Assembly: GCA_964550175.1 (NCBI GenBank)
Contig: CAZJXP010000001.1
Coordinates: forward strand, 424,706-488,705
Length of the DNA stretch: 64,000 nucleotides
Reading direction: 5' to 3'
Origin: an uncultured Methanosarcinales archaeon
Lineage (GTDB): Archaea > Nanobdellota > Nanobdellia > Woesearchaeales > ARS49
Shown: positions 1-64,000 of the stretch, in pieces
How positions within the stretch are numbered: the first letter of the stretch is position 1
How the letters are laid out: the number at the start of each line of letters is the position of its first letter
Notes under the pieces: model-generated
Database searches by the model: none
What the model was told of the DNA's origin: nothing
What the model saw: only the letters and a program-made list of their open reading frames with translations
Translations under genes and position numbers: made by a program

Positions 1-2
1 TC

Positions 3-1733
3 AAGGGCGAGCAGAAAAAGTTCGCGGAAGAGAAAGGAGCACTTGGATTCGCGATTGATTTAATCAAGTTCGAACCGCGATTCAAGGAAGTGTTTTCCTA
101 TGTCTTTGGTAACACGCTCGTCGTCCAGAACATCGACATCGCACGCAAGATCGGCATCGGCAACATCAAGATGGTCACGGTCGACGGCGACCTGTGCGAA
201 ACCTCGGGCGCGATGATCGGCGGCTTCCGCGCGAAGAAACAAGGCGCCTTCAAGGAACAGGAACTCGGCAGCACCATCGAAAGCGCGCAAAGCGAGCTCG
301 CGACACTGCAAAACCGAGTCTCAAAGCTCCAGACTGAGAAGACCGAAAACGAGGACGCCATCCAGAAACTTCGCGAATTCAAGGCAAACCTCGAGGGCGA
401 AATCATCAAGACGGAAAAGTCATTGCATCTCGAGACGTCGGACATGAACGCAAGCAAGAGCTACAAAGACGAGCTGCAATCCAACCTGAAAGACGTCACG
501 AAAAAGCTCGACAAATTGGCCGACAGCATCTCCGATTCAACCACGGGCTTGACGCAGCTAAAGATCAAGAAACAGCAGTTGCACGACAAGATCGCCGAGC
601 TGCGCAAGCCGACGGTTATTGCCGAGCTGAACGCCTACGAAGAACACAAGAAGAAGCTGTCGGACGAAATCATTCTCTTAACGGCGGACTTGAAGAACGT
701 CGACGCGCAACTCACCGATGTGCTGGCGCGCGACCTCGAAAACACGCAAAAGATCCTCGCAGATTTGGACAAGGAAGCTGAGCAGCACAAGGCAGACAGC
801 AAGCTCACCGACGTCAAGATCAAAGAGAACGAGAAAATACTCAAGCAAAAGGAAAAGATACAGGCGGAATTCCAAAGCAAATTCAAGGATCTGTTCACCA
901 AGCGAAACCGGCTTTCTGATGAAGTGACGGCTTTGGAAAACAAGGCGTTCGTCGTCGAAGAGAACAGCCGAAAAGAAGAACTGCAGTTGAACACGTTCAG
1001 CATCGAAGAAGCCCGCGTGAAAGCCGAACGCTCATCCTTAGTCGCTGAGTTCGAGCAGTACGCCGGAGTCGAATTAGCGCCCGATAAAACTGACGAAATC
1101 CTCCAGAAAGAAGTCAAGGAATGCGAAAAGATGCGCGAAAACATCGGCTCGGTCAACTTGCGTTCGCTTGAGATCTACGACACGGCCGAAAGCGAGTACA
1201 AGGGGCTGTTGCAAAAGAAAGACACCCTCATCACCGAAAAGGACCAAGTCGTCGGGCTGATGAACGAGATTGAGGCGCGCAAGAAAGAGCTGTTCTTACA
1301 GGCGTTAGCGGTCGTGAAACAGAACTTCCAAACCATCTTCTCAGCATTATCAACCAAGGGCGAAGCGGAACTTGAGCTCGAGACTCCGGAGAATCCGTTC
1401 GAAGGCGGGCTCAACATCAAAGTGCGATTGACTGGCAACAAGTTCCTTGATATCCGGTCATTATCGGGCGGCGAAAAGACGATGACTGCTCTTGCGTTCA
1501 TTTTTGCGATCCAAGAACACGCTCCCGCATCATTCTACATTCTGGATGAGGTCGATGCCGCGCTAGACAAGCATAACTCGGAGAAGTTGGCGAAACTCGT
1601 TCGTAAATACTGCGATCGCGCACAGTACATCGTGATTTCTCACAACGACAACGTCATCGGGGAAGCTTCCACGTTGTACGGCGTCTCGATGGGCGACCAC
1701 GGACTGTCGAACGTCGTTAGCTTGAAGATCTAG
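3..1733 (+). CDS. smc: Chromosome segregation ATPase SMC, C-terminal part (5' end lies outside the window)
   Basis: Frame 3 is open from the window edge. Hinge-like segment GNTLVVQNIDIARKIGIGNIKMVTVDGD, then a long heptad-rich coiled coil, then ABC signature LSGGEKTMTALAFIFA and Walker B FYILDEVDAALD. Confidence 0.9.
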   Translation, partial: KGEQKKFAEEKGALGFAIDLIKFEPRFKEVFSYVFGNTLVVQNIDIARKIGIGNIKMVTVDGDLCETSGAMIGGFRAKKQGAFKEQELGSTIESAQSELATLQNRVSKLQTEKTENEDAIQKLREFKANLEGEIIKTEKSLHLETSDMNASKSYKDELQSNLKDVTKKLDKLADSISDSTTGLTQLKIKKQQLHDKIAELRKPTVIAELNAYEEHKKKLSDEIILLTADLKNVDAQLTDVLARDLENTQKILADLDKEAEQHKADSKLTDVKIKENEKILKQKEKIQAEFQSKFKDLFTKRNRLSDEVTALENKAFVVEENSRKEELQLNTFSIEEARVKAERSSLVAEFEQYAGVELAPDKTDEILQKEVKECEKMRENIGSVNLRSLEIYDTAESEYKGLLQKKDTLITEKDQVVGLMNEIEARKKELFLQALAVVKQNFQTIFSALSTKGEAELELETPENPFEGGLNIKVRLTGNKFLDIRSLSGGEKTMTALAFIFAIQEHAPASFYILDEVDAALDKHNSEKLAKLVRKYCDRAQYIVISHNDNVIGEASTLYGVSMGDHGLSNVVSLKI

Positions 1734-1771
1734 TTCGCAACCTTTTTAAGCCCACCGTCGATAAATTACCT

Positions 1772-2371
1772 ATGAAAATACTTGCCGTATCGGACGTCCA
1801 CGCGGACCAGGCGTTCATCAAGCGCCTCGCCGAACAAGCCGTCAAAGAGAACGTCGACCTTGTCGTGTTAGCGGGCGACCTCACGTACGCGGACCAGTCC
1901 GCCGAAGGCATCATCGGCCCGTTCAAGGCAGCGGGCAAAAAAGTGCTGTTCGTGCACGGCAACCACGAACCCGCGGCAACGGCGGATTTTCTAGCTTCGC
2001 TCTACGACTCCGTGCACCTGAACGGCACGGGCATCATCCAAAACGGCATCGGCATTTTCGGCGCCGGAGGCGCAGCTCCGGGACCGTTTCCCACGAGCCG
2101 AGAGGACCAATACGAAATGCTCAACCAGGGGCACGAAAGCGTCAAGTCCGCCGCGAGAAAGGTCATGGTCGTGCACGAGCATCCCGCCGGCAGCATGTTC
2201 GAGAAAAAGTCAGGCTATCCCGGAAGCTGGGCGGTCCGCAAGGCGATCGACAAGTTCCAGCCCGAAATCATGTTCTGCGGACACGTCCACGAATTGGGCG
2301 GCATCGAAGAAATGATCGGCAAAACGCGAGTTATCAATGTTGCAAAAATGCCGAAAATTATAGAATTCTAG
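1772..2371 (+). CDS. Calcineurin-like metallophosphoesterase (MJ0936/YfcE type)
   Basis: 199-aa ORF with ordered phosphoesterase motifs SDVH, GDL, GNHE and GHVH. Confidence 0.8.
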   Translation: MKILAVSDVHADQAFIKRLAEQAVKENVDLVVLAGDLTYADQSAEGIIGPFKAAGKKVLFVHGNHEPAATADFLASLYDSVHLNGTGIIQNGIGIFGAGGAAPGPFPTSREDQYEMLNQGHESVKSAARKVMVVHEHPAGSMFEKKSGYPGSWAVRKAIDKFQPEIMFCGHVHELGGIEEMIGKTRVINVAKMPKIIEF

Positions 2372-2420
2372 TATTGCTTCGGCACAAATGACTCGGCATT
2401 TGGAGCCGCCGCCTACACTT

Positions 2421-2439
2421 GCCGGACGCAAGGTCCGGC
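2421..2439. terminator. Hairpin between convergent genes
   Basis: GCCGGAC-GCAAG-GTCCGGC, a perfect 7-bp stem between gene ends at 2371 (+) and 2449 (-). Confidence 0.4.
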
Positions 2440-2448
2440 AGGAGCAGC

Positions 2449-2925
2449 CTAATACTGTTTAAGCAAATCAGCGATTGACGCGCCGATGCAGCACGGGAAC
2501 GCGAGCGCGATGATGGTGTTCAGCAGATGAGTGTCATTCAGCACCAGATTGTCGACGCCATAAAGATAGATAAGAAAGATAGCGACGATGATTCCCACCG
2601 CCAGATAGGTCGTTATCCGCTTGATCCAAAACTGACCAAAGGTTCTTGCTTTCTTGTTCTTCACGCGCGAATAGCCGATGAATGTGATCTCCGCCGTCAA
2701 AATGATCAGCGTGGCGATAAGGAGGTACCATTTGTGGTTCTCATTGAAATGCTCCGTAACATGCAGCAACAGCCCCTTCAACGAGAATGTCAGCCCGAAA
2801 ATCAGCGCACCAAACGTCGAACCGACGATCGCCTTCAAACTGTAATGCGGCGGGACGCGGTCAATGTGCTCTTCCCGGATGAAACGCACATCACGGGCTA
2901 TGTTTTGAAGAAGATTCCGAACCAT
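2449..2925 (-). CDS. Integral membrane protein, about 4 TM helices (possibly DUF2391-like)
   Basis: 158-aa ORF with four long hydrophobic segments. Shares nt 2925 with the upstream ORF. The family name is recalled from the overall pattern only. Confidence 0.6.
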   Translation of the reverse strand: MVRNLLQNIARDVRFIREEHIDRVPPHYSLKAIVGSTFGALIFGLTFSLKGLLLHVTEHFNENHKWYLLIATLIILTAEITFIGYSRVKNKKARTFGQFWIKRITTYLAVGIIVAIFLIYLYGVDNLVLNDTHLLNTIIALAFPCCIGASIADLLKQY

Positions 2926-3248
2926 CAGTACACTTCAACGGGAGGATTGTCGTCCTCTTTCTTCGGGTTGCCCCAGAGATCGACTGCCCTCGGACTAGCT
3001 TCCTTCGGCGCGTTCAATTCCTGCAGGTTCGTCAACGGGTCCGTCGGAGGCGGAAGTCCCGGAGACGGTGTGTGCGGAACGACCGGATGCGGCGCGGAAT
3101 CGCTGAACATGTCCGCGAACGCGGAAGACGAGTCTGAAACGCTTGACGACGGTGTGTTTGTCGTGTCGCCAACAAGTCGCTGGAGCATCTGAATCATGTG
3201 CTTGATGTGCTCGTGAGAATCCTTTGACGTGTCGATTGAGATTTGCAT
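2925..3248 (-). CDS. Hypothetical protein
   Basis: 107-aa ORF coupled by a 1-nt overlap to the membrane protein gene. Pro/Ser-rich C-terminal half, no recognisable domain. Confidence 0.45.
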   Translation of the reverse strand: MQISIDTSKDSHEHIKHMIQMLQRLVGDTTNTPSSSVSDSSSAFADMFSDSAPHPVVPHTPSPGLPPPTDPLTNLQELNAPKEASPRAVDLWGNPKKEDDNPPVEVY

Positions 3249-3310
3249 GGTGCCTCTTTTTTCATAATTCTGAGCGTCCGCCGTTTATATATCTTGCGAC
3301 GGCACAAAGC

Positions 3311-3317
3311 TTAAAAG
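3311..3317 (+). promoter_or_regulatory. TATA-like box for tRNA-Val
   Basis: TTAAAAG lies 25-31 nt upstream of the tRNA 5' end. Confidence 0.35.
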
Positions 3318-3341
3318 CGAAACCTCGAACACCGACGGTAC

Positions 3342-3413
3342 GAGCCCGTAGTTTAGCGGTATAACGCCTCGTTCACGTCGAGGATGTCGTCGGTTCGAAT
3401 CCGGCCGGGCTCA
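3342..3413 (+). tRNA. tRNA-Val (anticodon CAC)
   Basis: Acceptor GAGCCCG/CGGGCTC plus discriminator A. Anticodon arm CCTCG-TTCACGT-CGAGG. T arm GTCGG-TTCGAAT-CCGGC. No encoded CCA. Confidence 0.9.
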
Positions 3414-4010
3414 TTGCAACGCATATCCCACCGGAAACTCTCTGTCGAGAAGCACTTCCCCCACGTATCTACGGGCAAGTTCCGCGAACTCATCGAAAAT
3501 GCGCGCGACCCATTAGCCTCCATTCTCGACGCATACCATCGGCTTCCGCTGTTCGCCGCCGATTTGAAACTCGGATTCGCCCAGGCGATAAATCACGACG
3601 CGGATTATCGCGCGGACGTTCTCTTGCTCGCGATACACCTGCTCAAAAACGAGAATCCCCAGCAATGGGCTGATGTCAAATGCTCGCGACTCGATGGAAT
3701 CGAGATCAATCCTTCGTTCGTCACGAAAGGAAAGCTCGTGCAATTGCCGGGAGCGTCATCCTGCCTCGAGGTGAAGCTGCAGGAAAAGTTCTACCTCTGT
3801 ACCCGCACGAACCTGCTGAGTCCTGACTGTTATCGAACCGCGGTCACGCAATGGGATGCGCGACCCGTGAAACCGGCCATGAGCCAAGTGTTCCTGCAAA
3901 TCATCGATCCTCATGTCCGGCACGAAGAGCGCGTTGTTTGGACCGAGCGAAGCTCGCAAAAAGACCCCGCAAAATACTTCGCGGAACAAGTTCGATACAC
4001 GCTAAAGTAA
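3414..4010 (+). CDS. Hypothetical protein (start uncertain)
   Basis: The ORF-track ATG at 3384 lies inside the tRNA-Val T arm. An in-frame TTG at 3414 directly follows the tRNA. About 200 aa, no recognisable motif. Confidence 0.4.
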   Translation: MQRISHRKLSVEKHFPHVSTGKFRELIENARDPLASILDAYHRLPLFAADLKLGFAQAINHDADYRADVLLLAIHLLKNENPQQWADVKCSRLDGIEINPSFVTKGKLVQLPGASSCLEVKLQEKFYLCTRTNLLSPDCYRTAVTQWDARPVKPAMSQVFLQIIDPHVRHEERVVWTERSSQKDPAKYFAEQVRYTLK

Positions 4011-4020
4011 TATTTATAAA
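4011..4020 (+). promoter_or_regulatory. TATA box upstream of the tRNA-Pro leader element
   Basis: TATTTATAAA lies 26-35 nt upstream of position 4046. Confidence 0.35.
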
Positions 4021-4045
4021 GGGTATTCTGAGATATAAAAACAGC

Positions 4046-4091
4046 GGGGCTGTGGTCCACGGACGCTGAGACGTCCTAGACCAGCAACCCC
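4046..4091 (+). other. Imperfect 46-nt hairpin carrying a copy of the first 12 nt of tRNA-Pro
   Basis: CGGGGCTGTGGTC at 4045-4057 is identical to 4115-4127. Pairings are GGGG/CCCC, TG/CA, TGGTC/GACCA and GGACG/CGTCC, with loop CTGAGA. Too short for a tRNA and has no T arm. Confidence 0.5.
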
Positions 4092-4115
4092 TCAACAGAA
4101 TGAAATCCAATATTC

Positions 4116-4188
4116 GGGGCTGTGGTCTAACCTGGTATGACTCAGGGTTCGGGACCTTGTAATCCCGGTTCAAATCCGGGCAGCCTCA
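4116..4188 (+). tRNA. tRNA-Pro (anticodon CGG)
   Basis: Acceptor GGGGCTG/CAGCCTC plus A. Anticodon arm CAGGG-TTCGGGA-CCTTG. T arm CCCGG-TTCAAAT-CCGGG. Confidence 0.9.
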
Positions 4189-4189
4189 T

Positions 4190-4834
4190 ATGTGCATCCA
4201 GCCGAAATACCTCGCACCGGCAGCGCTGCAAAAACTGCGCAAACAGTATTCCTCAAACAAGCCTTTTCCCCATATCAGGCTGACGGACTTCTTCACCGCG
4301 AAGGACATCAAACGCGTCGAACAAGAGCTGTTGCAGGAACGCTTTGTCGCGGCGGACGCTGATCTGTTCTCGTTCACGCAATGCAACGACCTGAAGCTCT
4401 CGAAACAGCCCGCGCTGCAGGGCCTGCGAAACTATTTGCGCAGCAAGGAATTCCTTGTCTGGCTGTCCTATGTGACGGGCGAAAACCTGTCGCGCGAGCT
4501 TGATCTCTCGGGATTTATTTACCACGACACCGACCATCTGCTGCCGCACGACGACGAATTAGAAGGGAGAAAAATCGCGTTCGTCATCAACCTATCCACC
4601 CTCACGGCAAAGCAAGGAGGCCAATTGGACCTGTTCAAAGGAAATAACGCCACTAAGTCGTATTCGCCCATCTGGAACTCAGTTGTCTTTTTCACCGTCA
4701 AACCGCAGCACACGATGCACCAGGTGCGAGAAGTCGTTAACGCCAAACGGATTACGTTAGCCGGCTGGTTCCACGGCAGTGCCGTGGTGCCCAAGAACCG
4801 AAGGTTCGCAGTGCACCATGGGAGCAAAAAATGA
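4190..4834 (+). CDS. 2OG-Fe(II) oxygenase, OGFOD1/Tpa1/Ofd1-type prolyl hydroxylase catalytic domain
   Basis: HxD in YHDTDHLLPHDDELEGRKIAFVINLS, GGQLDLF, distal His in HQVREV, and 2OG-binding Arg in RITLAGWFHG. Confidence 0.8.
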   Translation: MCIQPKYLAPAALQKLRKQYSSNKPFPHIRLTDFFTAKDIKRVEQELLQERFVAADADLFSFTQCNDLKLSKQPALQGLRNYLRSKEFLVWLSYVTGENLSRELDLSGFIYHDTDHLLPHDDELEGRKIAFVINLSTLTAKQGGQLDLFKGNNATKSYSPIWNSVVFFTVKPQHTMHQVREVVNAKRITLAGWFHGSAVVPKNRRFAVHHGSKK

Positions 4835-5352
4835 CGCTCCAATTCAACCCGGCCTATCTTGACACGCGAGTGCTTGCGCAACTCAAAACGCAGTTCGCCG
4901 AAAAGCAACATCTCTTGCTCAACCAGTTCGCGAAAATGCCGTTGCCGAAAACGTGGAAACGCAGTTACGTGCCGGATGCGCATTCGTACGAGCAGGCATC
5001 GTTAAAACCGCCGGCCGCACTCATTCAGTACGTCCAGACGGTCACGCAGCAACCGCTCAAACTTGTTCGGTCGGAACTGCAACGCTTCAGCAACCGCGAC
5101 TACACCGTCATCAAGGACGGAAAAGCGGACGATGTCATCGAAGTCATACTCTGCCTCTCCCCCTGGGACGTCGCGTGGGGCGGCAAGATCGTGTACAAGA
5201 CGGACACGAACGCAACCGTCATCAATCCGCAAGAGAACTCATTATCTATCGTCCGCACCGGCGCGAAGAAACGATTCATCCAGTACGTAAACCATTACGC
5301 AAAACACGCACTTGTACTGGCGGTACTGACGTTTCAGAGAAACAAGCGCTGA
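4831..5352 (+). CDS. Ofd1/Tpa1 C-terminal (non-catalytic DSBH-like) domain protein
   Basis: ATGA overlap with the upstream oxygenase. RFSNRDYTVIKDG...IEVILCLSPWDVAWGGKIVY...NSLSIVRTGAKKRFIQYVNHYA matches my recollection of the Ofd1 C-terminal domain and lacks HxD. Confidence 0.6.
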   Translation: MTLQFNPAYLDTRVLAQLKTQFAEKQHLLLNQFAKMPLPKTWKRSYVPDAHSYEQASLKPPAALIQYVQTVTQQPLKLVRSELQRFSNRDYTVIKDGKADDVIEVILCLSPWDVAWGGKIVYKTDTNATVINPQENSLSIVRTGAKKRFIQYVNHYAKHALVLAVLTFQRNKR

Positions 5353-6125
5353 TAGTTCATGAACACGTTGTTCGCAGTCTCTTCGACATCAAACTTTTTC
5401 TTGCTCGCGATGAACTTCACGCTTTCGAGCACGTTCATCGGCTCATTCCGCTCCATCGCGACGTGAGACAGCCACGGACTGTCGGTTTCCGTCAATAACT
5501 GGTTGACATTCATCTCGTCGACAACCATACCAAAGTGCTGCAAGCGAACGCAAACGGGCGGGATGCTCAGCGTGTACCCGAGCTCGTTCGCTTTTCGCAC
5601 CAAGGATTTTTTCCCGCCGAAACAGTGCAACACCACATTCTTGTTCGTGCTGGACTGCAGAAGCTCAAGCGTTTCAGCTTCGGCACCGCGGGTGTGCACG
5701 ATGATAGGCTTCTTGATTTTCTCGGACAATGCCATGATCTTCTTGAAATTCTCGACCTGCTGCTTGCGCAACAAAACGTCCGTCACGTGCTTGAACTCAA
5801 GCCCAACTTCGCCGATCGCGAGAATGTTATTTTTTTGTGACTTCATGAACTCCAACTCTTCGTCGAAGTTCCAAGGATGCGTCGCCGGAACGAGCCCAGT
5901 TTCCGTCTCGAGAAGGCCAATCGCGTCCGTCGGATAGGCGCCTAACGCGACTTTGATTATGTCGTGCTGTTTTGCTAATGCAAGAATTTCCCGATTGTTC
6001 GCGGGATTGACGCCGTTGCAAATAATTGCCTTCACGCCAGCGGCCTTAGCTCGTTCCAACACGGCAGGTAAATCGTGCGCGAACTTCGCGTCAGTGAGAT
6101 GGGCGTGGACGTCAACGAGTAGCAT
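5334..6125 (-). CDS. tatD: TatD-family metal-dependent hydrolase/DNase
   Basis: Start moved to ATG 6125 (MLLVDVHAHL) because the ORF-track start at 6149 overlaps tRNA-Arg. HxH at the N-terminus and TIM-barrel hydrolase pattern along the length. Confidence 0.85.
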   Translation of the reverse strand: MLLVDVHAHLTDAKFAHDLPAVLERAKAAGVKAIICNGVNPANNREILALAKQHDIIKVALGAYPTDAIGLLETETGLVPATHPWNFDEELEFMKSQKNNILAIGEVGLEFKHVTDVLLRKQQVENFKKIMALSEKIKKPIIVHTRGAEAETLELLQSSTNKNVVLHCFGGKKSLVRKANELGYTLSIPPVCVRLQHFGMVVDEMNVNQLLTETDSPWLSHVAMERNEPMNVLESVKFIASKKKFDVEETANNVFMNYQRLFL

Positions 6126-6141
6126 AGTCTTTTTTCCAGTA

Positions 6142-6215
6142 CGCCCCAACCGGGATTTGAACCCGGACTGCAGCCTTCGGAGGGCTAAGTACTATCCAGG
6201 TTATACTATTAGGGC
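6142..6215 (-). tRNA. tRNA-Arg (anticodon CCG)
   Basis: Reverse complement gives acceptor GCCCTAA/TTGGGGC plus G. Anticodon arm TAGCC-CTCCGAA-GGCTG. T arm CCGGG-TTCAAAT-CCCGG. Confidence 0.9.
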
Positions 6216-6240
6216 ACTTAAGAATTCTTCCTTGAACCGC

Positions 6241-6248
6241 TTTAAAAA
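6241..6248 (-). promoter_or_regulatory. TATA-like box for tRNA-Arg(CCG)
   Basis: TTTAAAAA (palindrome-like A/T box) lies 26-33 nt upstream of the tRNA 5' end at 6215. Confidence 0.3.
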
Positions 6249-6253
6249 CTTAG

Positions 6254-7258
6254 CTACTTCTGAAAAACGCTTGCGACCATCAGCGGAAACAGGATCGTGG
6301 CGTCGCCAAAGACCTTCACGTGCTGGGCGTCAACGGAAATCTTGCCCCATGAGACCGCTTCTTCCGGCTCGGCGCCAGAATCGCTTCCATCGTATTCAAC
6401 CGCGGTGTTGACGTAGACGGCGTACTTCGCCCCCTCTCGGAACATGTTCGCGTTGCAGAGCATGTGCTTCACCAAGCCAGCCCCTAAAACAATAATTCCC
6501 GTCTCCTTCGCGTCAATCGCCAAATCATTGAGCTTCGACGCGTCCTCGGAAATTTCGAGCTTGAACTCCGGATGGTTGACGCGGTAAAAATAGATGATGT
6601 CACCGATGCTCCCATCAGTTATTGCGTGAGAAAAAACGGGAATCTGGTGCTTGTGCGCCCAGTAATAGATGCTTTCCGGATTGTTGATTTTCTCGCCGAG
6701 CTTCCAGATGAGCTCGGACGGCGTCAGCAATTGGCCCGTTCTTTTCTGGCGCGCGAGGAACTCGTTCAATATCGGAGTGAGAAAATCCTCAAACGCGCAA
6801 TACCGGTCGTTCGGAACAAAGATGTTGCCGCTACGGTTGATGCCTTTTTCGCGCAACGCGGCGCCTTTCGCGCGGAAATCCCCCAGCAAAAACGGCTTCA
6901 GGCATTTGATTATGTCCTCTTCTATGCCGCCGGCGGTCGAAACAAGCACGTCAACTTCTTTATTTTTTGCAAGATGCAGAATCGATTCACGCACGCCTGA
7001 TGTGACCATGTTGCTCGTATAACCAAGGAACACGCGGCAACCTGTCTTGCGCGCCGCACGCATGCTCTTGATAATCTGAACGGCCTTTGCCAAATGCGTG
7101 GCCTGAAATCCGGTCGTGCCGGCAGCCGAGATGAACGCGTTGATGTCGAACGGCTTCGAAAAGTCAAGCCCTTTGATGACGGCTTCTTGCGACGAGTCTT
7201 TCGACTCCTTGAAGATGGATTGCTTTGCCTTTTTGAGCTTCTCGGGTGAAATTCCCAT
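6254..7258 (-). CDS. dys: Deoxyhypusine synthase
   Basis: 334 aa. Conserved DHS blocks FLGYTSNMVTSGVRE, STAGGIEEDIIKC and GAGLVKH. An archaeal/eukaryal aIF5A-modification enzyme. Confidence 0.9.
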   Translation of the reverse strand: MGISPEKLKKAKQSIFKESKDSSQEAVIKGLDFSKPFDINAFISAAGTTGFQATHLAKAVQIIKSMRAARKTGCRVFLGYTSNMVTSGVRESILHLAKNKEVDVLVSTAGGIEEDIIKCLKPFLLGDFRAKGAALREKGINRSGNIFVPNDRYCAFEDFLTPILNEFLARQKRTGQLLTPSELIWKLGEKINNPESIYYWAHKHQIPVFSHAITDGSIGDIIYFYRVNHPEFKLEISEDASKLNDLAIDAKETGIIVLGAGLVKHMLCNANMFREGAKYAVYVNTAVEYDGSDSGAEPEEAVSWGKISVDAQHVKVFGDATILFPLMVASVFQK

Positions 7259-7313
7259 ACCGTCGAGAAACAGGAACGGCCTTTATAAATATTAGCTTCT
7301 GTAGTATATAGGT

Positions 7314-8279
7314 CTAGAACAGGCGCCGGATTTCAATCGCAAGGAACGCCGCATACAGCCCGAGCAGCAACACTCCGTGCTTCCAGGTCATTGATTTTCG
7401 GTGCACTAACCCAATCACGATAGTCAAGGCTGCGATCAAGAACACGACCGCGTTGATGATTTCGGACGGATTAATCTGAATCGGGTGCAACAACCCAACG
7501 AGCCCGAACAGTAACAAAAATTCAAGCGTGACGCTGCCAAGCACATCGCCGACCCCGACCTCCTGATGGCCGCGCAGCATGCTTCGCAACCCAACGGCAA
7601 AATCAGGCAATGCCCCGGCGAACGCGATGACCGTCAATGAAATGAAATATGCTGGAATGTTCGCGATGCCCGCAATATTCACCGCGCTGAACACCAGCCA
7701 ACGTCCGGCAATCAGGATGGCGACGAGACTGAGCATGAAAATGACGGCATCCTTGGCGATCGTCTTGACTAGCACGTACTTCTTCAACGCGTTCGATTTA
7801 CTCTCACGATGCCACAGGAACCCCAAGTAAATCATGTACAGACTGATGAGAATAATGCCATCCACTTGCCCGAGCTCGCCGTCCCACAGCATCAACGCGA
7901 ACGGAACTAACAGCATAAGTCCGAGCATCAGCACGCTCTTGCCGAGCAACGGGCAGTCCAGCTTCACTTTCTTGCCGACGATCGCAAGCACACCGAGCAC
8001 GAGCGTCAAGTGCACCAAGTTCGTGCCGAGAATCGTGCCGAACAAAATCTCATCCCGGCCGATCATTAAGCCCGTTATCGAAGCAATGATTTCGGGCATG
8101 CTCGCGGCGAGCGCAACGACAATGAACCCAGCAAGCACATCGGACAGGCCGAGCTTGCGGGCGTACCTCGCGATGCCGTACACGACCAAATCAGCCCCTT
8201 TAAAAACGAGCGTTATGCTGATGAGCAACACGAACACGTTGAACAGCAGTGGATCAAGCATGAAGGAATTCTCGTGCAT
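7314..8279 (-). CDS. Na+/Ca2+ exchanger family (CaCA/YrbG-like) membrane protein
   Basis: About 10 TM segments with two alpha-repeat-like motifs (AASMPEIIASI and GALPDFAVGL). Confidence 0.75.
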   Translation of the reverse strand: MHENSFMLDPLLFNVFVLLISITLVFKGADLVVYGIARYARKLGLSDVLAGFIVVALAASMPEIIASITGLMIGRDEILFGTILGTNLVHLTLVLGVLAIVGKKVKLDCPLLGKSVLMLGLMLLVPFALMLWDGELGQVDGIILISLYMIYLGFLWHRESKSNALKKYVLVKTIAKDAVIFMLSLVAILIAGRWLVFSAVNIAGIANIPAYFISLTVIAFAGALPDFAVGLRSMLRGHQEVGVGDVLGSVTLEFLLLFGLVGLLHPIQINPSEIINAVVFLIAALTIVIGLVHRKSMTWKHGVLLLGLYAAFLAIEIRRLF

Positions 8280-8320
8280 AAGCTTTTAATCCTTGATGAC
8301 TACCCTTGAGTGCGTAAACA

Positions 8321-8360
8321 TTTTAAATATCGACATCCAAGGAGCGAATACTTTAAATAT
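8321..8360. promoter_or_regulatory. Divergent promoter region with two TTTAAATAT boxes
   Basis: TTTTAAATAT (8321-8330) and CTTTAAATAT (8351-8360) lie between divergent genes starting at 8279 (-) and 8403 (+). GGTGA sits 7 nt before the ATG at 8403. Confidence 0.3.
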
Positions 8361-8402
8361 GGATAGGGGCGCGCAATAGACACGAATACTAAAGGTGACA
8401 AC

Positions 8403-8807
8403 ATGCCAATAATCTCATTCGGGTTCACAAAAATCAGCGGCGAACGCAAAGAACAGAAATCAGGCCAATTGAACATCAAGAACGGCATCGTCCTCAAAGA
8501 CGCCATCAAGACCAAATTCACCATCGGACCGCAAAGCCAAGACGTCTTGCGCGTGCTGTTCGAGTTCACGAGCAAATACGACCCGAACCGAGGAAGCATC
8601 ACCTTGGAAGGGGAAGTGCTCCATTTGGACAAGCCAGAGAAAATCGAAGCGCTCGCAAAGGCCTGGCAGAAAGAAAAGAAATTGCCGAAGGACGATGCCC
8701 GCGTATTCATCAACCATATCCTATCGAAATGCAACATTGAGGCAATCCTGCTCAGCCGGGAACTCAACCTGCCCTCGCCGATCGAGCTACCGCGAATTTC
8801 CACATAA
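8403..8807 (+). CDS. Hypothetical protein (possible SecB-like fold)
   Basis: 134-aa ORF directly upstream of cdc48 (5-nt gap). The order of beta-rich N-terminal half and C-terminal ...[21 protein letters not shown] resembles SecB by eye only. Confidence 0.6.
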
Positions 8808-8812
8808 TTCTC

Positions 8813-11095
8813 ATGCCTGAACCAAAAGACATTCGGTTAAAGGTCACGGAAGCCATCCAGGACGACGTCAATAAAGGGATTGTCCGCATCGATTCGGGAT
8901 TCATGCACCGCGTCGACGTGCGACCCGGAGACATCGTCGAAATCGAGGGCGAACGGAAGACCGTAGCGTTAGTGGATCGAGCCTATCCGAGCGATATCGG
9001 ACAGGACTTCATCCGCATGGACAATCTCAGCCGAAAGAACGCCCGCACCAGCATCGGCGACCAAGTCATCGTCCGCAAGGCCGAAGTCAAGGAAGCGAAA
9101 AAAGTCATCATCGCCCCCGCGAAAGAAGGGATTGTTGTCAAAGCTTCGCCTGGCATCTTCAAGCAAGGACTTCTTGGACGAGCAGTTGTCAAAGGAGACA
9201 TAATTTCTCTCGGTGGCGCAAGACGCAGACGAACGGCGATGACCGGCAACCCGCTCTTCGACGCTATGTTCCCCCTGATGGACGAAAACTCATTGATGGG
9301 ACTCGGATTCGGAGATTTGCGATTCATCGTTGTCGAAACAAACCCGAAACAAGCCGTCATCATCACCGATACGACGGAAATCCAGCTCAACCCCGAAGCC
9401 GTCGAAGTCAAGGAAGAAACGACGCCCGACATCGCCTACGAAGACATCGGCGGACTCGAAGACGAAATCAAGAAAGTCCGAGAAATGGTCGAGCTGCCGT
9501 TGAAACACCCCGAAATCTTCGAACGATTGGGCATCGAACCGCCGAAAGGAGTATTATTGCACGGCCCGCCAGGAACGGGAAAAACGCTCCTCGCGAAGGC
9601 TGTCGCGAACGAAACGAATTCTCATTTCGTATTAATCAACGGACCGGAAATCATGTCCAAATACTACGGCCAATCTGAAGAGAATTTGCGAAAGAAGTTC
9701 GAAGAAGCCGAAAAGAATGCCCCTAGCATCATCTTCATCGACGAAATCGACGCCATCGCGTCCAAGCGCGAGGAAACCCGCGGCGAAGTGGAACGACGCG
9801 TCGTCGCGCAAATGCTCGCCCTCATGGACGGACTGAAGTCGCGAGGACGTGTTGTGGTCATCGCGGCCACGAACGTGCCGAATATCCTCGACCCGGCGCT
9901 GCGAAGACCCGGCAGATTCGACCGAGAACTTGAAATCGGCGTCCCGAACAAAGAAGGCCGGCTCAACATCCTCAAAATCCACACGCGAAACATGCCCATG
10001 GACAAGGACGTCAACCTCTCCGAAATCGCGACCATCACGCACGGATTTGTCGGAGCAGACCTGGCAAGCCTGGCGAAAGAATCCGCCATGATTGTCTTGC
10101 GACGCGTGCTTCCTGATTTGAAATACGACGCGGAAGAGGCAATTCCGAAAGAAATTCTCGAACGGTTGCAAATCGCGAAGAAGGACTTCAAGGAAGCCCT
10201 CAAAGTGGTGCGACCCTCCGCGTTGCGCGAAGTCATGATCGAAGTGCCAACGACCAAATGGGAAGACGTTGGCGGACTCACCAGCATCAAACAGGAATTG
10301 CTCGAAGCCGTCGAATGGCCATTGAAACATCCGCAAGCGTTCAAACGGCTGGGCGTCCGACCGCCGAAAGGAATTCTGCTCTACGGGCCTCCAGGCACGG
10401 GAAAGACGTTGCTCGCGAAGGCCGTCGCGCACGAAAGCGAAGCCAACTTTATCTCAATCAAAGGACCAGAACTACTTAGCAAATGGGTCGGCGAAAGCGA
10501 AAAGGCCGTGCGAGAAATCTTCAAGAAAGCACGTCAAGCTTCGCCCGTTATCATCTTCTTCGACGAGCTCGACAGCCTCGCGCCGAAGCGCTCCGGTTCC
10601 GATCACTCGGGTTCCGAACGCGTCGTCAACCAACTGCTCACCGAAATCGACGGATTGGAAGCGCTGCACGACGTCGTCATCATCGGCGCAACCAACAGGC
10701 CGGACATTTTGGATACCGCGCTGTTGCGACCGGGCAGATTCGACCGCATCATCATGGCCCCCGTGCCCGACAAGGCCGTCCGCATGGAAATCTTCAAGAT
10801 CCACACCAAGAACATGCCGCTCATGAAGGGCGTGAAGCTCGAAGAGTTTGCCGAACGCACCGAAGGATACGTCGGAGCCGACATCGAAAGCATCTGCCGC
10901 GAAGCGGCCATCATGGCGCTGCGCGAGAACATGAACGCGAAAGAAGTCGGCAAGGAGCATTTCGAGAAAGCGCTCAAGAAAGTCCGGCCGAGCGTCACAA
11001 AAGACATCGAAAAGGCGTACAAGGACATGCAGGACCAGTTCACTCAAGCTCGCGCGAAAGAAATGCAGGAAGAGAAACCGGTTTACTTTGGGTAG
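8813..11095 (+). CDS. cdc48: Cdc48/VCP-like AAA+ ATPase (two AAA domains)
   Basis: 760 aa. N-domain then two AAA modules, each with Walker A GPPGTGKT and Walker B ([18 protein letters not shown]). Confidence 0.95.
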
Positions 11096-11235
11096 ATAAT
11101 TTACGATAACAACGCTACGACAAATATCGCCAGGGTGCAACGTTCAGGGGGAGCTGCCTGCCGTACACTTTTTACCGGCGATATTGGACGTAGCTTAGTT
11201 CGAGACAAAGTCAAATATTTACAACGAGGATCAAC

Positions 11236-12753
11236 ATGGAACGTGACAACCTTATCAGCGAAATCCAGCAGTTCGACGAAGAAATGGGGCGCGAGCATCT
11301 CGCGCACGCCGTTGGACTGAAGGACGAAGTCAACTTCAGCGCGATCTTCACCAAGCACGCATCCTTGTTCTCGAAGCCGAACATCGCGCTCGTCAAGGCA
11401 TTGCTCAATGCGTCGATGCGCAAGGACACGAAGCACCGCAACCTGTTGCTCTATGATTACCTCGTCAGCGGCTACATCGGAAACGAGCTTAAGGAGCTCG
11501 GCGACAAGGCCAGCAACTACGAATCAAAAGCGAAAATCAAGGCAAATGGAAAGACAATCCCGTTCCGGCACGCGTCCGTCGTCGTGATGAACGAGCCGAA
11601 CAGAAAGAAGCGGCAGAACATCGTCGACGCGCTCAAGGCGCCGAAAGCCGTGCTCACGAAGTATTCCAAAGAAGCCCAAGACAAAGAGTACGCGCTGTTG
11701 AAGATGCTCACGGGCAAGGACTACGTAACCTATTATTCCATCATCAAGGAAATGGACTACGACGCGTTCGCGGACGACCTGCGCACGTTCCTCGCGGAAA
11801 CGACCGACATCTATCTGCCGCAGTTGCACGAGGCGATGACCTCCATCAAAGTGCCGTTGGACGACATCCAAAAGCATGACCTCGGATTCTACCTGCGCGC
11901 GCACAAGTTCGACAAGCACTTCCCGAAATCAAAACTGCTGCAGACGCTCAAGAACACGCTCAGCGGCATGGGATTCACGCTGTCAAAACAGAAACAAATC
12001 CACGTCGACGCGGAAGAGCGCCCGACCAAAGTGCCGCGGGCGTTCTGCTCGCCACTCTTGATTCCGCAGGAAATCCACCTAGTCCTGAAGCCGCACGGCG
12101 GACAGGAAGACTACCAGACAATACTGCACGAAGCCGGACACTCGGAACACTTCGCGAACACGCGAGACGACCTTGCCTACGAGCTGAAACACATGGGCAG
12201 TCACGCCGTCAGCGAAACGTACGCGTTCCTGTTCGAATACCTCGTCATGGACAAGGACTGGCTCGGAAAGCGCATGCCAACGAAAACGCAGGCGGAATTC
12301 CTTTCGTTCCTGCGGTTCACGAAACTGTTCTTCCTCAGACGATATTCGGGCAAAGTATTGTACGAGCTGCAGTTCCACCGCAACGATTTGCGCGTGCTGG
12401 ACGACTCATTCAGGCCGACACGACAGAAGTACGCCTCCGGCGCGGAAATGTACGCGGACATCCTCAGCAAATCAACCGGTGTGAAGTACACGCCTGACGA
12501 CTATCTGCTCGACATGGACTCCGGATTTTATAGCGCGGACTATGTACGAGCGTGGATGTTCGAAGTGCAGCTCAGGAACACGCTCAAGGAAAAGTTCGGT
12601 GTCTGGTTCAAGAACAAGAAAGCCGGAAGCTTCCTGAAGAAGATGTGGGCGTCCGGCAGCTCGGGCAAATCGCAAGATGAGCTCGCGAAAGAGCTCGGCC
12701 ACGACAAAGTGGACAAAAACTATTTAATCAACGAACTGATGCAACAGTCGTGA
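11236..12753 (+). CDS. Zinc metallopeptidase, M3B oligoendopeptidase F-like
   Basis: 505 aa with a single HExxH site (ILHEAGHSEHF). The family is guessed from motif context and size. Confidence 0.65.
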   Translation: MERDNLISEIQQFDEEMGREHLAHAVGLKDEVNFSAIFTKHASLFSKPNIALVKALLNASMRKDTKHRNLLLYDYLVSGYIGNELKELGDKASNYESKAKIKANGKTIPFRHASVVVMNEPNRKKRQNIVDALKAPKAVLTKYSKEAQDKEYALLKMLTGKDYVTYYSIIKEMDYDAFADDLRTFLAETTDIYLPQLHEAMTSIKVPLDDIQKHDLGFYLRAHKFDKHFPKSKLLQTLKNTLSGMGFTLSKQKQIHVDAEERPTKVPRAFCSPLLIPQEIHLVLKPHGGQEDYQTILHEAGHSEHFANTRDDLAYELKHMGSHAVSETYAFLFEYLVMDKDWLGKRMPTKTQAEFLSFLRFTKLFFLRRYSGKVLYELQFHRNDLRVLDDSFRPTRQKYASGAEMYADILSKSTGVKYTPDDYLLDMDSGFYSADYVRAWMFEVQLRNTLKEKFGVWFKNKKAGSFLKKMWASGSSGKSQDELAKELGHDKVDKNYLINELMQQS

Positions 12754-13559
12754 TGAAGTACCTCCTCATTTTGTTGTTATTAGTTTCTTCAGTGAGTGCG
12801 CTCACGGTTCCGGCCCCGACGACGCTCGTCAACGATTTAGCGAACGTGATTCCAGCAGATCAAGAATCCTCTCTCGAACAGCAATTGCAGGCGATGAAGT
12901 CCTCCGGCGCGGCCGAAATCGCGATACTGACGATTCCGACCCTCGACGGGCAGGACATGAACGAGTTCTCGATTCAGACGGCCGAAGCGTGGAAGCTCGG
13001 CACGGCCGAGAAGGATAACGGGCTACTCATCACGGTCGCGGTTGAAGACCGCGCGTACCGGTTCGAAGTCGGCTACGGACTTGAAGGCGACCTCAACGAC
13101 GCTCGCGTCGGAAGGATCGGGCGCGACATTCTTGTTCCGGCATTCCAGTCCGGAAACTACGGCACCGGATTAACGGACGCGGTTACGATAATTGGCGGCA
13201 TCTTAAACCAGGACCCTGCGACGCTGCAGCAAGTCGACACCGACCCTGAAAGCTACTTTTATCTCCTGTTCTTCGGCACGGTCATCGCGGGAACCATCAT
13301 CGGCAAAGTCGCGCAGCACCAGAAAACAAAAGGGCGCAAAGCGCTCGTCTTCGGAATTGGCGACGTGATTGTGCTCGCGCTCATCCTCTGGCTGGCGTCC
13401 TATTTCATTCTTTATGCTCTTTTCATCCTCCTCGTCACCGCTATCCCCGGACGAGGCGGAATGCCGCTGTTCCTCGGCGGCGGCCGAGGCGGAGGAGGAA
13501 GCATTGGTGGCGGCGGAAGCTTCGGCGGCGGCGGAGCGGGCGGAAAGTGGCGTGATTAA
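12750..13559 (+). CDS. TPM-domain (YgcG-like) membrane protein
   Basis: Signal-like N-terminus, TPM-type domain, C-terminal TM helices and Gly-rich tail GGGRGGGGSIGGGGSFGGGGAGGKW. 4-nt overlap with the upstream gene. Confidence 0.75.
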   Translation: MMKYLLILLLLVSSVSALTVPAPTTLVNDLANVIPADQESSLEQQLQAMKSSGAAEIAILTIPTLDGQDMNEFSIQTAEAWKLGTAEKDNGLLITVAVEDRAYRFEVGYGLEGDLNDARVGRIGRDILVPAFQSGNYGTGLTDAVTIIGGILNQDPATLQQVDTDPESYFYLLFFGTVIAGTIIGKVAQHQKTKGRKALVFGIGDVIVLALILWLASYFILYALFILLVTAIPGRGGMPLFLGGGRGGGGSIGGGGSFGGGGAGGKWRD

Positions 13560-13595
13560 TAACATTTAAAAACCTGAAATGACTCGGAGAACACT

Positions 13596-14165
13596 ATGAA
13601 AAAGAACTACACACTATGGATTGTCCTAGGCGTCATCGCAGTACTGCTCTTGATGATCGTCGGCTCGTACAACGGGCTTGTCAGCAAACGAACCGCGGTC
13701 GACAGCGCCTGGGCAGATGTCGAAGCGCAATACCAGCGCCGCATGGATCTTATTCCTAACTTAGTCTCAACCGTGAAGGGTTACGCGACGCACGAAGAAG
13801 AATTGTTTACCAAGATTACCGAACTCCGAAGCCAATGGCAGACCGCGTCAGCCGCAGGCGACACGGCCGGAGCCATCAGCGCAGCCCAAGGCACGGACTC
13901 AGCACTTGCGCGACTTCTTGTCGTGGCAGAAGCCTATCCTGATTTGAAAGCAAGCACAAACTTCCTCGCACTGCAGGACGAGCTTGCCGGAACGGAGAAC
14001 CGAGTGGCTGTCTCGCGAACACGATTCAACGATGCCGTGAAACTCTACAACACGGCCATCCAGACGTTCCCGAGAAACATCCTCGCAGGCATGTTCGGCT
14101 TTGAACCCAAGACGTTCTTCGCGGCAGCTAGTGGCGCGGAAACTGCCCCGCAGGTTACGTTCTGA
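13596..14165 (+). CDS. lemA: LemA family protein
   Basis: N-terminal TM helix, then [33 protein letters not shown]...VKGYATHE. LemA is commonly paired with a TPM gene. Confidence 0.85.
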
Positions 14166-14166
14166 T

Positions 14167-14442
14167 ATGAAAGTTCGAGCCAGCCACATCCTGGTCAAAA
14201 CCGAGCAAGAGGCTAACAGCATTCTTTTTGATTTGAAACGAGGAGCGAGCTTCGAAGAAATGGCCAAGAAGCACTCGATTTGTCCCTCGAAAAGCAAAGG
14301 GGGAGACTTAGGCTGGTTCGGCAAAGGGATGATGGTGAAAGAATTCGAAACGGCGGCATTCGCTCAGAAAGTCGGCGAACTCTCAAAGCCTATTAAGACT
14401 CAGTTCGGCTACCACATCATTAAGGTTACCGAGACGCAGTAA
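14167..14442 (+). CDS. Parvulin-type peptidyl-prolyl cis-trans isomerase
   Basis: The internal ATG at 14167, directly after the lemA stop codon (14163-14165), gives 91 aa: [10 protein letters not shown]...[17 protein letters not shown]...[10 protein letters not shown]. Confidence 0.85.
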
Positions 14443-14483
14443 TCCCCACAACCTTAATAAAGTCCTATTGAGACATTTTCTTC

Positions 14484-15767
14484 ATGGCAAAACCTGGTGA
14501 CCATGTTACGATTGTGACCGCAGAAGAAACCCTCCACGGCACGCTATTGCCTGAAGAAAAGGAATTTATCGTTCTCAAACTTGATTCCGGCTACAACATC
14601 GGCATCAGCAAAAAGCGGGTCAAGGAAATGAAAGTCACGGAAGCGGCTCATACCGTGAAGGACAGCGCCAAAACCGTCACGCAACGCAAAGACTTGCCAA
14701 AAATCACCATTCTGCACACCGGCGGCACGATCGCCAGCAAAGTCGATTATGAAACCGGCGGGGTCATCAGCAAATTCACGCCCGAAGAAATCCTCGCGCT
14801 CTTCCCTGAACTGCGAGAAATCGCGAACATAGACTCAAGACTCGTGCGCAACATGGCCTCGGACGACATGCGGTTCGCGCACTACAACCTGCTTATCAAG
14901 GAAGTTGAAAAGGAAATTGCGAACGGCACGAAAGGAATCATCATCACGCACGGCACGGACACGCTGCACTACACTTCGGCCGCGCTTGCGTTCGCGCTCC
15001 GAAACTTGCCGATTCCCGTCATCATCGTCGGCAGCCAACGCTCTTCCGACCGAGGAAGCTCGGACGCCGGAAGCAACTTGCTCGCGGCTGCTACGTTCAT
15101 CGCGCGCACGAACCTTGTTGGAGTGGGCGTTTGCATGCATGAAAACTCAGGCGACGAATCCTGCTTGATTCTTCCGGGCGCGAAGTGCCGCAAGATGCAC
15201 TCTACCCGACGAGACGCATTCAGGTCAATCAACACCACGCCGTTGGCACGCATCGAATTAGCGACCAAGAACATCTCCTATTTCCGCACGGACTACCCGC
15301 GCAAGACCGACGCCCCATTTGAGGCAAAACCGTTCAAGGACGTCAAAGTTGGACTCCTGTTTGTGCACACCAACATGCGCGCGGAACAGTTCTCCTGCTA
15401 CAACGGGTGGGACGGACTCGTTATCGCGGGCACCGGACTTGGACACATCCCTATCAGCGAAACCGACGCCGAAACGAAAGAACACACCAAGATTTTCACC
15501 GCGCTCAAGGCGCTCGCATCGGACACGGTGCTTGCAATCTCAACGCAGACCATCTCCGGCATCGTCGACCTCAACGTGTACGCACCCGGACGAAAACTCT
15601 TGGACCTCGGGGTCGTCGGAAACCTGACCGACCTCCATCCCGAGACGGCGTTCATCAAATTGGCCTGGCTGTTGAGCAACTTCTCGAAAGAAGACGCGAA
15701 GAAACGATACAATGTCAATATCGCAGGGGAACTGAGTGAGCGAGCGGAGCAAAGCACATTCCCATGA
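14484..15767 (+). CDS. gatD: Glu-tRNA(Gln) amidotransferase subunit D
   Basis: 427 aa. GatD N-domain followed by an asparaginase-type fold (ILHTGGTIAS, THGTDTL). Confidence 0.9.
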   Translation: MAKPGDHVTIVTAEETLHGTLLPEEKEFIVLKLDSGYNIGISKKRVKEMKVTEAAHTVKDSAKTVTQRKDLPKITILHTGGTIASKVDYETGGVISKFTPEEILALFPELREIANIDSRLVRNMASDDMRFAHYNLLIKEVEKEIANGTKGIIITHGTDTLHYTSAALAFALRNLPIPVIIVGSQRSSDRGSSDAGSNLLAAATFIARTNLVGVGVCMHENSGDESCLILPGAKCRKMHSTRRDAFRSINTTPLARIELATKNISYFRTDYPRKTDAPFEAKPFKDVKVGLLFVHTNMRAEQFSCYNGWDGLVIAGTGLGHIPISETDAETKEHTKIFTALKALASDTVLAISTQTISGIVDLNVYAPGRKLLDLGVVGNLTDLHPETAFIKLAWLLSNFSKEDAKKRYNVNIAGELSERAEQSTFP

Positions 15768-16750
15768 TTCTTGATTGGAAAGCGCTCGGGCTGAAGTGCG
15801 GCATCGAAATCCACCAGCAGCTCGAAGGCAAAAAGCTGTTTTGCTCCTGCCCGACAACGATCCGCGACGACCCCTCCCACTTCACGGTGCACCGCAAGCT
15901 TCGCGCAGTCGCAGGAGAAGCCGGCGAAGTCGACGTTGCGGCCGCGCAGGAAATGCAGAAAGGCAAAACCTTCACCTACGAAGGGTTTGAAGATACGACC
16001 TGCTTGGTCGAGCTCGATGAAGAGCCGCCGCACGACGTGAACGATGACGCGCTCATCACGGCATTGCAGACGTCATTAGTCTTGAAAGCCACGCCGGTCG
16101 ACCAACTCCACCTCATGCGCAAAACCGTCGTAGACGGCAGCAACACGTCCGGTTTCCAACGCACGGGGTTGATTGCGCGCAATGGCACGTTGACGACCGA
16201 GCATGGCACCGTCACCATTCCGACGATTTCCTTGGAAGAGGATGCTTCCCGCATTATCAAGAACAGTCCAACCAACACGCTTTATCGACTCGACCGACTT
16301 GGCATCCCGCTCATCGAAATCGGCACTGGCCCGGAAATAAAGGACCCCGACCAATGCAAGGAAGTCGCTGAAGCGCTCGGCATGATTCTCCGCAGCACCG
16401 GAAGAGTAAAGCGCGGACTCGGCACCATCCGGCAAGACGTGAACGTCAGCATCGCTGGCGGCGTACGCGTCGAGATCAAAGGAGCGCAAGACCTCAAGCT
16501 CTTGCCGACGCTCGTCGCGTACGAAGTATTGCGCCAGAAGACCCTTCTTGAACTGAAAGACGAGCTCGTGAAACGAAAAGCGTCCGTCTCCTCAAAAATA
16601 GAGAACGTCACGCACATTCTCGCGGCCGTCGACAGCGCAGTCATCAAGAGCGCGCTCAGCGCACAAGGGGTCGTGCTCGGCATCACGCTTCCGGGATTTC
16701 ACGGCTTGATTGGCAAGGAAGTCCAACCCGGACGACGGCTCGGAACCTAA
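15764..16750 (+). CDS. gatE: Glu-tRNA(Gln) amidotransferase subunit E, N-terminal piece ending at an in-frame TAA
   Basis: ATGA overlap with gatD. GatB/E-type blocks [12 protein letters not shown], CSCP and [10 protein letters not shown]. Stops at TAA 16748-16750 in the middle of conserved sequence. Confidence 0.85.
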   Translation: [328 protein letters not shown]

Positions 16751-16789
16751 TTTTCCGACCGCGCGAAAGCGCACGCCGGAGTCGGAGGA

Positions 16790-17593
16790 TTGTTCCACTC
16801 AGACGAATTGCCCAAGTACGGCATCACGCAAGGGGCGGTCGACGCGATACGCAAGGCGCTCGGTTGCGACGCGAACGACGGATTCATCATCGTCGCGGAC
16901 AAGGAAGACAAAGCAACGATTGCAATGCACGCAATCATTTCGCGCGCGAACGAAGCGTTCCACGGCGTGCCCAAAGAGGTCCGCAAGGCGAACGACGACG
17001 GCACGACGACGTTTTTGAGAATGATGTCCGGCGCAGCAAGATTGTATCCTGAAACTGACTTGCGCCCAATCACGCTCACGAAAGAATTCCTCGCGAAAAT
17101 CCCGATTCCCGAATTGATCGAAGTGAAAACCTCGCGCTACGAACAGTGGGGACTCGGGCACGACCTTGCCGAACTTGCCGCAAAATCCGAGAACCCTGAA
17201 CTGCTGGAACGCTTTGTCAAACATTACCCCGGAGTCAAGCCGGCCTACATCGCGGAAATACTCTACTCCGCGGCAAAAACCATCAAACGACAGTTCAACA
17301 TCGACATTTCTCCGACTGAGCAGGATTTCGATGCGCTGTTCAGCGCGCTGAACAACAACACCATCTCGAAAGAAAGCGTGCAAGAGATATTGAAGCAAGG
17401 CAAGCCAGTTTCGAGTATCATCAAGAATTATGCCGTCCTGTCGGACAAAGAGCTTCTCGCGGAACTGCAGCACATCGTCGTGGCGAACAAAGGGCTGCCG
17501 TTCAACGCCCTCATCGGCAAGGCGATGGCCAAGCTCCGAGGAAAAGCGTCCGGAGAGAAAATCTCAACCGAGCTCAAAAAGCTCGCTCAATAG
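16790..17593 (+). CDS. gatE: Glu-tRNA(Gln) amidotransferase subunit E, C-terminal piece (same frame as the N-terminal piece)
   Basis: Same frame as 15764. Translation continues directly after the TAA ([26 protein letters not shown]...). The ORF-track start at 16790 is a TTG. Helical and tail domains are present. Confidence 0.8.
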   Translation: [267 protein letters not shown]

Positions 17594-18572
17594 CATCTAT
17601 AACTTTCTTGTTTCCGATTGGCCCTTGGTACGTCTTGAACTTCTTCAGCAAAAAGGACGTTATCTGCATCGCGCCGATTTGAGGCGTGCGTTGGCCGAAC
17701 CCCTCGCGCTCGAGCAAACGCGCGTTCAAATCCTGCTCAAACTGCTTTCGAACGGGTTCTGACAACACGGGCTTGCCGAGCACGATGGCTTCGCTCATCA
17801 ACGAATACCCCCCGTTCATGATAACCGCGCGGCAGGAAGCAAGGTCATTGGCGAACGCTGATTCGTTGAACCGCTTGAACGTGACGTTCCCTTCAGTTCC
17901 TTCGCGATTCAGCCCGTACACGATGAACTTCGCCGGAACGGACTGCAACACCCGCAACAGGCGACGATTTGTCTTCGAGGTCTGGTAGACGAGAACGTGT
18001 TCGCCTAAAGTGGTTTCTCGCATGAGCTCCTTCCGGATAATCGGACCGACCAGCACCGTGTTTGGCGCTGACGGGGTCGAGAATGCCGTGACTACATGTC
18101 TTGTGGCGCGAGGGATGATCAGCCTCGTGATGAACTTTGTCTTGAACGATTCCCACCAGACGCTGCCCGGCAGCTGAAGCTTCGCGCGCATCATCAACTC
18201 TTGATTGCCAACGCTCACGATGGGAATCCGCAAAATCCAGCCCGCGTAGCAGGTATAGGCGTCAAAATCGGTCACGATGACGTCAGGCTTGAACGTGAAG
18301 GCTAGGACGAGCGTCTTGAGCAATGACCACAGGATGAACGGCGAAACGAGGATATGATACGCGAAAATGCCCGTGTTCGTGACGCTGTTGTTGCGGTAAA
18401 TAATTTTCAAACAAGTGACGCGCGAAACCGAGAAACCTTTACTTTCCAGATATGACGCGGCGCGACTGCTTGAGACCACCTTGATCGTGTGCTGCTGCAA
18501 GTCATCAAGCAAGGCTTTCGCTCGCGTTGCGTGTCCCATGCCCTCGCCCGCGACGCCGTACAGAATCCTCAT
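17574..18572 (-). CDS. GT-B glycosyltransferase (MJ1255/GT28-like)
   Basis: N-terminus MRILYGVAGEGMGHATRAKAL and a C-terminal nucleotide-sugar binding half. The family is recalled from the N-terminal signature. Confidence 0.65.
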   Translation of the reverse strand: MRILYGVAGEGMGHATRAKALLDDLQQHTIKVVSSSRAASYLESKGFSVSRVTCLKIIYRNNSVTNTGIFAYHILVSPFILWSLLKTLVLAFTFKPDVIVTDFDAYTCYAGWILRIPIVSVGNQELMMRAKLQLPGSVWWESFKTKFITRLIIPRATRHVVTAFSTPSAPNTVLVGPIIRKELMRETTLGEHVLVYQTSKTNRRLLRVLQSVPAKFIVYGLNREGTEGNVTFKRFNESAFANDLASCRAVIMNGGYSLMSEAIVLGKPVLSEPVRKQFEQDLNARLLEREGFGQRTPQIGAMQITSFLLKKFKTYQGPIGNKKVIDAIERAF

Positions 18573-19336
18573 TTGGCCTCGATGAAATGCGCGATGAGCT
18601 CGGCCGTTTTTTGTGGGGCTCGCGCCGGAATCAAATGGTGCGATTTGATCTCCTTGTGCGTGACATGCGTGCGCTTCGAAATCCGGCGAAGCTCCATTTT
18701 GTTAATCAAGATATCTTTTGTGCCCGTCAACAGCAGGGTGGGCTGCGTGACTCGCTCAATCATAAGTTCGCGCTCCAATGAGCGCTCAACCGCAAAGGCA
18801 TAATCCCTGATGTGGATGCCGAAGAGCTCCCAGAACGGGCTCAGCAGCGCAGGAATGTTATGGCCGTCGCGCATCAGCCTCAGGCTGCGCCGTCGAGGGA
18901 ACAAGCTCACGGTCTTTCGGATAAACCGCATCACATCCATCCAACGCTCGCTCGCAAAAATGAGCGATTTTGATGAGGGACTTATCAGTACAATCTTTTT
19001 GACTCGTTTGGGGAAACGGTCGGCCAGCTCTACCGCGAATTGCGCGCCGATGGACATCCCCACTGGAATGAACTCGTCAATATTCTCGCGGCTCAATACT
19101 GCGATGACGTCGCGAACCATTCGCTCAAAAGAACATTTTCCAAACCCGGACAGTCCGTGGTTGCGCAAATCCATCGCGATGTAGGACTGTCCTTTGAACC
19201 GCTCAAGAATAGGATTCCACGCGGTAGCGTTGCTTCCCGCGCCATGCATAAACACGAGCGTCGGGCCCCTTCCCTTGTTCGCAACGTAATGGATGAGTGT
19301 GCCGTCAAAACTTGCCGCATAATCGACTGTCTTCAT
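18569..19336 (-). CDS. Alpha/beta-fold hydrolase
   Basis: FMHGAGSN oxyanion region, nucleophile elbow GMSIG, C-terminal His. 4-nt overlap with the downstream glycosyltransferase gene. Confidence 0.8.
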   Translation of the reverse strand: MKTVDYAASFDGTLIHYVANKGRGPTLVFMHGAGSNATAWNPILERFKGQSYIAMDLRNHGLSGFGKCSFERMVRDVIAVLSRENIDEFIPVGMSIGAQFAVELADRFPKRVKKIVLISPSSKSLIFASERWMDVMRFIRKTVSLFPRRRSLRLMRDGHNIPALLSPFWELFGIHIRDYAFAVERSLERELMIERVTQPTLLLTGTKDILINKMELRRISKRTHVTHKEIKSHHLIPARAPQKTAELIAHFIEAK

Positions 19337-19338
19337 AA

Positions 19339-19413
19339 CGCGCCCGAAGGGATTTGAACCCTCGACCTTAAGGTTAGGAACCTTACGCTCTATCCAAGCT
19401 GAGCTACAGGCGC
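19339..19413 (-). tRNA. tRNA-Arg (anticodon CCU)
   Basis: Reverse complement gives acceptor GCGCCTG/CGGGCGC plus G. D arm GCTC...GAGC. Anticodon arm TAAGG-TTCCTAA-CCTTA. T arm GAGGG-TTCAAAT-CCCTT. Confidence 0.9.
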
Positions 19414-19566
19414 AAATGGGGGCTCAAAGTCTCGGTAATTGAAGCGACCCTGGCAGGCTCGCGACATCCCCGGATGGGACAACCCCCTGTCGCTCGCGCC
19501 GGGCCGCAACGGATACGACTTTCTTGCGACGGAGGGTTTAAAAATCTTCTGCGGATTATCGACGAT

Positions 19567-20493
19567 ATGAAGCTCAAAGAACGGCCTGAAGACTTCGTCG
19601 TAGAAGAGAAAGGAACCTGGGCCACCGGAACCGGGCAGTATGCGCTGTTCACGCTCACCAAACGCGACATCGGCACGCTGGAAGCGGTCAAACTCCTGGC
19701 AGATGCGTGGCACATCCCTGCCAAGGACATCGGATACGCCGGCCTAAAGGACAAACGGGCCGTCACGACGCAAACGTGCTCCGCGAAAGTCCCTCGGCTC
19801 ACGGTCGAGCGCACAAACATCCGCGGGATTGAAGCGAAATTCCTTGGAAACAGCGAACGTCCGGTGTCGCTCGGCAGCCACACGCTCAACCATTTCGTAA
19901 TCACGGTGCGGGACATCGATTCGCTCCCGGAAAAGAAAACGCGGTTTCTCAATCTTTTCGGCGAACAGCGCTTTGGCAGCAAGAACGCCGAGATCGGAAA
20001 AACGATTGTGCTGGGCGACTACAAAAAAACGCTTGCGCTGCTGCGTGAGATGAACCTGCCGGAAACACAGGAGATAGAACAGCATATCGCGAACGAACCC
20101 ACTGATGTGCTAGGCGCGATAAAACGCCTGCCGCTACGATTACTCCGACTATTTGTGCACGCCTACCAAAGCAAGCTCTGGAACGGCATGGCCAGCTTCG
20201 ACGCTCCGGAACAGCTGCCCATCATCGGCTTCGGCTCGGACACGAGCGACCCGTTCGTGCGGAAACAGCTCGCGAAGGAGGGATTGACGCCGAGAAGCTT
20301 CGTGCTGAAATCTTTCCCCCAGCTAAGCGAGGAAGGAACCGTCCGAAACACGTTTGTTGACGTCAACGACTTGTCGATCGGCAAACTCGAGAAAGACGAG
20401 ATTTCGGGACGGAAGAAAGTCACGGTGAGATTCACGCTTCCGCCAGGAAGCTACGCCACAGAAATAATCCGGCAACTCTTCACAGAACCTTAA
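19567..20493 (+). CDS. truD: tRNA pseudouridine synthase TruD/Pus7 family
   Basis: Start moved to ATG 19567 (MKLKERPEDFVVEE). TruD signature GYAGLKDKRAVTTQ with the catalytic Asp. Confidence 0.8.
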   Translation: MKLKERPEDFVVEEKGTWATGTGQYALFTLTKRDIGTLEAVKLLADAWHIPAKDIGYAGLKDKRAVTTQTCSAKVPRLTVERTNIRGIEAKFLGNSERPVSLGSHTLNHFVITVRDIDSLPEKKTRFLNLFGEQRFGSKNAEIGKTIVLGDYKKTLALLREMNLPETQEIEQHIANEPTDVLGAIKRLPLRLLRLFVHAYQSKLWNGMASFDAPEQLPIIGFGSDTSDPFVRKQLAKEGLTPRSFVLKSFPQLSEEGTVRNTFVDVNDLSIGKLEKDEISGRKKVTVRFTLPPGSYATEIIRQLFTEP

Positions 20494-21076
20494 GAATATC
20501 CTTGAACACGTTGTCCGGCGCTTTCGTGCCGTCGATGACGTGCGAGATTTTTCTTGGCTTGTAGTATTCATGCAACGGCTCGGTCTCGTCATGGTACAGC
20601 TCAAGACGCTTCTTGATCGCTTTCGGCGTGTCATCCTCTCGTTGGATGAGCTTCCCGCCGCAGCCGCACTTCTTCGCGCTCGCGTCGTATATCTTGTGGC
20701 ACTTCGAGCAAATTCTTCGCTGGCCCAACCGTTCCACCGCAATCTTATCAGAAATTTCAAGGAATATGACCGCATCAGGCTGGTCAATCTCGTCCAAAAA
20801 CTCGGCTTCGGCAAGGTTGCGCGGATAGCCGTCAAGAATCCAGCCGTCCTGAACGTCCGGTTCTGCGAGGCGGGCTTTGACGATTTTGTTCGGAATCGCG
20901 TTCGGCAACAGCTTGCCCTCATCGATGATTTTGCGGATTTTGATTCCTGTCGGCTTCAAGGATTCGTCGCGAATCAATTGGCCGACATCAATGTGCACAA
21001 TCGAGAAATGCTCGGCTAATCTTTGCGCCTGCGTGCCCTTTCCCGAGCCCTGCGGCCCAAGAACGATGAGCTTCAT
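20480..21076 (-). CDS. adk: Adenylate kinase (long, bacterial type with Cys-containing LID)
   Basis: The internal ATG (MKLIVLGPQGSGKGTQ) forms an ATGA overlap with the upstream stop. LID is CSKCHKIY...CGCGGKL. Confidence 0.9.
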   Translation of the reverse strand: MKLIVLGPQGSGKGTQAQRLAEHFSIVHIDVGQLIRDESLKPTGIKIRKIIDEGKLLPNAIPNKIVKARLAEPDVQDGWILDGYPRNLAEAEFLDEIDQPDAVIFLEISDKIAVERLGQRRICSKCHKIYDASAKKCGCGGKLIQREDDTPKAIKKRLELYHDETEPLHEYYKPRKISHVIDGTKAPDNVFKDILKVL

Positions 21077-21534
21077 CCAAGATATCCGAGATCTTCGTTG
21101 CGGCTCTCGGCCTCTTTCCAGGATGACTTCATCGTGCGGATGAGCGGCAAAAGCCCAGACCGCAAACGGTCCCAGTCGGCGTGCACGAGCTTGATGAGCT
21201 CGGCGTCGGACTTCTCCTCGTTCAAAAGCGTGGCTTCGGTCAACTGGCGCCAATGCACCATGACCTCCTTGATGAGCGCGAACGCCTTCGTCTTGTCGGC
21301 ATCCCCGAAGAACCCGCTTTCCAGCATGCTCTTGACGTTGTTCGGGTCAGGCTGGCAGATAGTATCGAGAATGCTCGCGGCGAATTCTAATCGGTCCTGA
21401 ATTCGGTGACGGACTTCGCGGAGCACGTTGTCTTCATGCTCGATTCCCGCCAGGTCGAAATCCTTGTCGAGCTGGTCGAACGTCGGAAGGTTGTACTTCT
21501 TGCGCGCGGCCTCGTATGCGTCACGGAAAGTCAT
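21073..21534 (-). CDS. Hypothetical protein
   Basis: 153-aa acidic helical ORF translationally coupled to adk. No recognisable motif. Confidence 0.6.
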   Translation of the reverse strand: MTFRDAYEAARKKYNLPTFDQLDKDFDLAGIEHEDNVLREVRHRIQDRLEFAASILDTICQPDPNNVKSMLESGFFGDADKTKAFALIKEVMVHWRQLTEATLLNEEKSDAELIKLVHADWDRLRSGLLPLIRTMKSSWKEAESRNEDLGYLG

Positions 21535-21586
21535 AAGCTTACGCTCAGCCCTTGTCTATTTAAGGATTATGGGCGAAACATAAAGA

Positions 21587-21594
21587 TTTAAAAA
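21587..21594 (+). promoter_or_regulatory. TATA box upstream of the tRNA-Thr leader element
   Basis: TTTAAAAA lies 28-35 nt upstream of the repeat copy starting at 21622. Confidence 0.35.
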
Positions 21595-21621
21595 CTGATT
21601 TAGGGCGAATAGACACATATA

Positions 21622-21703
21622 ACGCCCCCATAGCATAGACGCTCTAGCCCTTAAGAAGTGCTAGAACCCCAACCGCAAGACATCGGGAAACCAAAGGTTT
21701 CCC
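21622..21703 (+). other. Leader element: a 17-nt copy of the tRNA-Thr 5' end followed by two hairpins
   Basis: ACGCCCCCATAGCATAG at 21622-21638 is identical to 21729-21745. Hairpins are CTAGC...GCTAG (21644-21664) and GGGAAACC-AAA-GGTTTCCC (21685-21703). Confidence 0.5.
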
Positions 21704-21730
21704 AAATCAACACAATCAACAATCATCCAC

Positions 21731-21803
21731 GCCCCCATAGCATAGTAGCTATTGCGGCAGTTTTGTAAACTGCAGGTCGCCGGTGCAACTCCGGCTGGGG
21801 GCT
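21731..21803 (+). tRNA. tRNA-Thr (anticodon UGU) with an atypical T loop
   Basis: Acceptor GCCCCCA/TGGGGGC plus T. Anticodon arm GCAGT-TTTGTAA-ACTGC. T arm GCCGG-TGCAACT-CCGGC, with G at position 55. Confidence 0.85.
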
Positions 21804-21835
21804 CTTTATTTCTTCAACACATTAAAAAATAAATA

Positions 21836-22240
21836 TCAGAAAAATTCTTTCCCGAACATCTTCTGCTCAAGGCTCCACTTCTTCGCGCCGTGCGCGAACG
21901 CCAGGAGAAAGATGAACCCGAACATTATTGCGGGAATGCCCATGTTGACGATCGGATTCCAGCCGCCAACAGACACGTGCCCGATGTAGTACGCGACCGC
22001 CATCATGATGACGCCGAAGAACGACGCCAGACGCACGAGCACGCCCGTCACGAGCGAAAGCCCAATCATGACCTCAAACAGTCCCGCGAACCAAATCATT
22101 GTTCCAAAAGCCGCCGCTCCGCCAGGCATCCCCCAGAGTCCAAACAGCTTCATAGTGCCGAGCGCAAAGAACAGCGCGCCTGACGCGACGCGCACAAACG
22201 CGTAGATTGAATCCTTGTGCTTTGTTTCCATCAATGCCAT
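21836..22240 (-). CDS. DoxX family membrane protein
   Basis: 134 aa, 4 TM. FALGTMKLFG...FAGLFEVMIGLSLVTG pattern typical of DoxX. Confidence 0.75.
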   Translation of the reverse strand: MALMETKHKDSIYAFVRVASGALFFALGTMKLFGLWGMPGGAAAFGTMIWFAGLFEVMIGLSLVTGVLVRLASFFGVIMMAVAYYIGHVSVGGWNPIVNMGIPAIMFGFIFLLAFAHGAKKWSLEQKMFGKEFF

Positions 22241-22251
22241 ATTGTTTCCTC

Positions 22252-22611
22252 CTACTCATCCACGATAACTTTGAATCCACCGACCGCCATGCGCTTCATG
22301 TCGAACGGCATGGGCTGACCTTGCTGCGGCATTAATTCCGGCTTCTTCATCATTTTCGCCGCGATGGCTTTGAGCTGCGCTTTTGACTTGTAAATGATAA
22401 ACGCAAACACCACCGTCTCGCCGGCTTTTGCGCGCGCCATTTTTTTGAACTTCAACGATGACCACTTGAAATTGAGCTCGTCGCCAGCGCATTCATAATA
22501 CCCAATAACGCCCTGCTTACGCATCCACGCCCCCATTTTTCGGGACATTGCGCAATATTCCGGAAGCTTGCTTTTCTTGACCGGCAACACAAAACCCTGA
22601 ACATACGTCAT
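22252..22611 (-). CDS. DUF1428 family protein
   Basis: 119 aa. MTYVQGFVLPVKKSKL...GYYECAGDEL matches my recollection of the DUF1428/YbaA-like pattern. Confidence 0.65.
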   Translation of the reverse strand: MTYVQGFVLPVKKSKLPEYCAMSRKMGAWMRKQGVIGYYECAGDELNFKWSSLKFKKMARAKAGETVVFAFIIYKSKAQLKAIAAKMMKKPELMPQQGQPMPFDMKRMAVGGFKVIVDE

Positions 22612-22630
22612 AGAGCACCTCGTTTCATTA

Positions 22631-23182
22631 CTACATATAGTTCTTCTTTCCTTCCAAGCACTTTTGCACGACGGTTTTTATTCTTTTCTCTCGTGTCGCG
22701 TCCGTTTTCGCGGAATACACCCACCAGAGGAAGAGCTTTTTCGACGATGGCGACAATTTCTTGAAATGTTTGAGCGCAAGCGGGGCTTTGCGCAGCGCAG
22801 ACATCAATGCAGGCGGCGTCTTGGTGGGATAACTATGGTCGATCGTCTTTTTCTTCAACCCTTCCTCGTACCGCTTGAGCCCGGCAGGAGTCATCTTCCC
22901 CTCAGCAATCATCTTCTTCGCGTAATTTAACGTGTTACTGCTCCAACGAGCGTTGTCCGTTCGCTTGCGGAAGCAGACCATATACGTGTCCGCGTCTAAT
23001 TTCTTGATGGTGGTGTCAATCCAGCCGAAACAGATGGCCTCATGCATCAGCTCGAGGTGCGGAATGTACGAGTGACCAACATGTTTTTTGTGCTTGACCA
23101 CCAGAACGGCCGATTCAGTAGCATGGTGTTTCTGGAGCCAATCGCGCCATTCGGCGCGCGTGTGCGGCGTGCATTTAAGCAT
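22631..23182 (-). CDS. YdeI/OmpD-associated family protein
   Basis: 183 aa. WRDWLQKHH...EAICFGWIDTTIKKLD...ARWSSNTLNYAKKMIAEGKMTPAG. Confidence 0.65.
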   Translation of the reverse strand: MLKCTPHTRAEWRDWLQKHHATESAVLVVKHKKHVGHSYIPHLELMHEAICFGWIDTTIKKLDADTYMVCFRKRTDNARWSSNTLNYAKKMIAEGKMTPAGLKRYEEGLKKKTIDHSYPTKTPPALMSALRKAPLALKHFKKLSPSSKKLFLWWVYSAKTDATREKRIKTVVQKCLEGKKNYM

Positions 23183-23269
23183 GCTTGCCGAAAAAGCTCC
23201 GGAATTTATATTCTGTTGCTTTATCGCAAATCCGTAAGCCTAATAAACCCTTTTCTGTTAACGGCCGTC

Positions 23270-23413
23270 ATGCCAACAGACCATAATAGAATGAACAAAG
23301 TGCGACACGCGCTCAAGGAACAGATTGCAATCCTTGAATTCAAGTGCAAAGACGGCAACGCGAGCAAGGACGAGATGAAAGAGCTTGCGAAATTGAAAAG
23401 AAAGCTCGGCTAA
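23270..23413 (+). CDS. Possible small protein (47 aa)
   Basis: An internal ATG gives MPTDHNRMNKVRHALKEQIAILEFKCKDGNASKDEMKELAKLKRKLG. There is no support beyond the ORF and its helical, charged composition. Confidence 0.3.
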   Translation: MPTDHNRMNKVRHALKEQIAILEFKCKDGNASKDEMKELAKLKRKLG

Positions 23414-23923
23414 TCACGTCGTGTATCTGTGCAAATTAAGGAATCCCGCGATGGTTTTCTTGAATTGCGCGATGTCGGACTTGATTGTCCCCTCGAATCC
23501 GCCCGTCAATGACTTGTAGATGTATCTGTCGTAAATAGCCCGGAAGAAGAGAAAGACCGGCTTCGATTCCCAACGGTCTTGGTAGTCCGTCTGCAGTATT
23601 CCTGACATCGTGATTAATACTGTTCCTTGATTGAGCTTCTGTTTTTTACCTTCAGGGGTTTCGAGCGTGACGTCTTTCAGGTTGCTCATCTGGATCCTGA
23701 ATTTGAGCAGGCTTTTCGCGTAATCCGTCAACTCCTTGCTCGGCGTGAGCTCAAGCTCGACAAACTTCCCCTCGGGCCGGGCGCTTTCGACGTGCTTTGG
23801 CTCGATGCGGAAATAGCCCTTGTCCAGCAGCCATTCGTCAATCAAACGATACAGTTCGGAAACAGAAAAGACCCCTTCGTACTGGATGCGCTCATTGTTC
23901 ACGATAAGATTGTCTTCTGGCAT
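23414..23923 (-). CDS. Hypothetical protein, third gene of a three-paralogue operon
   Basis: 169 aa. Shares GVFS..EL..LI.EWL.DKGY and ...ELELT..K...YAK....I.......V....GKKQKL.QG.V.I..SG.L..DY blocks with the two upstream ORFs. TGATG start/stop overlap. Confidence 0.75.
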   Translation of the reverse strand: MPEDNLIVNNERIQYEGVFSVSELYRLIDEWLLDKGYFRIEPKHVESARPEGKFVELELTPSKELTDYAKSLLKFRIQMSNLKDVTLETPEGKKQKLNQGTVLITMSGILQTDYQDRWESKPVFLFFRAIYDRYIYKSLTGGFEGTIKSDIAQFKKTIAGFLNLHRYTT

Positions 23924-24423
23924 CAGCGCGCCTCAAACTGCAACAAATTACGTATAGCCCGGTGGAGTTTAAAAATGGTTAGTCCGACTTCGTACTTGTA
24001 GACCTTATTTATCTTATTATTGAGAATGTACTTGTGGTAGACCTTTCGGACGGACTGCAAAAAAGAAGTTTTTTCGAAACGCTTCGCGTAGTCCAGCTCG
24101 ACTTCACCTGAAATCCCGATTTTAACTCTGCCTTGCTGCATTTTCTGCTTCTGACCGTCACGGACGACCTCAACATCGTTCATTTCAAGGATAACGATCT
24201 TGATTTCGATAATGAATTTCGCGTACGCATCGACTTTCTTGTCCGCTTTTAGTTCTAATACGAGCTCTGCGCCGTCGCCGCCGACCTTGTTTTCGTAGCC
24301 CGGCTCAAAGACAAAGTATTCCTCATCACCCAAAAAACTTCGTATCAAAATTTGCAGCTGACGCAGGCTGAACACGCCCACATGATGGGTTGATGTTTCC
24401 GGGATAGACTCTTTGATTGGCAT
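23923..24423 (-). CDS. Hypothetical protein, second gene of a three-paralogue operon
   Basis: 166 aa, alignable by eye to the neighbours over its full length. TAATG overlap with the upstream gene. Confidence 0.75.
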   Translation of the reverse strand: MPIKESIPETSTHHVGVFSLRQLQILIRSFLGDEEYFVFEPGYENKVGGDGAELVLELKADKKVDAYAKFIIEIKIVILEMNDVEVVRDGQKQKMQQGRVKIGISGEVELDYAKRFEKTSFLQSVRKVYHKYILNNKINKVYKYEVGLTIFKLHRAIRNLLQFEAR

Positions 24424-25019
24424 TAGGTCATGTCTCGCTTCGGGAAGAACTCATTCGTCTCCTTCTCAGGCAGGAACGTGTCCAACTTGAGGTAGACCTT
24501 GATTGCTTCCTGGAATCGTGAAACGTCCGTAAACAACGCGATCTCGTGGTTCTTGCGCACGTTCTTGAGGAATATCTTGAAGATGAAATCCTTGAAGTGC
24601 GAGCCAATCCAGTGCTTGCTCACGGCCCCTTCCGGATCTTCGGTGAGGTAGCCTGTCAGCGTAACTTCAACCTCTCCCTTATCGGCCTTGAACTTCTTGC
24701 CGTTCATAACGACTTCCACTTCTTTTTGTCCGAGGACATGAAAATCGACATCAATATCATATTGATAGAGTTTCGCGAAGCTTCGCGTGTCTGTTTTTGT
24801 CAGGCGCCATCGCAACGTGATTTCACTACCAAATGAACGCTCGATGTGTTCGTACAGAATCTCCTTGAAATCCTCGCTCGCGCCGCAGTATTTGTTGTCC
24901 AACGCCCACTCGTGCATCAGCTTGTAGAGGTTGCCCCACGAGTAGACATCCTTGTACAGCACCACCATTCGGGCAATCGTATCCCCTGTTCTCCGAAGAG
25001 TTAGCTTGGGCTCGGGCAT
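24423..25019 (-). CDS. Hypothetical protein, first gene of a three-paralogue operon
   Basis: 198 aa, the more divergent paralogue (DVYSWGNLYKLMHEWALDNKY ... GKKFKADKGEVEVTLTGYLTED). An ATTTATAAG box lies about 25 nt upstream. Confidence 0.75.
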   Translation of the reverse strand: MPEPKLTLRRTGDTIARMVVLYKDVYSWGNLYKLMHEWALDNKYCGASEDFKEILYEHIERSFGSEITLRWRLTKTDTRSFAKLYQYDIDVDFHVLGQKEVEVVMNGKKFKADKGEVEVTLTGYLTEDPEGAVSKHWIGSHFKDFIFKIFLKNVRKNHEIALFTDVSRFQEAIKVYLKLDTFLPEKETNEFFPKRDMT

Positions 25020-25068
25020 GAGGAATCCTCCGGTTATTTCATTTATAAGACTTTCTCAGCCCTCAAGC

Positions 25069-25076
25069 TTTATATA
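25069..25076 (+). promoter_or_regulatory. TATA box for the GTPase gene, followed by a short palindrome
   Basis: TTTATATA lies 22-29 nt before ATG 25098. GTCACT-CAGG-AGTGAC (25079-25094) sits between the box and the start. Confidence 0.3.
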
Positions 25077-25097
25077 GGGTCACTCAGGAGTGACTGT

Positions 25098-26291
25098 ATG
25101 CTCATCGGCGTTGTGGGAAAGGCTAATGTCGGCAAATCGACCTTCTTCAAATCGATCACTCTGGCTGATGTGCTGATCGCGAACTATCCGTTCGCGACCA
25201 TCGACCCGAACAAGGCGTTCGCGTTCGTCAGAATCGATTGCGTTGACAAGGAATTCAAAGTGCAGTGCAACCCGCGGTTCGGAAGCTGCATCAACCATCA
25301 GCGCTTCGTGCCCGTTGAAGTGATGGACGTTGCGGGATTAGTTCCGGGCGCGCACCTCGGCAAAGGGATGGGGCTTACCTTCCTAGATGACTTGCGACAG
25401 GCGGACGCATTTGTCCACGTTGTTGACATGGCAGGCTCAACAAACGAGAAAGGGGAGCCGGTCGAACTCGGCAGCTACGACCCGGCGAACGACATCCGAT
25501 TCCTTGAAGTCGAACTTAACATGTGGGTGCTCAGCATCATCAAGCGCGGCTGGGAAAAGATTGCGCGAGCCCTACAGCAAGAAAAAGGAACCGCGGTAAA
25601 GGCGTTGGCAAAGCAGCTTTCTGGATTGAACGTCTCCGAAGCGCTCGTCGAAGAGCTGATGAAAAAGCTCAACCTCCCGCTCGACCGGCCGGCAGAATGG
25701 ACCGACGAACAGCTCATCGAGCTTTCGGTGCTCGTGCGCAAGCGCAGCAAGCCCATGATCATCGCGGCCAACAAGATGGACCTCCCGACCGCGAAAGCGA
25801 ACCTGGAACGTATCAAGAAAGAATTCCCCGATCAGTTGATTCTCCCTGTCAGCGCGGAAGCTGAATTGACCTTACGCAGCGCGGCAAAAGGCGGACTGAT
25901 TGACTACATCCCAGGCGACGCCGACTTCACCATCAAAGGAAACCTCAACCCGAAGCAAAAAGAGGCGCTCGAATACATACGCACGAACGTCCTGAAGCAA
26001 TGGGACGGAACGGGCACGCAGAAGATACTGAACGCAGCCGTATTCGACCTTCTGAAATTCATGGCAATCTTCCCGGGCGGAATGAGCAAGCTCGCGGACA
26101 AGGACGGCAACGTGCTGCCGGACTGCTTCTTGCTTCCTCCGGGCTCAACCGCGTTCGGATTCGCCGCGAAAATCCACACGGACTTGGCGGACCACTTCAT
26201 CGCGGCAATGGACGTCAAAACGCGACGGAAGATCGGACGAGAAACGCTCTTGAAGCACCGCGATGTTATCGAGATACTGACTAGTAATTAA
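25098..26291 (+). CDS. Obg-family P-loop GTPase/ATPase (YchF/DRG-like) with C-terminal TGS domain
   Basis: G1 GKANVGKST, G3 DVAGLV, G4 NKMD, and a C-terminal TGS-like segment. Confidence 0.85.
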   Translation: MLIGVVGKANVGKSTFFKSITLADVLIANYPFATIDPNKAFAFVRIDCVDKEFKVQCNPRFGSCINHQRFVPVEVMDVAGLVPGAHLGKGMGLTFLDDLRQADAFVHVVDMAGSTNEKGEPVELGSYDPANDIRFLEVELNMWVLSIIKRGWEKIARALQQEKGTAVKALAKQLSGLNVSEALVEELMKKLNLPLDRPAEWTDEQLIELSVLVRKRSKPMIIAANKMDLPTAKANLERIKKEFPDQLILPVSAEAELTLRSAAKGGLIDYIPGDADFTIKGNLNPKQKEALEYIRTNVLKQWDGTGTQKILNAAVFDLLKFMAIFPGGMSKLADKDGNVLPDCFLLPPGSTAFGFAAKIHTDLADHFIAAMDVKTRRKIGRETLLKHRDVIEILTSN

Positions 26292-26514
26292 TTCTCGTTT
26301 TCTTGTAAGGAGTACGCCACGCTTTGATAATTTCGTGCCAAAGCACAATACTGCAAAGACCGCCAATGAGCGCGCCTTTCCAACTGAGCAACCAAACTCC
26401 CATAATGAATCCGATAGTTGAGAGAATGGCAAATAAGATCATGCAAATGAACGCAGCCCATTCATGCCGTCGCATAAATTCAGAAGAGAATTTGGACATA
26501 GTAATATAATTCAT
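26281..26514 (-). CDS. Small membrane protein (2 TM)
   Basis: 77-aa ORF 11 nt downstream of the GGDEF gene on the same strand. Two hydrophobic helices. Confidence 0.45.
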   Translation of the reverse strand: MNYITMSKFSSEFMRRHEWAAFICMILFAILSTIGFIMGVWLLSWKGALIGGLCSIVLWHEIIKAWRTPYKKTRINY

Positions 26515-26525
26515 TAATTAATTTA

Positions 26526-28034
26526 TTAACTCTTCGCTATCGGCGCGTTCATTTCAATTGTCCCCAAATTCTTGTCTACGATGATGAAACCAGTAACTCT
26601 ATTCTTGCCCAAATGCTTCGACTTGTAGAGCGCCCTATCCGCCTCTTTAATCATGAATTCCGGAGAGACTGACGAATTCATGCACGTGGCGACCCCTAAA
26701 CTAATCGTCGTCTTGCGGTTTGGGAATGCGTGGCCGTCAACTGCCTGACGAACTCGTTCGGCTACTGCGATGGCGTGCTCGGGCTTGGTCTCCGGCAGCA
26801 TGACGACAAACTCTTCACCACCATATCGGCAGCAGCTGTCGATACTTCCCACGGCGTCGCGCAGCACCTTGCCTAATTCTGAAAGCAGCTTGTCCCCCTC
26901 AGGATGACCGTACGTGTCGTTGTAGCTCTTGAAGTTGTCGACGTCAAAAATGATCAGACTGGTAGGACGCTTGAACTTAGCCGCACGAGTCACTTCATTC
27001 TTGAATGTCTCGACGAAATAATGCTTGTTGTACAGATTGGTGAGCTTGTCCGTGACGGCGGTTTCCTGCGCAAGCTTATACCTTGCGGCAGCCGCTAACG
27101 CAACTTCAACACGTTTGCCGAGCGCGAACACGACCTCCTCGAACGCACGCAAATTCGTTTCGGGTTTGCCATACAGCACCAGCATCCCTTTCGTGTTGCC
27201 GTCCCACACGATCGGCACGGCAAGTATGCTGTTCGCGAGCTCATGCGACTGCGACAACTGGCCAAGCATGAAATCATTCCTTACGTCTCCAAGAAACAGC
27301 GGCGTTCGACTGTTACTCACATGGGCCCAAAGCGCGTCTTCCACCGGCTTAGCTGCGGCATTACGCGTCTCCAAGAACGAAAATCGCGCCGAATCATTAC
27401 CGTGGCGGACGCTGCAGTCCTCGATCGGAAACGTCTTCATGCAGAAGTTCAGCGTCGTGTTGAGGATTTTCGGAACGTCGAACGTCGCGTTCACTTGGTT
27501 CAAAAACTCGAACAGCACGTTCAACTGCTGCAACTCCTTGCGGTCTTTCGATCTATCGGAAGCTATTTTCGGCAACGTGACCGCGAACGTCTCCAACAAT
27601 AACTTGATGATGTTGAGCTGGTGCGCTCCTTGCACGGGCAGCTTCGGAATCTCGTCGACAAGCTCGTCCGCGTCAAGCCCGATCAACCGGGCGGCCTTCA
27701 TGGCAGCGTCATCCAGACGCTGGTCGGTGCGGATGCTTTCGACCATCAACGCGCCGACCTTCTTATCATTGATGATAATGGGAACGGAAACAGAATACAA
27801 TCCCGCGTGGCACGAATCTTGGTAAATGCCTGACGCTTTCACCGCCCAATCCTGACGGCACAATGTGCAGAACTGCCCGCCTTTCTTTTCCACTAATGTG
27901 CAGAAGAATGGAAACGTGCCCGACTTGAATACGATCTGGCCTTTCAAGTCAACCGCGACAACGGGCAGTCCAATCGAGGCAGAAAGCCGATCTTGCACCA
28001 ACTGCCACGTCGGGGCATCCACGAGGTCTCGCAT
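26526..28034 (-). CDS. Diguanylate cyclase with PocR-like and GAF-like sensor domains (PocR-GAF-GGDEF)
   Basis: The N-terminal Cys/His pattern FCTLVEKKGGQFCTLCRQ...CHAGLYSVSVPI is PocR-like. A central GAF-like region follows. The GGDEF domain reads TDKLTNLYNKHYF, IIFDVDNFKSYNDTYGHPEGDKLL and RYGGEEFVVMLPE. Confidence 0.9.
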   Translation of the reverse strand: MRDLVDAPTWQLVQDRLSASIGLPVVAVDLKGQIVFKSGTFPFFCTLVEKKGGQFCTLCRQDWAVKASGIYQDSCHAGLYSVSVPIIINDKKVGALMVESIRTDQRLDDAAMKAARLIGLDADELVDEIPKLPVQGAHQLNIIKLLLETFAVTLPKIASDRSKDRKELQQLNVLFEFLNQVNATFDVPKILNTTLNFCMKTFPIEDCSVRHGNDSARFSFLETRNAAAKPVEDALWAHVSNSRTPLFLGDVRNDFMLGQLSQSHELANSILAVPIVWDGNTKGMLVLYGKPETNLRAFEEVVFALGKRVEVALAAAARYKLAQETAVTDKLTNLYNKHYFVETFKNEVTRAAKFKRPTSLIIFDVDNFKSYNDTYGHPEGDKLLSELGKVLRDAVGSIDSCCRYGGEEFVVMLPETKPEHAIAVAERVRQAVDGHAFPNRKTTISLGVATCMNSSVSPEFMIKEADRALYKSKHLGKNRVTGFIIVDKNLGTIEMNAPIAKS

Positions 28035-28079
28035 GGAATAATGTGCAGAACGCTGTTTTAAAAGGATTTAGCGGATGGA

Positions 28080-29015
28080 TTAGCTATCCGAGTCAATCAC
28101 GCCTCGCGCGAGGTCCGTGATGAGCGTTCCCATCGTTTTGAACGTCTCCGCGACGTCCAACAATCCTAATTCTGCGAGCTTTCCGGCTTTTCCGGCGAGC
28201 CCTTCACGTTTGCGGGCGACGCTTTCCGCAAGCGTTCGGTCCGTCGTGAACTGGGCCTTGATTGCGTCAAGATACAATAATTCGAGCGCGGCATAAGTCT
28301 CGCGGACTTGCGTCTGATGCTGTTTGCTCAATTTTCCGCACAGTTTCGCGGCGTTCTTGATCGTGTCGCCGAGATTTTCCAACGTATTTGCGGTCAGCCA
28401 AGAGCCCAAGACTTTATCGTTCGTCAACTGCACTTGCTGCGCCATGATCGGGTCCTTCAAACTACCTTTCAACAAGCGATACAGCAAGAAATACATTCGG
28501 TTCATGTCATAATCACGGAGCACGACGCTTTCCGTCAATGCAGGGTTATCAAGACTTGAGATTCCGTCCTTGAACATCGAGCGCACGGTCATGTCCATTC
28601 TTCGGATGGTTTTCTCAACCGAGACTTCCTTCAGGTTGAGCATGTCCTGCGCAACCAACAGCGTCGGCGTCTGCTCCACAATCTCAAGCGCGGCAAAGTC
28701 GCGAAGCAATCTTCGGATTTCTTTTGCCTTTTCGTGCAGCGTGTCGCCCGTGAACCGCAGCATCGTGTAATTGTTCACGTACGCGCTCGTCAGTTCGCGG
28801 CCGATGGTCTCGATTGTTTTCTTGTCCACATCCAGAGTTTTCTCGCGGACAGTGCTTGTCGCCGTCGTAAGATCCGGTAAGATAACCAGGGCGTGGTCGC
28901 GCGGCTGAAGATAGATAGTGCTTCCTTTGGTCAGCTTATGCTGGTCAAGCCATTCCTTCGGCAAAGACACCGTATGGCTGCTGGGACCGGCTTTTACGAG
29001 CTTACGGACATGCAT
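28080..29015 (-). CDS. AbrB/SpoVT-domain plus PhoU-repeat regulator (archaeal PhoU-type)
   Basis: The N-terminal VRKLVKAGPSSHTVSLPKEWL...GSTIYL is an AbrB-type fold. It is followed by two helical PhoU-like repeats. Confidence 0.7.
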   Translation of the reverse strand: MHVRKLVKAGPSSHTVSLPKEWLDQHKLTKGSTIYLQPRDHALVILPDLTTATSTVREKTLDVDKKTIETIGRELTSAYVNNYTMLRFTGDTLHEKAKEIRRLLRDFAALEIVEQTPTLLVAQDMLNLKEVSVEKTIRRMDMTVRSMFKDGISSLDNPALTESVVLRDYDMNRMYFLLYRLLKGSLKDPIMAQQVQLTNDKVLGSWLTANTLENLGDTIKNAAKLCGKLSKQHQTQVRETYAALELLYLDAIKAQFTTDRTLAESVARKREGLAGKAGKLAELGLLDVAETFKTMGTLITDLARGVIDSDS

Positions 29016-29040
29016 GTTTCGTCACCTTTTTATCAATGAA

Positions 29041-29079
29041 TAACGTACTAAACGTATTCTTAAGATAAGAAGTACGTTA
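29041..29079. promoter_or_regulatory. 9-bp perfect inverted repeat in the regulator promoter region
   Basis: TAACGTACT (29041-29049) and AGTACGTTA (29071-29079) are separated by 21 nt, 26-64 nt upstream of the ATG at 29015. An extra AACGTA half-site lies at 29051-29056. Confidence 0.4.
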
Positions 29080-29169
29080 AAGCTATATTAAAGTTGCGCC
29101 TAATATAGTTTATCCTTATGCAAACGCATGGGGATAACGCGAGAGAAAAAATGAAACACACAATACAGG

Positions 29170-29258
29170 CGGCGAGATAGGCTCGCAACGCACATTGCCT
29201 ATCCGCTGATTGGACGACCCTGAGTGCACCACCGCTAAACGGGTCGCCTACCTTTTTT
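29170..29258 (+). ncRNA. Candidate structured RNA module 1 (two hairpins plus T tract)
   Basis: 12-bp stem CGGCG(A)GATAGGC/GCCTATCCGCTG (29170-29208). 6-bp stem CGACCC/GGGTCG (29215-29246). Then CCTACCTTTTTTCATTTTATTTTT. Confidence 0.3.
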
Positions 29259-29277
29259 CATTTTATTTTTCGCACTA

Positions 29278-29401
29278 GCGCACATGCACAATGTGCGTCA
29301 CAATCGTTGGCGCGAAAGGCCGAAAGGCCTGGTCGCAGACCGTTGCCGGATAGCGGCCACGGTTCCTACCTCACCGGGCGGAAGCACTCCGCCCTCCTTT
29401 T
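29278..29401 (+). ncRNA. Candidate structured RNA module 2 (four hairpins, the last followed by a T tract)
   Basis: Hairpins at 29278-29298 (GCGCACAT/ATGTGCGT), 29312-29336 (GGCC-GAAA-GGCC core), 29338-29365 and 29376-29394 (GGGCGGA-AGCAC-TCCGCCC), then TCCTTTTAT. Confidence 0.3.
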
Positions 29402-29421
29402 ATGCTCACCAACCCCCCCTC

Positions 29422-29461
29422 GGCGCGAATAGCGAACTCATTCTCCTTCGCGCCTCTTTTT
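29422..29461 (+). terminator. Hairpin plus T tract (module 3)
   Basis: GGCGCGAA / TTCGCGCC 8-bp stem with a 17-nt loop, followed by TCTTTTT. Confidence 0.35.
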
Positions 29462-29537
29462 ATCCTCCTCCTCGCTTACGCCCTCCTGTTCGACCGGGCG
29501 AATTTCGTCGAGACCCTCTATAATTTGGTGCATCGAC

Positions 29538-30650
29538 ATGCTCATTACTGACGCTTCGCTGCTCGCGAAGTTCGATGCATTCATCAAGAAAATAACTCCA
29601 TCCGATGTTCTTGGATTATTTCATGACGCGGACTCGGACGGAATCTCCTCAGGCGCGCTAGTCGCGACGGCCATTCAAAGGATACGAGGAAGGCTGCCTG
29701 ATGTCCGTCTATTCCCAGCAGGCGCGTCGCACACGATCCGCGACGAAGACGTCGCGAACCTCCGAAAAGCCGGCGTGACAAAGTTCATCTCCTGTGATGT
29801 CGCGCTCGACAACATGCCCGAGGTTGCAGAAAAAATAGCAAGTTTTGCTGACGTGCTGATTATCGACCACCATGCGTTGTACAAGCCATTCAAAGCAAAA
29901 AATATCCTCCTCATCAAGCCCCAACTCTACACCGATCTTCCGAAGCCGAGCCAATACTGCACGAGCAAGATGGCCTATGACCTCTTTTCGCGGCACGTCA
30001 ACCTCGAGGACAAAGACTGGCTTGCTGTGGCTGGATGTATCTCGGACATCGCGGTCGAGCCCTGGAAGGAATGGGTCAAATCAGTCTTCAAAAAATACAA
30101 CCTGCCGATGAACAAGGATTTGTTCAAGACAAAACTTGGGCAAGTCGGAATCTACATCAACGACACGGCATCGTATGACACAAATGAAATTCACAAGGCA
30201 TTTACCGCGGCCGTCGAGGCAAAAACGTTCAAGGAGCTGCTCGACTCACCAATCAAAAAGTACCACGCAATCATCGAAAAGGAAATCATCAAGTGGACCA
30301 AGCACATCAAAACAAAAGGAGAATGGCATCCCGAACTGAAGCTCGTATTCTACCAAGTCACGCCAAAATATTCGGTAAAGAGCGCCGTGACGACGATTCT
30401 CGGACTCAAATACAAAAAAGAAATCATCGTCGTTTCCGCGCCTGAGCACAACAAAGTCACAATATCCCTGCGGTGCAACGACCAACATGTCGCGGTCAAC
30501 AATCTCCTTGTTGAAGCGCTCAAAGGATTGCCGGACGCGTCCGGCGGCGGACACATCCCGGCAGCCGGCGGAAGATGCAACGTGAAAGACTATCCTACTG
30601 TAAAAGACAACATCATGCGATTGCTACGAGAAGGATTTACCGGACTTTAG
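29538..30650 (+). CDS. DHH/DHHA1 family phosphoesterase (NrnA/RecJ-like)
   Basis: Motif I DADSDG, motif II CDV, motif III LIIDHH, and DHHA1 motif GGGHIPAAGG. 370 aa. Confidence 0.8.
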   Translation: MLITDASLLAKFDAFIKKITPSDVLGLFHDADSDGISSGALVATAIQRIRGRLPDVRLFPAGASHTIRDEDVANLRKAGVTKFISCDVALDNMPEVAEKIASFADVLIIDHHALYKPFKAKNILLIKPQLYTDLPKPSQYCTSKMAYDLFSRHVNLEDKDWLAVAGCISDIAVEPWKEWVKSVFKKYNLPMNKDLFKTKLGQVGIYINDTASYDTNEIHKAFTAAVEAKTFKELLDSPIKKYHAIIEKEIIKWTKHIKTKGEWHPELKLVFYQVTPKYSVKSAVTTILGLKYKKEIIVVSAPEHNKVTISLRCNDQHVAVNNLLVEALKGLPDASGGGHIPAAGGRCNVKDYPTVKDNIMRLLREGFTGL

Positions 30651-31014
30651 GTTTCTTGCTCATCACGCTTGGCACGTCAACCATGTACTTGCCTTCGGCG
30701 AGTTTGAAGATCAACGGTTCGTCGCGGAACAATTTCGCAAGGTCAAGCTCGTATTTGCCGGGCGCAACCATGCGCACGCTTTCAAAATCAAGAATGACCG
30801 GCTCTTCCGGATCTTGCCCGAGCATGAGAAAAACATCCTGCTCCATACGGAACTTCTGCTCCGGAGTCAAATTCAACGCGACTTCTTTCTTTGCGGCGTC
30901 CAAACGAGATTGCTTGATGTAAAAGAACAGTTTTCCGCCGCAGACGCAGCCCGACAACAATTCTTTCGAACCGTCCGGATAGAACGTGCTGCAACGAACG
31001 CATTGGTGCGGCAT
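30637..31014 (-). CDS. Zn-ribbon protein (DUF2072/OapC-like)
   Basis: N-terminal CVRC...CVCGG ribbon. Last gene of a GTPase/DUF2073/Zn-ribbon triad. The family name is recalled from haloarchaeal origin-associated (Oap) annotation. Confidence 0.6.
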   Translation of the reverse strand: MPHQCVRCSTFYPDGSKELLSGCVCGGKLFFYIKQSRLDAAKKEVALNLTPEQKFRMEQDVFLMLGQDPEEPVILDFESVRMVAPGKYELDLAKLFRDEPLIFKLAEGKYMVDVPSVMSKKPKVR

Positions 31015-31024
31015 CAGAACCCCA

Positions 31025-31393
31025 TTATCGTTTTGCCTTCTTCTTGTCGCTGGTGAATAATTCGATCTTGTTCGGGTCCTTCTTTATTTTCTTGACAATG
31101 CTCGCCGGGCCGACAATCGTCAACCCAGTGCGGTTGCCAAGAATGAAACTCGCGACATTGTCCAAGAAAGCCCCGCTGTTACTCGGATTGATGACGGCCA
31201 ACTCGATGCCGCGGAACTCCTTGTTAATCTCTTCCATTGTGGCTTGAATCAGCTCGGCTTCCTCCTCCTTCTTCAATCTGCCCTGCAGCATCACGATCTT
31301 GTTCTGCTTCGCGACATTGAGAATCTTGCGAATCCTGCCGACGCTCGTGAGTCCGTCGATTTCGCTGTAGGGCATCAGTTGTATCGTTACCAT
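31025..31393 (-). CDS. DUF2073/OapB-like protein
   Basis: 122 aa, the middle gene of the triad, 2 nt after the GTPase stop. Assigned by context and remembered family pattern. Confidence 0.55.
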   Translation of the reverse strand: MVTIQLMPYSEIDGLTSVGRIRKILNVAKQNKIVMLQGRLKKEEEAELIQATMEEINKEFRGIELAVINPSNSGAFLDNVASFILGNRTGLTIVGPASIVKKIKKDPNKIELFTSDKKKAKR

Positions 31394-31395
31394 GT

Positions 31396-32019
31396 TTACC
31401 TCTTTGCGAGCTTAAACAGGTGCTCATAGAACTCGTCCATGTTCTTGCCTGTTCGCGCAGACACTCCTATCACACCATACTGGGGGAACGCCGTCTCGAC
31501 GCGCTTCATCTTCGAACGCTTGAGGTCGACCTTGTTCGCGACCACGAGCACAGGAATGTCCCGCGCCTGCAGATTGCCGAGAATCGTGACGTTGACCTGG
31601 CTGAACGGGTCTTGTGTGGAGTCGAGCACGACGATGACCGTGTCGACTTCATCGAGCCACTTGATGCTATCAATAACTCCCTTCGTGGCTTCGCGAGCGC
31701 GTTTCTTTGCCGTTTTCTCGTTCATGCCGTGCTTCATGAAATCTTCGAAATCAATCCGCGTGGCGATGCCCGGCGTATCAATGAGATTAAATTGCAACTC
31801 CTTGCCATCTTTGCTCTTGATGACGACGCTTTCCTTCATCTGGATTTCGCGCGTCTCGTGAGGAATCTGAGAAACCGAGCCTAATTCTGTGCCGAGCCAG
31901 TCAAGGCAGATGCGGTTGGCTAACGTGGTTTTGCCGGAGTTCGGAGGACCATAGAGGCCGAGCTTGAAATTCTTGCGCAGTCCCCACCCCGAAAAAAGTT
32001 TCTTCAACCAATCAAACAT
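31396..32019 (-). CDS. Small GTP-binding protein (OapA-like, Era/Arf-like P-loop)
   Basis: Start moved to ATG 32019 (MFDWLKKLF). G1 GPPNSGKTT, G3 DTPG, G4 NKVD. Confidence 0.8.
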   Translation of the reverse strand: MFDWLKKLFSGWGLRKNFKLGLYGPPNSGKTTLANRICLDWLGTELGSVSQIPHETREIQMKESVVIKSKDGKELQFNLIDTPGIATRIDFEDFMKHGMNEKTAKKRAREATKGVIDSIKWLDEVDTVIVVLDSTQDPFSQVNVTILGNLQARDIPVLVVANKVDLKRSKMKRVETAFPQYGVIGVSARTGKNMDEFYEHLFKLAKR

Positions 32020-32150
32020 GCAAACACCACTTTCAGTCGAAGAAGCCGGAGCGTCCTTTTTATAGATTTCTATTCTGCATAGTGAACTGAGATTCAATCA
32101 CGAACGATTTGAAAAAAGAGAATAAAAAAGACAAAAAAAAGCAGTTAGAC

Positions 32151-32402
32151 TTACGCTCGAGCCATCTTTGCGCGAGAAACGTGGCCGTTCTTGTCAACGA
32201 AGTACAAGTAACCGACACTCTTCTTGACGCCGACCTTAGCGACCTTTTCGGGCTTGCTCTTCGCGCCCTTCTTTCGGCCACGGGCCATCTTCGCTCGAGA
32301 GACGTCTCCGCTCTTGTCGACGAAGTACAGGAATCCGCCCTGCTTCTTAACACCCACTTTTGCAACCAATTCTGCCATGGAAAACCCTCCTTTTTTGTTC
32401 AA
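32151..32402 (-). CDS. Small basic protein made of two tandem ~35-aa repeats
   Basis: VAKVGVKKQGGFLYFVDKSGDVSRAKMARG and VAKVGVKKSVGYLYFVDKNGHVSRAKMARA are joined by a Lys-rich linker. The repeat is also visible at the DNA level. Confidence 0.65.
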   Translation of the reverse strand: MNKKGGFSMAELVAKVGVKKQGGFLYFVDKSGDVSRAKMARGRKKGAKSKPEKVAKVGVKKSVGYLYFVDKNGHVSRAKMARA

Positions 32403-32484
32403 TGATCGGGAAAACGCTTCCCCCGTTCTCGACGATAAACGGAGGTTGTTTATAAAACTTTCGAACGAGTATCGACGTGGAAAA

Positions 32485-32682
32485 TCACTTCGAACGGCGC
32501 TTTACGGACGTTTTCCGTCGAGAAACCGGTTCACGGACGCGTTTCAGAAACTTTTTCGCTTTTTCTGCGCGAGCCATATCGCTCTCAAAACGCTTCGCAA
32601 GCTCTTGTTCAGTCGGAATCTTCTCTTGGGCGAGCCGGTCAGCTTCTGCCATTATCTTCGCAATATCAACCCTTTTTGCCAT
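32485..32682 (-). CDS. Small basic helical protein (65 aa)
   Basis: Only the part from ATG 32682 (MAKRVDIAKIMAEADRLAQEK...) looks protein-like. The longer ORF-track version runs antisense into the herA-like gene. Confidence 0.4.
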   Translation of the reverse strand: MAKRVDIAKIMAEADRLAQEKIPTEQELAKRFESDMARAEKAKKFLKRVREPVSRRKTSVKRRSK

Positions 32683-32767
32683 ATATCCGCTTGAGCGCGG
32701 GAGATTTAAGTAATTTATGGTTTGCACCCGCCAAATCATTAAATAGCGCCCGACCGACGGAAAAAAC

Positions 32768-34273
32768 ATGACGAAAGGGATGGTGGTGTCGGGCGGTTTC
32801 GGCGGGATTCTCATCAGGACGAAGCGCGACAAACCGTTCGAGCTCGGCGAGCTCCTTATCACGGAAACGCCCGCGGGCAAGATTCTGCTGCACGTGTACG
32901 ATCTTGCGTACGGCTCGCAACTGAGCCAACAACATCTCGAACTCGTTTCAGGACTGAAGCTTGAGGAAGACGAAAGTCTCGGGCTCATGGACCCGCACCT
33001 GCGCAATTATGTTTTGGCGAAGGCGCAAGGGCTCGTCACGATCGCCGGAAAAAACGCAACGGCCTGCAAAAGCCTTCCGTCGATGTTTGCGCCCGTGCGC
33101 GCGATAACTCCTGAAGACATCACCTTTCTTACGGCGCCGCCGACGCCCTTGTTCGTCGGCAACCTGCGGTCGGGCAGCACCGTGCTCGACGTTCCCATCT
33201 ATCTCAACGGCAAAGATGTGCTGAGCCATCACGTGTTAATTTCAGCGACAACCGGCAAAGGAAAAAGCAACCTCGCGTACGCCATGCTGTGGGACCTGTG
33301 CGGAAAAGACTATGCTGGGATGCTTGTGCTTGATCCGCACGACGAATATTATGGACGCGCAAAGCTCGGGCTGAAAGACCACGCCAACCGCGACAAAGTA
33401 AGTTATTACTCCCCTGACCCTGTGCCCGGCGGACGGACGCTCAAGCTCAATCTTTCCCTGGTGCAACCGCACCATTTCGACGGCGTGATGCCCTGGAGCG
33501 ATGCCCAGCGCGAATGCCTCACAGCATATTGGAAACGCCACCCGAACGACTGGATCACGCAGATTCTCACGGGTGAAAAGATCGACGGATTCATGGAAGG
33601 GACGCTCGCGGTCGTCAAACGAAGATTGCAGCAATTGCTCGACCTGAACGTCATCGATGAAAAATTGACGGCGTCAGGAGTGTTTGATTTGCATGCTGGA
33701 CAAACGACCGTGAGCGACATCGTGCGCGACCTTGAGAATGCAAAAATCGTCATCATCGACACGAGCTCGTTTGCCGGCCCGGTCGAAATCCTTATCGGAA
33801 GCTTAATCGCGTCGGAAGCGTTCCAACGCTACAAACGCTGCAAGCAAGACGGCAGCCTGAAGGACAAGCCCGTCATCAGTATCGTGCTCGAGGAAGCGCC
33901 ACGAGTATTGGGCAAGGATGCGCTTGAACGCGGCGGAAACATCTTCAGCACGCTCGCACGCGAAGGCCGGAAGTTCAAGATCGGACTTGTCGCAATCACG
34001 CAACTGCCTTCGCTCATCCCGCGCGACATCCTCGCGAACATAAACACCAAGATCATCCTCGGAACGGAGATGAAGCCAGAGCGGCAGGCGCTCATCGAAA
34101 GCGCGGCGCAGGATTTGTCCGAAGACGACCGCACGATCGCGAGCCTGAACAAAGGGGAAGCCCTCATCACGAGCACGTTCGTCGCGTTCGCGACTCCGAT
34201 AAAGATTCCGCTTTTCGAGACGATTGCGCAAATTCCAAAAACGCCGCGCTCGTTCGCGGGGGTAAACCAATGA
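32768..34273 (+). CDS. HerA-like (DUF87) hexameric ATPase
   Basis: N-terminal barrel-like region, Walker [11 protein letters not shown], Walker B-like [10 protein letters not shown]. 501 aa. Confidence 0.8.
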
Positions 34274-35466
34274 AATTTGCCCATGTCGCGGACGTTCATT
34301 TGGGAGGCTGGCGCGACCCCATCATGCGCGAACTGAACACGCGGGCATTCGTGACGTGCATCGACCGAATCATCGCGGAACAAGTCGACTTTGTGCTGAT
34401 TGCCGGCGACCTGTTCAACACCAGCATGCCCTCGGTCGACTGCCTCAAAGTGGCTGTGCACAAGTTCAACGAGCTCAAACGCGCAAATATTCCCATCTAT
34501 CTCATTCCAGGATCCCATGACTTCAGCCCGAGCGGAAAGAGCATGCTTGACGTGCTCGAAGAAGCCGGGCTGTTCATCAACGTGGTCAAGGGCGACGTTG
34601 TCGACGGAAAGCTCAACCTGAGATTCACGACCGACCCGAAGACCGGAGCGAAAATAACCGGGATGCTCGGCAAACGCGGCGGACTTGACAAGCACTACTA
34701 TGACGACCTGAACCGCGAACCGCTCGAGCGAGAGGCCGGATTCCGCATATTCATGTTCCACTGCGCGCTCCAAGAGGCAAAGCCGAAAGAGCTCGCGCAA
34801 ATGGAAGCGATGAGCGTTTCGTTGTTTCCGAAAGGATTCGACTACTACGCGGGCGGCCACGTGCACGTCGTAGAACGCATCGATCTCGGGACGCACAAGA
34901 ACATCATCTATCCTGGGCCGGTGTTCCCGAACAGCAATGGCGAGCTGGAGAAACTCAAGCACGGAACGTTCGTGCTGTACGACAACGGCACAATCAAGCA
35001 TATCCCAATCGAACTGCATCCGGTCGTGAGCATACGCCTCGATGCGACGGGGTTGACTCCGTCTGTTGCTGAGCAAAAACTGCGTGACCTGCTGGCCGTA
35101 AGCGTTGTTGGAGCTATCGTCACGTTGCACGTGTCCGGCACGCTCAGTGCAGGAAAACCAACCGACATCAACATGAATGACCTCGTGCAAAACACGATGG
35201 ATCGCGGAGCACGCATCGTGCTGAAGAGCACCTCCGCCCTGATGAGCGAGGCGTTTGAACAGATTTCTGTCGCAAAACAATCGGTTGAGGAGATTGAGCT
35301 CGCGCTCATCCGCGAGCACGCCAAAGGCACGGTGTTCGACATCGACCGCGAAAAAAACTTGTTTTCATCGTTAATGCAGCTGTTTTCGGCGGAGAAAGAC
35401 GAAGGGGAAAAATCGGCGGACTACGAGAAGCGACTCACTTCTGATGCGCAGCGCGTGTTCGGGTAG
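34270..35466 (+). CDS. mre11: Mre11/SbcD-family DNA repair nuclease
   Basis: Phosphoesterase motifs ADVHLG, AGDLFN, PGSHD and GGHVH. ATGA overlap with the herA-like gene. Confidence 0.75.
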
Positions 35467-36325
35467 GCCAGTCCTCGCGAATCGGCTTGCCTAATTTTGC
35501 TGTCCAGCGCTTGACTAAATGGACATAAGATTCCTTTCTCAGCCAAGTTTTGCCGTGCAGACATTTCGTCTCGACGCCATCCTTGATGAACTCTACGAAC
35601 AGCTTGATTTTGCCATCTTTTCGCTGCTTAGCGTACACCCGCTGGCCAATCTTCATCACGTCGCCAAACAACAGCACTTCCAACGGAGACTCGTTCTTGC
35701 GCATGCGCTTGAAGAATTCGTGGCGCAAATGCTCGAACTTGCTCACGATGATTTTTCGCTCCTTGTACACAAACAACATGACAATGAGGAATATCGCGAA
35801 CAGCACGCCAAAAATGATGTCGAACTGGCGGATCCACGTGATCATCTTCGGGATGAATCGCCCAAACCAAAAGCCCATCAACACCATGAGCGGCACCCAG
35901 ACCAATGCGGCAATCGTGTCCCAAATGAGGAACTCTTTCAACGGCATCTTTGTCGCGCCGGCCGCAATCGGGAAAAACACCCTGATGCCTGACAAGAAAC
36001 GCGAAAAGAATATCGTCTTGCTCCCGTGACGCTCGAAATACGATTCCACCTTCTTGAATTTCTCTTCCGAAAGCAAACGCTTGAACAACTTGCCGCCATG
36101 ATGCCCGATGCCGTAGCCAATCAGATCACCAAGAATAACTGAAATCAGCGACACGACAATCGCGCCGAAAATGTTCATGTACCCGAGCGACGCGACCCAG
36201 CCGGCCGCAAGCATCACGATTTCTTCCGGAAACGGAATGCCAATGCTTCCAATCAGAATCAAGATGACAATCGCGAAGTAGGACACTTCCGTAAGATAAT
36301 TGACAAAGAACTCGAGGAGCGCCAT
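35435..36325 (-). CDS. DedA/VTT-domain membrane protein with a ~105-aa C-terminal soluble extension
   Basis: Start moved to ATG 36325 (MALLEFFVNY), which shares 1 nt with the asnS stop. DedA blocks FPEEIVMLAAGW and FERHGSKTIFFSRFLSGIRVFFPIAAG. Confidence 0.75.
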   Translation of the reverse strand: MALLEFFVNYLTEVSYFAIVILILIGSIGIPFPEEIVMLAAGWVASLGYMNIFGAIVVSLISVILGDLIGYGIGHHGGKLFKRLLSEEKFKKVESYFERHGSKTIFFSRFLSGIRVFFPIAAGATKMPLKEFLIWDTIAALVWVPLMVLMGFWFGRFIPKMITWIRQFDIIFGVLFAIFLIVMLFVYKERKIIVSKFEHLRHEFFKRMRKNESPLEVLLFGDVMKIGQRVYAKQRKDGKIKLFVEFIKDGVETKCLHGKTWLRKESYVHLVKRWTAKLGKPIREDWPTRTRAAHQK

Positions 36326-37614
36326 TAGGGCGTCGAACGCTTGATTGTTCGCGGGAACGGAATCGCGTCGCGGATGCTTTCGAGCTTGCAGACCCAACGG
36401 ACCACACGCTCAATGCCGAGACCGAATCCGGAGTGAGGGACGCTACCGAACCTTCGAAGGTCGAGGTACCAGTTATAGTGCTCGACCTTTTCGCCAGATT
36501 TCTTCAATTTGTTAATGAGGATGTTGACGTCCGTCTCTCGCTCACTGCTACCAATGATTTCGCCGTATCCTTCCGGCGCGAGGACGTCGCAGCATTTGAC
36601 GACGCGAGGGTCGTTCGGGTCGTCCTTCATGTAGAAAGCCTTGACTTCCTTCGGATAGCCCGTGACCCAGAGCGGCTTGTCAAAATGTTTCACGAGCGCT
36701 TCCTCTTCAACTGTTCTGAGGTCCTTGCCCCAAGGAATCTCGATGCCGTCCTTGTGCAGCATCTCGACGGCTTCCGTGTAAGTAATTCTTGGGAACGGCG
36801 GCTTAATCTTTTCCAAATCGCGGTAATCACGACCTAAGATGGTAAGTTCTTCCCGACAATGCTTCGCGACGTGCTGACAAATTGCGGTGATCAATCCTTG
36901 CTCCAACGCAATGAGCCCTTCGAAATCTTGCCAAGCCGTCTCGCCTTCCAAATGCCAATACTCAGTCAAATGACGATTGGTCTTGCTCGGCTCAGCACGG
37001 AAGCTCGGCGTGAGCGCCCAGACCTTTTCGAGCGAAAAAATCATCGCCTCAAGATACAACTGCGCGCTCTGGCTCAGGAACACGTCCTCGCCGAAATAGT
37101 CAACATGAAAGAGGGTCGAGCCTCCTTCGCATGAGCTTCCCGTGATGATCGGCGGAGTTGTTTCAAAATAACCCGCGCTGTCAAAATAATCCCGTACTGC
37201 CTTCAACACCTGGGCTTTCACTTTCCAGACAGCCGTCAATTCCCGGCTACGAATCCACAAGTGGCGCTTGTCGAGCAAGTCCTCAGTAGATTGGTCCTTC
37301 GTGATGGGGAAACGCTCGGCGCGGTGGACGACGTTCAGATGGTCGACCTCGACCTCAAAGCCCGTCGGAGCGCGCTTGTCCTCTTTCAGCGTACCGGAAA
37401 GCTCGATTGCGCTTTCGATAAGGATTGTTTCAGCCGCTGCCCAGATTTCGGGCGTGACCTTGTCCTTCTTGATGACGCACTGGATGATGTTAGTACGGTC
37501 TCTCAAGACGACGAACGCGAAAGCGTTGCTCTTTCGTTCTCGATAGACCCAGCCGCGCAAATGCACCTTGCCTGAGGCTTTCTTGATTGCATCAGCGACC
37601 GTGATGAATTCCAT
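36325..37614 (-). CDS. asnS: Asparaginyl-tRNA synthetase
   Basis: Class IIb. OB-fold N-domain, motif 2 FRAEPSKTNRHLTEYWHLEGE, motif 3 GFGLGIERVV, C-terminal IPFPRTIKRSTP. Confidence 0.8.
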   Translation of the reverse strand: MEFITVADAIKKASGKVHLRGWVYRERKSNAFAFVVLRDRTNIIQCVIKKDKVTPEIWAAAETILIESAIELSGTLKEDKRAPTGFEVEVDHLNVVHRAERFPITKDQSTEDLLDKRHLWIRSRELTAVWKVKAQVLKAVRDYFDSAGYFETTPPIITGSSCEGGSTLFHVDYFGEDVFLSQSAQLYLEAMIFSLEKVWALTPSFRAEPSKTNRHLTEYWHLEGETAWQDFEGLIALEQGLITAICQHVAKHCREELTILGRDYRDLEKIKPPFPRITYTEAVEMLHKDGIEIPWGKDLRTVEEEALVKHFDKPLWVTGYPKEVKAFYMKDDPNDPRVVKCCDVLAPEGYGEIIGSSERETDVNILINKLKKSGEKVEHYNWYLDLRRFGSVPHSGFGLGIERVVRWVCKLESIRDAIPFPRTIKRSTP

Positions 37615-37713
37615 AGTTTGGTCGCGGCTTTGTCGCTATAAAAAGGTTGTGCCACGAATGACGACCTCAATTATGTCAGAGCGAATAAAAAGGAGGATGT
37701 CCTTCTTCGGGCG

Positions 37714-38490
37714 ATGCTCGAAAAACTTCTGCTCGCGACCGCGCTCGGCTGCACGACGCTCAGCGGCTGCGCCGCGCAGCAAAAGCTCGAATACGTTTCA
37801 GAAGTCTCGACAAAAGAAGTGGCTGAAAAGACCGTTGACTATCTTGCTCAAGGGCAAGCCAAGGAAGCATTGCATTATTTGGACAAGCACGACCGAAAGG
37901 GCGCGACGATGTCCTACCTGCGGGCAATAACCACCGTCGCAAAAGCCGGACCTCCTGACGCGACGAACTTCATCGAGTACATCACCGCAGGAAACCATTT
38001 CGAGGACTTCTTCAACTACATCTCGCAATGCCCGACACTCATAGAAAATACTCAGCAAGAAATTCCTCCGCGACTGTTCGAGCTGCCCATCTACAAGGAC
38101 GGCAAAAACGGGCTGCGCTCGTTCGTGCGCAATCCCGGAAAGCTTTGGTGGTGGCACATCATTTCCGAAGACGACCAGAAAAAAACGCTCAGCAACTGCT
38201 ATGCGACACTTCCGGCGATGGAAATTGTGGAAGGAAACTACGGCAATTGCGCGCGAGCGTTGAAGATTGGGAAGCCGCATTTCCTGCCTGGACGACGAGA
38301 CAGAATAAAATACGCCATTGACAGTTGGTTTGTTTATCTCGTGCGCGAAAGTTCGGCATTAACCCTCGATGACCCTCGACGCACAGCCGTTGAATTGCGC
38401 ATCAAAGACGTCGAAAAGCTCGCCGAAGTGCTAGAACAGCCAAAAACCAATCAAGCGACAGTGCACGTCATCACTGATCCACAGAAATAA
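37714..38490 (+). CDS. Hypothetical secreted/lipoprotein-like protein
   Basis: N-terminus MLEKLLLATALGCTTLSGCAAQQ (signal peptide with a lipobox-like LSGC). No other motif. Confidence 0.55.
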   Translation: MLEKLLLATALGCTTLSGCAAQQKLEYVSEVSTKEVAEKTVDYLAQGQAKEALHYLDKHDRKGATMSYLRAITTVAKAGPPDATNFIEYITAGNHFEDFFNYISQCPTLIENTQQEIPPRLFELPIYKDGKNGLRSFVRNPGKLWWWHIISEDDQKKTLSNCYATLPAMEIVEGNYGNCARALKIGKPHFLPGRRDRIKYAIDSWFVYLVRESSALTLDDPRRTAVELRIKDVEKLAEVLEQPKTNQATVHVITDPQK

Positions 38491-38932
38491 TCTTCGGCTT
38501 AACGACTTTTTCCCAGTCTTCGATGCTCATCTGAATGCTCGTATCATGACGGCCCGCGTTGAAGTTGATTCTCTCGTTTCGGTAGAGCGATTTGTCAACG
38601 TAGACGGGAATGCCGAACAGGTTCCCGAAAGGAGGGATGCTGCCGATAGTGCAGTGCGTCACTTCGAACGCCTCTTCCGGCGTTGCGAGGCTCAATGATT
38701 TTGCCTTCAGTACGAACTTCAGCATCTTCATGTCCGCCTTCTTATCGCCCGCGATGACGAGCATCGCGAACTTGCCCTCGCTGCGGAAAATCAGCGCCTT
38801 CGCGCCGGACATGACCTCCGTGCCGCGGATGGCCGCACCCTCTTCAGAAGTCGAGCACTCCTTGTGCGTCCAGCATTTGTAATCCATAGCATTGCCGTCC
38901 AGCAATTTCCTGATTTCATCAAGAACAATCAT
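38471..38932 (-). CDS. YbaK/ProX-type aminoacyl-tRNA deacylase
   Basis: Start moved to ATG 38932 to clear aspS. ALIFRSEGKFAMLVIAGDKKADMK...GSIPPFGNLFGIPVYVD pattern. Confidence 0.75.
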   Translation of the reverse strand: MIVLDEIRKLLDGNAMDYKCWTHKECSTSEEGAAIRGTEVMSGAKALIFRSEGKFAMLVIAGDKKADMKMLKFVLKAKSLSLATPEEAFEVTHCTIGSIPPFGNLFGIPVYVDKSLYRNERINFNAGRHDTSIQMSIEDWEKVVKPKIISVDQ

Positions 38933-38984
38933 AACTATGGCAGATCTCGTACTGCGGTCCTCGGAGCCATGAGCTCTGAGGCGC

Positions 38985-40346
38985 TCATGGAACAACGCGT
39001 TCAGGGTCGCGCGGGAACAACACGGCGTCTCGAACGTTCTCGAGCTTCAGCAACTTCATGACCAATCGGTCCATCCCCATGCCAAATCCGCCGTGGGTCG
39101 GGGCGCCGAACTTGAACGGAGTGGTGTAAAAGTCGAAATCCTTGAGCTTCATTCCTTTGTCGCTGATTTGCGCGCAGAGCTGGTCGTAGCGGTGCTCGCG
39201 CTGCCCGCCGGAAACCAATTCTGTGCCGCAATACTCGAAGTCAAATCCTCGTGACAGCTGGCCGTCACGCATGATGTAGAACGCGCGTTGGCTGGCCGGA
39301 TATTTCGTCAAGAAATACGCGTCTGCCCCGAACTTCTTCTTGACAAGCTCGCCGAGCTTCTTCTCTTCTTCGATACCGAGGTCGAAGTCAGACGGAAGGT
39401 TCGCGCCGTGCTCGTTCAAGAGCTCGATGCCTTTTGCGACGGTTATCCTCGGGAACGGAAGGGCCGGAACTTCAATCGTGACGCCGATGAGCTTCAACGA
39501 CTCTGCGCACAGCTCGTTGATGTCCTTGCAGACCTGGACGAACAATCGCTCCAACACTTTGAGGACATCGTCCTCGTCCTTGATGAACGACATTTCAAAA
39601 TCAAAATGGGTGAACTCAGTCAAATGGCGCATCGTGTGCGACTTTTCCGCTCGGAAGGACGGACCAATCTCAAAAATCTTTTCGAATCCTGCAATAAGCA
39701 TCATTTGCTTGTACAACTGCTGTGATTGAGAAAGATACACGGTCTTGTCGTAATACTGTACGGGGAACAAGGTCGCGCCGCCTTCTGCGCCGGCCGAGAT
39801 GATCTTCGGCGTCTGCATTTCGATGAAGCCTTCCTTTGCGAGGAAGTTTCGGATGCTCCAGTTGACCATACTTCGAACTTTGAAGATTGCGAGGTTTCTC
39901 GGATTTCTTAAGTCCAGGAACCGGTTATCCAATCGCTTGTCAAGTCCAGTCGGGATTTTGCCAGAAATATCGATGGGTAAGTTCGGATCGGCACGCGAGA
40001 TGACCTCAAAGTCATGCAATGTGACTTCCTTCGCGCCAGACGTCTGCTTGCCCTGCTTGACCTTGCCGTGGCAAACGATGACGGATTCCTTTGACAACTC
40101 GGCGACTTCCTTAAACTGCGGACAGTCCGACAGAACAGTTACTTGGACTTCCCCTTCACGGTCACGAAGCTTGATGAACGCTATTTTACCCAGATTTCGG
40201 ATATCTGACGCCCAGCCTGCAAGAATAACATCATCCCCTTCCTTGCGAAGCTGGACTTCCTTGGAATGGATGCGCTGGTGCAAGTCAATCATAGCTTCAT
40301 TGACAAGCGCGGCGTTTAAAAAACTTGCGTGCTCGCCAAAACGCAT
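38985..40346 (-). CDS. aspS: Aspartyl-tRNA synthetase (archaeal type)
   Basis: Class IIb. Motif 2 FRAEKSHTMRHLTEFTHFDFE, motif 3 GGFGMGMDRLVM, C-terminal VLFPRDPERVVP. The start could instead be an internal ATG. Confidence 0.8.
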   Translation of the reverse strand: MRFGEHASFLNAALVNEAMIDLHQRIHSKEVQLRKEGDDVILAGWASDIRNLGKIAFIKLRDREGEVQVTVLSDCPQFKEVAELSKESVIVCHGKVKQGKQTSGAKEVTLHDFEVISRADPNLPIDISGKIPTGLDKRLDNRFLDLRNPRNLAIFKVRSMVNWSIRNFLAKEGFIEMQTPKIISAGAEGGATLFPVQYYDKTVYLSQSQQLYKQMMLIAGFEKIFEIGPSFRAEKSHTMRHLTEFTHFDFEMSFIKDEDDVLKVLERLFVQVCKDINELCAESLKLIGVTIEVPALPFPRITVAKGIELLNEHGANLPSDFDLGIEEEKKLGELVKKKFGADAYFLTKYPASQRAFYIMRDGQLSRGFDFEYCGTELVSGGQREHRYDQLCAQISDKGMKLKDFDFYTTPFKFGAPTHGGFGMGMDRLVMKLLKLENVRDAVLFPRDPERVVP

Positions 40347-40403
40347 TACAAAAGCTTTATATATCCTATCTCGTTGAATTCATTCAGTAAAAAGTCGTGA
40401 ACG

Positions 40404-40985
40404 ATGGCAACTACTGTCTTAGGAAATGTACTGGAGTTTTTCGCCAAGATTGGCATCTACGATGTCGTCCTTCCGTTCATGCTTGTGTTCACGATTGTCT
40501 ATGCTATTTTTGACCGAACAAGGATTCTCGGAACTGAAAAAATAGGCAAGGAAGACCACCCGAAGCGAAACCTGAACGCAATGATCGCGTTCGTGATCGG
40601 CTTCATGGTCATCGCGTCGAGCAAGCTCGTCGCGACGATTACGAGCGTGTCCAGCAATGTCGTCGTTCTCTTGCTCTTAGGCGTGTTTTTCCTGATGCTT
40701 GTCGGCACGTTCTTCAAGGAAGGCGGGCTCTGGGACGAAAAGACAGGTTTGCACGGCGGCATCAAGTGGACGTTCATCATCATCATGTTGATTGGTATCA
40801 TTGCCGTGTTTTTGAACGGACTGAAAACGGATTCGGGAGAAAGCTGGCTTGATTATTCGTTGAACTATCTCTCGGCACACTGGAGCGACACGGCGGTTGC
40901 TAGTGTCATATTGATTATCCTCGTGATATTGTTCATCTGGTATTTGTCGAGCGGAAGCAAGCCGGCAGCAGGAGGAACCCCTTAA
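40404..40985 (+). CDS. 5-TM membrane protein, paralogue 1 of 3
   Basis: 193 aa. N-terminus VLEFFAKIGIYDVVLPFMLVFTIVYAIF is shared with the next two ORFs. Ends AAGGTP. Confidence 0.7.
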   Translation: MATTVLGNVLEFFAKIGIYDVVLPFMLVFTIVYAIFDRTRILGTEKIGKEDHPKRNLNAMIAFVIGFMVIASSKLVATITSVSSNVVVLLLLGVFFLMLVGTFFKEGGLWDEKTGLHGGIKWTFIIIMLIGIIAVFLNGLKTDSGESWLDYSLNYLSAHWSDTAVASVILIILVILFIWYLSSGSKPAAGGTP

Positions 40986-40986
40986 C

Positions 40987-41595
40987 ATGGCAATCGGACC
41001 GCTCGCGAATGTGTTCAACTACCTTAATAATCTTGGATTTATGGATATTATCTTGCCGTTTGCAATCATCTTCGCAATTGTTTGGGCAGTATTGAAAAAA
41101 GTAAAACTTTTTGATAACGATAAAATTAGTGTAATACTTGCATTATCAATTGCACTCATCTCAATCATTCCTCATGCGACGGGAACTTATCAAGAGTACG
41201 ATGTTGTCAATTTTATCAACACGACGTTTCCGCAAGTAGGGCTCATCCTCATTTCTCTTGTTTTGTTAATGGTCGTCATAGGCTTACTCGGTGGAAAAGC
41301 CGCACACGACAGCTGGTTTGTCGGAATCGCAGGAATCCTCGGAGTTATTCTCTTACTCGTTGTATTCTGGAGAGCGTTGTTCCCGTACCAATCACCAAGC
41401 TGGCTTTCATTCCTTGACGATCCGAACACCCAGGCATTAGTTATCATCCTGCTCGTATTTGGTTTGATTGTTTATTTTGTGACCAAGAAAAGTCCAGGTG
41501 AAACGGGATATGTAGCATCCGATCCTGGAAAATCATTAAGTAATTTTCTGAAAGGATTCTATGGTGGCGGCGGAGGTGGCGGAACCCCCCCGTAA
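40987..41595 (+). CDS. 5-TM membrane protein, paralogue 2 of 3
   Basis: 202 aa. VFNYLNNLGFMDIILPFAIIFAIVWAVL. Ends GGGGGGGTPP. 1-nt gap to the upstream gene. Confidence 0.7.
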   Translation: MAIGPLANVFNYLNNLGFMDIILPFAIIFAIVWAVLKKVKLFDNDKISVILALSIALISIIPHATGTYQEYDVVNFINTTFPQVGLILISLVLLMVVIGLLGGKAAHDSWFVGIAGILGVILLLVVFWRALFPYQSPSWLSFLDDPNTQALVIILLVFGLIVYFVTKKSPGETGYVASDPGKSLSNFLKGFYGGGGGGGTPP

Positions 41596-41598
41596 CCC

Positions 41599-42153
41599 AT
41601 GGCAACCCCTCTCGACTTCGGACTGTTGAAGAGCTTCTCAAGCCTATTTCCGTTCTTGCTCGTCACAGTGACGGTCTTTGCGGTGTTGTGCAAGCTCGCC
41701 CCGTTCAAGGACCAGAAAGGAATCTATGCGTTCATCGCGTTCATTCTCGGCGTAATGACCCTGTTCAGTCCGATTGCGATCAAAACCGTCAACCGCATGG
41801 CACCCTGGTTCGTGCTCTTTTTCATCTTCAGCATTTTCGTATTGCTTGCGTTCCAAGTGTTCGGCATATCGGAAGCGACCATCGGAAGCGTCATCACCAG
41901 TTCCGAGCACGGCGACACGTTCTTCTACTGGGTCATTGCGATGGTGCTCGTCATTGGCGTCGGCTCCCTAACGAGCGTCATCTCCGAAGAGAAAGGATTC
42001 ACTAGCAACTCAACCGAAGTTGAACCTGAAGTCAAAGGGGAAGAATCAGTCGGATTCGTCCAGACCATCGTGCACCCGAAAGTTTTGGGCATGATACTCC
42101 TACTATTGGTGGCCGCGTTCACCGTACGAAATCTCAGCAAATACGAGAAGTAA
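41599..42153 (+). CDS. 5-TM membrane protein, paralogue 3 of 3
   Basis: 184 aa, same TM layout and more divergent (LLKSFSSLFPFLLVTVTVFAVL). 3-nt gap. Confidence 0.7.
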   Translation: MATPLDFGLLKSFSSLFPFLLVTVTVFAVLCKLAPFKDQKGIYAFIAFILGVMTLFSPIAIKTVNRMAPWFVLFFIFSIFVLLAFQVFGISEATIGSVITSSEHGDTFFYWVIAMVLVIGVGSLTSVISEEKGFTSNSTEVEPEVKGEESVGFVQTIVHPKVLGMILLLLVAAFTVRNLSKYEK

Positions 42154-42155
42154 CC

Positions 42156-42761
42156 ATGGCACTCCTTGACTTTTTGAAAAAGAAGGCCCCGGAACAGTAT
42201 GTTCCTCCGGCGCTGTCATCGCCCGTCGACCAGGTTCTTGCGATGCAGCAGCAAGGCTTGACGAACAACCAGATCGTGCAAGCCCTCCAGCGCCAAGGCT
42301 ATGACACCGGCACCATCATGGACGCATTATCCCAAGCGGAAGCCAAGCGAGGCGTAGAACCGTTCCAGCCCGCGCCAGAAGACCATCCCTCATACAATCC
42401 CCCTCAACGAGAGCAGCAGCCTGCCAAGAGCGAGGCGTTCGAAGAAATCGCTGAACACATCGTGGACGAAAAATGGCAGGAATTCGTCAAGGAAATGACC
42501 AAGATGTCCGAATGGAAGGACCAAGTCAACTCACGACTCGACCGATTGGAACAGTCAATGGCGGACGTCAAGGCCGACCTCGACAACTTGCACCGCTCAA
42601 TCTTGGGCAAGATCGGCGAATACGACAAGAACCTTCTCGATGTCGGCACCGAAATCAAGGCCATGGAAAAAGTGTTCCAGAAAGTCCTGCCGACTTTGAC
42701 TGAGAATGTGGCTGAACTCTCACGAGTAACTAAGATCGTCAAAGGACCGGTTAAGAAGTAG
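42156..42761 (+). CDS. Coiled-coil protein with a small N-terminal helical module
   Basis: 201 aa, 2 nt after paralogue 3. N-terminal QGLTNNQIVQALQRQGYDTGTIMDAL, a Pro-rich linker, then about 100 aa of heptad repeats. Confidence 0.65.
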   Translation: MALLDFLKKKAPEQYVPPALSSPVDQVLAMQQQGLTNNQIVQALQRQGYDTGTIMDALSQAEAKRGVEPFQPAPEDHPSYNPPQREQQPAKSEAFEEIAEHIVDEKWQEFVKEMTKMSEWKDQVNSRLDRLEQSMADVKADLDNLHRSILGKIGEYDKNLLDVGTEIKAMEKVFQKVLPTLTENVAELSRVTKIVKGPVKK

Positions 42762-42888
42762 TTCTAGTCAGAGTAAACTTTTTACCGCCACGTTTGGTAT
42801 AGTCGTTACCTTTAGAATTCTTGTTAGGATAAAACGAACGACTCAAAATCTGCAGGGGAGAGCAACTTAAACAACAGCGGACTAACTC

Positions 42889-43338
42889 TTACTCCTCGTG
42901 CATCTCTTCCTTATGCACGCCTAACTTCTCATCGATCAACTTATCCACTTGATCGTGCGAAACGAATCTAATCGGATCCCACATCTCGATGTAGCGCTTC
43001 AGGACGTCGACGTCCTCCTTGCGGGCGGTCAGCTGGAGTTCCTTGATGGCCATGACGACGCGGTCCTCAACGACACGAAGCGTCTTCTTCATCTCCATCA
43101 AGTCCGTCTGGGCGTTCTTGGCGTCCATTAACGCCTTCTTCTGGTGGCCAAGCATGTTCTGTTCTATCAATTGCAGTTTGCGGCGAAGATCAGAATACCT
43201 TTCTTCCGCGACGCGGAGGCGCGTCGTGAGCATAGTCACGTCCTGCTGCATTGAGGTATCTGCCTCCATGAGCGGTTTTTGGCCGAACATCGTGCCAAAT
43301 CCTCTCTTCTCAGCTGAGACTGGGTCTGTGTCTGCCAT
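42889..43338 (-). CDS. Coiled-coil protein
   Basis: 149 aa, mostly heptad-like, divergent from the ATPase gene. Confidence 0.6.
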   Translation of the reverse strand: MADTDPVSAEKRGFGTMFGQKPLMEADTSMQQDVTMLTTRLRVAEERYSDLRRKLQLIEQNMLGHQKKALMDAKNAQTDLMEMKKTLRVVEDRVVMAIKELQLTARKEDVDVLKRYIEMWDPIRFVSHDQVDKLIDEKLGVHKEEMHEE

Positions 43339-43417
43339 CGGAATTTTTATATACCGTGATGCCAGAATGCGGTTACGAGCTAGTTAAACTTATGTTACTA
43401 CAAGCGAGGAAAAAAGG

Positions 43418-45694
43418 GTGACGGGAGAAGCGACCTGCGGAAGTTACGATATCCTCCGCGAAGGCGACGAAGTCATCCTCCGCATCGACTGCGAAGCCTG
43501 CACATTCTTTCCGAACATCGAAGACAACACGCGCACCATGGCGATGGTGACTGATTTGCTCGCGGAAGTCGGGCACGTCACCAAAATCGTGCTCGTGCAA
43601 AAACGCGACTACGAATACGACACGCCGCAAGTGCTGATTCTTGAGGAAATCGCGAATCTGTACAAGCAAATCAACCAGCACAAGATCGGCTACGGACTAT
43701 TGATCGACGCGGCAAGCCACCGATTCATCGATGCCTCATATGCCGAAGTCCAAGACACGCTCCACCGACTCCTGAAGAGCGACCCGCTCGGCGCGTACGT
43801 CGAGCTTATCCGAATCCTGCGACGCGAAGACATCCTCCTGAAAGACGGAACTCTGCCGCCCGAAGGAAAGCTCGCGGTCGGCAAGCTTGTGAAGTTTTTG
43901 CAGGATTTACTCACGGCGTTCGACCAAACCAAGCTCATCAAGCTCGCGAAAGCCTCCATCGCCGGATTCAAGCCCGGCGACCGCGACCCGTATCGAAAAA
44001 TCTTCAGCCCGAGCATCAAGCCCGACTTCATGTTCACAAAATTGCAAGCGAGTTATCCGCCCGATGCGGAAGAACTCACCAGTTACGAAGTGAACGGCAC
44101 TGAAGTCACCATTTTCAGTCTTCCTGGCAACGTCCAATACCTCTACCACATCGTCCCTCCCGAATTCAGGCTGAGCGAAGAACAGTACGAACTGCTTGAC
44201 GCGGCGAGAAAAATCATGGCGGAGCACAAACCAAAGCGCTCCGAATTCGTCGATCCGGAACGCATGCGCGAAGTCTTCACGGCGATTGGCACGGACCTTA
44301 TTGACGAGCTATCCAGTTACCGCGGAATGAAATTGCGCGACAAGGAACGCGACGAACTCGTACAAATTCTCGTCAGATACACGGTTGGATTTGGGTTAAT
44401 CGAAGTCTTGCTCGCGGACGAACGCGTCCAAGACATCAGCATCAACTCGCCGATGGGACGCATCCCTATGTTCATCGTCCACCAGGATTACGGGGACTGC
44501 ACGACAAACATCGTTGCCACCATTTCCGAAGCCGAAAGCTGGGCGTCAAAACTCAGACTCATCTCAGGCAGACCGTTGGATGAAGCAAACCCTATTCTTG
44601 ACACGGAACTTGTGTTGCCGACAAGCCGAGCGCGAGTCGCGGCCATCTCCGCTCCGCTGAACCCGACAAACCTCGCGTACAGCTTCCGTCGCCACCGAGA
44701 CAAGCCCTGGACGCTCGCGCTCTTCATCAGCAACGGCATGCTGTCACCATTAGCCGGCGGCGTGCTGAGCTTCATCATCGACGGAGCGAGAACCATGCTC
44801 GTCGCGGGAACACGAAGCTCAGGAAAAACGTCATTGCTCGGCGCAATGATGGTCGAAATCATGCGACGCATCCGAATCATCACCATCGAAGACACGCTCG
44901 AACTTCCAGTCACGGCATTGAAAAATATGAACTATAACATTCAAAGCATGAAAGTTGCCTCTGCGCTCACGCGCGGCTCGACCGAAGTCTCCGCCGACGA
45001 AGGGATCCGAACGACCTTGCGTTTAGGAGACTCCAGCTTAATCGTGGGAGAAGTGCGTAGCGTCGAAGCAAAGGCGCTCTACGAAGCCATGAGAGTCGGC
45101 GCGCTCGCGAACACCGTCGCAGGAACGATCCACGGCGACAGCCCGTACGGCGTGTTCGACCGCGTCGTCAACGACCTCGGCGTGCCGAGAACGAGCTTCA
45201 AAGCAACGGACATCATTGTTGTGGCGAACCCTGTGCGCAGCCCGGACGGACTGCACCGTTTCAGACGCGTGACGCAAATCACCGAAGTCCGAAAGCACTG
45301 GGAAAACGACCCGATGACGGAAGGCGGGTTTGTCGACCTGTTCAAGTATGACGCGATCACGGACACATTGCAGCCCACGAGCGACCTGCTCAACGGCGAC
45401 AGCGAAATCATCAAGTCCATCGCCGGCAGCGTCCGCGAATGGGCGGGAAACTGGGACGCGGTGTGGGACAACATTACGCTCCGAGCGCGCATCAAACAAG
45501 CCCTCGTCGACACGGCAAAGAAAATCAACCGCATGGACATCCTTGAAGCCCCGTTCATCATCGCGAGCAACGACCAATTCCATCTCATCTCAGAACAAAT
45601 ACGGGAACAGACCGGAAAGCTCGACAGCGAACAGATATTCTTCGCGTGGAACGACTGGTTCCAGAAAGCCCTCCGACAACATGAGGACGTCTAA
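43418..45694 (+). CDS. Type IV filament/secretion ATPase (FlaI/GspE/VirB11 family) with a long N-terminal extension
   Basis: GTG start with GAGG about 8 nt upstream. Walker A GTRSSGKTS, Asp box ITIEDTLEL, Walker B LIVGEVRSVEA. About 250 extra N-terminal residues. Confidence 0.85.
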   Translation: MTGEATCGSYDILREGDEVILRIDCEACTFFPNIEDNTRTMAMVTDLLAEVGHVTKIVLVQKRDYEYDTPQVLILEEIANLYKQINQHKIGYGLLIDAASHRFIDASYAEVQDTLHRLLKSDPLGAYVELIRILRREDILLKDGTLPPEGKLAVGKLVKFLQDLLTAFDQTKLIKLAKASIAGFKPGDRDPYRKIFSPSIKPDFMFTKLQASYPPDAEELTSYEVNGTEVTIFSLPGNVQYLYHIVPPEFRLSEEQYELLDAARKIMAEHKPKRSEFVDPERMREVFTAIGTDLIDELSSYRGMKLRDKERDELVQILVRYTVGFGLIEVLLADERVQDISINSPMGRIPMFIVHQDYGDCTTNIVATISEAESWASKLRLISGRPLDEANPILDTELVLPTSRARVAAISAPLNPTNLAYSFRRHRDKPWTLALFISNGMLSPLAGGVLSFIIDGARTMLVAGTRSSGKTSLLGAMMVEIMRRIRIITIEDTLELPVTALKNMNYNIQSMKVASALTRGSTEVSADEGIRTTLRLGDSSLIVGEVRSVEAKALYEAMRVGALANTVAGTIHGDSPYGVFDRVVNDLGVPRTSFKATDIIVVANPVRSPDGLHRFRRVTQITEVRKHWENDPMTEGGFVDLFKYDAITDTLQPTSDLLNGDSEIIKSIAGSVREWAGNWDAVWDNITLRARIKQALVDTAKKINRMDILEAPFIIASNDQFHLISEQIREQTGKLDSEQIFFAWNDWFQKALRQHEDV

Positions 45695-47823
45695 TGGAAC
45701 AAGACATCCTCAAGAAGTACCGTCAACGGCTTGAACAAGAACTGGGCGGAAACCCCGGCACGCGCGAAGTCCGGTCGGTCGAGTACCAGCAGTTCCGCAC
45801 CGAATCCATCCCGCAGCACGTCACGCTCTACGAACGCCTATGCAACGGGGCCGAACGGCTGCTGAAAGTGAAAGTGCCGCTGGCGAAAGCCGCCGTCATG
45901 CAGGAGCATCTCGCCGTGGCTCACCTCAATGTCACCCCGTCAGGCGTCATGGCACTCTCCTACACCCTGCCTCTTTTCATCCTCCTGTTTGGAGCGCTCA
46001 TCAGCACCATCATCTTCGGCTCGATGTTCTTCACGATGTTCTTCGTGTTCATCGGGTTCGGACTCATCATTGGGCTGCAAAAACTTCCGGAATACCTCTC
46101 AAACAGCTGGCGCCTCAAGGCAAGCAACCAGATGGTGCTCTGCGTCTTTTATGTTGTAACTTACATGCGTCACACCAGCAACCTCGAAAACGCGATAGGC
46201 TTCGCGGCCGAACATTTAGCTCCGCCATTATCCCTCGATCTCAAAAAAATATTGTGGGATGTCGAAACCGAAAAGTACGACACGGTGAAAGACAGCCTCG
46301 ACGCCTATCTTGACACATGGCGCAAGTGGAACAACGAATTCATCGAAGCGTTCCACCTCATTGAAGGCTCGCTTTTCGAAACGGCGGAAACGCGACGCGT
46401 CGAATTGCTGGACAAGGCGCTTGACGTCATCCTCCAGGAAACGTATGAAAAGATGTTGCATTACGCGCACAATCTCAAAAGCCCGATCACGACGCTGCAC
46501 ATGCTCGGAATCATCCTTCCTGTCCTCGGATTGGTCATCCTTCCCCTGGTTGTGAGCTTCATCGGAACGGCAAAATGGTACCACATCGCGATGCTCTACA
46601 ACGTCATCCTTCCCGTCATCGTCTATTATCTCGGCAGAAACATCCTTTCGACGCGACCGACGGGCTATGGCGACACCGATATTTCCGAAATAAGCCCGGG
46701 ACTGAAGAAGTACCGCAACATGCTGTTCAAAATCGGCGGAAAAGAAATCGCAATCAATCCGATGTTCATCTGCATCTTCATTGGGGCGGCATTCGCTGTT
46801 GTCGGGTTTATGCCGTTGATTCTGCATCAGGTCGCACCGAATTTCGAGTTCGAAATGTTCGGCATCAAACTCCTTGACTACCGGACGAGCAACAATCCGG
46901 AAACTCCTGGATTGATCCTCGGACCCTATGGCCTCTTTTCCAGCGTCATCTCGCTCGCATTTCCGTTGGGACTTGCGCTGACCATCGGACTCTACGCGCG
47001 AATGCGCAGCAAGAACATCATCAAAATTCGGGAGAACTCAAAAAAGCTCGAAGACGAATTCGCGAGCGCATTGTTCCAGCTCGGAAACCGACTGGCGGAC
47101 GGTATCCCTGCCGAGGCAGCGTTTGGCCGCGTGGCCGACATGATGCCCGACACGGTCAGCGGACAATTCTTCAATCTCGTCAGCACCAACATCCGCAAGC
47201 TCGGCATGGGGCTCCGCGAGGCGCTGTTCAACCCCCGAACAGGGGCTGTCGCAGCATACCCGAGCGCCATCATCGAAAGCTCGATGAAAGTGCTCATTGA
47301 AAGCATCCGAAAAGGACCCTTAATCGCGGCGAACGCGTTGACGAACGTCTCGAGATACATCAAGGAAATTCATGCCGTAAATGAACGACTGCGCGACCTC
47401 ATGGCAGAAATCATTTCCGACATGAAATCGCAAATCGCGTTTCTTACGCCTGCGATTTCCGGCATCGTCATCGGCATCACCAGCATGATTACGACGATTC
47501 TCGGGGCGTTGAGCACGCAAGTTACGAAATTGTCCGCCGAAGGCGCGGGTCGCGTCGGCACCATCGCGTCATTGTTCGGCGACTCTATCCCGACGTACTA
47601 TTTCCAGATTGTTGTCGGCATTTATGTCGTGCAGATCGTCACCATCCTTACGATCATCGCGAACAGCATTGAGAACGGAGCCGACAAGCTCGGCGAGCGC
47701 TATGCGGTCGGACAGAACGTCATCCGCAGCACAATCCTCTACTGCGCGATTTCACTTATCGTCATGATCATCTTCAACTCCATCGCGTTGAAAATCATGA
47801 GCGCGACATTGGCGGGAAAATGA
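45694..47823 (+). CDS. FlaJ/TadC/PilC-type polytopic platform protein
   Basis: 709 aa with alternating helical cytoplasmic blocks and TM clusters. TAATG overlap with the ATPase gene. Family assigned by position and topology. Confidence 0.7.
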   Translation: MEQDILKKYRQRLEQELGGNPGTREVRSVEYQQFRTESIPQHVTLYERLCNGAERLLKVKVPLAKAAVMQEHLAVAHLNVTPSGVMALSYTLPLFILLFGALISTIIFGSMFFTMFFVFIGFGLIIGLQKLPEYLSNSWRLKASNQMVLCVFYVVTYMRHTSNLENAIGFAAEHLAPPLSLDLKKILWDVETEKYDTVKDSLDAYLDTWRKWNNEFIEAFHLIEGSLFETAETRRVELLDKALDVILQETYEKMLHYAHNLKSPITTLHMLGIILPVLGLVILPLVVSFIGTAKWYHIAMLYNVILPVIVYYLGRNILSTRPTGYGDTDISEISPGLKKYRNMLFKIGGKEIAINPMFICIFIGAAFAVVGFMPLILHQVAPNFEFEMFGIKLLDYRTSNNPETPGLILGPYGLFSSVISLAFPLGLALTIGLYARMRSKNIIKIRENSKKLEDEFASALFQLGNRLADGIPAEAAFGRVADMMPDTVSGQFFNLVSTNIRKLGMGLREALFNPRTGAVAAYPSAIIESSMKVLIESIRKGPLIAANALTNVSRYIKEIHAVNERLRDLMAEIISDMKSQIAFLTPAISGIVIGITSMITTILGALSTQVTKLSAEGAGRVGTIASLFGDSIPTYYFQIVVGIYVVQIVTILTIIANSIENGADKLGERYAVGQNVIRSTILYCAISLIVMIIFNSIALKIMSATLAGK

Positions 47824-48107
47824 AAAAACCACTTATTTTTGCCGTCCTTTTTTCTCTATGTGCAAGCATTATTGCGTATATCGTGCAAATGCGGGCATCG
47901 GCAACCACAACATCCTGCAGCTATCTTGATCCCATCATCATTGATATCCTTGCTTTTTCTGCAGGAATTTTTCTTGTTGTTGAAGGGGTTCTCCGCATCA
48001 TTCAACAACCAAATGCGTCTTGGAACGTGCAGCTTGGCAGGGCCATCAGAATAGGATTTGGCTGCACCATCATAACCATTCACCTTCTGCAAGCGATACA
48101 CAAATAG
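47820..48107 (+). CDS. Small membrane protein (3 TM)
   Basis: 95 aa. ATGA overlap with the platform gene. Confidence 0.55.
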   Translation: MKKPLIFAVLFSLCASIIAYIVQMRASATTTSCSYLDPIIIDILAFSAGIFLVVEGVLRIIQQPNASWNVQLGRAIRIGFGCTIITIHLLQAIHK

Positions 48108-48108
48108 A

Positions 48109-48182
48109 TGAGGACGGCCGGATTTGAACCAGCGACACCACGCTCTTCAGGCGTGTGCTCTCCCAGGCTGAGCTACGCCCCC
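48109..48182 (-). tRNA. tRNA-Phe (anticodon GAA)
   Basis: Reverse complement gives acceptor GGGGGCG/CGTCCTC plus A. D arm GCTC...GAGC. Anticodon arm CACGC-CTGAAGA-GCGTG. T arm GCTGG-TTCAAAT-CCGGC. Confidence 0.9.
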
Positions 48183-48208
48183 AGGATGATTGATTTCTCG
48201 AGGGGGCA

Positions 48209-48215
48209 TTTAAAA
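48209..48215 (-). promoter_or_regulatory. TATA-like box for tRNA-Phe
   Basis: TTTAAAA lies 27-33 nt upstream of the tRNA 5' end at 48182. Confidence 0.3.
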
Positions 48216-48263
48216 CCCTTTTGGTTTTAACGAACCAAACCGGGCCGAAAACGCAGAAACTGC

Positions 48264-48533
48264 TCAATGCACGAAATGAACCCAATCTTCCGGGATACCT
48301 GTTTGCTTGAGTTCGCGACGGGCATCCAGCTCCGAGATGTCCTTGCGGAGATAGAGGTCGCGGCTACCGGTTGTCCAGGTCCAACCTTGCTTTTCGAGCT
48401 TCGCGACGGCGTCGGCGAGCAGATGCATCCTTTGCTTGAGGTCATCCCCAAGCTTTTTCAGGTTTGTGCTGTCCTTACCCAAGCCGAGCACTTCTTCGAC
48501 GTCCTCGAGCAAGTAAATGAACACATCAACCAT
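48264..48533 (-). CDS. Hypothetical small protein
   Basis: 89 aa. 1-nt start/stop overlap with the OB-fold gene upstream. Confidence 0.5.
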   Translation of the reverse strand: MVDVFIYLLEDVEEVLGLGKDSTNLKKLGDDLKQRMHLLADAVAKLEKQGWTWTTGSRDLYLRKDISELDARRELKQTGIPEDWVHFVH

Positions 48534-48916
48534 TACGCATCCTCTTCGTCGTCCCCTAATTCTTCATCGAGCTTGTCTTCATCATCCTCAATATCCTTAC
48601 TTGTGATGTTGATTGCCTTGTCGGGAGCCTTGCTAACCATCGTGAACGCGCCGAACTTGCCCGTGCTGAGCTGTAATGTGCCTTTGAACTCGTCCGCATA
48701 GCCGTTCGTGATGTGAATCTTGTCGCCGACATTCACCTGGTCTACTTGCTCGTTCCACAACGTGAACTTCACTTCGCCCGTGGAGTCCTTGAGCTTCGCG
48801 TCGCAGACCTTGCTCGATTTTCCGAACTTTTCAAACGAACGCGGGGCATCTTTCGAGACGACATCCGCAATAAGATCTATCTTTCCGAGTTTTGGCTTCA
48901 GGTCTTTGATGTTCAT
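48533..48916 (-). CDS. OB-fold single-stranded nucleic-acid-binding protein with an acidic tail (SSB/RPA-like)
   Basis: 127 aa. OB-fold pattern KVCDAKLKDSTGEVKFTLWNEQV...GDKIHITNGY and acidic C-terminus DIEDDEDKLDEELGDDEEDA. Confidence 0.7.
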   Translation of the reverse strand: MNIKDLKPKLGKIDLIADVVSKDAPRSFEKFGKSSKVCDAKLKDSTGEVKFTLWNEQVDQVNVGDKIHITNGYADEFKGTLQLSTGKFGAFTMVSKAPDKAINITSKDIEDDEDKLDEELGDDEEDA

Positions 48917-48953
48917 GAAAATAACGAGAACATACTTCTATTAATGCTTTATG

Positions 48954-50507
48954 CTACTTCACAGGTTCCTTGGACGGAACGTACGGAACGCCCGCTTTGT
49001 GGAATGCAAGCTCACCAGAAATGAGCTTGCGAAGAGTTTCCTTAAGATCAGTAATCTTGACACGAATCTGCTGCGTGCTGTCGCGGTCACGAACGGTGAC
49101 GTCATTGTTCTGCATCGAATCAAAGTCAATCGTCACACAATACGGCGTGCCGATCTCGTCCATTCGGGCATATCTGCGGCCGACACTGCCTGACTTGTCG
49201 TAAAACACGGGGAATTCGGTTCGTATCATGTTGAAGACTTCACGGGCCTTGGTCGCGATCTCTTCTCGATTGCTGAGCAACGGGAACACGGCGACATGAT
49301 GCGGCGCGAGCTTCGGATGAAGCTTCAGCACGACGTTTCCGCGCGCTTTGTCATCATGATATGCGCTGTACATGAACACGAGAAACGCGCGGTCAACCCC
49401 TTGCGAAGGCTCGGCCACGACATGCGGAATGATCTTCTGCTTCGTTTCTTCGTCGAAAATGCTCAAATCCTTGCCTGAGTGCTTCATGTGCTGTTTCAGA
49501 TCGTAATCCGTTCGGTTCGCCATGCCCTGCAGCTCCTTCCAACCGAACGGGAATTCGTACTCCAAATCCCACGTGTCAAGCGAATAATGTGACTTTTCAT
49601 CCGCGACGTGCTGCCTAATGCGGAACTTCTTTGGCTCGGCTCCGAGGGAAATGAACCACTGATGGGCCTTCGCGAGCCAGTACGCGTGCCAGACGGTCGA
49701 GATCGTTTTTTTATCGATGCATTCCTTAATGGACATCTCGTGAGCGGGCAACTTCTTGTTCTGCATTTCCGCGGAATAGACCAGCATCTTGTGCGACAGC
49801 ACTTCATCGAGATACGGGCAATCATTCGGCTTGTTAGGATGGATGAAATACTCAAGCTCCATCTGCTCAAATTCTCGGCAGCGGAACAAGAAGTTTCTCG
49901 GGGCGATTTCGTTGCGGAACGCCTTGCCGATTTGTGCAATGCCGAACGGCAGCTTGACTCTTCCGGTCTCGGTGATGTTCTTGAAATCGAGGAAAATGTT
50001 CTGCGCGGTCTCGGGACGCAAGTAGGCCGTCGCTTCCTTGCTCGGAATCGGACCGATGTAGGTCTGGAACATCATGTTGAACGCCTTTGCGTCAGAAAAT
50101 TCGCTCTTGCACTTCGGGCACTTGACCTTGTTCTCCTTGATAAGCGCCGTCAGCGCATCCGCCTTCAAGCCAGCCGTGTCAATGTGGAGTATTTCCTCGA
50201 TCAAATGATCCGCTCTTTGACGATCCTTGCACTTCGTGCACTCGACCACAAAATCATCGAAGTTTGCAAGATGCCCGGACGCTTCCCAGGTTTTCGGATG
50301 CGAAATGATCGTGCCGTCAATGCCGACCACATCCTCACGGTCGTGAACGAAAAACTTCCACCAGGAGCGCTTGATGTTGTTCTTGAGCTCGACGCCAGCC
50401 GGGCCGTAGTCGAAGAATCCCGCCAATCCGCCGTAGATTTCGCTGTTCGAGAACACAAGCCCCTTCCGCTTGCAGAACGTGGACATTTCCTCGATGGTGA
50501 TGGACAT
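48954..50507 (-). CDS. glyS: Glycyl-tRNA synthetase (alpha2 type)
   Basis: N-terminus FSNSEIYGGLAGFFDYGPAGVELKNNIKRSWW, motif 2 region QIGKAFRNEIAPRNFLFRCREFEQMELEYF, and a C-terminal anticodon-binding domain. Confidence 0.9.
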   Translation of the reverse strand: MSITIEEMSTFCKRKGLVFSNSEIYGGLAGFFDYGPAGVELKNNIKRSWWKFFVHDREDVVGIDGTIISHPKTWEASGHLANFDDFVVECTKCKDRQRADHLIEEILHIDTAGLKADALTALIKENKVKCPKCKSEFSDAKAFNMMFQTYIGPIPSKEATAYLRPETAQNIFLDFKNITETGRVKLPFGIAQIGKAFRNEIAPRNFLFRCREFEQMELEYFIHPNKPNDCPYLDEVLSHKMLVYSAEMQNKKLPAHEMSIKECIDKKTISTVWHAYWLAKAHQWFISLGAEPKKFRIRQHVADEKSHYSLDTWDLEYEFPFGWKELQGMANRTDYDLKQHMKHSGKDLSIFDEETKQKIIPHVVAEPSQGVDRAFLVFMYSAYHDDKARGNVVLKLHPKLAPHHVAVFPLLSNREEIATKAREVFNMIRTEFPVFYDKSGSVGRRYARMDEIGTPYCVTIDFDSMQNNDVTVRDRDSTQQIRVKITDLKETLRKLISGELAFHKAGVPYVPSKEPVK

Positions 50508-50580
50508 AGGACAACCACATCAAATCTGGTTTAAAAAGGTTTGCGGAACCCATTTAATAACGCCGTAGTTTGGGCAATTA

Positions 50581-50946
50581 ATGACGAAAAATATCGCAAC
50601 AGTGACGAACGAGGCCCTGCAGCAGCACGCGGACAAGGCGAGCGCCAAAATACGCGAAATGCAGCTCCATGGCGCGACGTTTCGAAAGTTGATTGAAGTT
50701 GTCGTGAAAGACGGAGCGGTCTACTCCTCGGGCACGCCGCCATCCCAACTACCCGGCTATTATGGGCGCGCGAATGAGCCCCTCAGCAATACGCCTGGCG
50801 ACAAGGTCGTCGGGTACGTCATCCAACTGCAGCAGCAGTCAATAACGCTCAGCCAAGGACTGCTTAAAAGAAACACGCAAGGACCGATACTCCTCACGAT
50901 CGGCGGCTGCGCAGTTTACTCCTTTCGCACCATCTCGCTAGAATGA
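50581..50946 (+). CDS. Hypothetical protein
   Basis: 121-aa ORF with ordinary composition and no recognisable motif. Its 3' end overlaps the convergent HAM1 gene by about 30 nt. Confidence 0.45.
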   Translation: MTKNIATVTNEALQQHADKASAKIREMQLHGATFRKLIEVVVKDGAVYSSGTPPSQLPGYYGRANEPLSNTPGDKVVGYVIQLQQQSITLSQGLLKRNTQGPILLTIGGCAVYSFRTISLE

Positions 50947-51512
50947 TAGTTCTGAAGCCAGTCCGCAAACTGACGCCCTGAAGATATGCCCGTCGATTTC
51001 CTCGCCTTGTATTCTTCCGGAGTCATTTCGGCGTGAGTCTTGGTGGATCCCTCTTGCACGAAAATCAAGCCGAGACGCGACCACAAGTGCGGTTGCATCA
51101 CGCCGCGCGGTTCGTTCGCAATCGTGCCATGCACCTGCCCAATGAAGTAGACTGACTGCTGGCCATCCGTGAATCCGAGGCACTCACGGAAATCGCAGGT
51201 GCGTTCACGGCCTTTGACGAGATCTAAAATGCCCGCGATATCGATCGTTTCCAGGGCAAAGTTCACAAAAGCACGCGGAAAGCCATTCCTCGAATGAATA
51301 TAGAATCCCGCATCCAGCACGACAACCGGCGCCTTAATTTGTTGATATGCGTAGGTGAGTTTTGCTTCGGCAATTTCGCGAACATCACTCGATCTGGGCT
51401 CAGGAATATCAAGCGCGTTCTGAACAACTTTGAATTTGGTGTCTTGCAGCGCACGTTCCAAAGAAATGAATTTCCCTTTGTTCGTTGTAGCATATGCGAT
51501 TTCCATGGTCAT
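50916..51512 (-). CDS. Non-canonical purine NTP pyrophosphatase (HAM1/RdgB family)
   Basis: The internal ATG at 51512 forms an ATGA overlap with the rfcL stop. ATTNKGKFISLE...IPEP...AEAKL...VVLDAGFYI pattern. Confidence 0.75.
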   Translation of the reverse strand: MTMEIAYATTNKGKFISLERALQDTKFKVVQNALDIPEPRSSDVREIAEAKLTYAYQQIKAPVVVLDAGFYIHSRNGFPRAFVNFALETIDIAGILDLVKGRERTCDFRECLGFTDGQQSVYFIGQVHGTIANEPRGVMQPHLWSRLGLIFVQEGSTKTHAEMTPEEYKARKSTGISSGRQFADWLQNYHSSEMVRKE

Positions 51513-52702
51513 TTCCCCAACCACTCGACCTCTTCCGGGTCGAGCTCTGCCTGTTCCGCAAGCGTTTTTGCCGCGGGCGTATTCTGTTTGAACAATACTT
51601 GAATGAATGGCAATTCTTTGATCATGCGCTTCATCGAGCTGTGCATCAACGGGGCGAGTTTCTCCGCTATCGCTTTGCGCTTCTGGTATTTCATGTTCGC
51701 CTGCCAAATCTTCAGCAACCGCATCGTCTGGGCGTAGCTGACAACGCCCGGATACTTCTGGTCCTTCGCAACGGCAACGCCCGCGCTGAGCAATGCGTTG
51801 ACGTACGTCAAGAAGTGCCAGTGCTGTCGTCTTCGAATTCGTCCGCGATAGACGTCCGCCTTTGCCAGCGCATCATACGCACGAGCGAGATCCTTGGGCT
51901 GTGTGTACTCCTTCGGGAGGTTTTCGTCCACCCAAAGAAATGCGCCGTCAAGATCCTCACCGACAGTGTCGAACGCCGCAATCGCGATGGCCGGATCCGA
52001 ATTCTTAAACACTTTCGTGAGCGCGTTGGTCATCGAGTCTTCCTTGTCACGGTCGCCCAGCACGGAAAGACTTTCTTTCGTGATTTGGTTGAACGACGCG
52101 ATGGTCTGCAAATCAGTAATCGCGGCTCGTAAGTCGCCACCGCACCGTCGCGCAAGCGTTTTCAGCACGCTTTCGTCATACGTTATCTTTTCTCGGTCGC
52201 ACATCGCTTTGAGAATCGCGGTTATCGCAAGATAGTCGTACGCCGGAAACTCAATCATCACGGACTTCGTACGGACGGAAGATAGTTTCGATTCCCACGG
52301 GTCATTTGCGGTGAGCACAATCGGGAACTTTGTGTCCGCTATCAACGACGCGATTGCTGTCGCGCCACCCCGGTCGTTGTTGCCCGCAAGCCCGTCAGCT
52401 TCGTCAACCAGAATGACCTTGCTCTTCGAGAACAGACTCATCTGCTGCGACGCGACCCCTAAACGACTCTGGATGCCGTCCGCATTGCGCACATCCGATG
52501 CATTCAGCTCAAGGATTTCCAGTCCAAGCTCCTCCGCAAGCGCGTACACGGCCGACGTTTTTCCTGTGCCTGAAGGACCGTACAAAAAGGCCGCCTTCTT
52601 CTTCTGCTTCTTGAACGTAGAAAGGAAGTCTCGCAACTGAACAAGCCCCGGCTGCAGAATATCCTTTGAAGCCACGCTCTTGGCCGTCCACTGAGTCCCC
52701 AT
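51509..52702 (-). CDS. rfcL: Replication factor C large subunit
   Basis: Walker A GPSGTGKTS, Walker B ILVDEADGL, and a C-terminal helical domain. 397 aa. Confidence 0.85.
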   Translation of the reverse strand: MGTQWTAKSVASKDILQPGLVQLRDFLSTFKKQKKKAAFLYGPSGTGKTSAVYALAEELGLEILELNASDVRNADGIQSRLGVASQQMSLFSKSKVILVDEADGLAGNNDRGGATAIASLIADTKFPIVLTANDPWESKLSSVRTKSVMIEFPAYDYLAITAILKAMCDREKITYDESVLKTLARRCGGDLRAAITDLQTIASFNQITKESLSVLGDRDKEDSMTNALTKVFKNSDPAIAIAAFDTVGEDLDGAFLWVDENLPKEYTQPKDLARAYDALAKADVYRGRIRRRQHWHFLTYVNALLSAGVAVAKDQKYPGVVSYAQTMRLLKIWQANMKYQKRKAIAEKLAPLMHSSMKRMIKELPFIQVLFKQNTPAAKTLAEQAELDPEEVEWLGK

Positions 52703-52787
52703 ACGTTTCCCTCATCGACCGCCCTATTTATGCTTTATTGGGCTCTAGGAGCAAACTTTTTAAACACGGCAACAGCCTCCTTTCCTT

Positions 52788-53180
52788 ATGAAAACCGTCG
52801 ATGTTGTGCTCAAACGCGTTGAAATCACGAATTTTGACGCACGGACCGGAAGCGTCGAGTTCCGGCTCATCATCAACGACGGCAAAGACAAGGCAATCCA
52901 GCGCAGCGAAGTGATCGACAGCGCGGAAGAACTGGCGCACGAGCTGTTCCAGGAGACGCGCAAGAAAGTCAAGGAACTCCACCGCAACGCGAGCCTTGAC
53001 GACGGCCCATTGGAAGGATTGACCATGGTGCGCATCCAGGGGGATGAAGAAGTCCTTATCGAACGACTGAGCAAATTCTTCGCAAGCGTGAAAGAGAAGA
53101 TGCGCAACGGCAAAATGAAGAAGCTGAGCTATTACGACATGGAGCGCCAAGTGAAAGGGCTCACGACGGACCTCACATGA
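52788..53180 (+). CDS. Hypothetical protein
   Basis: 130 aa. ATGA overlap with valS. Preferred over the antisense ORF 52728-53222, which has antisense-like composition. Confidence 0.55.
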   Translation: MKTVDVVLKRVEITNFDARTGSVEFRLIINDGKDKAIQRSEVIDSAEELAHELFQETRKKVKELHRNASLDDGPLEGLTMVRIQGDEEVLIERLSKFFASVKEKMRNGKMKKLSYYDMERQVKGLTTDLT

Positions 53181-55579
53181 ATGATTACGACCCGAAGGAA
53201 GCGGAGCCGCGCTGGGTAGCATTCTGGGAAAAGCACAAGATATTCGCGTTCAATCCTGACAAGAAAGGGGCCGTGTTCAGCATCGACACTCCTCCGCCGA
53301 CGGTCTCGGGAAAGATGCACATCGGCCACGCGTTCAGCTACAGCCAACAGGATATCATCGCTCGTTATCAGCGCCTGAAGGGCAAAAACGTCTTCTTCCC
53401 GTTCGGAACTGACGACAACGGACTGCCGACGGAACGCCTCGTCGAAAAGATGAAAGGGGTCAAAGGCAGCCGCATGGAACGCCAGGCGTTCATCAAGCTT
53501 TGCCAAGAAACCCTGAAAGAACTTCTTCCTGATTTTATTTACAGCTGGAAGCGCATCGGGATGAGCTGTGATTTCCATTACACGTACAGCACGATCAACG
53601 ACCATTCGCGAAAAGTCTCGCAATGGAGCTTCCTTGATCTGCACAAGAAAGGCCGAGCCTACCGAAAAGAAGCTCCGTCACTCTGGTGCCCGCAGTGCGG
53701 AACGGCCATCTCGCAAATGGAATGCGAAGAATCCGAAAAAGCAAGCACGTTCAACGACATCGTCTTCAAGGTTGATGGAAAGGATGTCGTCATCGCGACG
53801 ACCCGGCCGGAACTCCTTCCGGCATGCGTCGCGGTGTTCGCGCATCCGTCTGACGATCGTTACAAGAAGCTCATCGGCAAAACGGCAAAAGTCCCGCTGT
53901 TCGATATTACGGTTCCCATCAAGACCGACGAGCGCGTCGACCCGGCAAAGGGAACGGGCATCGTCATGTGCTGCACGTTCGGCGACCAGAACGACATTGC
54001 CTGGTATCTCGCGTACAACCTTCCGCTCAAACAAGCCATCGGGCACAACGGAAAAATGACCGCGTTAGCGGGTGCGTACGAAGGCAAAACCATCCATGAC
54101 TCCCGAAAGGCCATCATTGAAGACTTGAAAACCGCAGGGTTGCTTGTGTCACAAAAACCCATCACGCACGCGGTCAAGGTGCACGAACGCTGCCAGACCG
54201 AGATTGAAATCGTCAACAGCAAGCAGTGGTTCATCAAGTATCTTGAGCTGCGCGACACCATGCTCGATTGGGCGAACGAGCTCACGTGGCATCCTTCGTT
54301 CATGAAGCATCGCTATGACAACTGGGTCAAAGGCTTGCAGTGGGACTGGCTCATCTCCCGACAACGATTCTTCGGCGTTCCATTCCCGGTCTGGTACTGC
54401 GCGGATTGCCACCACGAAATCCTGGCGGAAGAAAAACAGCTTCCTGTTGACCCACTGAAGGATAACGCGCCGGTCTCGGCTTGCCCGAAATGCAAATCCA
54501 AGAACATCGTTGGCGAGAAAGACGTGCTCGACACGTGGTTTACAAGCAGCATGACGCCGCAAATCGCGACGCAACTCCTTCCGGAAGCCGCGCAAAAGCG
54601 CGCGTTCCCGATGTCCTTGCGTCCGCAAGCGCACGAAATCATTTCCTTCTGGCTGTTCAACACGATGGTCAAAAGCCGCCTGCATTACGGCGTGAACCCC
54701 TGGAAGGACACAACCTTATCTGGACTCGTCATGGACCCGCAAGGCGAAAAGATGAGCAAAAGCAAAGGCAACACGATCGAACCGCACGTGCTGCTCGAAA
54801 AATACTCAGGCGACGCGATGCGCTTCTGGGCGGGCAGCGCTAAGTTAGGAGAAGACGTCGCATTCCAAGAAAAGGAACTTATCACCGGAAAGAAATTCGT
54901 CACAAAATTATGGAATGCGGTCAAGTTCCTTGCCGTTCATCTTGAAACATTCACGCCGGAAAAGGCAAAGCCCGCGACGCTCCCGATGGACAAATGGATC
55001 CTTGACAAGCTCGCAAAGTGCGTGGAAGAATCAACCGCGTCAATGGACGAGTACGCGTATTCGCAAGCTCGCGCAAGCTTGATGCAATTCTTCTGGCATG
55101 ATTTCTGCGACAACTATCTCGAACTCTGCAAGAGCCGATTATACGACCCGAAGACGCTTGAGGACAAGTCATCGGCGCAATCAACACTTTACACCTGTCT
55201 CTGGACATTCTTGCGCATGGTTTCCATATTTACCCCCTTTATCACGGAAGAACTGTTTGAGCAACAGTTCAAGCGCTGGCACGCCATCCCGAGCATCCAT
55301 CTCGCTGATTGGCCGGCCGCGATGAAGCGCGACCCCGAAGCCGAGCACATCGGCGACATCATCATCGACATTCTCATGCAGGTTCGCAAAGTCAAGTCAG
55401 AACAGAAAATATCGATGAAAGTCCCCATCAAGAAACTCACCATCACCTCGCCGTTGGCATCGAATACGTTTATCGACGCGGCGATTCAAGACTTGAAAAC
55501 GACGGTAGTTGCGGAATCAGTCACGCTCGAGAAAGCGAAAGACGGCGTTCAGGACGCGAGCATCAACGCGCTGTTCTAA
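53177..55579 (+). CDS. valS: Valyl-tRNA synthetase
   Basis: PPPTVSGKMHIGH (HIGH), KMSKSKGN, and editing-domain block TTRPELLPACVAVFAHPSDDRY. 800 aa. Confidence 0.9.
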   Translation: MNDYDPKEAEPRWVAFWEKHKIFAFNPDKKGAVFSIDTPPPTVSGKMHIGHAFSYSQQDIIARYQRLKGKNVFFPFGTDDNGLPTERLVEKMKGVKGSRMERQAFIKLCQETLKELLPDFIYSWKRIGMSCDFHYTYSTINDHSRKVSQWSFLDLHKKGRAYRKEAPSLWCPQCGTAISQMECEESEKASTFNDIVFKVDGKDVVIATTRPELLPACVAVFAHPSDDRYKKLIGKTAKVPLFDITVPIKTDERVDPAKGTGIVMCCTFGDQNDIAWYLAYNLPLKQAIGHNGKMTALAGAYEGKTIHDSRKAIIEDLKTAGLLVSQKPITHAVKVHERCQTEIEIVNSKQWFIKYLELRDTMLDWANELTWHPSFMKHRYDNWVKGLQWDWLISRQRFFGVPFPVWYCADCHHEILAEEKQLPVDPLKDNAPVSACPKCKSKNIVGEKDVLDTWFTSSMTPQIATQLLPEAAQKRAFPMSLRPQAHEIISFWLFNTMVKSRLHYGVNPWKDTTLSGLVMDPQGEKMSKSKGNTIEPHVLLEKYSGDAMRFWAGSAKLGEDVAFQEKELITGKKFVTKLWNAVKFLAVHLETFTPEKAKPATLPMDKWILDKLAKCVEESTASMDEYAYSQARASLMQFFWHDFCDNYLELCKSRLYDPKTLEDKSSAQSTLYTCLWTFLRMVSIFTPFITEELFEQQFKRWHAIPSIHLADWPAAMKRDPEAEHIGDIIIDILMQVRKVKSEQKISMKVPIKKLTITSPLASNTFIDAAIQDLKTTVVAESVTLEKAKDGVQDASINALF

Positions 55580-56073
55580 TGTTGCGGAGTCGCATCAATC
55601 CGCACTTTTTTCGGATGCTTTCTTTCTCGGCGCAAGAAATCCCCGACATCAAAGAAATTCTTGACAATGCTCTTTGCGTCCTTCAAATCTCCCTCAACTT
55701 TGCCGACGCCGATGACATCGTTCTTGCACTTGACGAGCACCCAACGCCCTGCAGCAATGCCAGGAGATGCCTTGACGATGCCGGGCTGCAGCACGTCCTT
55801 GCCGCAGATGAACATCCACGCCGTGCGCTCGTTCACTTCAACTACTGGAGCGTCCGACTTAGCAAGCAAATCAAGAAGCGCGATACCCGGCACAAGATAA
55901 TCATTCTGCTGACGGCCAAGATATGCGCCGACAAAAATCGGCTTCCGTGGCAAATCCTTGCCCAACGCCAAAAGTTTCGGCGGAACGAGGAACCATTCCG
56001 TCCTCAACTGGTAAATATGATGCTCATCCAATAGCTGCTGCTGCGTGAACTGCGCAATGAATTCGAGAATCAT
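55576..56073 (-). CDS. PUA-domain protein (Nip7/UPF0113-like)
   Basis: C-terminal PUA pattern FICGKDVLQPGIVKASPGIAAGRWVLVKCKNDVIGVGKV. 4-nt overlap with the methyltransferase gene. Confidence 0.65.
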   Translation of the reverse strand: MILEFIAQFTQQQLLDEHHIYQLRTEWFLVPPKLLALGKDLPRKPIFVGAYLGRQQNDYLVPGIALLDLLAKSDAPVVEVNERTAWMFICGKDVLQPGIVKASPGIAAGRWVLVKCKNDVIGVGKVEGDLKDAKSIVKNFFDVGDFLRRERKHPKKVRIDATPQH

Positions 56074-56954
56074 CGTTTCACCAGCTTTGCGATAAAGAAA
56101 CCCTCGGTCACGCCAGGCCAGAATCGTCGCGTCTTCGCGATATCCCGGTGAAGCTCCTTGCCGAACGCCTTCGTAAGGCCAGAAACACCAACAGTGAGCC
56201 CGGTGTCAACGCACATCACGGGAAGCGTCTTCAACGCCCAATCGATAATGAACTCGTTCTCCTCAGGCTCAAGAGAACAGGTCGAGTACACCAGCGTACC
56301 GCCCTTCTTGAGCATTAAAATGGCCGCGCGAATCAGCCCTTGCTGCGTCGCCATGTTGCGCGAAAATTCCTTAACGTAATGCTTCTCGAACCAGTCCTTA
56401 TCCTGCGCATAGTTGCCCATGCAGGGAGCGTCCAATAAAATCTTATCAAATGACAAGCCCCAATCCACCGTCAATACGGCGTCGGTGTTGTACACGATTG
56501 TGTTGGTAACTCCCAAGCGTTCAAGATTCGCTTTGAGCCCGCGGATTCTCAGGTTGCTTTTCTCCACGGCAACAAGCTCGCCTTGGTTGTTCATGTACTG
56601 CGCCAATTGCGAGGTTTTCACGCCCGGCGCGGCCGCCATGTCCAGCACACGTTCGCCGGGCTTCGGAGCAAGCACTTCAACAGGCAATTGCGCGACGGAT
56701 GACTGCGGCGTCAAAAATCCCGCAAGATACTCAAACGATGCGCCGATGGAGAACGGGGCAGATTCGACCCAGTAGCCATGGTGCGTGAACGGAATTTTTT
56801 CCAGCACGACTTTTCGTGCAAGCAATCTCTTGATTAACTCGGCTTCGTCAACGCGCAACGTGTTCACGCGGATGCTCTGCTTCAACACCGTCGGCGTGAT
56901 CGTGTGCTTCAACTGATGATAGCGCGACTCGAAGACGTTCATTTGCGCTGCCAC
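56070..56954 (-). CDS. RNA cytosine-C5 methyltransferase (NOL1/NOP2/Sun family)
   Basis: SAM site DMAAAPGVKT. Catalytic Cys motifs LLDAPCMGN and YSTCSLEPEENE. Confidence 0.85.
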   Translation of the reverse strand: MAAQMNVFESRYHQLKHTITPTVLKQSIRVNTLRVDEAELIKRLLARKVVLEKIPFTHHGYWVESAPFSIGASFEYLAGFLTPQSSVAQLPVEVLAPKPGERVLDMAAAPGVKTSQLAQYMNNQGELVAVEKSNLRIRGLKANLERLGVTNTIVYNTDAVLTVDWGLSFDKILLDAPCMGNYAQDKDWFEKHYVKEFSRNMATQQGLIRAAILMLKKGGTLVYSTCSLEPEENEFIIDWALKTLPVMCVDTGLTVGVSGLTKAFGKELHRDIAKTRRFWPGVTEGFFIAKLVKR

Positions 56955-58336
56955 CGCTGGCCGTCGGCAGAATCCTGAACGATGATTCCTTCTTCGAGCA
57001 AACGCTTTCTTAATTCGTCCGAACGCGCGAAATCCTTTGCCTTTCGGGCCTTTGCGCGCTCGTCTAACAGGTTTTTCAGGTGCGGCTCGAGCGGAACCGA
57101 TTGTTCGGCTGCGACTTCGGCGATGCCGAGACCAAGGACACGGTCAAAATCCTCAAGCAACTGCAATCGCTCATGCGAGCCAAGCGTTTCGTCCTTCGCG
57201 ACGGCCCAGACGACGCTCAGCGCAATCGGCATGTTGAGGTCGTCGTTGATTGCAGCCAAGAACTCGTTCTTGTGACGGTCAAAGGACGCGCTTGATTTGG
57301 TCGTGTGATGCGCACGGAGTTCGCGAACCTTGTCCTTGAGGTTTTTCCAGGCATTCTTCGCGCCGTCAAGCGCTTCCCAGGAAAAATTAAGCTTGCTCCG
57401 ATAATGGGCGCCGAGCATAAAATAGCGATAGTCAAGCGAATGATATCCCTTGTCAAGAAGCGTCTGCAAAGTGAGGAAATCCCCTGCACTTTTTGACATC
57501 TTTCCCTTGGCATCGATGATGAATTCTCCGTGCATCCAGACATTCACCCATTTCTTGCCGATGACGGCTTCCGTTTGCGCGATCTCGTTGGTGTGGTGCA
57601 CTTGAATATGGTCGATGCCGCCGCAATGGATGTCAAAATGGTCACCAAGGTGCGCCATACTCATCGCACTGCACTCAATGTGCCAACCCGGAAACCCGAT
57701 GCCCCACGGACTGGCCCATTCCATCTGACGCTTCTGGTCTTTCGGCGAAAACTTCCACAACGCAAAGTCCGTCGGATTGTGTTTTCCTTCTGACAATTCA
57801 ACTCGCGCGCCGGCTTTGAGCCCTTCGATGTCCAACTTGGCCATCTTACCATAGTCTTTGAACTTGCTCGTATCGTAATAGACGCCATCGCCGGGGATAA
57901 TGTAGGTAAATCCCTTTTCTTCCAGCTTTTTGACAAGGTTAATCTGATCTTGAATATGATCCGTTGCCTTGCACCAGACGTTCGGCGGAAGAATGTGCAA
58001 CAATTCGAGATCTTTTTTGAACGCAGTTGTGTAAAATTCGGCAAGCTGCCAGGCGGACTTGCCCTCACGGCGAGAGGCTATTTCCATTTTCTCTTCCCCA
58101 GTGTCCGCGTCGGACGTGAGGTGCCCGACATCGGTGATGTTCATCACGTGCTGAACACGCAAACCCGTGTAGAGCATAACTCGTTTCAGAATGTCCTCGA
58201 ACAAGTAGGTTCGTAAATTGCCGATGTGCGCAAAATGGTACACGGTCGGACCGCAAGTGTAAAGCGTAACGAATCCGGGCGTAATGGGCTTGAAGAGCTC
58301 CTTCTTGCGGGAAAGCGTGTTGAACAGCGAAAGCAT
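56939..58336 (-). CDS. cysS: Cysteinyl-tRNA synthetase
   Basis: [15 protein letters not shown] (HIGH variant) and KMSKSAGDF. 465 aa. Confidence 0.9.
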
Positions 58337-58366
58337 AGATAATGCTCAGAACAGGCGTTTAAAAAC

Positions 58367-60100
58367 CTAACGTCGAAGGACGCGCGACACGATGGCCTCA
58401 AGCGTCAAGTCTTTAACATGCTTTGATGCGCCGATGACTCCGGCAGCCAGCACGAAAACCCATACCAGGAGCGCTCCCACATCAAGAAGATTGCTTCCCC
58501 AGCTGCCAAACAGCATCGATGTGCGCACGATAGCGCCGCCGATGACTGCGGGGTTAATCTTCGCAATGATTGCTATCCCTTGCGGCAACACATCAAGCGG
58601 AATAATGAAATCCGATAGGAACAACAGAATGACACCAAAAATTATTGAGACCAACACTGCCGTAAGCTCGCGGCGAACCAGCAAGCCGACAATCATCCCC
58701 ATTAAGATGAACACGGCGGAAACGACGATTAATGCAATGAGTGCCAACGGCGCGCCAATCCAAGAGCCAAGGAAGAACGTGACAACAAGGGTCATGAGCG
58801 CGCTTTGCACGGCTAATACGACAAGCGACGCAAGGAAATATGCTTGGAGCGGGACCATTGCACTGATGGGAGCCAGCAGCGCACGCAACGCGGCCGGCGA
58901 GGAGCGTTCCGTCAACATGAGTATCGGAGGGATCAACAATCCTGTGAACAAGAGCACAATGACCATCAACAAGGGAAACGCATAGTTTCGGTAATTCGCG
59001 TCTGACGTGACGGGCACAATCGTCGTTTTCACCGGCGACGTTATCGCTTCCGGATCGGTGATCGTGACGCTATCCAACGCGAGCTGAATGGCATTGAATG
59101 CCTTCTGAATCTCGGCAATCGTGATTAATGACGCATCAAGTCGCGCTTTCACCGAGGTCAAACTTGACTCAATAGTGCCTTGCAGCGTGGCAACTTCATC
59201 GATGCTTGCCTTTGTTGCCGTAAGTCCGGCAAGCACCTCATTCAAACGCGTCGTTAAATTCAGCGTGTTCAAATCAGCTCGAGACGCATTGACCTCATCA
59301 ACGACATCATCGACAAGCTGTGATGCATTCAACACCTGCGACCGCAACGCGGTTTTTGACGTGTTGCTCAATGTACTCGCGTTGATCGCGGCATCGACAG
59401 CTTCGAGCTGGTCAAACAAGCTTGAGGTGAGCACGAGCGTGCGGTTCATCAAACCGGCCGTCTCCTGGTCATAAGATATGCCGGCGAGATTTGCGTCTTC
59501 AGCGGCCGTGAGATCAAGCGTCGCATTCGGGGACGCGATGGAATCCGACAGTTGAACAAGCGTGTTTCCCGCGCCATTCACTTGCGTCGTGAGCGAAACA
59601 ACTGAGTCTTTCCTCAAATCAACCGTGTCACGGATCTTCTGCAGCGCGTCAACAAGCGACTTTGCGAGCTGGTTGCCAACATCAGATGAGCGCAAGCCGA
59701 CATTCGCGTTCACGCTGTCAAGCACGGAAGAAAGCAAGGTGATTCTCGACGGGTCGACATGAAGCCGCATGACATTCGACGCGCCAACGACAAACGTTCC
59801 GACAAACGCGAGGCACGCGTGCTGTGCGCCTTCCTTGACGGCGGCGATGCACGAAGCCTCATCCTCATATTGGTGAACGGTTACGCTGTTTTGCTGCAAC
59901 TTCGCAATAATCGATTCGGTGAGATCGGTACTTGTTGATGCCCAGACGCCAACTTTCACTCGTTGGACATTTGTCGCATCAAACGCGAATCCCGCCAAAA
60001 ATAGGAGCAACAATGGAATGACCAAGGAAACAACAAGCGTCGCGCGTGACCGGAATAACATACGAAGGTGATGCTTGACCAAAAGCGTGACCGAGCTCAT
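58367..60100 (-). CDS. ABC-2 type transporter permease with a large extracytoplasmic domain (YhgE/Pip-like)
   Basis: One N-terminal TM, an extracytoplasmic region of about 330 aa rich in Ala/Leu/Ser/Thr/Asn, then 5 C-terminal TM helices. 4-nt overlap with the ATPase gene. Confidence 0.7.
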   Translation of the reverse strand: MSSVTLLVKHHLRMLFRSRATLVVSLVIPLLLLFLAGFAFDATNVQRVKVGVWASTSTDLTESIIAKLQQNSVTVHQYEDEASCIAAVKEGAQHACLAFVGTFVVGASNVMRLHVDPSRITLLSSVLDSVNANVGLRSSDVGNQLAKSLVDALQKIRDTVDLRKDSVVSLTTQVNGAGNTLVQLSDSIASPNATLDLTAAEDANLAGISYDQETAGLMNRTLVLTSSLFDQLEAVDAAINASTLSNTSKTALRSQVLNASQLVDDVVDEVNASRADLNTLNLTTRLNEVLAGLTATKASIDEVATLQGTIESSLTSVKARLDASLITIAEIQKAFNAIQLALDSVTITDPEAITSPVKTTIVPVTSDANYRNYAFPLLMVIVLLFTGLLIPPILMLTERSSPAALRALLAPISAMVPLQAYFLASLVVLAVQSALMTLVVTFFLGSWIGAPLALIALIVVSAVFILMGMIVGLLVRRELTAVLVSIIFGVILLFLSDFIIPLDVLPQGIAIIAKINPAVIGGAIVRTSMLFGSWGSNLLDVGALLVWVFVLAAGVIGASKHVKDLTLEAIVSRVLRR

Positions 60101-61176
60101 GTGAACAGCTCCTCGAACAGTTCGCGAACCGTCGGACGGCCCATTTCGATATGGACCAACTGGTCTTTACGCTGACGGCAATGCTGGATCACTGCATCGA
60201 GCGTCGCGGCGGGCTGCGCCGTCTGTATCTTCGCCATCGCGCCGTCCTTGAACATCTTCGTGACCTGCAATGCCGCTTGTCTCTTCAACTGAGCAAAAAG
60301 TTCGTCGTAGGAACGCGAGCCCGTCTCGAGAATAATCTCCTGATTTCGCGAATAAATGACGCGAAGTTCCTCAGGCGTGCCCGTCTCAGCCACTCGTGAG
60401 TTGCGCATGATTCCTATGCGGTCGCAAACGCTTTCGAGCTCGGCGAGAAAATGCGACGCAATGACAATCGTTGTTCCTTGCTTGTTGATATTTTTCAACA
60501 CATCCCACAAGCGCATCCTCAGCACGACGTCCAAGTCGGCAACCGGCTCGTCCAAGAACAACAGCTTCGGGTCGTGCACAAGCGCGCAGGCGATGTCCAA
60601 GCGTTTTTGCATTCCGCCGGACAGCTCATTGGCATGCCGGTCGCGGAATTCTGAAAGCCCGACTAATTTTGAGAGACTATTCGCTTTCTGCTCAGCCGCG
60701 TGCGGGGAAAGCCCGAACAGCTGGCCGAAATGAACAAGATTTTCGGTGACGGTCAAATCAGGATAGACTGCAGGCGTTTGCGCGGCGTAGCCAATAAATG
60801 ACTTCGACGACGCAACGGACTGCGGACCTTTTTCCAGAAACGACACGCTGCCCGCGTCAGATTCGAGGATTCCTGCCAAAATTTGCAGGAGGGTCGTCTT
60901 TCCCGAGCCGCTTTGGCCGATGATGCCGAAGACTTCGCCTTCCATGATGTCCAGATTCACACCCTCAAGGACCTTTTGGCCGCCAAAACGCTTCGTGATG
61001 CCTTGGACCCGCAAAAGCACTTTGCCCGGCAAAGCAATCGTTGCGGCACCTTTGTGCACATATTGCAGAACGAGATCCTTCGGCCAGCCCGCCTTCACGA
61101 GCGTCGTTTCAAGATCTTCCTGAGGAAGCCCTTTAGAAAGGCTGCTTTGAACGAATCTCTGAAGAAGGTCTCCCAT
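60097..61176 (-). CDS. ABC transporter ATP-binding protein with a ~50-aa N-terminal extension
   Basis: Walker A GQSGSGKTT, signature LSGGMQKR, Walker B LLFLDEP. Confidence 0.85.
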   Translation of the reverse strand: MGDLLQRFVQSSLSKGLPQEDLETTLVKAGWPKDLVLQYVHKGAATIALPGKVLLRVQGITKRFGGQKVLEGVNLDIMEGEVFGIIGQSGSGKTTLLQILAGILESDAGSVSFLEKGPQSVASSKSFIGYAAQTPAVYPDLTVTENLVHFGQLFGLSPHAAEQKANSLSKLVGLSEFRDRHANELSGGMQKRLDIACALVHDPKLLFLDEPVADLDVVLRMRLWDVLKNINKQGTTIVIASHFLAELESVCDRIGIMRNSRVAETGTPEELRVIYSRNQEIILETGSRSYDELFAQLKRQAALQVTKMFKDGAMAKIQTAQPAATLDAVIQHCRQRKDQLVHIEMGRPTVRELFEELFT

Positions 61177-61237
61177 AGGCGCACTCAGTCAAAAACGCTT
61201 TTTAAATTGATGTTACTATTCTCGAGAGGTCATTAAG

Positions 61238-61714
61238 ATGCTGAAGCTGCATAAAGCATATAAATTCGACAATGCCCGGCATCGCATGAACTGCGAACTG
61301 TGTGGAAAAGAAGCGGTCGGAAAAGCAAGGGTTGAAGGGGTCGAGCTCCACATCTGCGCGGCCTGCGGAAAGTTCGGCACGATGTTCACCCCGCCGAAAA
61401 GCAACGTTCAAAACGCAAACGCGCATAAACCCGAAATCATCCATTCAATCGTTGAGGATGCCGGAGAGCTTGTGCGAAAAGCCCGCGAAAAGAAAGGCAT
61501 CACACAGAAAGATTTTGCGTTGAGCATCAACGAGCACCAAAGCGTGCTGCACCACATCGAAACGGGAAGGCACGAACCAAGCTTAGAATTGGCGCGCAAA
61601 CTCGAAAAAACACTGCACCTGAAGCTTGTCGAAGAGGAAACGTCGGTTGCCATTACAACAAAGAACACGCCCACCGGACCGACCACCATCGGCGACCTGA
61701 TCAAGATAAAGTGA
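61238..61714 (+). CDS. mbf1: Archaeal multiprotein-bridging factor 1 (Zn ribbon plus HTH)
   Basis: CELCGKEA...CAACGKFG ribbon and a Cro/C1-type HTH (KKGITQKDFALSINEHQSVLHHIETGRHEPSLELARKLEKTL). Confidence 0.85.
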   Translation: MLKLHKAYKFDNARHRMNCELCGKEAVGKARVEGVELHICAACGKFGTMFTPPKSNVQNANAHKPEIIHSIVEDAGELVRKAREKKGITQKDFALSINEHQSVLHHIETGRHEPSLELARKLEKTLHLKLVEEETSVAITTKNTPTGPTTIGDLIKIK

Positions 61715-63047
61715 ATCGCCTGATTCTGCAATCGCCGCGATACAGCGTTTCGTCATGCTGCCAACTATTCTCGACAATCTCTTCGAACAATCGCAGATTT
61801 GATTGACAGGACGCGTCATCGGGCGCACAGGGCGTGTCGCACGGATTGAACAACAGCACCGTTTGACCTCCTAATGCCGCGAGACCGAGCGAAAGATTCT
61901 GCGGAAACAACGGGTAATACAACGGGATGAGTTTCTTGTCGGTAAAAAGCGCCATGCGCGGGTCACTCGTTACGATTTCGTCCCCTACGGACTGACGCGC
62001 ATACATGCTCTCAATGCCCGAATCGCGAACGCCCTCGTACGTCTCATAATAGGTCCCGCTGCGCAGCGCTTGCACCCCCCAAACGGCAAGCAACAGAAGT
62101 GTCACAAGCATGAACGAGTGTTTAAACCGAGAAGCATGCGCGCGATGAAGCAATGACCAGCCCGCTCCCGCAAGAATGCAGATGAATGGCAACACCAGCG
62201 GAAGAAAACGCACTTCCTTATGCGGCAGCAACAGAAGATATCCGAAAATCGCAAGCGCAACGAACAGCACCGCACGATTCTTCTTGAACGCAAGCACCAG
62301 CCCAGGAATCGCAAACGCAAAAAAAAGGTTTTCGAAAAGAAGAGCAAGCGGGTAAAATATAACACCCCTCTGGTAAAGCCACAATCCTGACGTTTTTATC
62401 ACATCATTCGCCGCGATAATGGAGGCGAACGGATTTCCATAAAGCACAACATTGAACCCGAGAAAACAAATGACCGGAATGCTGAATCCGGCGCCGACCA
62501 GAACGGTTTTTGCGAAACGACGATCGGTTAACGTCACGCACACGATTGCGAAAAACACTAATCCCATCGGAAATTTTGTCAAGAATGAAAGCCCCGCAAA
62601 CATACCGGCGAAAACAGGACGCTTCCTCAGGAAAAAGACGGCAAGCAACGCAAAAAAAACCGCAGGCTGCTCCGTAAGCAACTGATGCTCGTAAAACACA
62701 AGGAGCGGGGAAAGCGCGACAAACGCCAATGCCCAATCTGCAGCTAACTCGCCGAACGAATCCTGGGTTAGTCTGAACACGAGAAACATCACGCCAATGC
62801 CCATCGCGAACTGGAGCAGGTTTGCGACGACAAGTAAATCCATCCCTAACCAATGAAACGGAGAGAGAATCAACGGCCAAATGACGGGCCGCAACGGTTC
62901 CCACAATCCTTGGCTGCCAATCGAAGCGATGGCTTTCGCCATGCCGACATATACCGATGCGTCCCAAACGATAGGACGGTCCAGCAGGTGAAACACCATT
63001 CTTAATGCTGCGCCGGCAAGCAGCAACAGCCAGGTCAGTTTTCGCAT
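61701..63047 (-). CDS. GT-C glycosyltransferase (GT39/ArnT/PMT-like)
   Basis: 448 aa, about 11 TM, with the first-loop pattern DRPIVWDASVYVGMAKAI. A C-terminal soluble domain is present. Confidence 0.65.
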   Translation of the reverse strand: MRKLTWLLLLAGAALRMVFHLLDRPIVWDASVYVGMAKAIASIGSQGLWEPLRPVIWPLILSPFHWLGMDLLVVANLLQFAMGIGVMFLVFRLTQDSFGELAADWALAFVALSPLLVFYEHQLLTEQPAVFFALLAVFFLRKRPVFAGMFAGLSFLTKFPMGLVFFAIVCVTLTDRRFAKTVLVGAGFSIPVICFLGFNVVLYGNPFASIIAANDVIKTSGLWLYQRGVIFYPLALLFENLFFAFAIPGLVLAFKKNRAVLFVALAIFGYLLLLPHKEVRFLPLVLPFICILAGAGWSLLHRAHASRFKHSFMLVTLLLLAVWGVQALRSGTYYETYEGVRDSGIESMYARQSVGDEIVTSDPRMALFTDKKLIPLYYPLFPQNLSLGLAALGGQTVLLFNPCDTPCAPDDASCQSNLRLFEEIVENSWQHDETLYRGDCRIRRFTLS

Positions 63048-63724
63048 GCCACGATGGGCGCACGATACAGCCCGCAGATTTGTTTGAGAAGGTCTTCGCG
63101 GGAAGAAAATCCATCCAGTTTCGTCTCTTCAACCAACAGAGTCGGATATTTAGAAACATTATACTGCTGTTTCAAGATTGAAACCATCGGCTCAGCGTCA
63201 AATGTGGCGTCAATCGAGAATATGAGAAGACTCTGACCGAATGATTTTTTCAGGTAGTCAAGCACGAACGATTGGTCGTTGCATTGCGGGCATTCCTCAT
63301 CGGTCGAGAAGAAATACAACACGCGAACGATGTCATCATTGCACACTTCGCGAGTCTGCTTGCTCAACAGCCAGTACCTTAGCTGTTCAATGGTGTATTC
63401 GCGTTTCAGCACGGAGAAACTCTCATCATTAATCTGGCTGTTCTTCACATACTGCTCAAGCCGGCTGGCCGTCTTGTCGAGATTCTTCAGGTTATTAAAG
63501 AAAATACTATAGATTGCCGGACAGGATTCCTGCGTATTCAATGATGACACGTAGGAATACTGAAGCTGGGAACTCGCGAACTCCGCGCGCTGCTCGTCAA
63601 AGAGATTTTGAACGGTTGATACGCGCTTTCCCTCAATCACAAAACCAAGCAACAAGCCAAGCACAAATATGATTGCAGTAATTACGCCTGCGGCGACATA
63701 ACGGGAGGTTCTCAAATCTCGCAT
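63035..63724 (-). CDS. Membrane-anchored thioredoxin-fold protein with a CPQC motif
   Basis: Start moved to ATG 63724 (MRDLRTSRYVAAGVITAIIF, TM anchor). YFFSTDEECPQCNDQ is a CxxC site in a thioredoxin-like context. Confidence 0.5.
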   Translation of the reverse strand: MRDLRTSRYVAAGVITAIIFVLGLLLGFVIEGKRVSTVQNLFDEQRAEFASSQLQYSYVSSLNTQESCPAIYSIFFNNLKNLDKTASRLEQYVKNSQINDESFSVLKREYTIEQLRYWLLSKQTREVCNDDIVRVLYFFSTDEECPQCNDQSFVLDYLKKSFGQSLLIFSIDATFDAEPMVSILKQQYNVSKYPTLLVEETKLDGFSSREDLLKQICGLYRAPIVACEN

Positions 63725-63725
63725 G

Positions 63726-63971
63726 TTACCACCGCTGGCGCTTGCCACGCGCCAAATCAATCGCCACGCCAGCCCAGACTATCCCGAGCAACAAATAATA
63801 GACCGCCATGAACACGCCAGCCGTGATGAACCCCTGCCCGAATGAGCGCTCGTTCATCGCACGGTGCGCCAAAAAGAACACCAGGATGCTCAGGCCAAGC
63901 ATGATAACCGTTAGCGTGATGGTGAGAAAATCGAAATCCACGAGGATCGTGTTCCAAGAAAGATTTCTCAA
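63726..63971 (-). CDS. Small membrane protein (3 TM)
   Basis: 81-aa hydrophobic ORF directly upstream of the thioredoxin-like gene. Confidence 0.45.
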   Translation of the reverse strand: MRNLSWNTILVDFDFLTITLTVIMLGLSILVFFLAHRAMNERSFGQGFITAGVFMAVYYLLLGIVWAGVAIDLARGKRQRW

Positions 63972-64000
63972 CAGGGTTAAAATATCAAAATTGATGAACG

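Follow-up and report, generated by a model that had tools for sequence, protein, structure and literature searches.

A predicted PocR-GAF-GGDEF diguanylate cyclase encoded among archaeal genes in Woesearchaeota (DPANN)

The window analysed here, a stretch of 64,000 nt, carries on its minus strand an ORF (26526..28034, with an ATG start) that encodes a soluble 502-aa PocR-GAF-GGDEF protein. We predict this gene to code for a sensor diguanylate cyclase, on the evidence of Pfam and NCBIfam profiles, sequence matches in PDB and an AF2 model; no TM segment was seen in the protein (maximal KD value of 1.36 over 19 residues). The PocR sensor domain (aa 3–154; 27573..28028, minus strand) matched PF10114 with 83.3 bits at a cutoff of 23.9. 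The GAF domain (aa 189–313; 27096..27470, minus strand) was recognized by GAF, PF01590 (28.3 bits, cutoff 22.4), and, in aa 218–294, by GAF_2, PF13185 (43.6 bits, cutoff 28.6), as well as by the secondary structure of the AF2 model and by Foldseek matches. The GGDEF catalytic domain (aa 326–479; 26598..27059, minus strand) matched positions 1–161 of the 161 in PF00990 (145.2 bits, cutoff 23.8, E-value 1.9e-42); the NCBIfam model TIGR00254 gave 166.3 bits at a cutoff of 37.4. All these Pfam scores are above the gathering thresholds and far beyond chance. Thus, the Pfam run proposed in the first-pass annotation of this DNA recovered every domain of the architecture described there, and all the peptides quoted in it were found in the protein: FCTLVEKKGGQFCTLCRQ (aa 44–61), CHAGLYSVSVPI (75–86), TDKLTNLYNKHYF (328–340), IIFDVDNFKSYNDTYGHPEGDKLL (361–384) and RYGGEEFVVMLPE (403–415). 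The domain is followed by a short conserved tail, FIIVDKNLGTIE (aa 483–494; 26553..26588, minus strand), which was delineated by alignment and motif counts.

The AF2 model of the cyclase has a mean pLDDT of 89, with values of ∼90 in the GGDEF region; helices 137–181 and 295–327 flank the GAF domain in this model as linkers joining the domains, of a kind common in sensor cyclases that act as dimers. The GGDEF domain was superimposed on 3IGN with rmsd of 1.4 Å and TM of 0.92, and on the WspR and DgcB domains with rmsd of 1.7–2.9 Å. For the whole chain the best Foldseek matches were IsPadC (4e-24) and Dcsbis (2e-18); no solved PocR structure was among the top structural matches. Both IsPadC (a phytochrome with PAS-GAF-PHY-GGDEF composition, 5LLW) and Dcsbis (PA2771, GAF-GGDEF, 4ZMU) resemble the cyclase in the succession of GAF-type sensor, long helix and GGDEF domain, and this likeness suggests a parallel dimer operating by a register-shift mechanism. 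Still, they are only 16–24% identical to the cyclase, which has no bilin-binding or PHY module and has PocR as its first sensor. The PocR domain has the canonical Cys/His signature (C45, C56, C59, C75 and H76; FC...C..C...CHxG); these columns are conserved in 58–72 of 73 unrelated PocR-domain proteins, and also in the close family of the cyclase.

Alignment to PleD (1W25) placed the GGEEF motif (aa 405–409; 26808-26822, minus strand, within the GGDEF domain) on GGEEF of PleD and R403 on R366; metal ligands D364 and E407 correspond to D327 and E370, and guanine contacts N372 and D381 to N335 and D344. The earlier description of the GGEEF active site and of the Asn and Asp guanine positions as canonical is therefore correct; the two guanine contacts are what distinguishes c-di-GMP synthases from Hypr cGAMP synthases. 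This GGEEF is the single occurrence of GG[DE]EF detected in the window by the motif scan. In the archaeal family D364, D366, N372, D381, R403 and GGEEF are invariant (65 out of 65 members). The RxxD I-site, which commonly, though not obligatorily, occurs five residues upstream of GG[DE]EF in GGDEF cyclases, was said to be missing, and so it is: RAID of PleD becomes GSID (aa 396–399) in the cyclase. No Arg appears at the first position in any of the 12 close family members (Gly in 11, Ala in one), and the divergent branch of the family has P-x-x-A/S here; in non-archaeal matches from the same search this position is Arg in 51 out of 54.

With PleD of Caulobacter and WspR of Pseudomonas the cyclase thus has in common a full-length GGDEF domain (PF00990), the GGEEF A-site, the metal ligands and the guanine-binding Asn and Asp, as well as the Arg before GGEEF and the K/R pair of the last helix; identity to PleD is ∼36% over 160 aa. 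It differs from both in its input, PocR-GAF in place of a receiver domain, in having GSID instead of RxxD, in the extra conserved C-terminal tail and in its archaeal host. The same three Pfam types in the same order were seen in PocR-GAF-GGDEF proteins outside the family (P0071–P0073, 694–745 aa). These proteins are much longer, only their GAF-GGDEF part aligns well with the cyclase (36–40% identity), their PocR parts are 24–30% identical to it over ∼95 aa, and the NJ tree places them apart from the archaeal cluster; no evidence of a recent en-bloc transfer was seen.

The genes around the cyclase are of archaeal type, largely as the first-pass annotation had it. Pfam and NCBIfam profiles identified GatD, GatE, deoxyhypusine synthase, Cdc48, OapB/OapC, HerA-Mre11, an RFC-like clamp-loader subunit, a Nip7-like PUA protein and aMBF1 (116.5 bits, cutoff 110). 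In gatE, a TAA/GAA discrepancy was noted at position 16748. Only the FlaI/FlaJ pair named there has to be qualified: the ATPase encoded at 43418-45694 is a FlaI/TadA-like T2SSE protein, but with 124.7 bits it stays far under the FlaI cutoff of 550, and its putative FlaJ partner matched no profile in Pfam or NCBIfam.

The most constant neighbour in the family is a YchF-related GTPase gene (25098..26291, plus strand; NCBIfam PRK09602, 536.7 bits, cutoff 387), convergent with the cyclase gene. It adjoins the GGDEF gene in the window and in related loci L003, L004, L006, L010, L013, L015, L016, L017 and L018. On its other side lie three tandem small ORFs of 169, 166 and 198 aa (23414..25019, minus strand) with no significant Pfam match; orthologues or equivalent triplets are present in L003, L015, L016, L017 and L018, and these ORFs are a conserved part of the GGDEF/YchF-GTPase block. 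Directly downstream of the cyclase is an ORF of 77 aa (26281..26514, minus strand; KD maximum 2.55) for which two TM segments are predicted. It was also called in L001, but it is not conserved in the locus: in L003 only 16 bp separate the end of the GGDEF gene from the GTPase gene, which leaves no space for such an ORF.

Immediately upstream of the cyclase, on the same strand, is a gene for a fusion of an AbrB/MazE-type DNA-binding domain with PhoU (28080..29015, minus strand; PhoU 35 bits, MazE_antitoxin 21.4 bits, just under the cutoff), a putative regulator by its domain content; it lies next to the cyclase in the window, L003–L006, L011, L012, L017 and L018. Reading of the 45-nt spacer between the two genes (28035..28079, minus strand) revealed a TATA-like TTTTAAAA at 28056-28063, 22–29 nt upstream of the cyclase ATG. 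By general archaeal promoter geometry, this spacer is a candidate for the cyclase's own promoter, from which a leaderless or nearly leaderless mRNA may be produced. The 520 bp spacer between the PhoU gene and the next gene, which encodes a DHH-DHHA1 protein, was considered as a structured RNA; there was no Rfam match even at E-value ≤1, and a conserved ORF of 49 aa, varying in third codon positions, better accounts for its 3′ part. Further on come genes for OapC, OapB and a small GTPase in the OapA position (30637..32097, minus strand; Pfam OapC 82 bits, OapB 72 bits, MMR_HSR1) and, in the same conserved block, HerA-Mre11 (32768-35466; Pfam HerA and Metallophos). The same order of Oap and HerA-Mre11 genes was observed in L006, L011, L012, L013, L017 and L018.

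The cyclase belongs to a collinear family of ∼50 clusters at 50% identity. Orthologues with identity as low as ∼30% hold the same genomic slot beside the YchF-related GTPase in many genomes, and in 13 loci from different genomes the GGDEF gene resides among archaeal genes. We saw no frameshifts or stop codons in the orthologues. These observations support the view of the cyclase gene as a lineage-wide, vertically inherited native gene and not a recent one-off import. The domain phylogeny proposed at first pass for finding the donor lineage was built as an NJ tree; it yielded no traceable recent donor, and what emerged instead was the lineage-wide family. Bootstrap values were 18% for strict archaeal monophyly and 78% for near-monophyly, so that a single origin of the archaeal family is weakly supported by the tree; as the tree has weak support and most matches came without taxonomy, a bacterial donor could not be identified. 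The C-terminal tail is conserved in the family alignment, with its motif present in 47 of the 65 archaeal members and in none of 55 other matches; this extension beyond GGDEF is lineage-specific. Family B, whose proteins of ∼440 aa show GGDEF alone in Pfam, might have been another archaeal GGDEF family of independent standing; we rejected this idea, because its members align with the query end to end, have the same C-terminal tail and occupy the same genomic slot.

This DNA comes from an archaeon of the Woesearchaeota (DPANN), and close relatives of the cyclase and of the DHH protein encoded nearby carry the labels Woesearchaeota, Nanoarchaeota or DPANN. One close homologue of the cyclase is labeled ‘Candidatus Binatia bacterium’; its contig carries the same archaeal neighbours, hence the label is an error of binning. 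In Logan assemblies of two other runs the gene was recovered together with flanking DNA, once over 14,426 nt (99.993% identity) and once over 2,895 nt (100%); the longer of these independent matches spans both junctions of the cyclase. The check for a chimeric contig suggested earlier also showed the cyclase to be within the host range in tetranucleotide usage, with host-typical codon usage (r 0.85) and GC3 (0.68). With dN/dS of ∼0.07–0.14, the gene is under strong purifying selection, and the genome retaining it has a longest contig of only 0.97 Mb.

A search for partners in c-di-GMP signalling upheld the statement that EAL, HD-GYP and PilZ domains are absent from these 64 kb. Neither these domains nor MshEN were found by Pfam in ∼60 ORFs of the window, nor were their motifs present in any real reading frame in the six-frame scan. 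Considered as a possible MshEN receptor, the long N-terminus of the T2SSE ATPase (43418-45694) showed no Pfam match and no MshEN motif. The Pfam tables of loci L010–L019 likewise list no EAL or HD-GYP degrading enzyme and no PilZ or MshEN receptor. No c-di-GMP-I/II riboswitch was found by Rfam, whose matches were tRNAs alone in the window and tRNAs plus 5S rRNA in ten related loci (143 kb). Thus, the window and the related loci yielded no degrading enzyme or receptor of known type, both of which a complete c-di-GMP module would have. It is unusual for a cyclase to be such an orphan. Since the DNA examined holds no EAL, HD-GYP, PilZ, MshEN or riboswitch, the downstream pathway would be a non-canonical one.

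On balance we think it likely that the product of this gene is a diguanylate cyclase that works in the cytoplasm under the control of a signal, and that the gene is native to Woesearchaeota (DPANN) and vertically inherited in them. Dimerisation would take place through the long helices of the linkers. The N-terminal PocR domain with its Cys/His signature, and possibly the GAF domain as well, may perceive a ligand or a redox/metal signal; the signal would shift the register of the helical linkers so that two GGDEF half-sites meet. Each half-site would take one GTP (guanine contacts N372 and D381; Mg2+ ligands D364 and E407), and together the two half-sites would condense the GTP to 3′,5′-cyclic di-GMP. 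Given that there is no RxxD I-site, the output of the cyclase would not be limited by allosteric product inhibition; the limit must then come from the sensor, expression or degradation.

A different reading assigns degradation to the neighbouring gene for a stand-alone DHH-DHHA1 phosphoesterase (370 aa; 29538..30650, plus strand; Pfam DHH 34.2 bits, DHHA1 30.7 bits): the two proteins may form a minimal non-canonical pair for synthesis and degradation, with the DHH protein hydrolysing c-di-GMP or pGpG in place of EAL or HD-GYP enzymes. There is an analogy with stand-alone DHH-DHHA1 cyclic-dinucleotide phosphodiesterases, such as TmPDE (TM1595), and with the c-di-AMP phosphodiesterase GdpP (YybT), a fusion of PAS, degenerate GGDEF and DHH/DHHA1; the association of GGDEF with DHH-DHHA1 is seen here between recurrent gene neighbours. 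The DHH gene is at most two genes away from the GGDEF gene in nine of the 13 loci; it is co-directional with the GGDEF gene and nearly abuts it in L013 (5-bp gap), L017 (25 bp), L004 and L011, and in L018 it lies between two GGDEF genes. The DHH motif (D110, H112) and GGGH (G337-G338-H339) are invariant in 36 members of the DHH family. The labels seen in this family were DPANN, Woesearchaeota or Nanoarchaeota, except for the mis-binned P0268 (‘Binatia bacterium’). Nevertheless, the profile of this family found P. furiosus RecJ (2e-23), M. jannaschii RecJ2 (1e-21) and GAN (2e-18) in PDB far ahead of PAP phosphatase (1e-9), TmPDE (3e-6) and GdpP (5e-4), and the best NCBIfam match of the protein, albeit far under the cutoff, was RecJ_archaeal. 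Thus, its kinship to cyclic-dinucleotide or nanoRNA phosphodiesterases is not closer than to RecJ. In contrast to GdpP, the GGDEF domain here is catalytically intact and on a separate polypeptide, with a DHH protein much nearer to archaeal RecJ/GAN. Also, the adjacency may be passive, as the whole 12-gene block, including OapABC, HerA-Mre11 and, in L012, MCM (replication/repair genes), is syntenic; four GGDEF loci have no DHH gene and the most distant DHH member has no GGDEF gene alongside. What had looked like the obvious missing phosphodiesterase was downgraded after the profile search: the DHH-DHHA1 protein is, by sequence affinity, most likely RecJ/GAN-like, and, archaeal RecJ nucleases being its closest resemblance, it is a weak candidate for a c-di-GMP or pGpG phosphodiesterase, which would be a minority reading. 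We regard the proposed pair as unlikely.

Somewhat more doubtful is the possibility that the intact GGDEF domain serves another role, in making 3′,3′-cGAMP, c-di-AMP or linear pppGpG, or as a GTP-binding or protein-interaction module like those in GGDEF proteins of the YybT/GdpP type and other non-canonical ones. There are GGDEF proteins whose motifs are intact and which are nonetheless inactive or yield a different product. The lack of known turnover or receptor components nearby and the conserved C-terminal tail unique to the family would fit such a role, and so would the failure to detect c-di-GMP in archaea (PMC10249747). Yet the Hypr-type change of Asp to Ser at the position of PleD D344 occurs in none of the 65 archaeal members, all of which have D381 (Ser was seen in three non-archaeal matches), and while degenerate or non-catalytic GGDEF domains usually lose GG[DE]EF or metal ligands, all these residues are invariant here, under strong purifying selection.

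That the gene was horizontally acquired long ago and is now a remnant devoid of function, kept by chance, is hardly plausible: the small window does show no partners for the cyclase, but the low dN/dS, catalytic residues invariant down to 30% identity and the lack of frameshifts or stops in orthologues argue against it, as does its retention in a genome with a longest contig of this size, presumably one of the reduced DPANN genomes, from which dispensable genes are lost. An assembly chimera or mis-binned bacterial DNA, with the cyclase only seemingly among archaeal genes, might be suspected from the overwhelmingly bacterial distribution of GGDEF proteins and the ‘Binatia’ label, but is next to inconceivable, as the independent assemblies, the composition, the archaeal neighbours on the ‘Binatia’ contig and the synteny in 13 loci from different genomes rule it out.

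One could speculate that a non-canonical c-di-GMP pathway, complete in itself, operates in Woesearchaeota from one conserved block, in which the I-site-less cyclase is combined with a RecJ-like DHH-DHHA1 remover and an unrecognised receptor; candidates for the latter are the AbrB-PhoU regulator, the YchF-type GTPase or a partner of the C-terminal tail. We hold this to be rather improbable. If true, the position of the block beside oapABC and HerA-Mre11 could couple the signal to replication or host-cell attachment.

The view that c-di-GMP is essentially bacterial, expressed in the first-pass annotation, agrees with current reviews of archaeal second messengers, where diguanylate cyclases are described as almost exclusively bacterial and c-di-GMP as undetected in any archaeon studied (PMC8646023, PMC10249747). 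It needs an amendment, though, as one of the papers cited (PMC8646023) already mentions BLAST matches of GGDEF in DPANN and Asgard; according to one author such matches still ‘need to be confirmed in archaeal contigs’ (PMC10086821). With these matches printed and family proteins already named diguanylate cyclases in public annotation, the mere existence of such genes is not new; archaeal GGDEF matches have been mentioned in passing, with analysis or assay never reported. The locus described here confirms GGDEF in an archaeal contig, in a gene that is catalytically intact, under purifying selection and positionally conserved across a whole DPANN lineage. Outside Bacteria, the eukaryotic GGDEF cyclase DgcA of Dictyostelium is reportedly functional without the usual bacterial partner domains; it belongs to another domain of life and has another architecture, and its biology, that of a secreted morphogen, is likewise different.

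With a defined enzyme at hand, the question of c-di-GMP signalling in archaea becomes testable at the bench. Should the cyclase be active, the degrading enzyme and the receptor would be encoded elsewhere in the genome or would be of new types. As a matter of speculation, the switch between motile and attached states that c-di-GMP governs in bacteria may offer an analogy for the attachment of episymbiotic-type DPANN archaea to their hosts.

We observed that the open reading frame at window positions 26526-28034 (minus strand) starts with ATG and encodes a 502-aa protein with Pfam matches, all above the gathering scores, to a PocR domain (aa 3-154; 83.3 bits), to GAF_2 and GAF domains (aa 189-313; 43.6 and 28.3 bits) and to a full-length GGDEF domain (aa 326-479; 145.2 bits, E = 1.9e-42); NCBIfam concurs on the GGDEF domain (TIGR00254, 166 bits). 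Thus, the PocR, GAF and complete GGDEF parts proposed in the first-pass annotation were recovered, and the peptides quoted there were all found. The solved structures nearest to the cyclase are those of PleD, WspR and other diguanylate cyclases. In the alignment to PleD the GGEEF motifs stand opposite each other, the guanine-contacting N335 and D344 of PleD correspond to N372 and D381, the metal ligand D327 to D364 and R366 to R403; the signature and guanine contacts are therefore canonical, as had been claimed. The alignment also agrees with the claim that no RxxD product-inhibition motif (I-site) precedes GGEEF, as the RAID of PleD is replaced by GSID. No hydrophobic stretch of membrane-helix length was found in the cyclase. 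A TATA-like element, TTTTAAAA, located 22-29 nt 5' of the ATG within the 45-nt spacer following the PhoU-type gene (28080-29015, minus strand), suggests that the cyclase gene has its own promoter and a leaderless transcript.

The AlphaFold2 model, built on a 24-sequence family alignment (mean pLDDT 89), consists of an alpha/beta PocR domain, a 45-residue helix (137-181), GAF, a 33-residue helix (295-327) and GGDEF, in this order. The best whole-chain Foldseek match of the model is the phytochrome-activated cyclase IsPadC (E = 4e-24), with the GAF-GGDEF enzyme Dcsbis also among the best, and the catalytic domain superposes on 3IGN at 1.4 Å. By analogy with the well-established workings of enzymes of this type, the cyclase is likely to be a parallel dimer, in which sensor-driven shifts in the helical linkers would bring two GTP-loaded half-sites into alignment. 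The Cys/His cluster of the sensor (C45, C56, C59, C75 and H76) is a signature of PocR domains in general, shared by 58-72 of the 73 unrelated PocR proteins compared. PMC13602510, with reference to Anantharaman and Aravind 2005, describes PocR domains as presumed binders of small hydrocarbon derivatives, e.g. 1,2-propanediol or perhaps methanol, by a mechanism that is unresolved.

With respect to degradation and reception of c-di-GMP, no EAL, HD-GYP, PilZ or MshEN domain was detected among ~60 scanned ORFs of the window, and no motif of these domains in any real reading frame of the 64 kb, where GG[DE]EF occurs once; the Pfam and motif scans thus bear out the earlier statement that EAL, HD-GYP and PilZ are missing here. 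The same families are absent from the gene tables of related loci L010-L019, and c-di-GMP riboswitches were seen neither in the window nor across 143 kb of related loci. Among nearby enzymes, the 370-aa DHH-DHHA1 protein (29538-30650, plus strand) is the sole one for which cleavage of a cyclic dinucleotide is plausible. Its gene is at most two genes away from the cyclase gene in 9 of 13 loci; it is co-directional with the GGDEF gene and immediately 5' of it in L013 (gap of 5 bp), L017 (25 bp) and L004, and has a GGDEF gene on either side in L018. Such proximity, together with invariant catalytic motifs in the family, would favour a phosphodiesterase acting on the cyclic dinucleotide. However, the family profile matches archaeal RecJ/GAN nucleases (2e-23 to 2e-18) much better than TmPDE (3e-6) or GdpP (5e-4), and the entire surrounding block, replication and repair genes included, is syntenic; for these two reasons we consider such a role improbable. 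The putative AbrB-PhoU regulator and the YchF-type GTPase (25098-26291, plus strand) are constant neighbours of the cyclase gene as well.

The Pfam and NCBIfam scan of the ~60 ORFs identified GatD, deoxyhypusine synthase, Cdc48 and aMBF1, the latter above its equivalog cutoff; the window also codes for an RFC-like AAA+ protein, HerA-Mre11, OapB/OapC, a Nip7-like PUA protein, several aminoacyl-tRNA synthetases of archaeal type and a FlaI/TadA-like secretion ATPase. The neighbours are of archaeal type, as described at first pass, and by gene content the window is an archaeal chromosome. Most homologues in the database are without taxonomy, and those nearest homologues of the cyclase that have a source name are labelled Candidatus Woesearchaeota, Nanoarchaeota or Nanoarchaeia; the DHH-DHHA1 neighbour independently gave the same labels and 'DPANN group archaeon'. 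The NCBI lineage is Archaea; Nanobdellati; Candidatus Woesearchaeota. The exact cyclase sequence is on record in a contig of 969,452 bp, a length that would roughly match an entire DPANN genome.

We rejected recent import of the gene, given its host-typical composition and its orthologues, 74-80% identical and in the same gene order, in four species-representative genomes (GC 47-55%). Codon usage (r = 0.85 with pooled host genes), GC3 (0.68) and tetranucleotide usage (28th percentile of sliding windows) are unremarkable. Pairwise dN/dS among the four orthologues is 0.07-0.14, values that are approximate because dS is near saturation. Among the four orthologue contigs, one has the label 'Binatia bacterium' and two have 'Methanosarcinales'; these labels are probably binning errors, since the flanking genes are the same archaeal ones. 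The contigs L004 (DATILO010000051.1), L005 (CAYHVU010000006.1) and L006 (CAYIEN010000007.1), publicly labelled 'Candidatus Binatia bacterium' or 'uncultured Methanosarcinales archaeon', have Woesearchaeota-type gene order and 52-91% protein identity to the window, and are probably mis-binned or mis-classified MAG contigs. A chimeric contig, the artefact considered at first pass, is excluded by this composition and by Logan assemblies of two other sequencing runs containing the same gene; one 21-kb contig spans both junctions of the gene and differs from the window at one position in 14,426 aligned nt.

Homologues of the same architecture reach down to ~30% identity, and around them the gene block of the window recurs: HerA-Mre11, OapA-position GTPase-OapB-OapC, AbrB-PhoU, DHH-DHHA1, GGDEF, YchF-related GTPase and three small ORFs. 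In a second group, of ~440-aa proteins, GGDEF is the sole Pfam annotation; their contigs carry eRF1, L37ae and prefoldin. As these proteins align with residues 4 to 494 of the query (~30% identity) and their genes are again beside the YchF-related GTPase and three small ORFs, we regard the group as a divergent branch of the family with a decayed PocR signature. An exhaustive search with the N-terminal 322 residues against 1.84 billion representatives (E ≤ 1e-10) produced 62 matches, ~50 of them collinear proteins of 460-525 aa. Residues D364, D366, N372, D381, R403 and GGEEF are invariant over 65 archaeal members. The I-site Arg, present in 51 of 54 non-archaeal matches, is replaced in all 12 close relatives (G in 11, A in one) and is P in the divergent branch. 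Beyond the Pfam GGDEF domain we found a C-terminal tail, FIIVDKNLGTIE (aa 483-494; 26553-26588, minus strand), modelled partly as a strand; its pattern F-I-I-V-D-K-N-L-G-x-I-D/E is restricted to the archaeal GGDEF family (47 of 65 members versus 0 of 55 others). In a neighbour-joining tree with BLOSUM62 distances the archaeal GGDEF domains form one cluster, save one reassigned outlier (protein P0053), and the divergent branch falls within this cluster; bootstrapping supports strict archaeal monophyly weakly (18%) and near-monophyly moderately (78%). Because of this weak tree support, a single old acquisition with subsequent vertical descent is argued mainly from collinearity and from the tail and genomic position that the members share. 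The family is locally duplicated or fragmented: L018 has shorter GGDEF genes (6153-9662; 237-aa and 328-aa proteins) on either side of the DHH gene, and L012 has a second one (897-2336, 479 aa) adjoining an MCM gene, 7.7 kb from the PocR-GGDEF gene.

Several other loci of the window deserve mention. The gatE gene (15764-17593, plus strand) is split by an in-frame TAA (codon 16748-16750); the independent assembly contig L001 has GAA (Glu) there, position 16748 being its sole mismatch to the window, and the TAA is either a nonsense variant that segregates within the population or a mistake of sequencing or consensus calling. At 23414-25019 (minus strand) three small ORFs in tandem (169, 166 and 198 aa) have no Pfam match; recurring after the YchF-related GTPase in L003, L015, L016, L017 and L018, they are a conserved, uncharacterised protein set of the lineage. 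The PhoU-type and DHH genes diverge from a long spacer (29016-29537), which is conserved in L003, L005 and L006. This spacer contains a palindrome (GAATAACGTAC...ACGTATTC) adjoining the start of the PhoU gene, and also a conserved non-coding block (~29150-29290) ending in a T-run, with no Rfam match even at E ≤ 1; a conserved hydrophobic 49-aa ORF (29402-29551) overlaps the DHH gene start. A very basic 83-aa ORF (32151-32402, minus strand), whose product may be a small nucleic-acid-binding protein, has two ~40-aa repeats (VAKVGVKKxxG[FY]LYFVDKxGxVSRAKMAR), seen in DNA as a 99-nt direct repeat with 74% identity; related loci likewise have small ORFs in this interval, from HerA to the OapA-position GTPase. 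A pair of class-II Asp/Asn/Lys-type tRNA synthetase genes (36325-37614 and 38985-40346, both minus strand), ~1.4 kb apart and ~30-33% identical by cross-hits, would fit AspRS plus an AsnRS-like or non-discriminating enzyme; gatD/gatE are also present. A pilus-like or secretion locus (40404-47823, plus strand) encodes three tandem membrane proteins (193, 202 and 184 aa) with no profile matches, a 758-aa FlaI/TadA-like ATPase with no match over its first ~295 residues and a 709-aa polytopic membrane protein with no Pfam or NCBIfam match; tetranucleotide usage is the most deviant of the window at 40-42.5 kb.

Earlier, c-di-GMP and pGpG were both undetected in Haloferax or Sulfolobus by Braun et al. 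2021, who mentioned >300 archaeal GGDEF BLAST matches, many in Asgard and DPANN (PMC8646023). A 2023 review described c-di-GMP as undetected in any archaeon and cyclases as almost exclusively bacterial (PMC10249747), and according to Romling 2022 archaeal GGDEF proteins 'need to be confirmed in archaeal contigs' (PMC10086821). In a groundwater study, the diguanylate cyclase genes of ultra-small prokaryote MAGs were tallied but not analysed (PMC9938205). The phrase 'archaeal diguanylate cyclase' was not found in the literature searched; public annotation already calls proteins of the family diguanylate cyclases.

Both the observation and the interpretation of the first-pass annotation hold for the cyclase. 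By every sequence and fold criterion examined it is an ordinary member of the GGDEF cyclase family, and the traits setting it apart, the absent I-site and the lineage-specific tail, are minor. What is unusual is the host and the firm rooting of the cyclase there, with no degradation or receptor component recognised in the DNA examined. The gene is conserved, selected and positionally fixed in a reduced DPANN archaeal lineage, and its main value lies in giving archaeal c-di-GMP signalling a concrete and well-validated case to be tested on.
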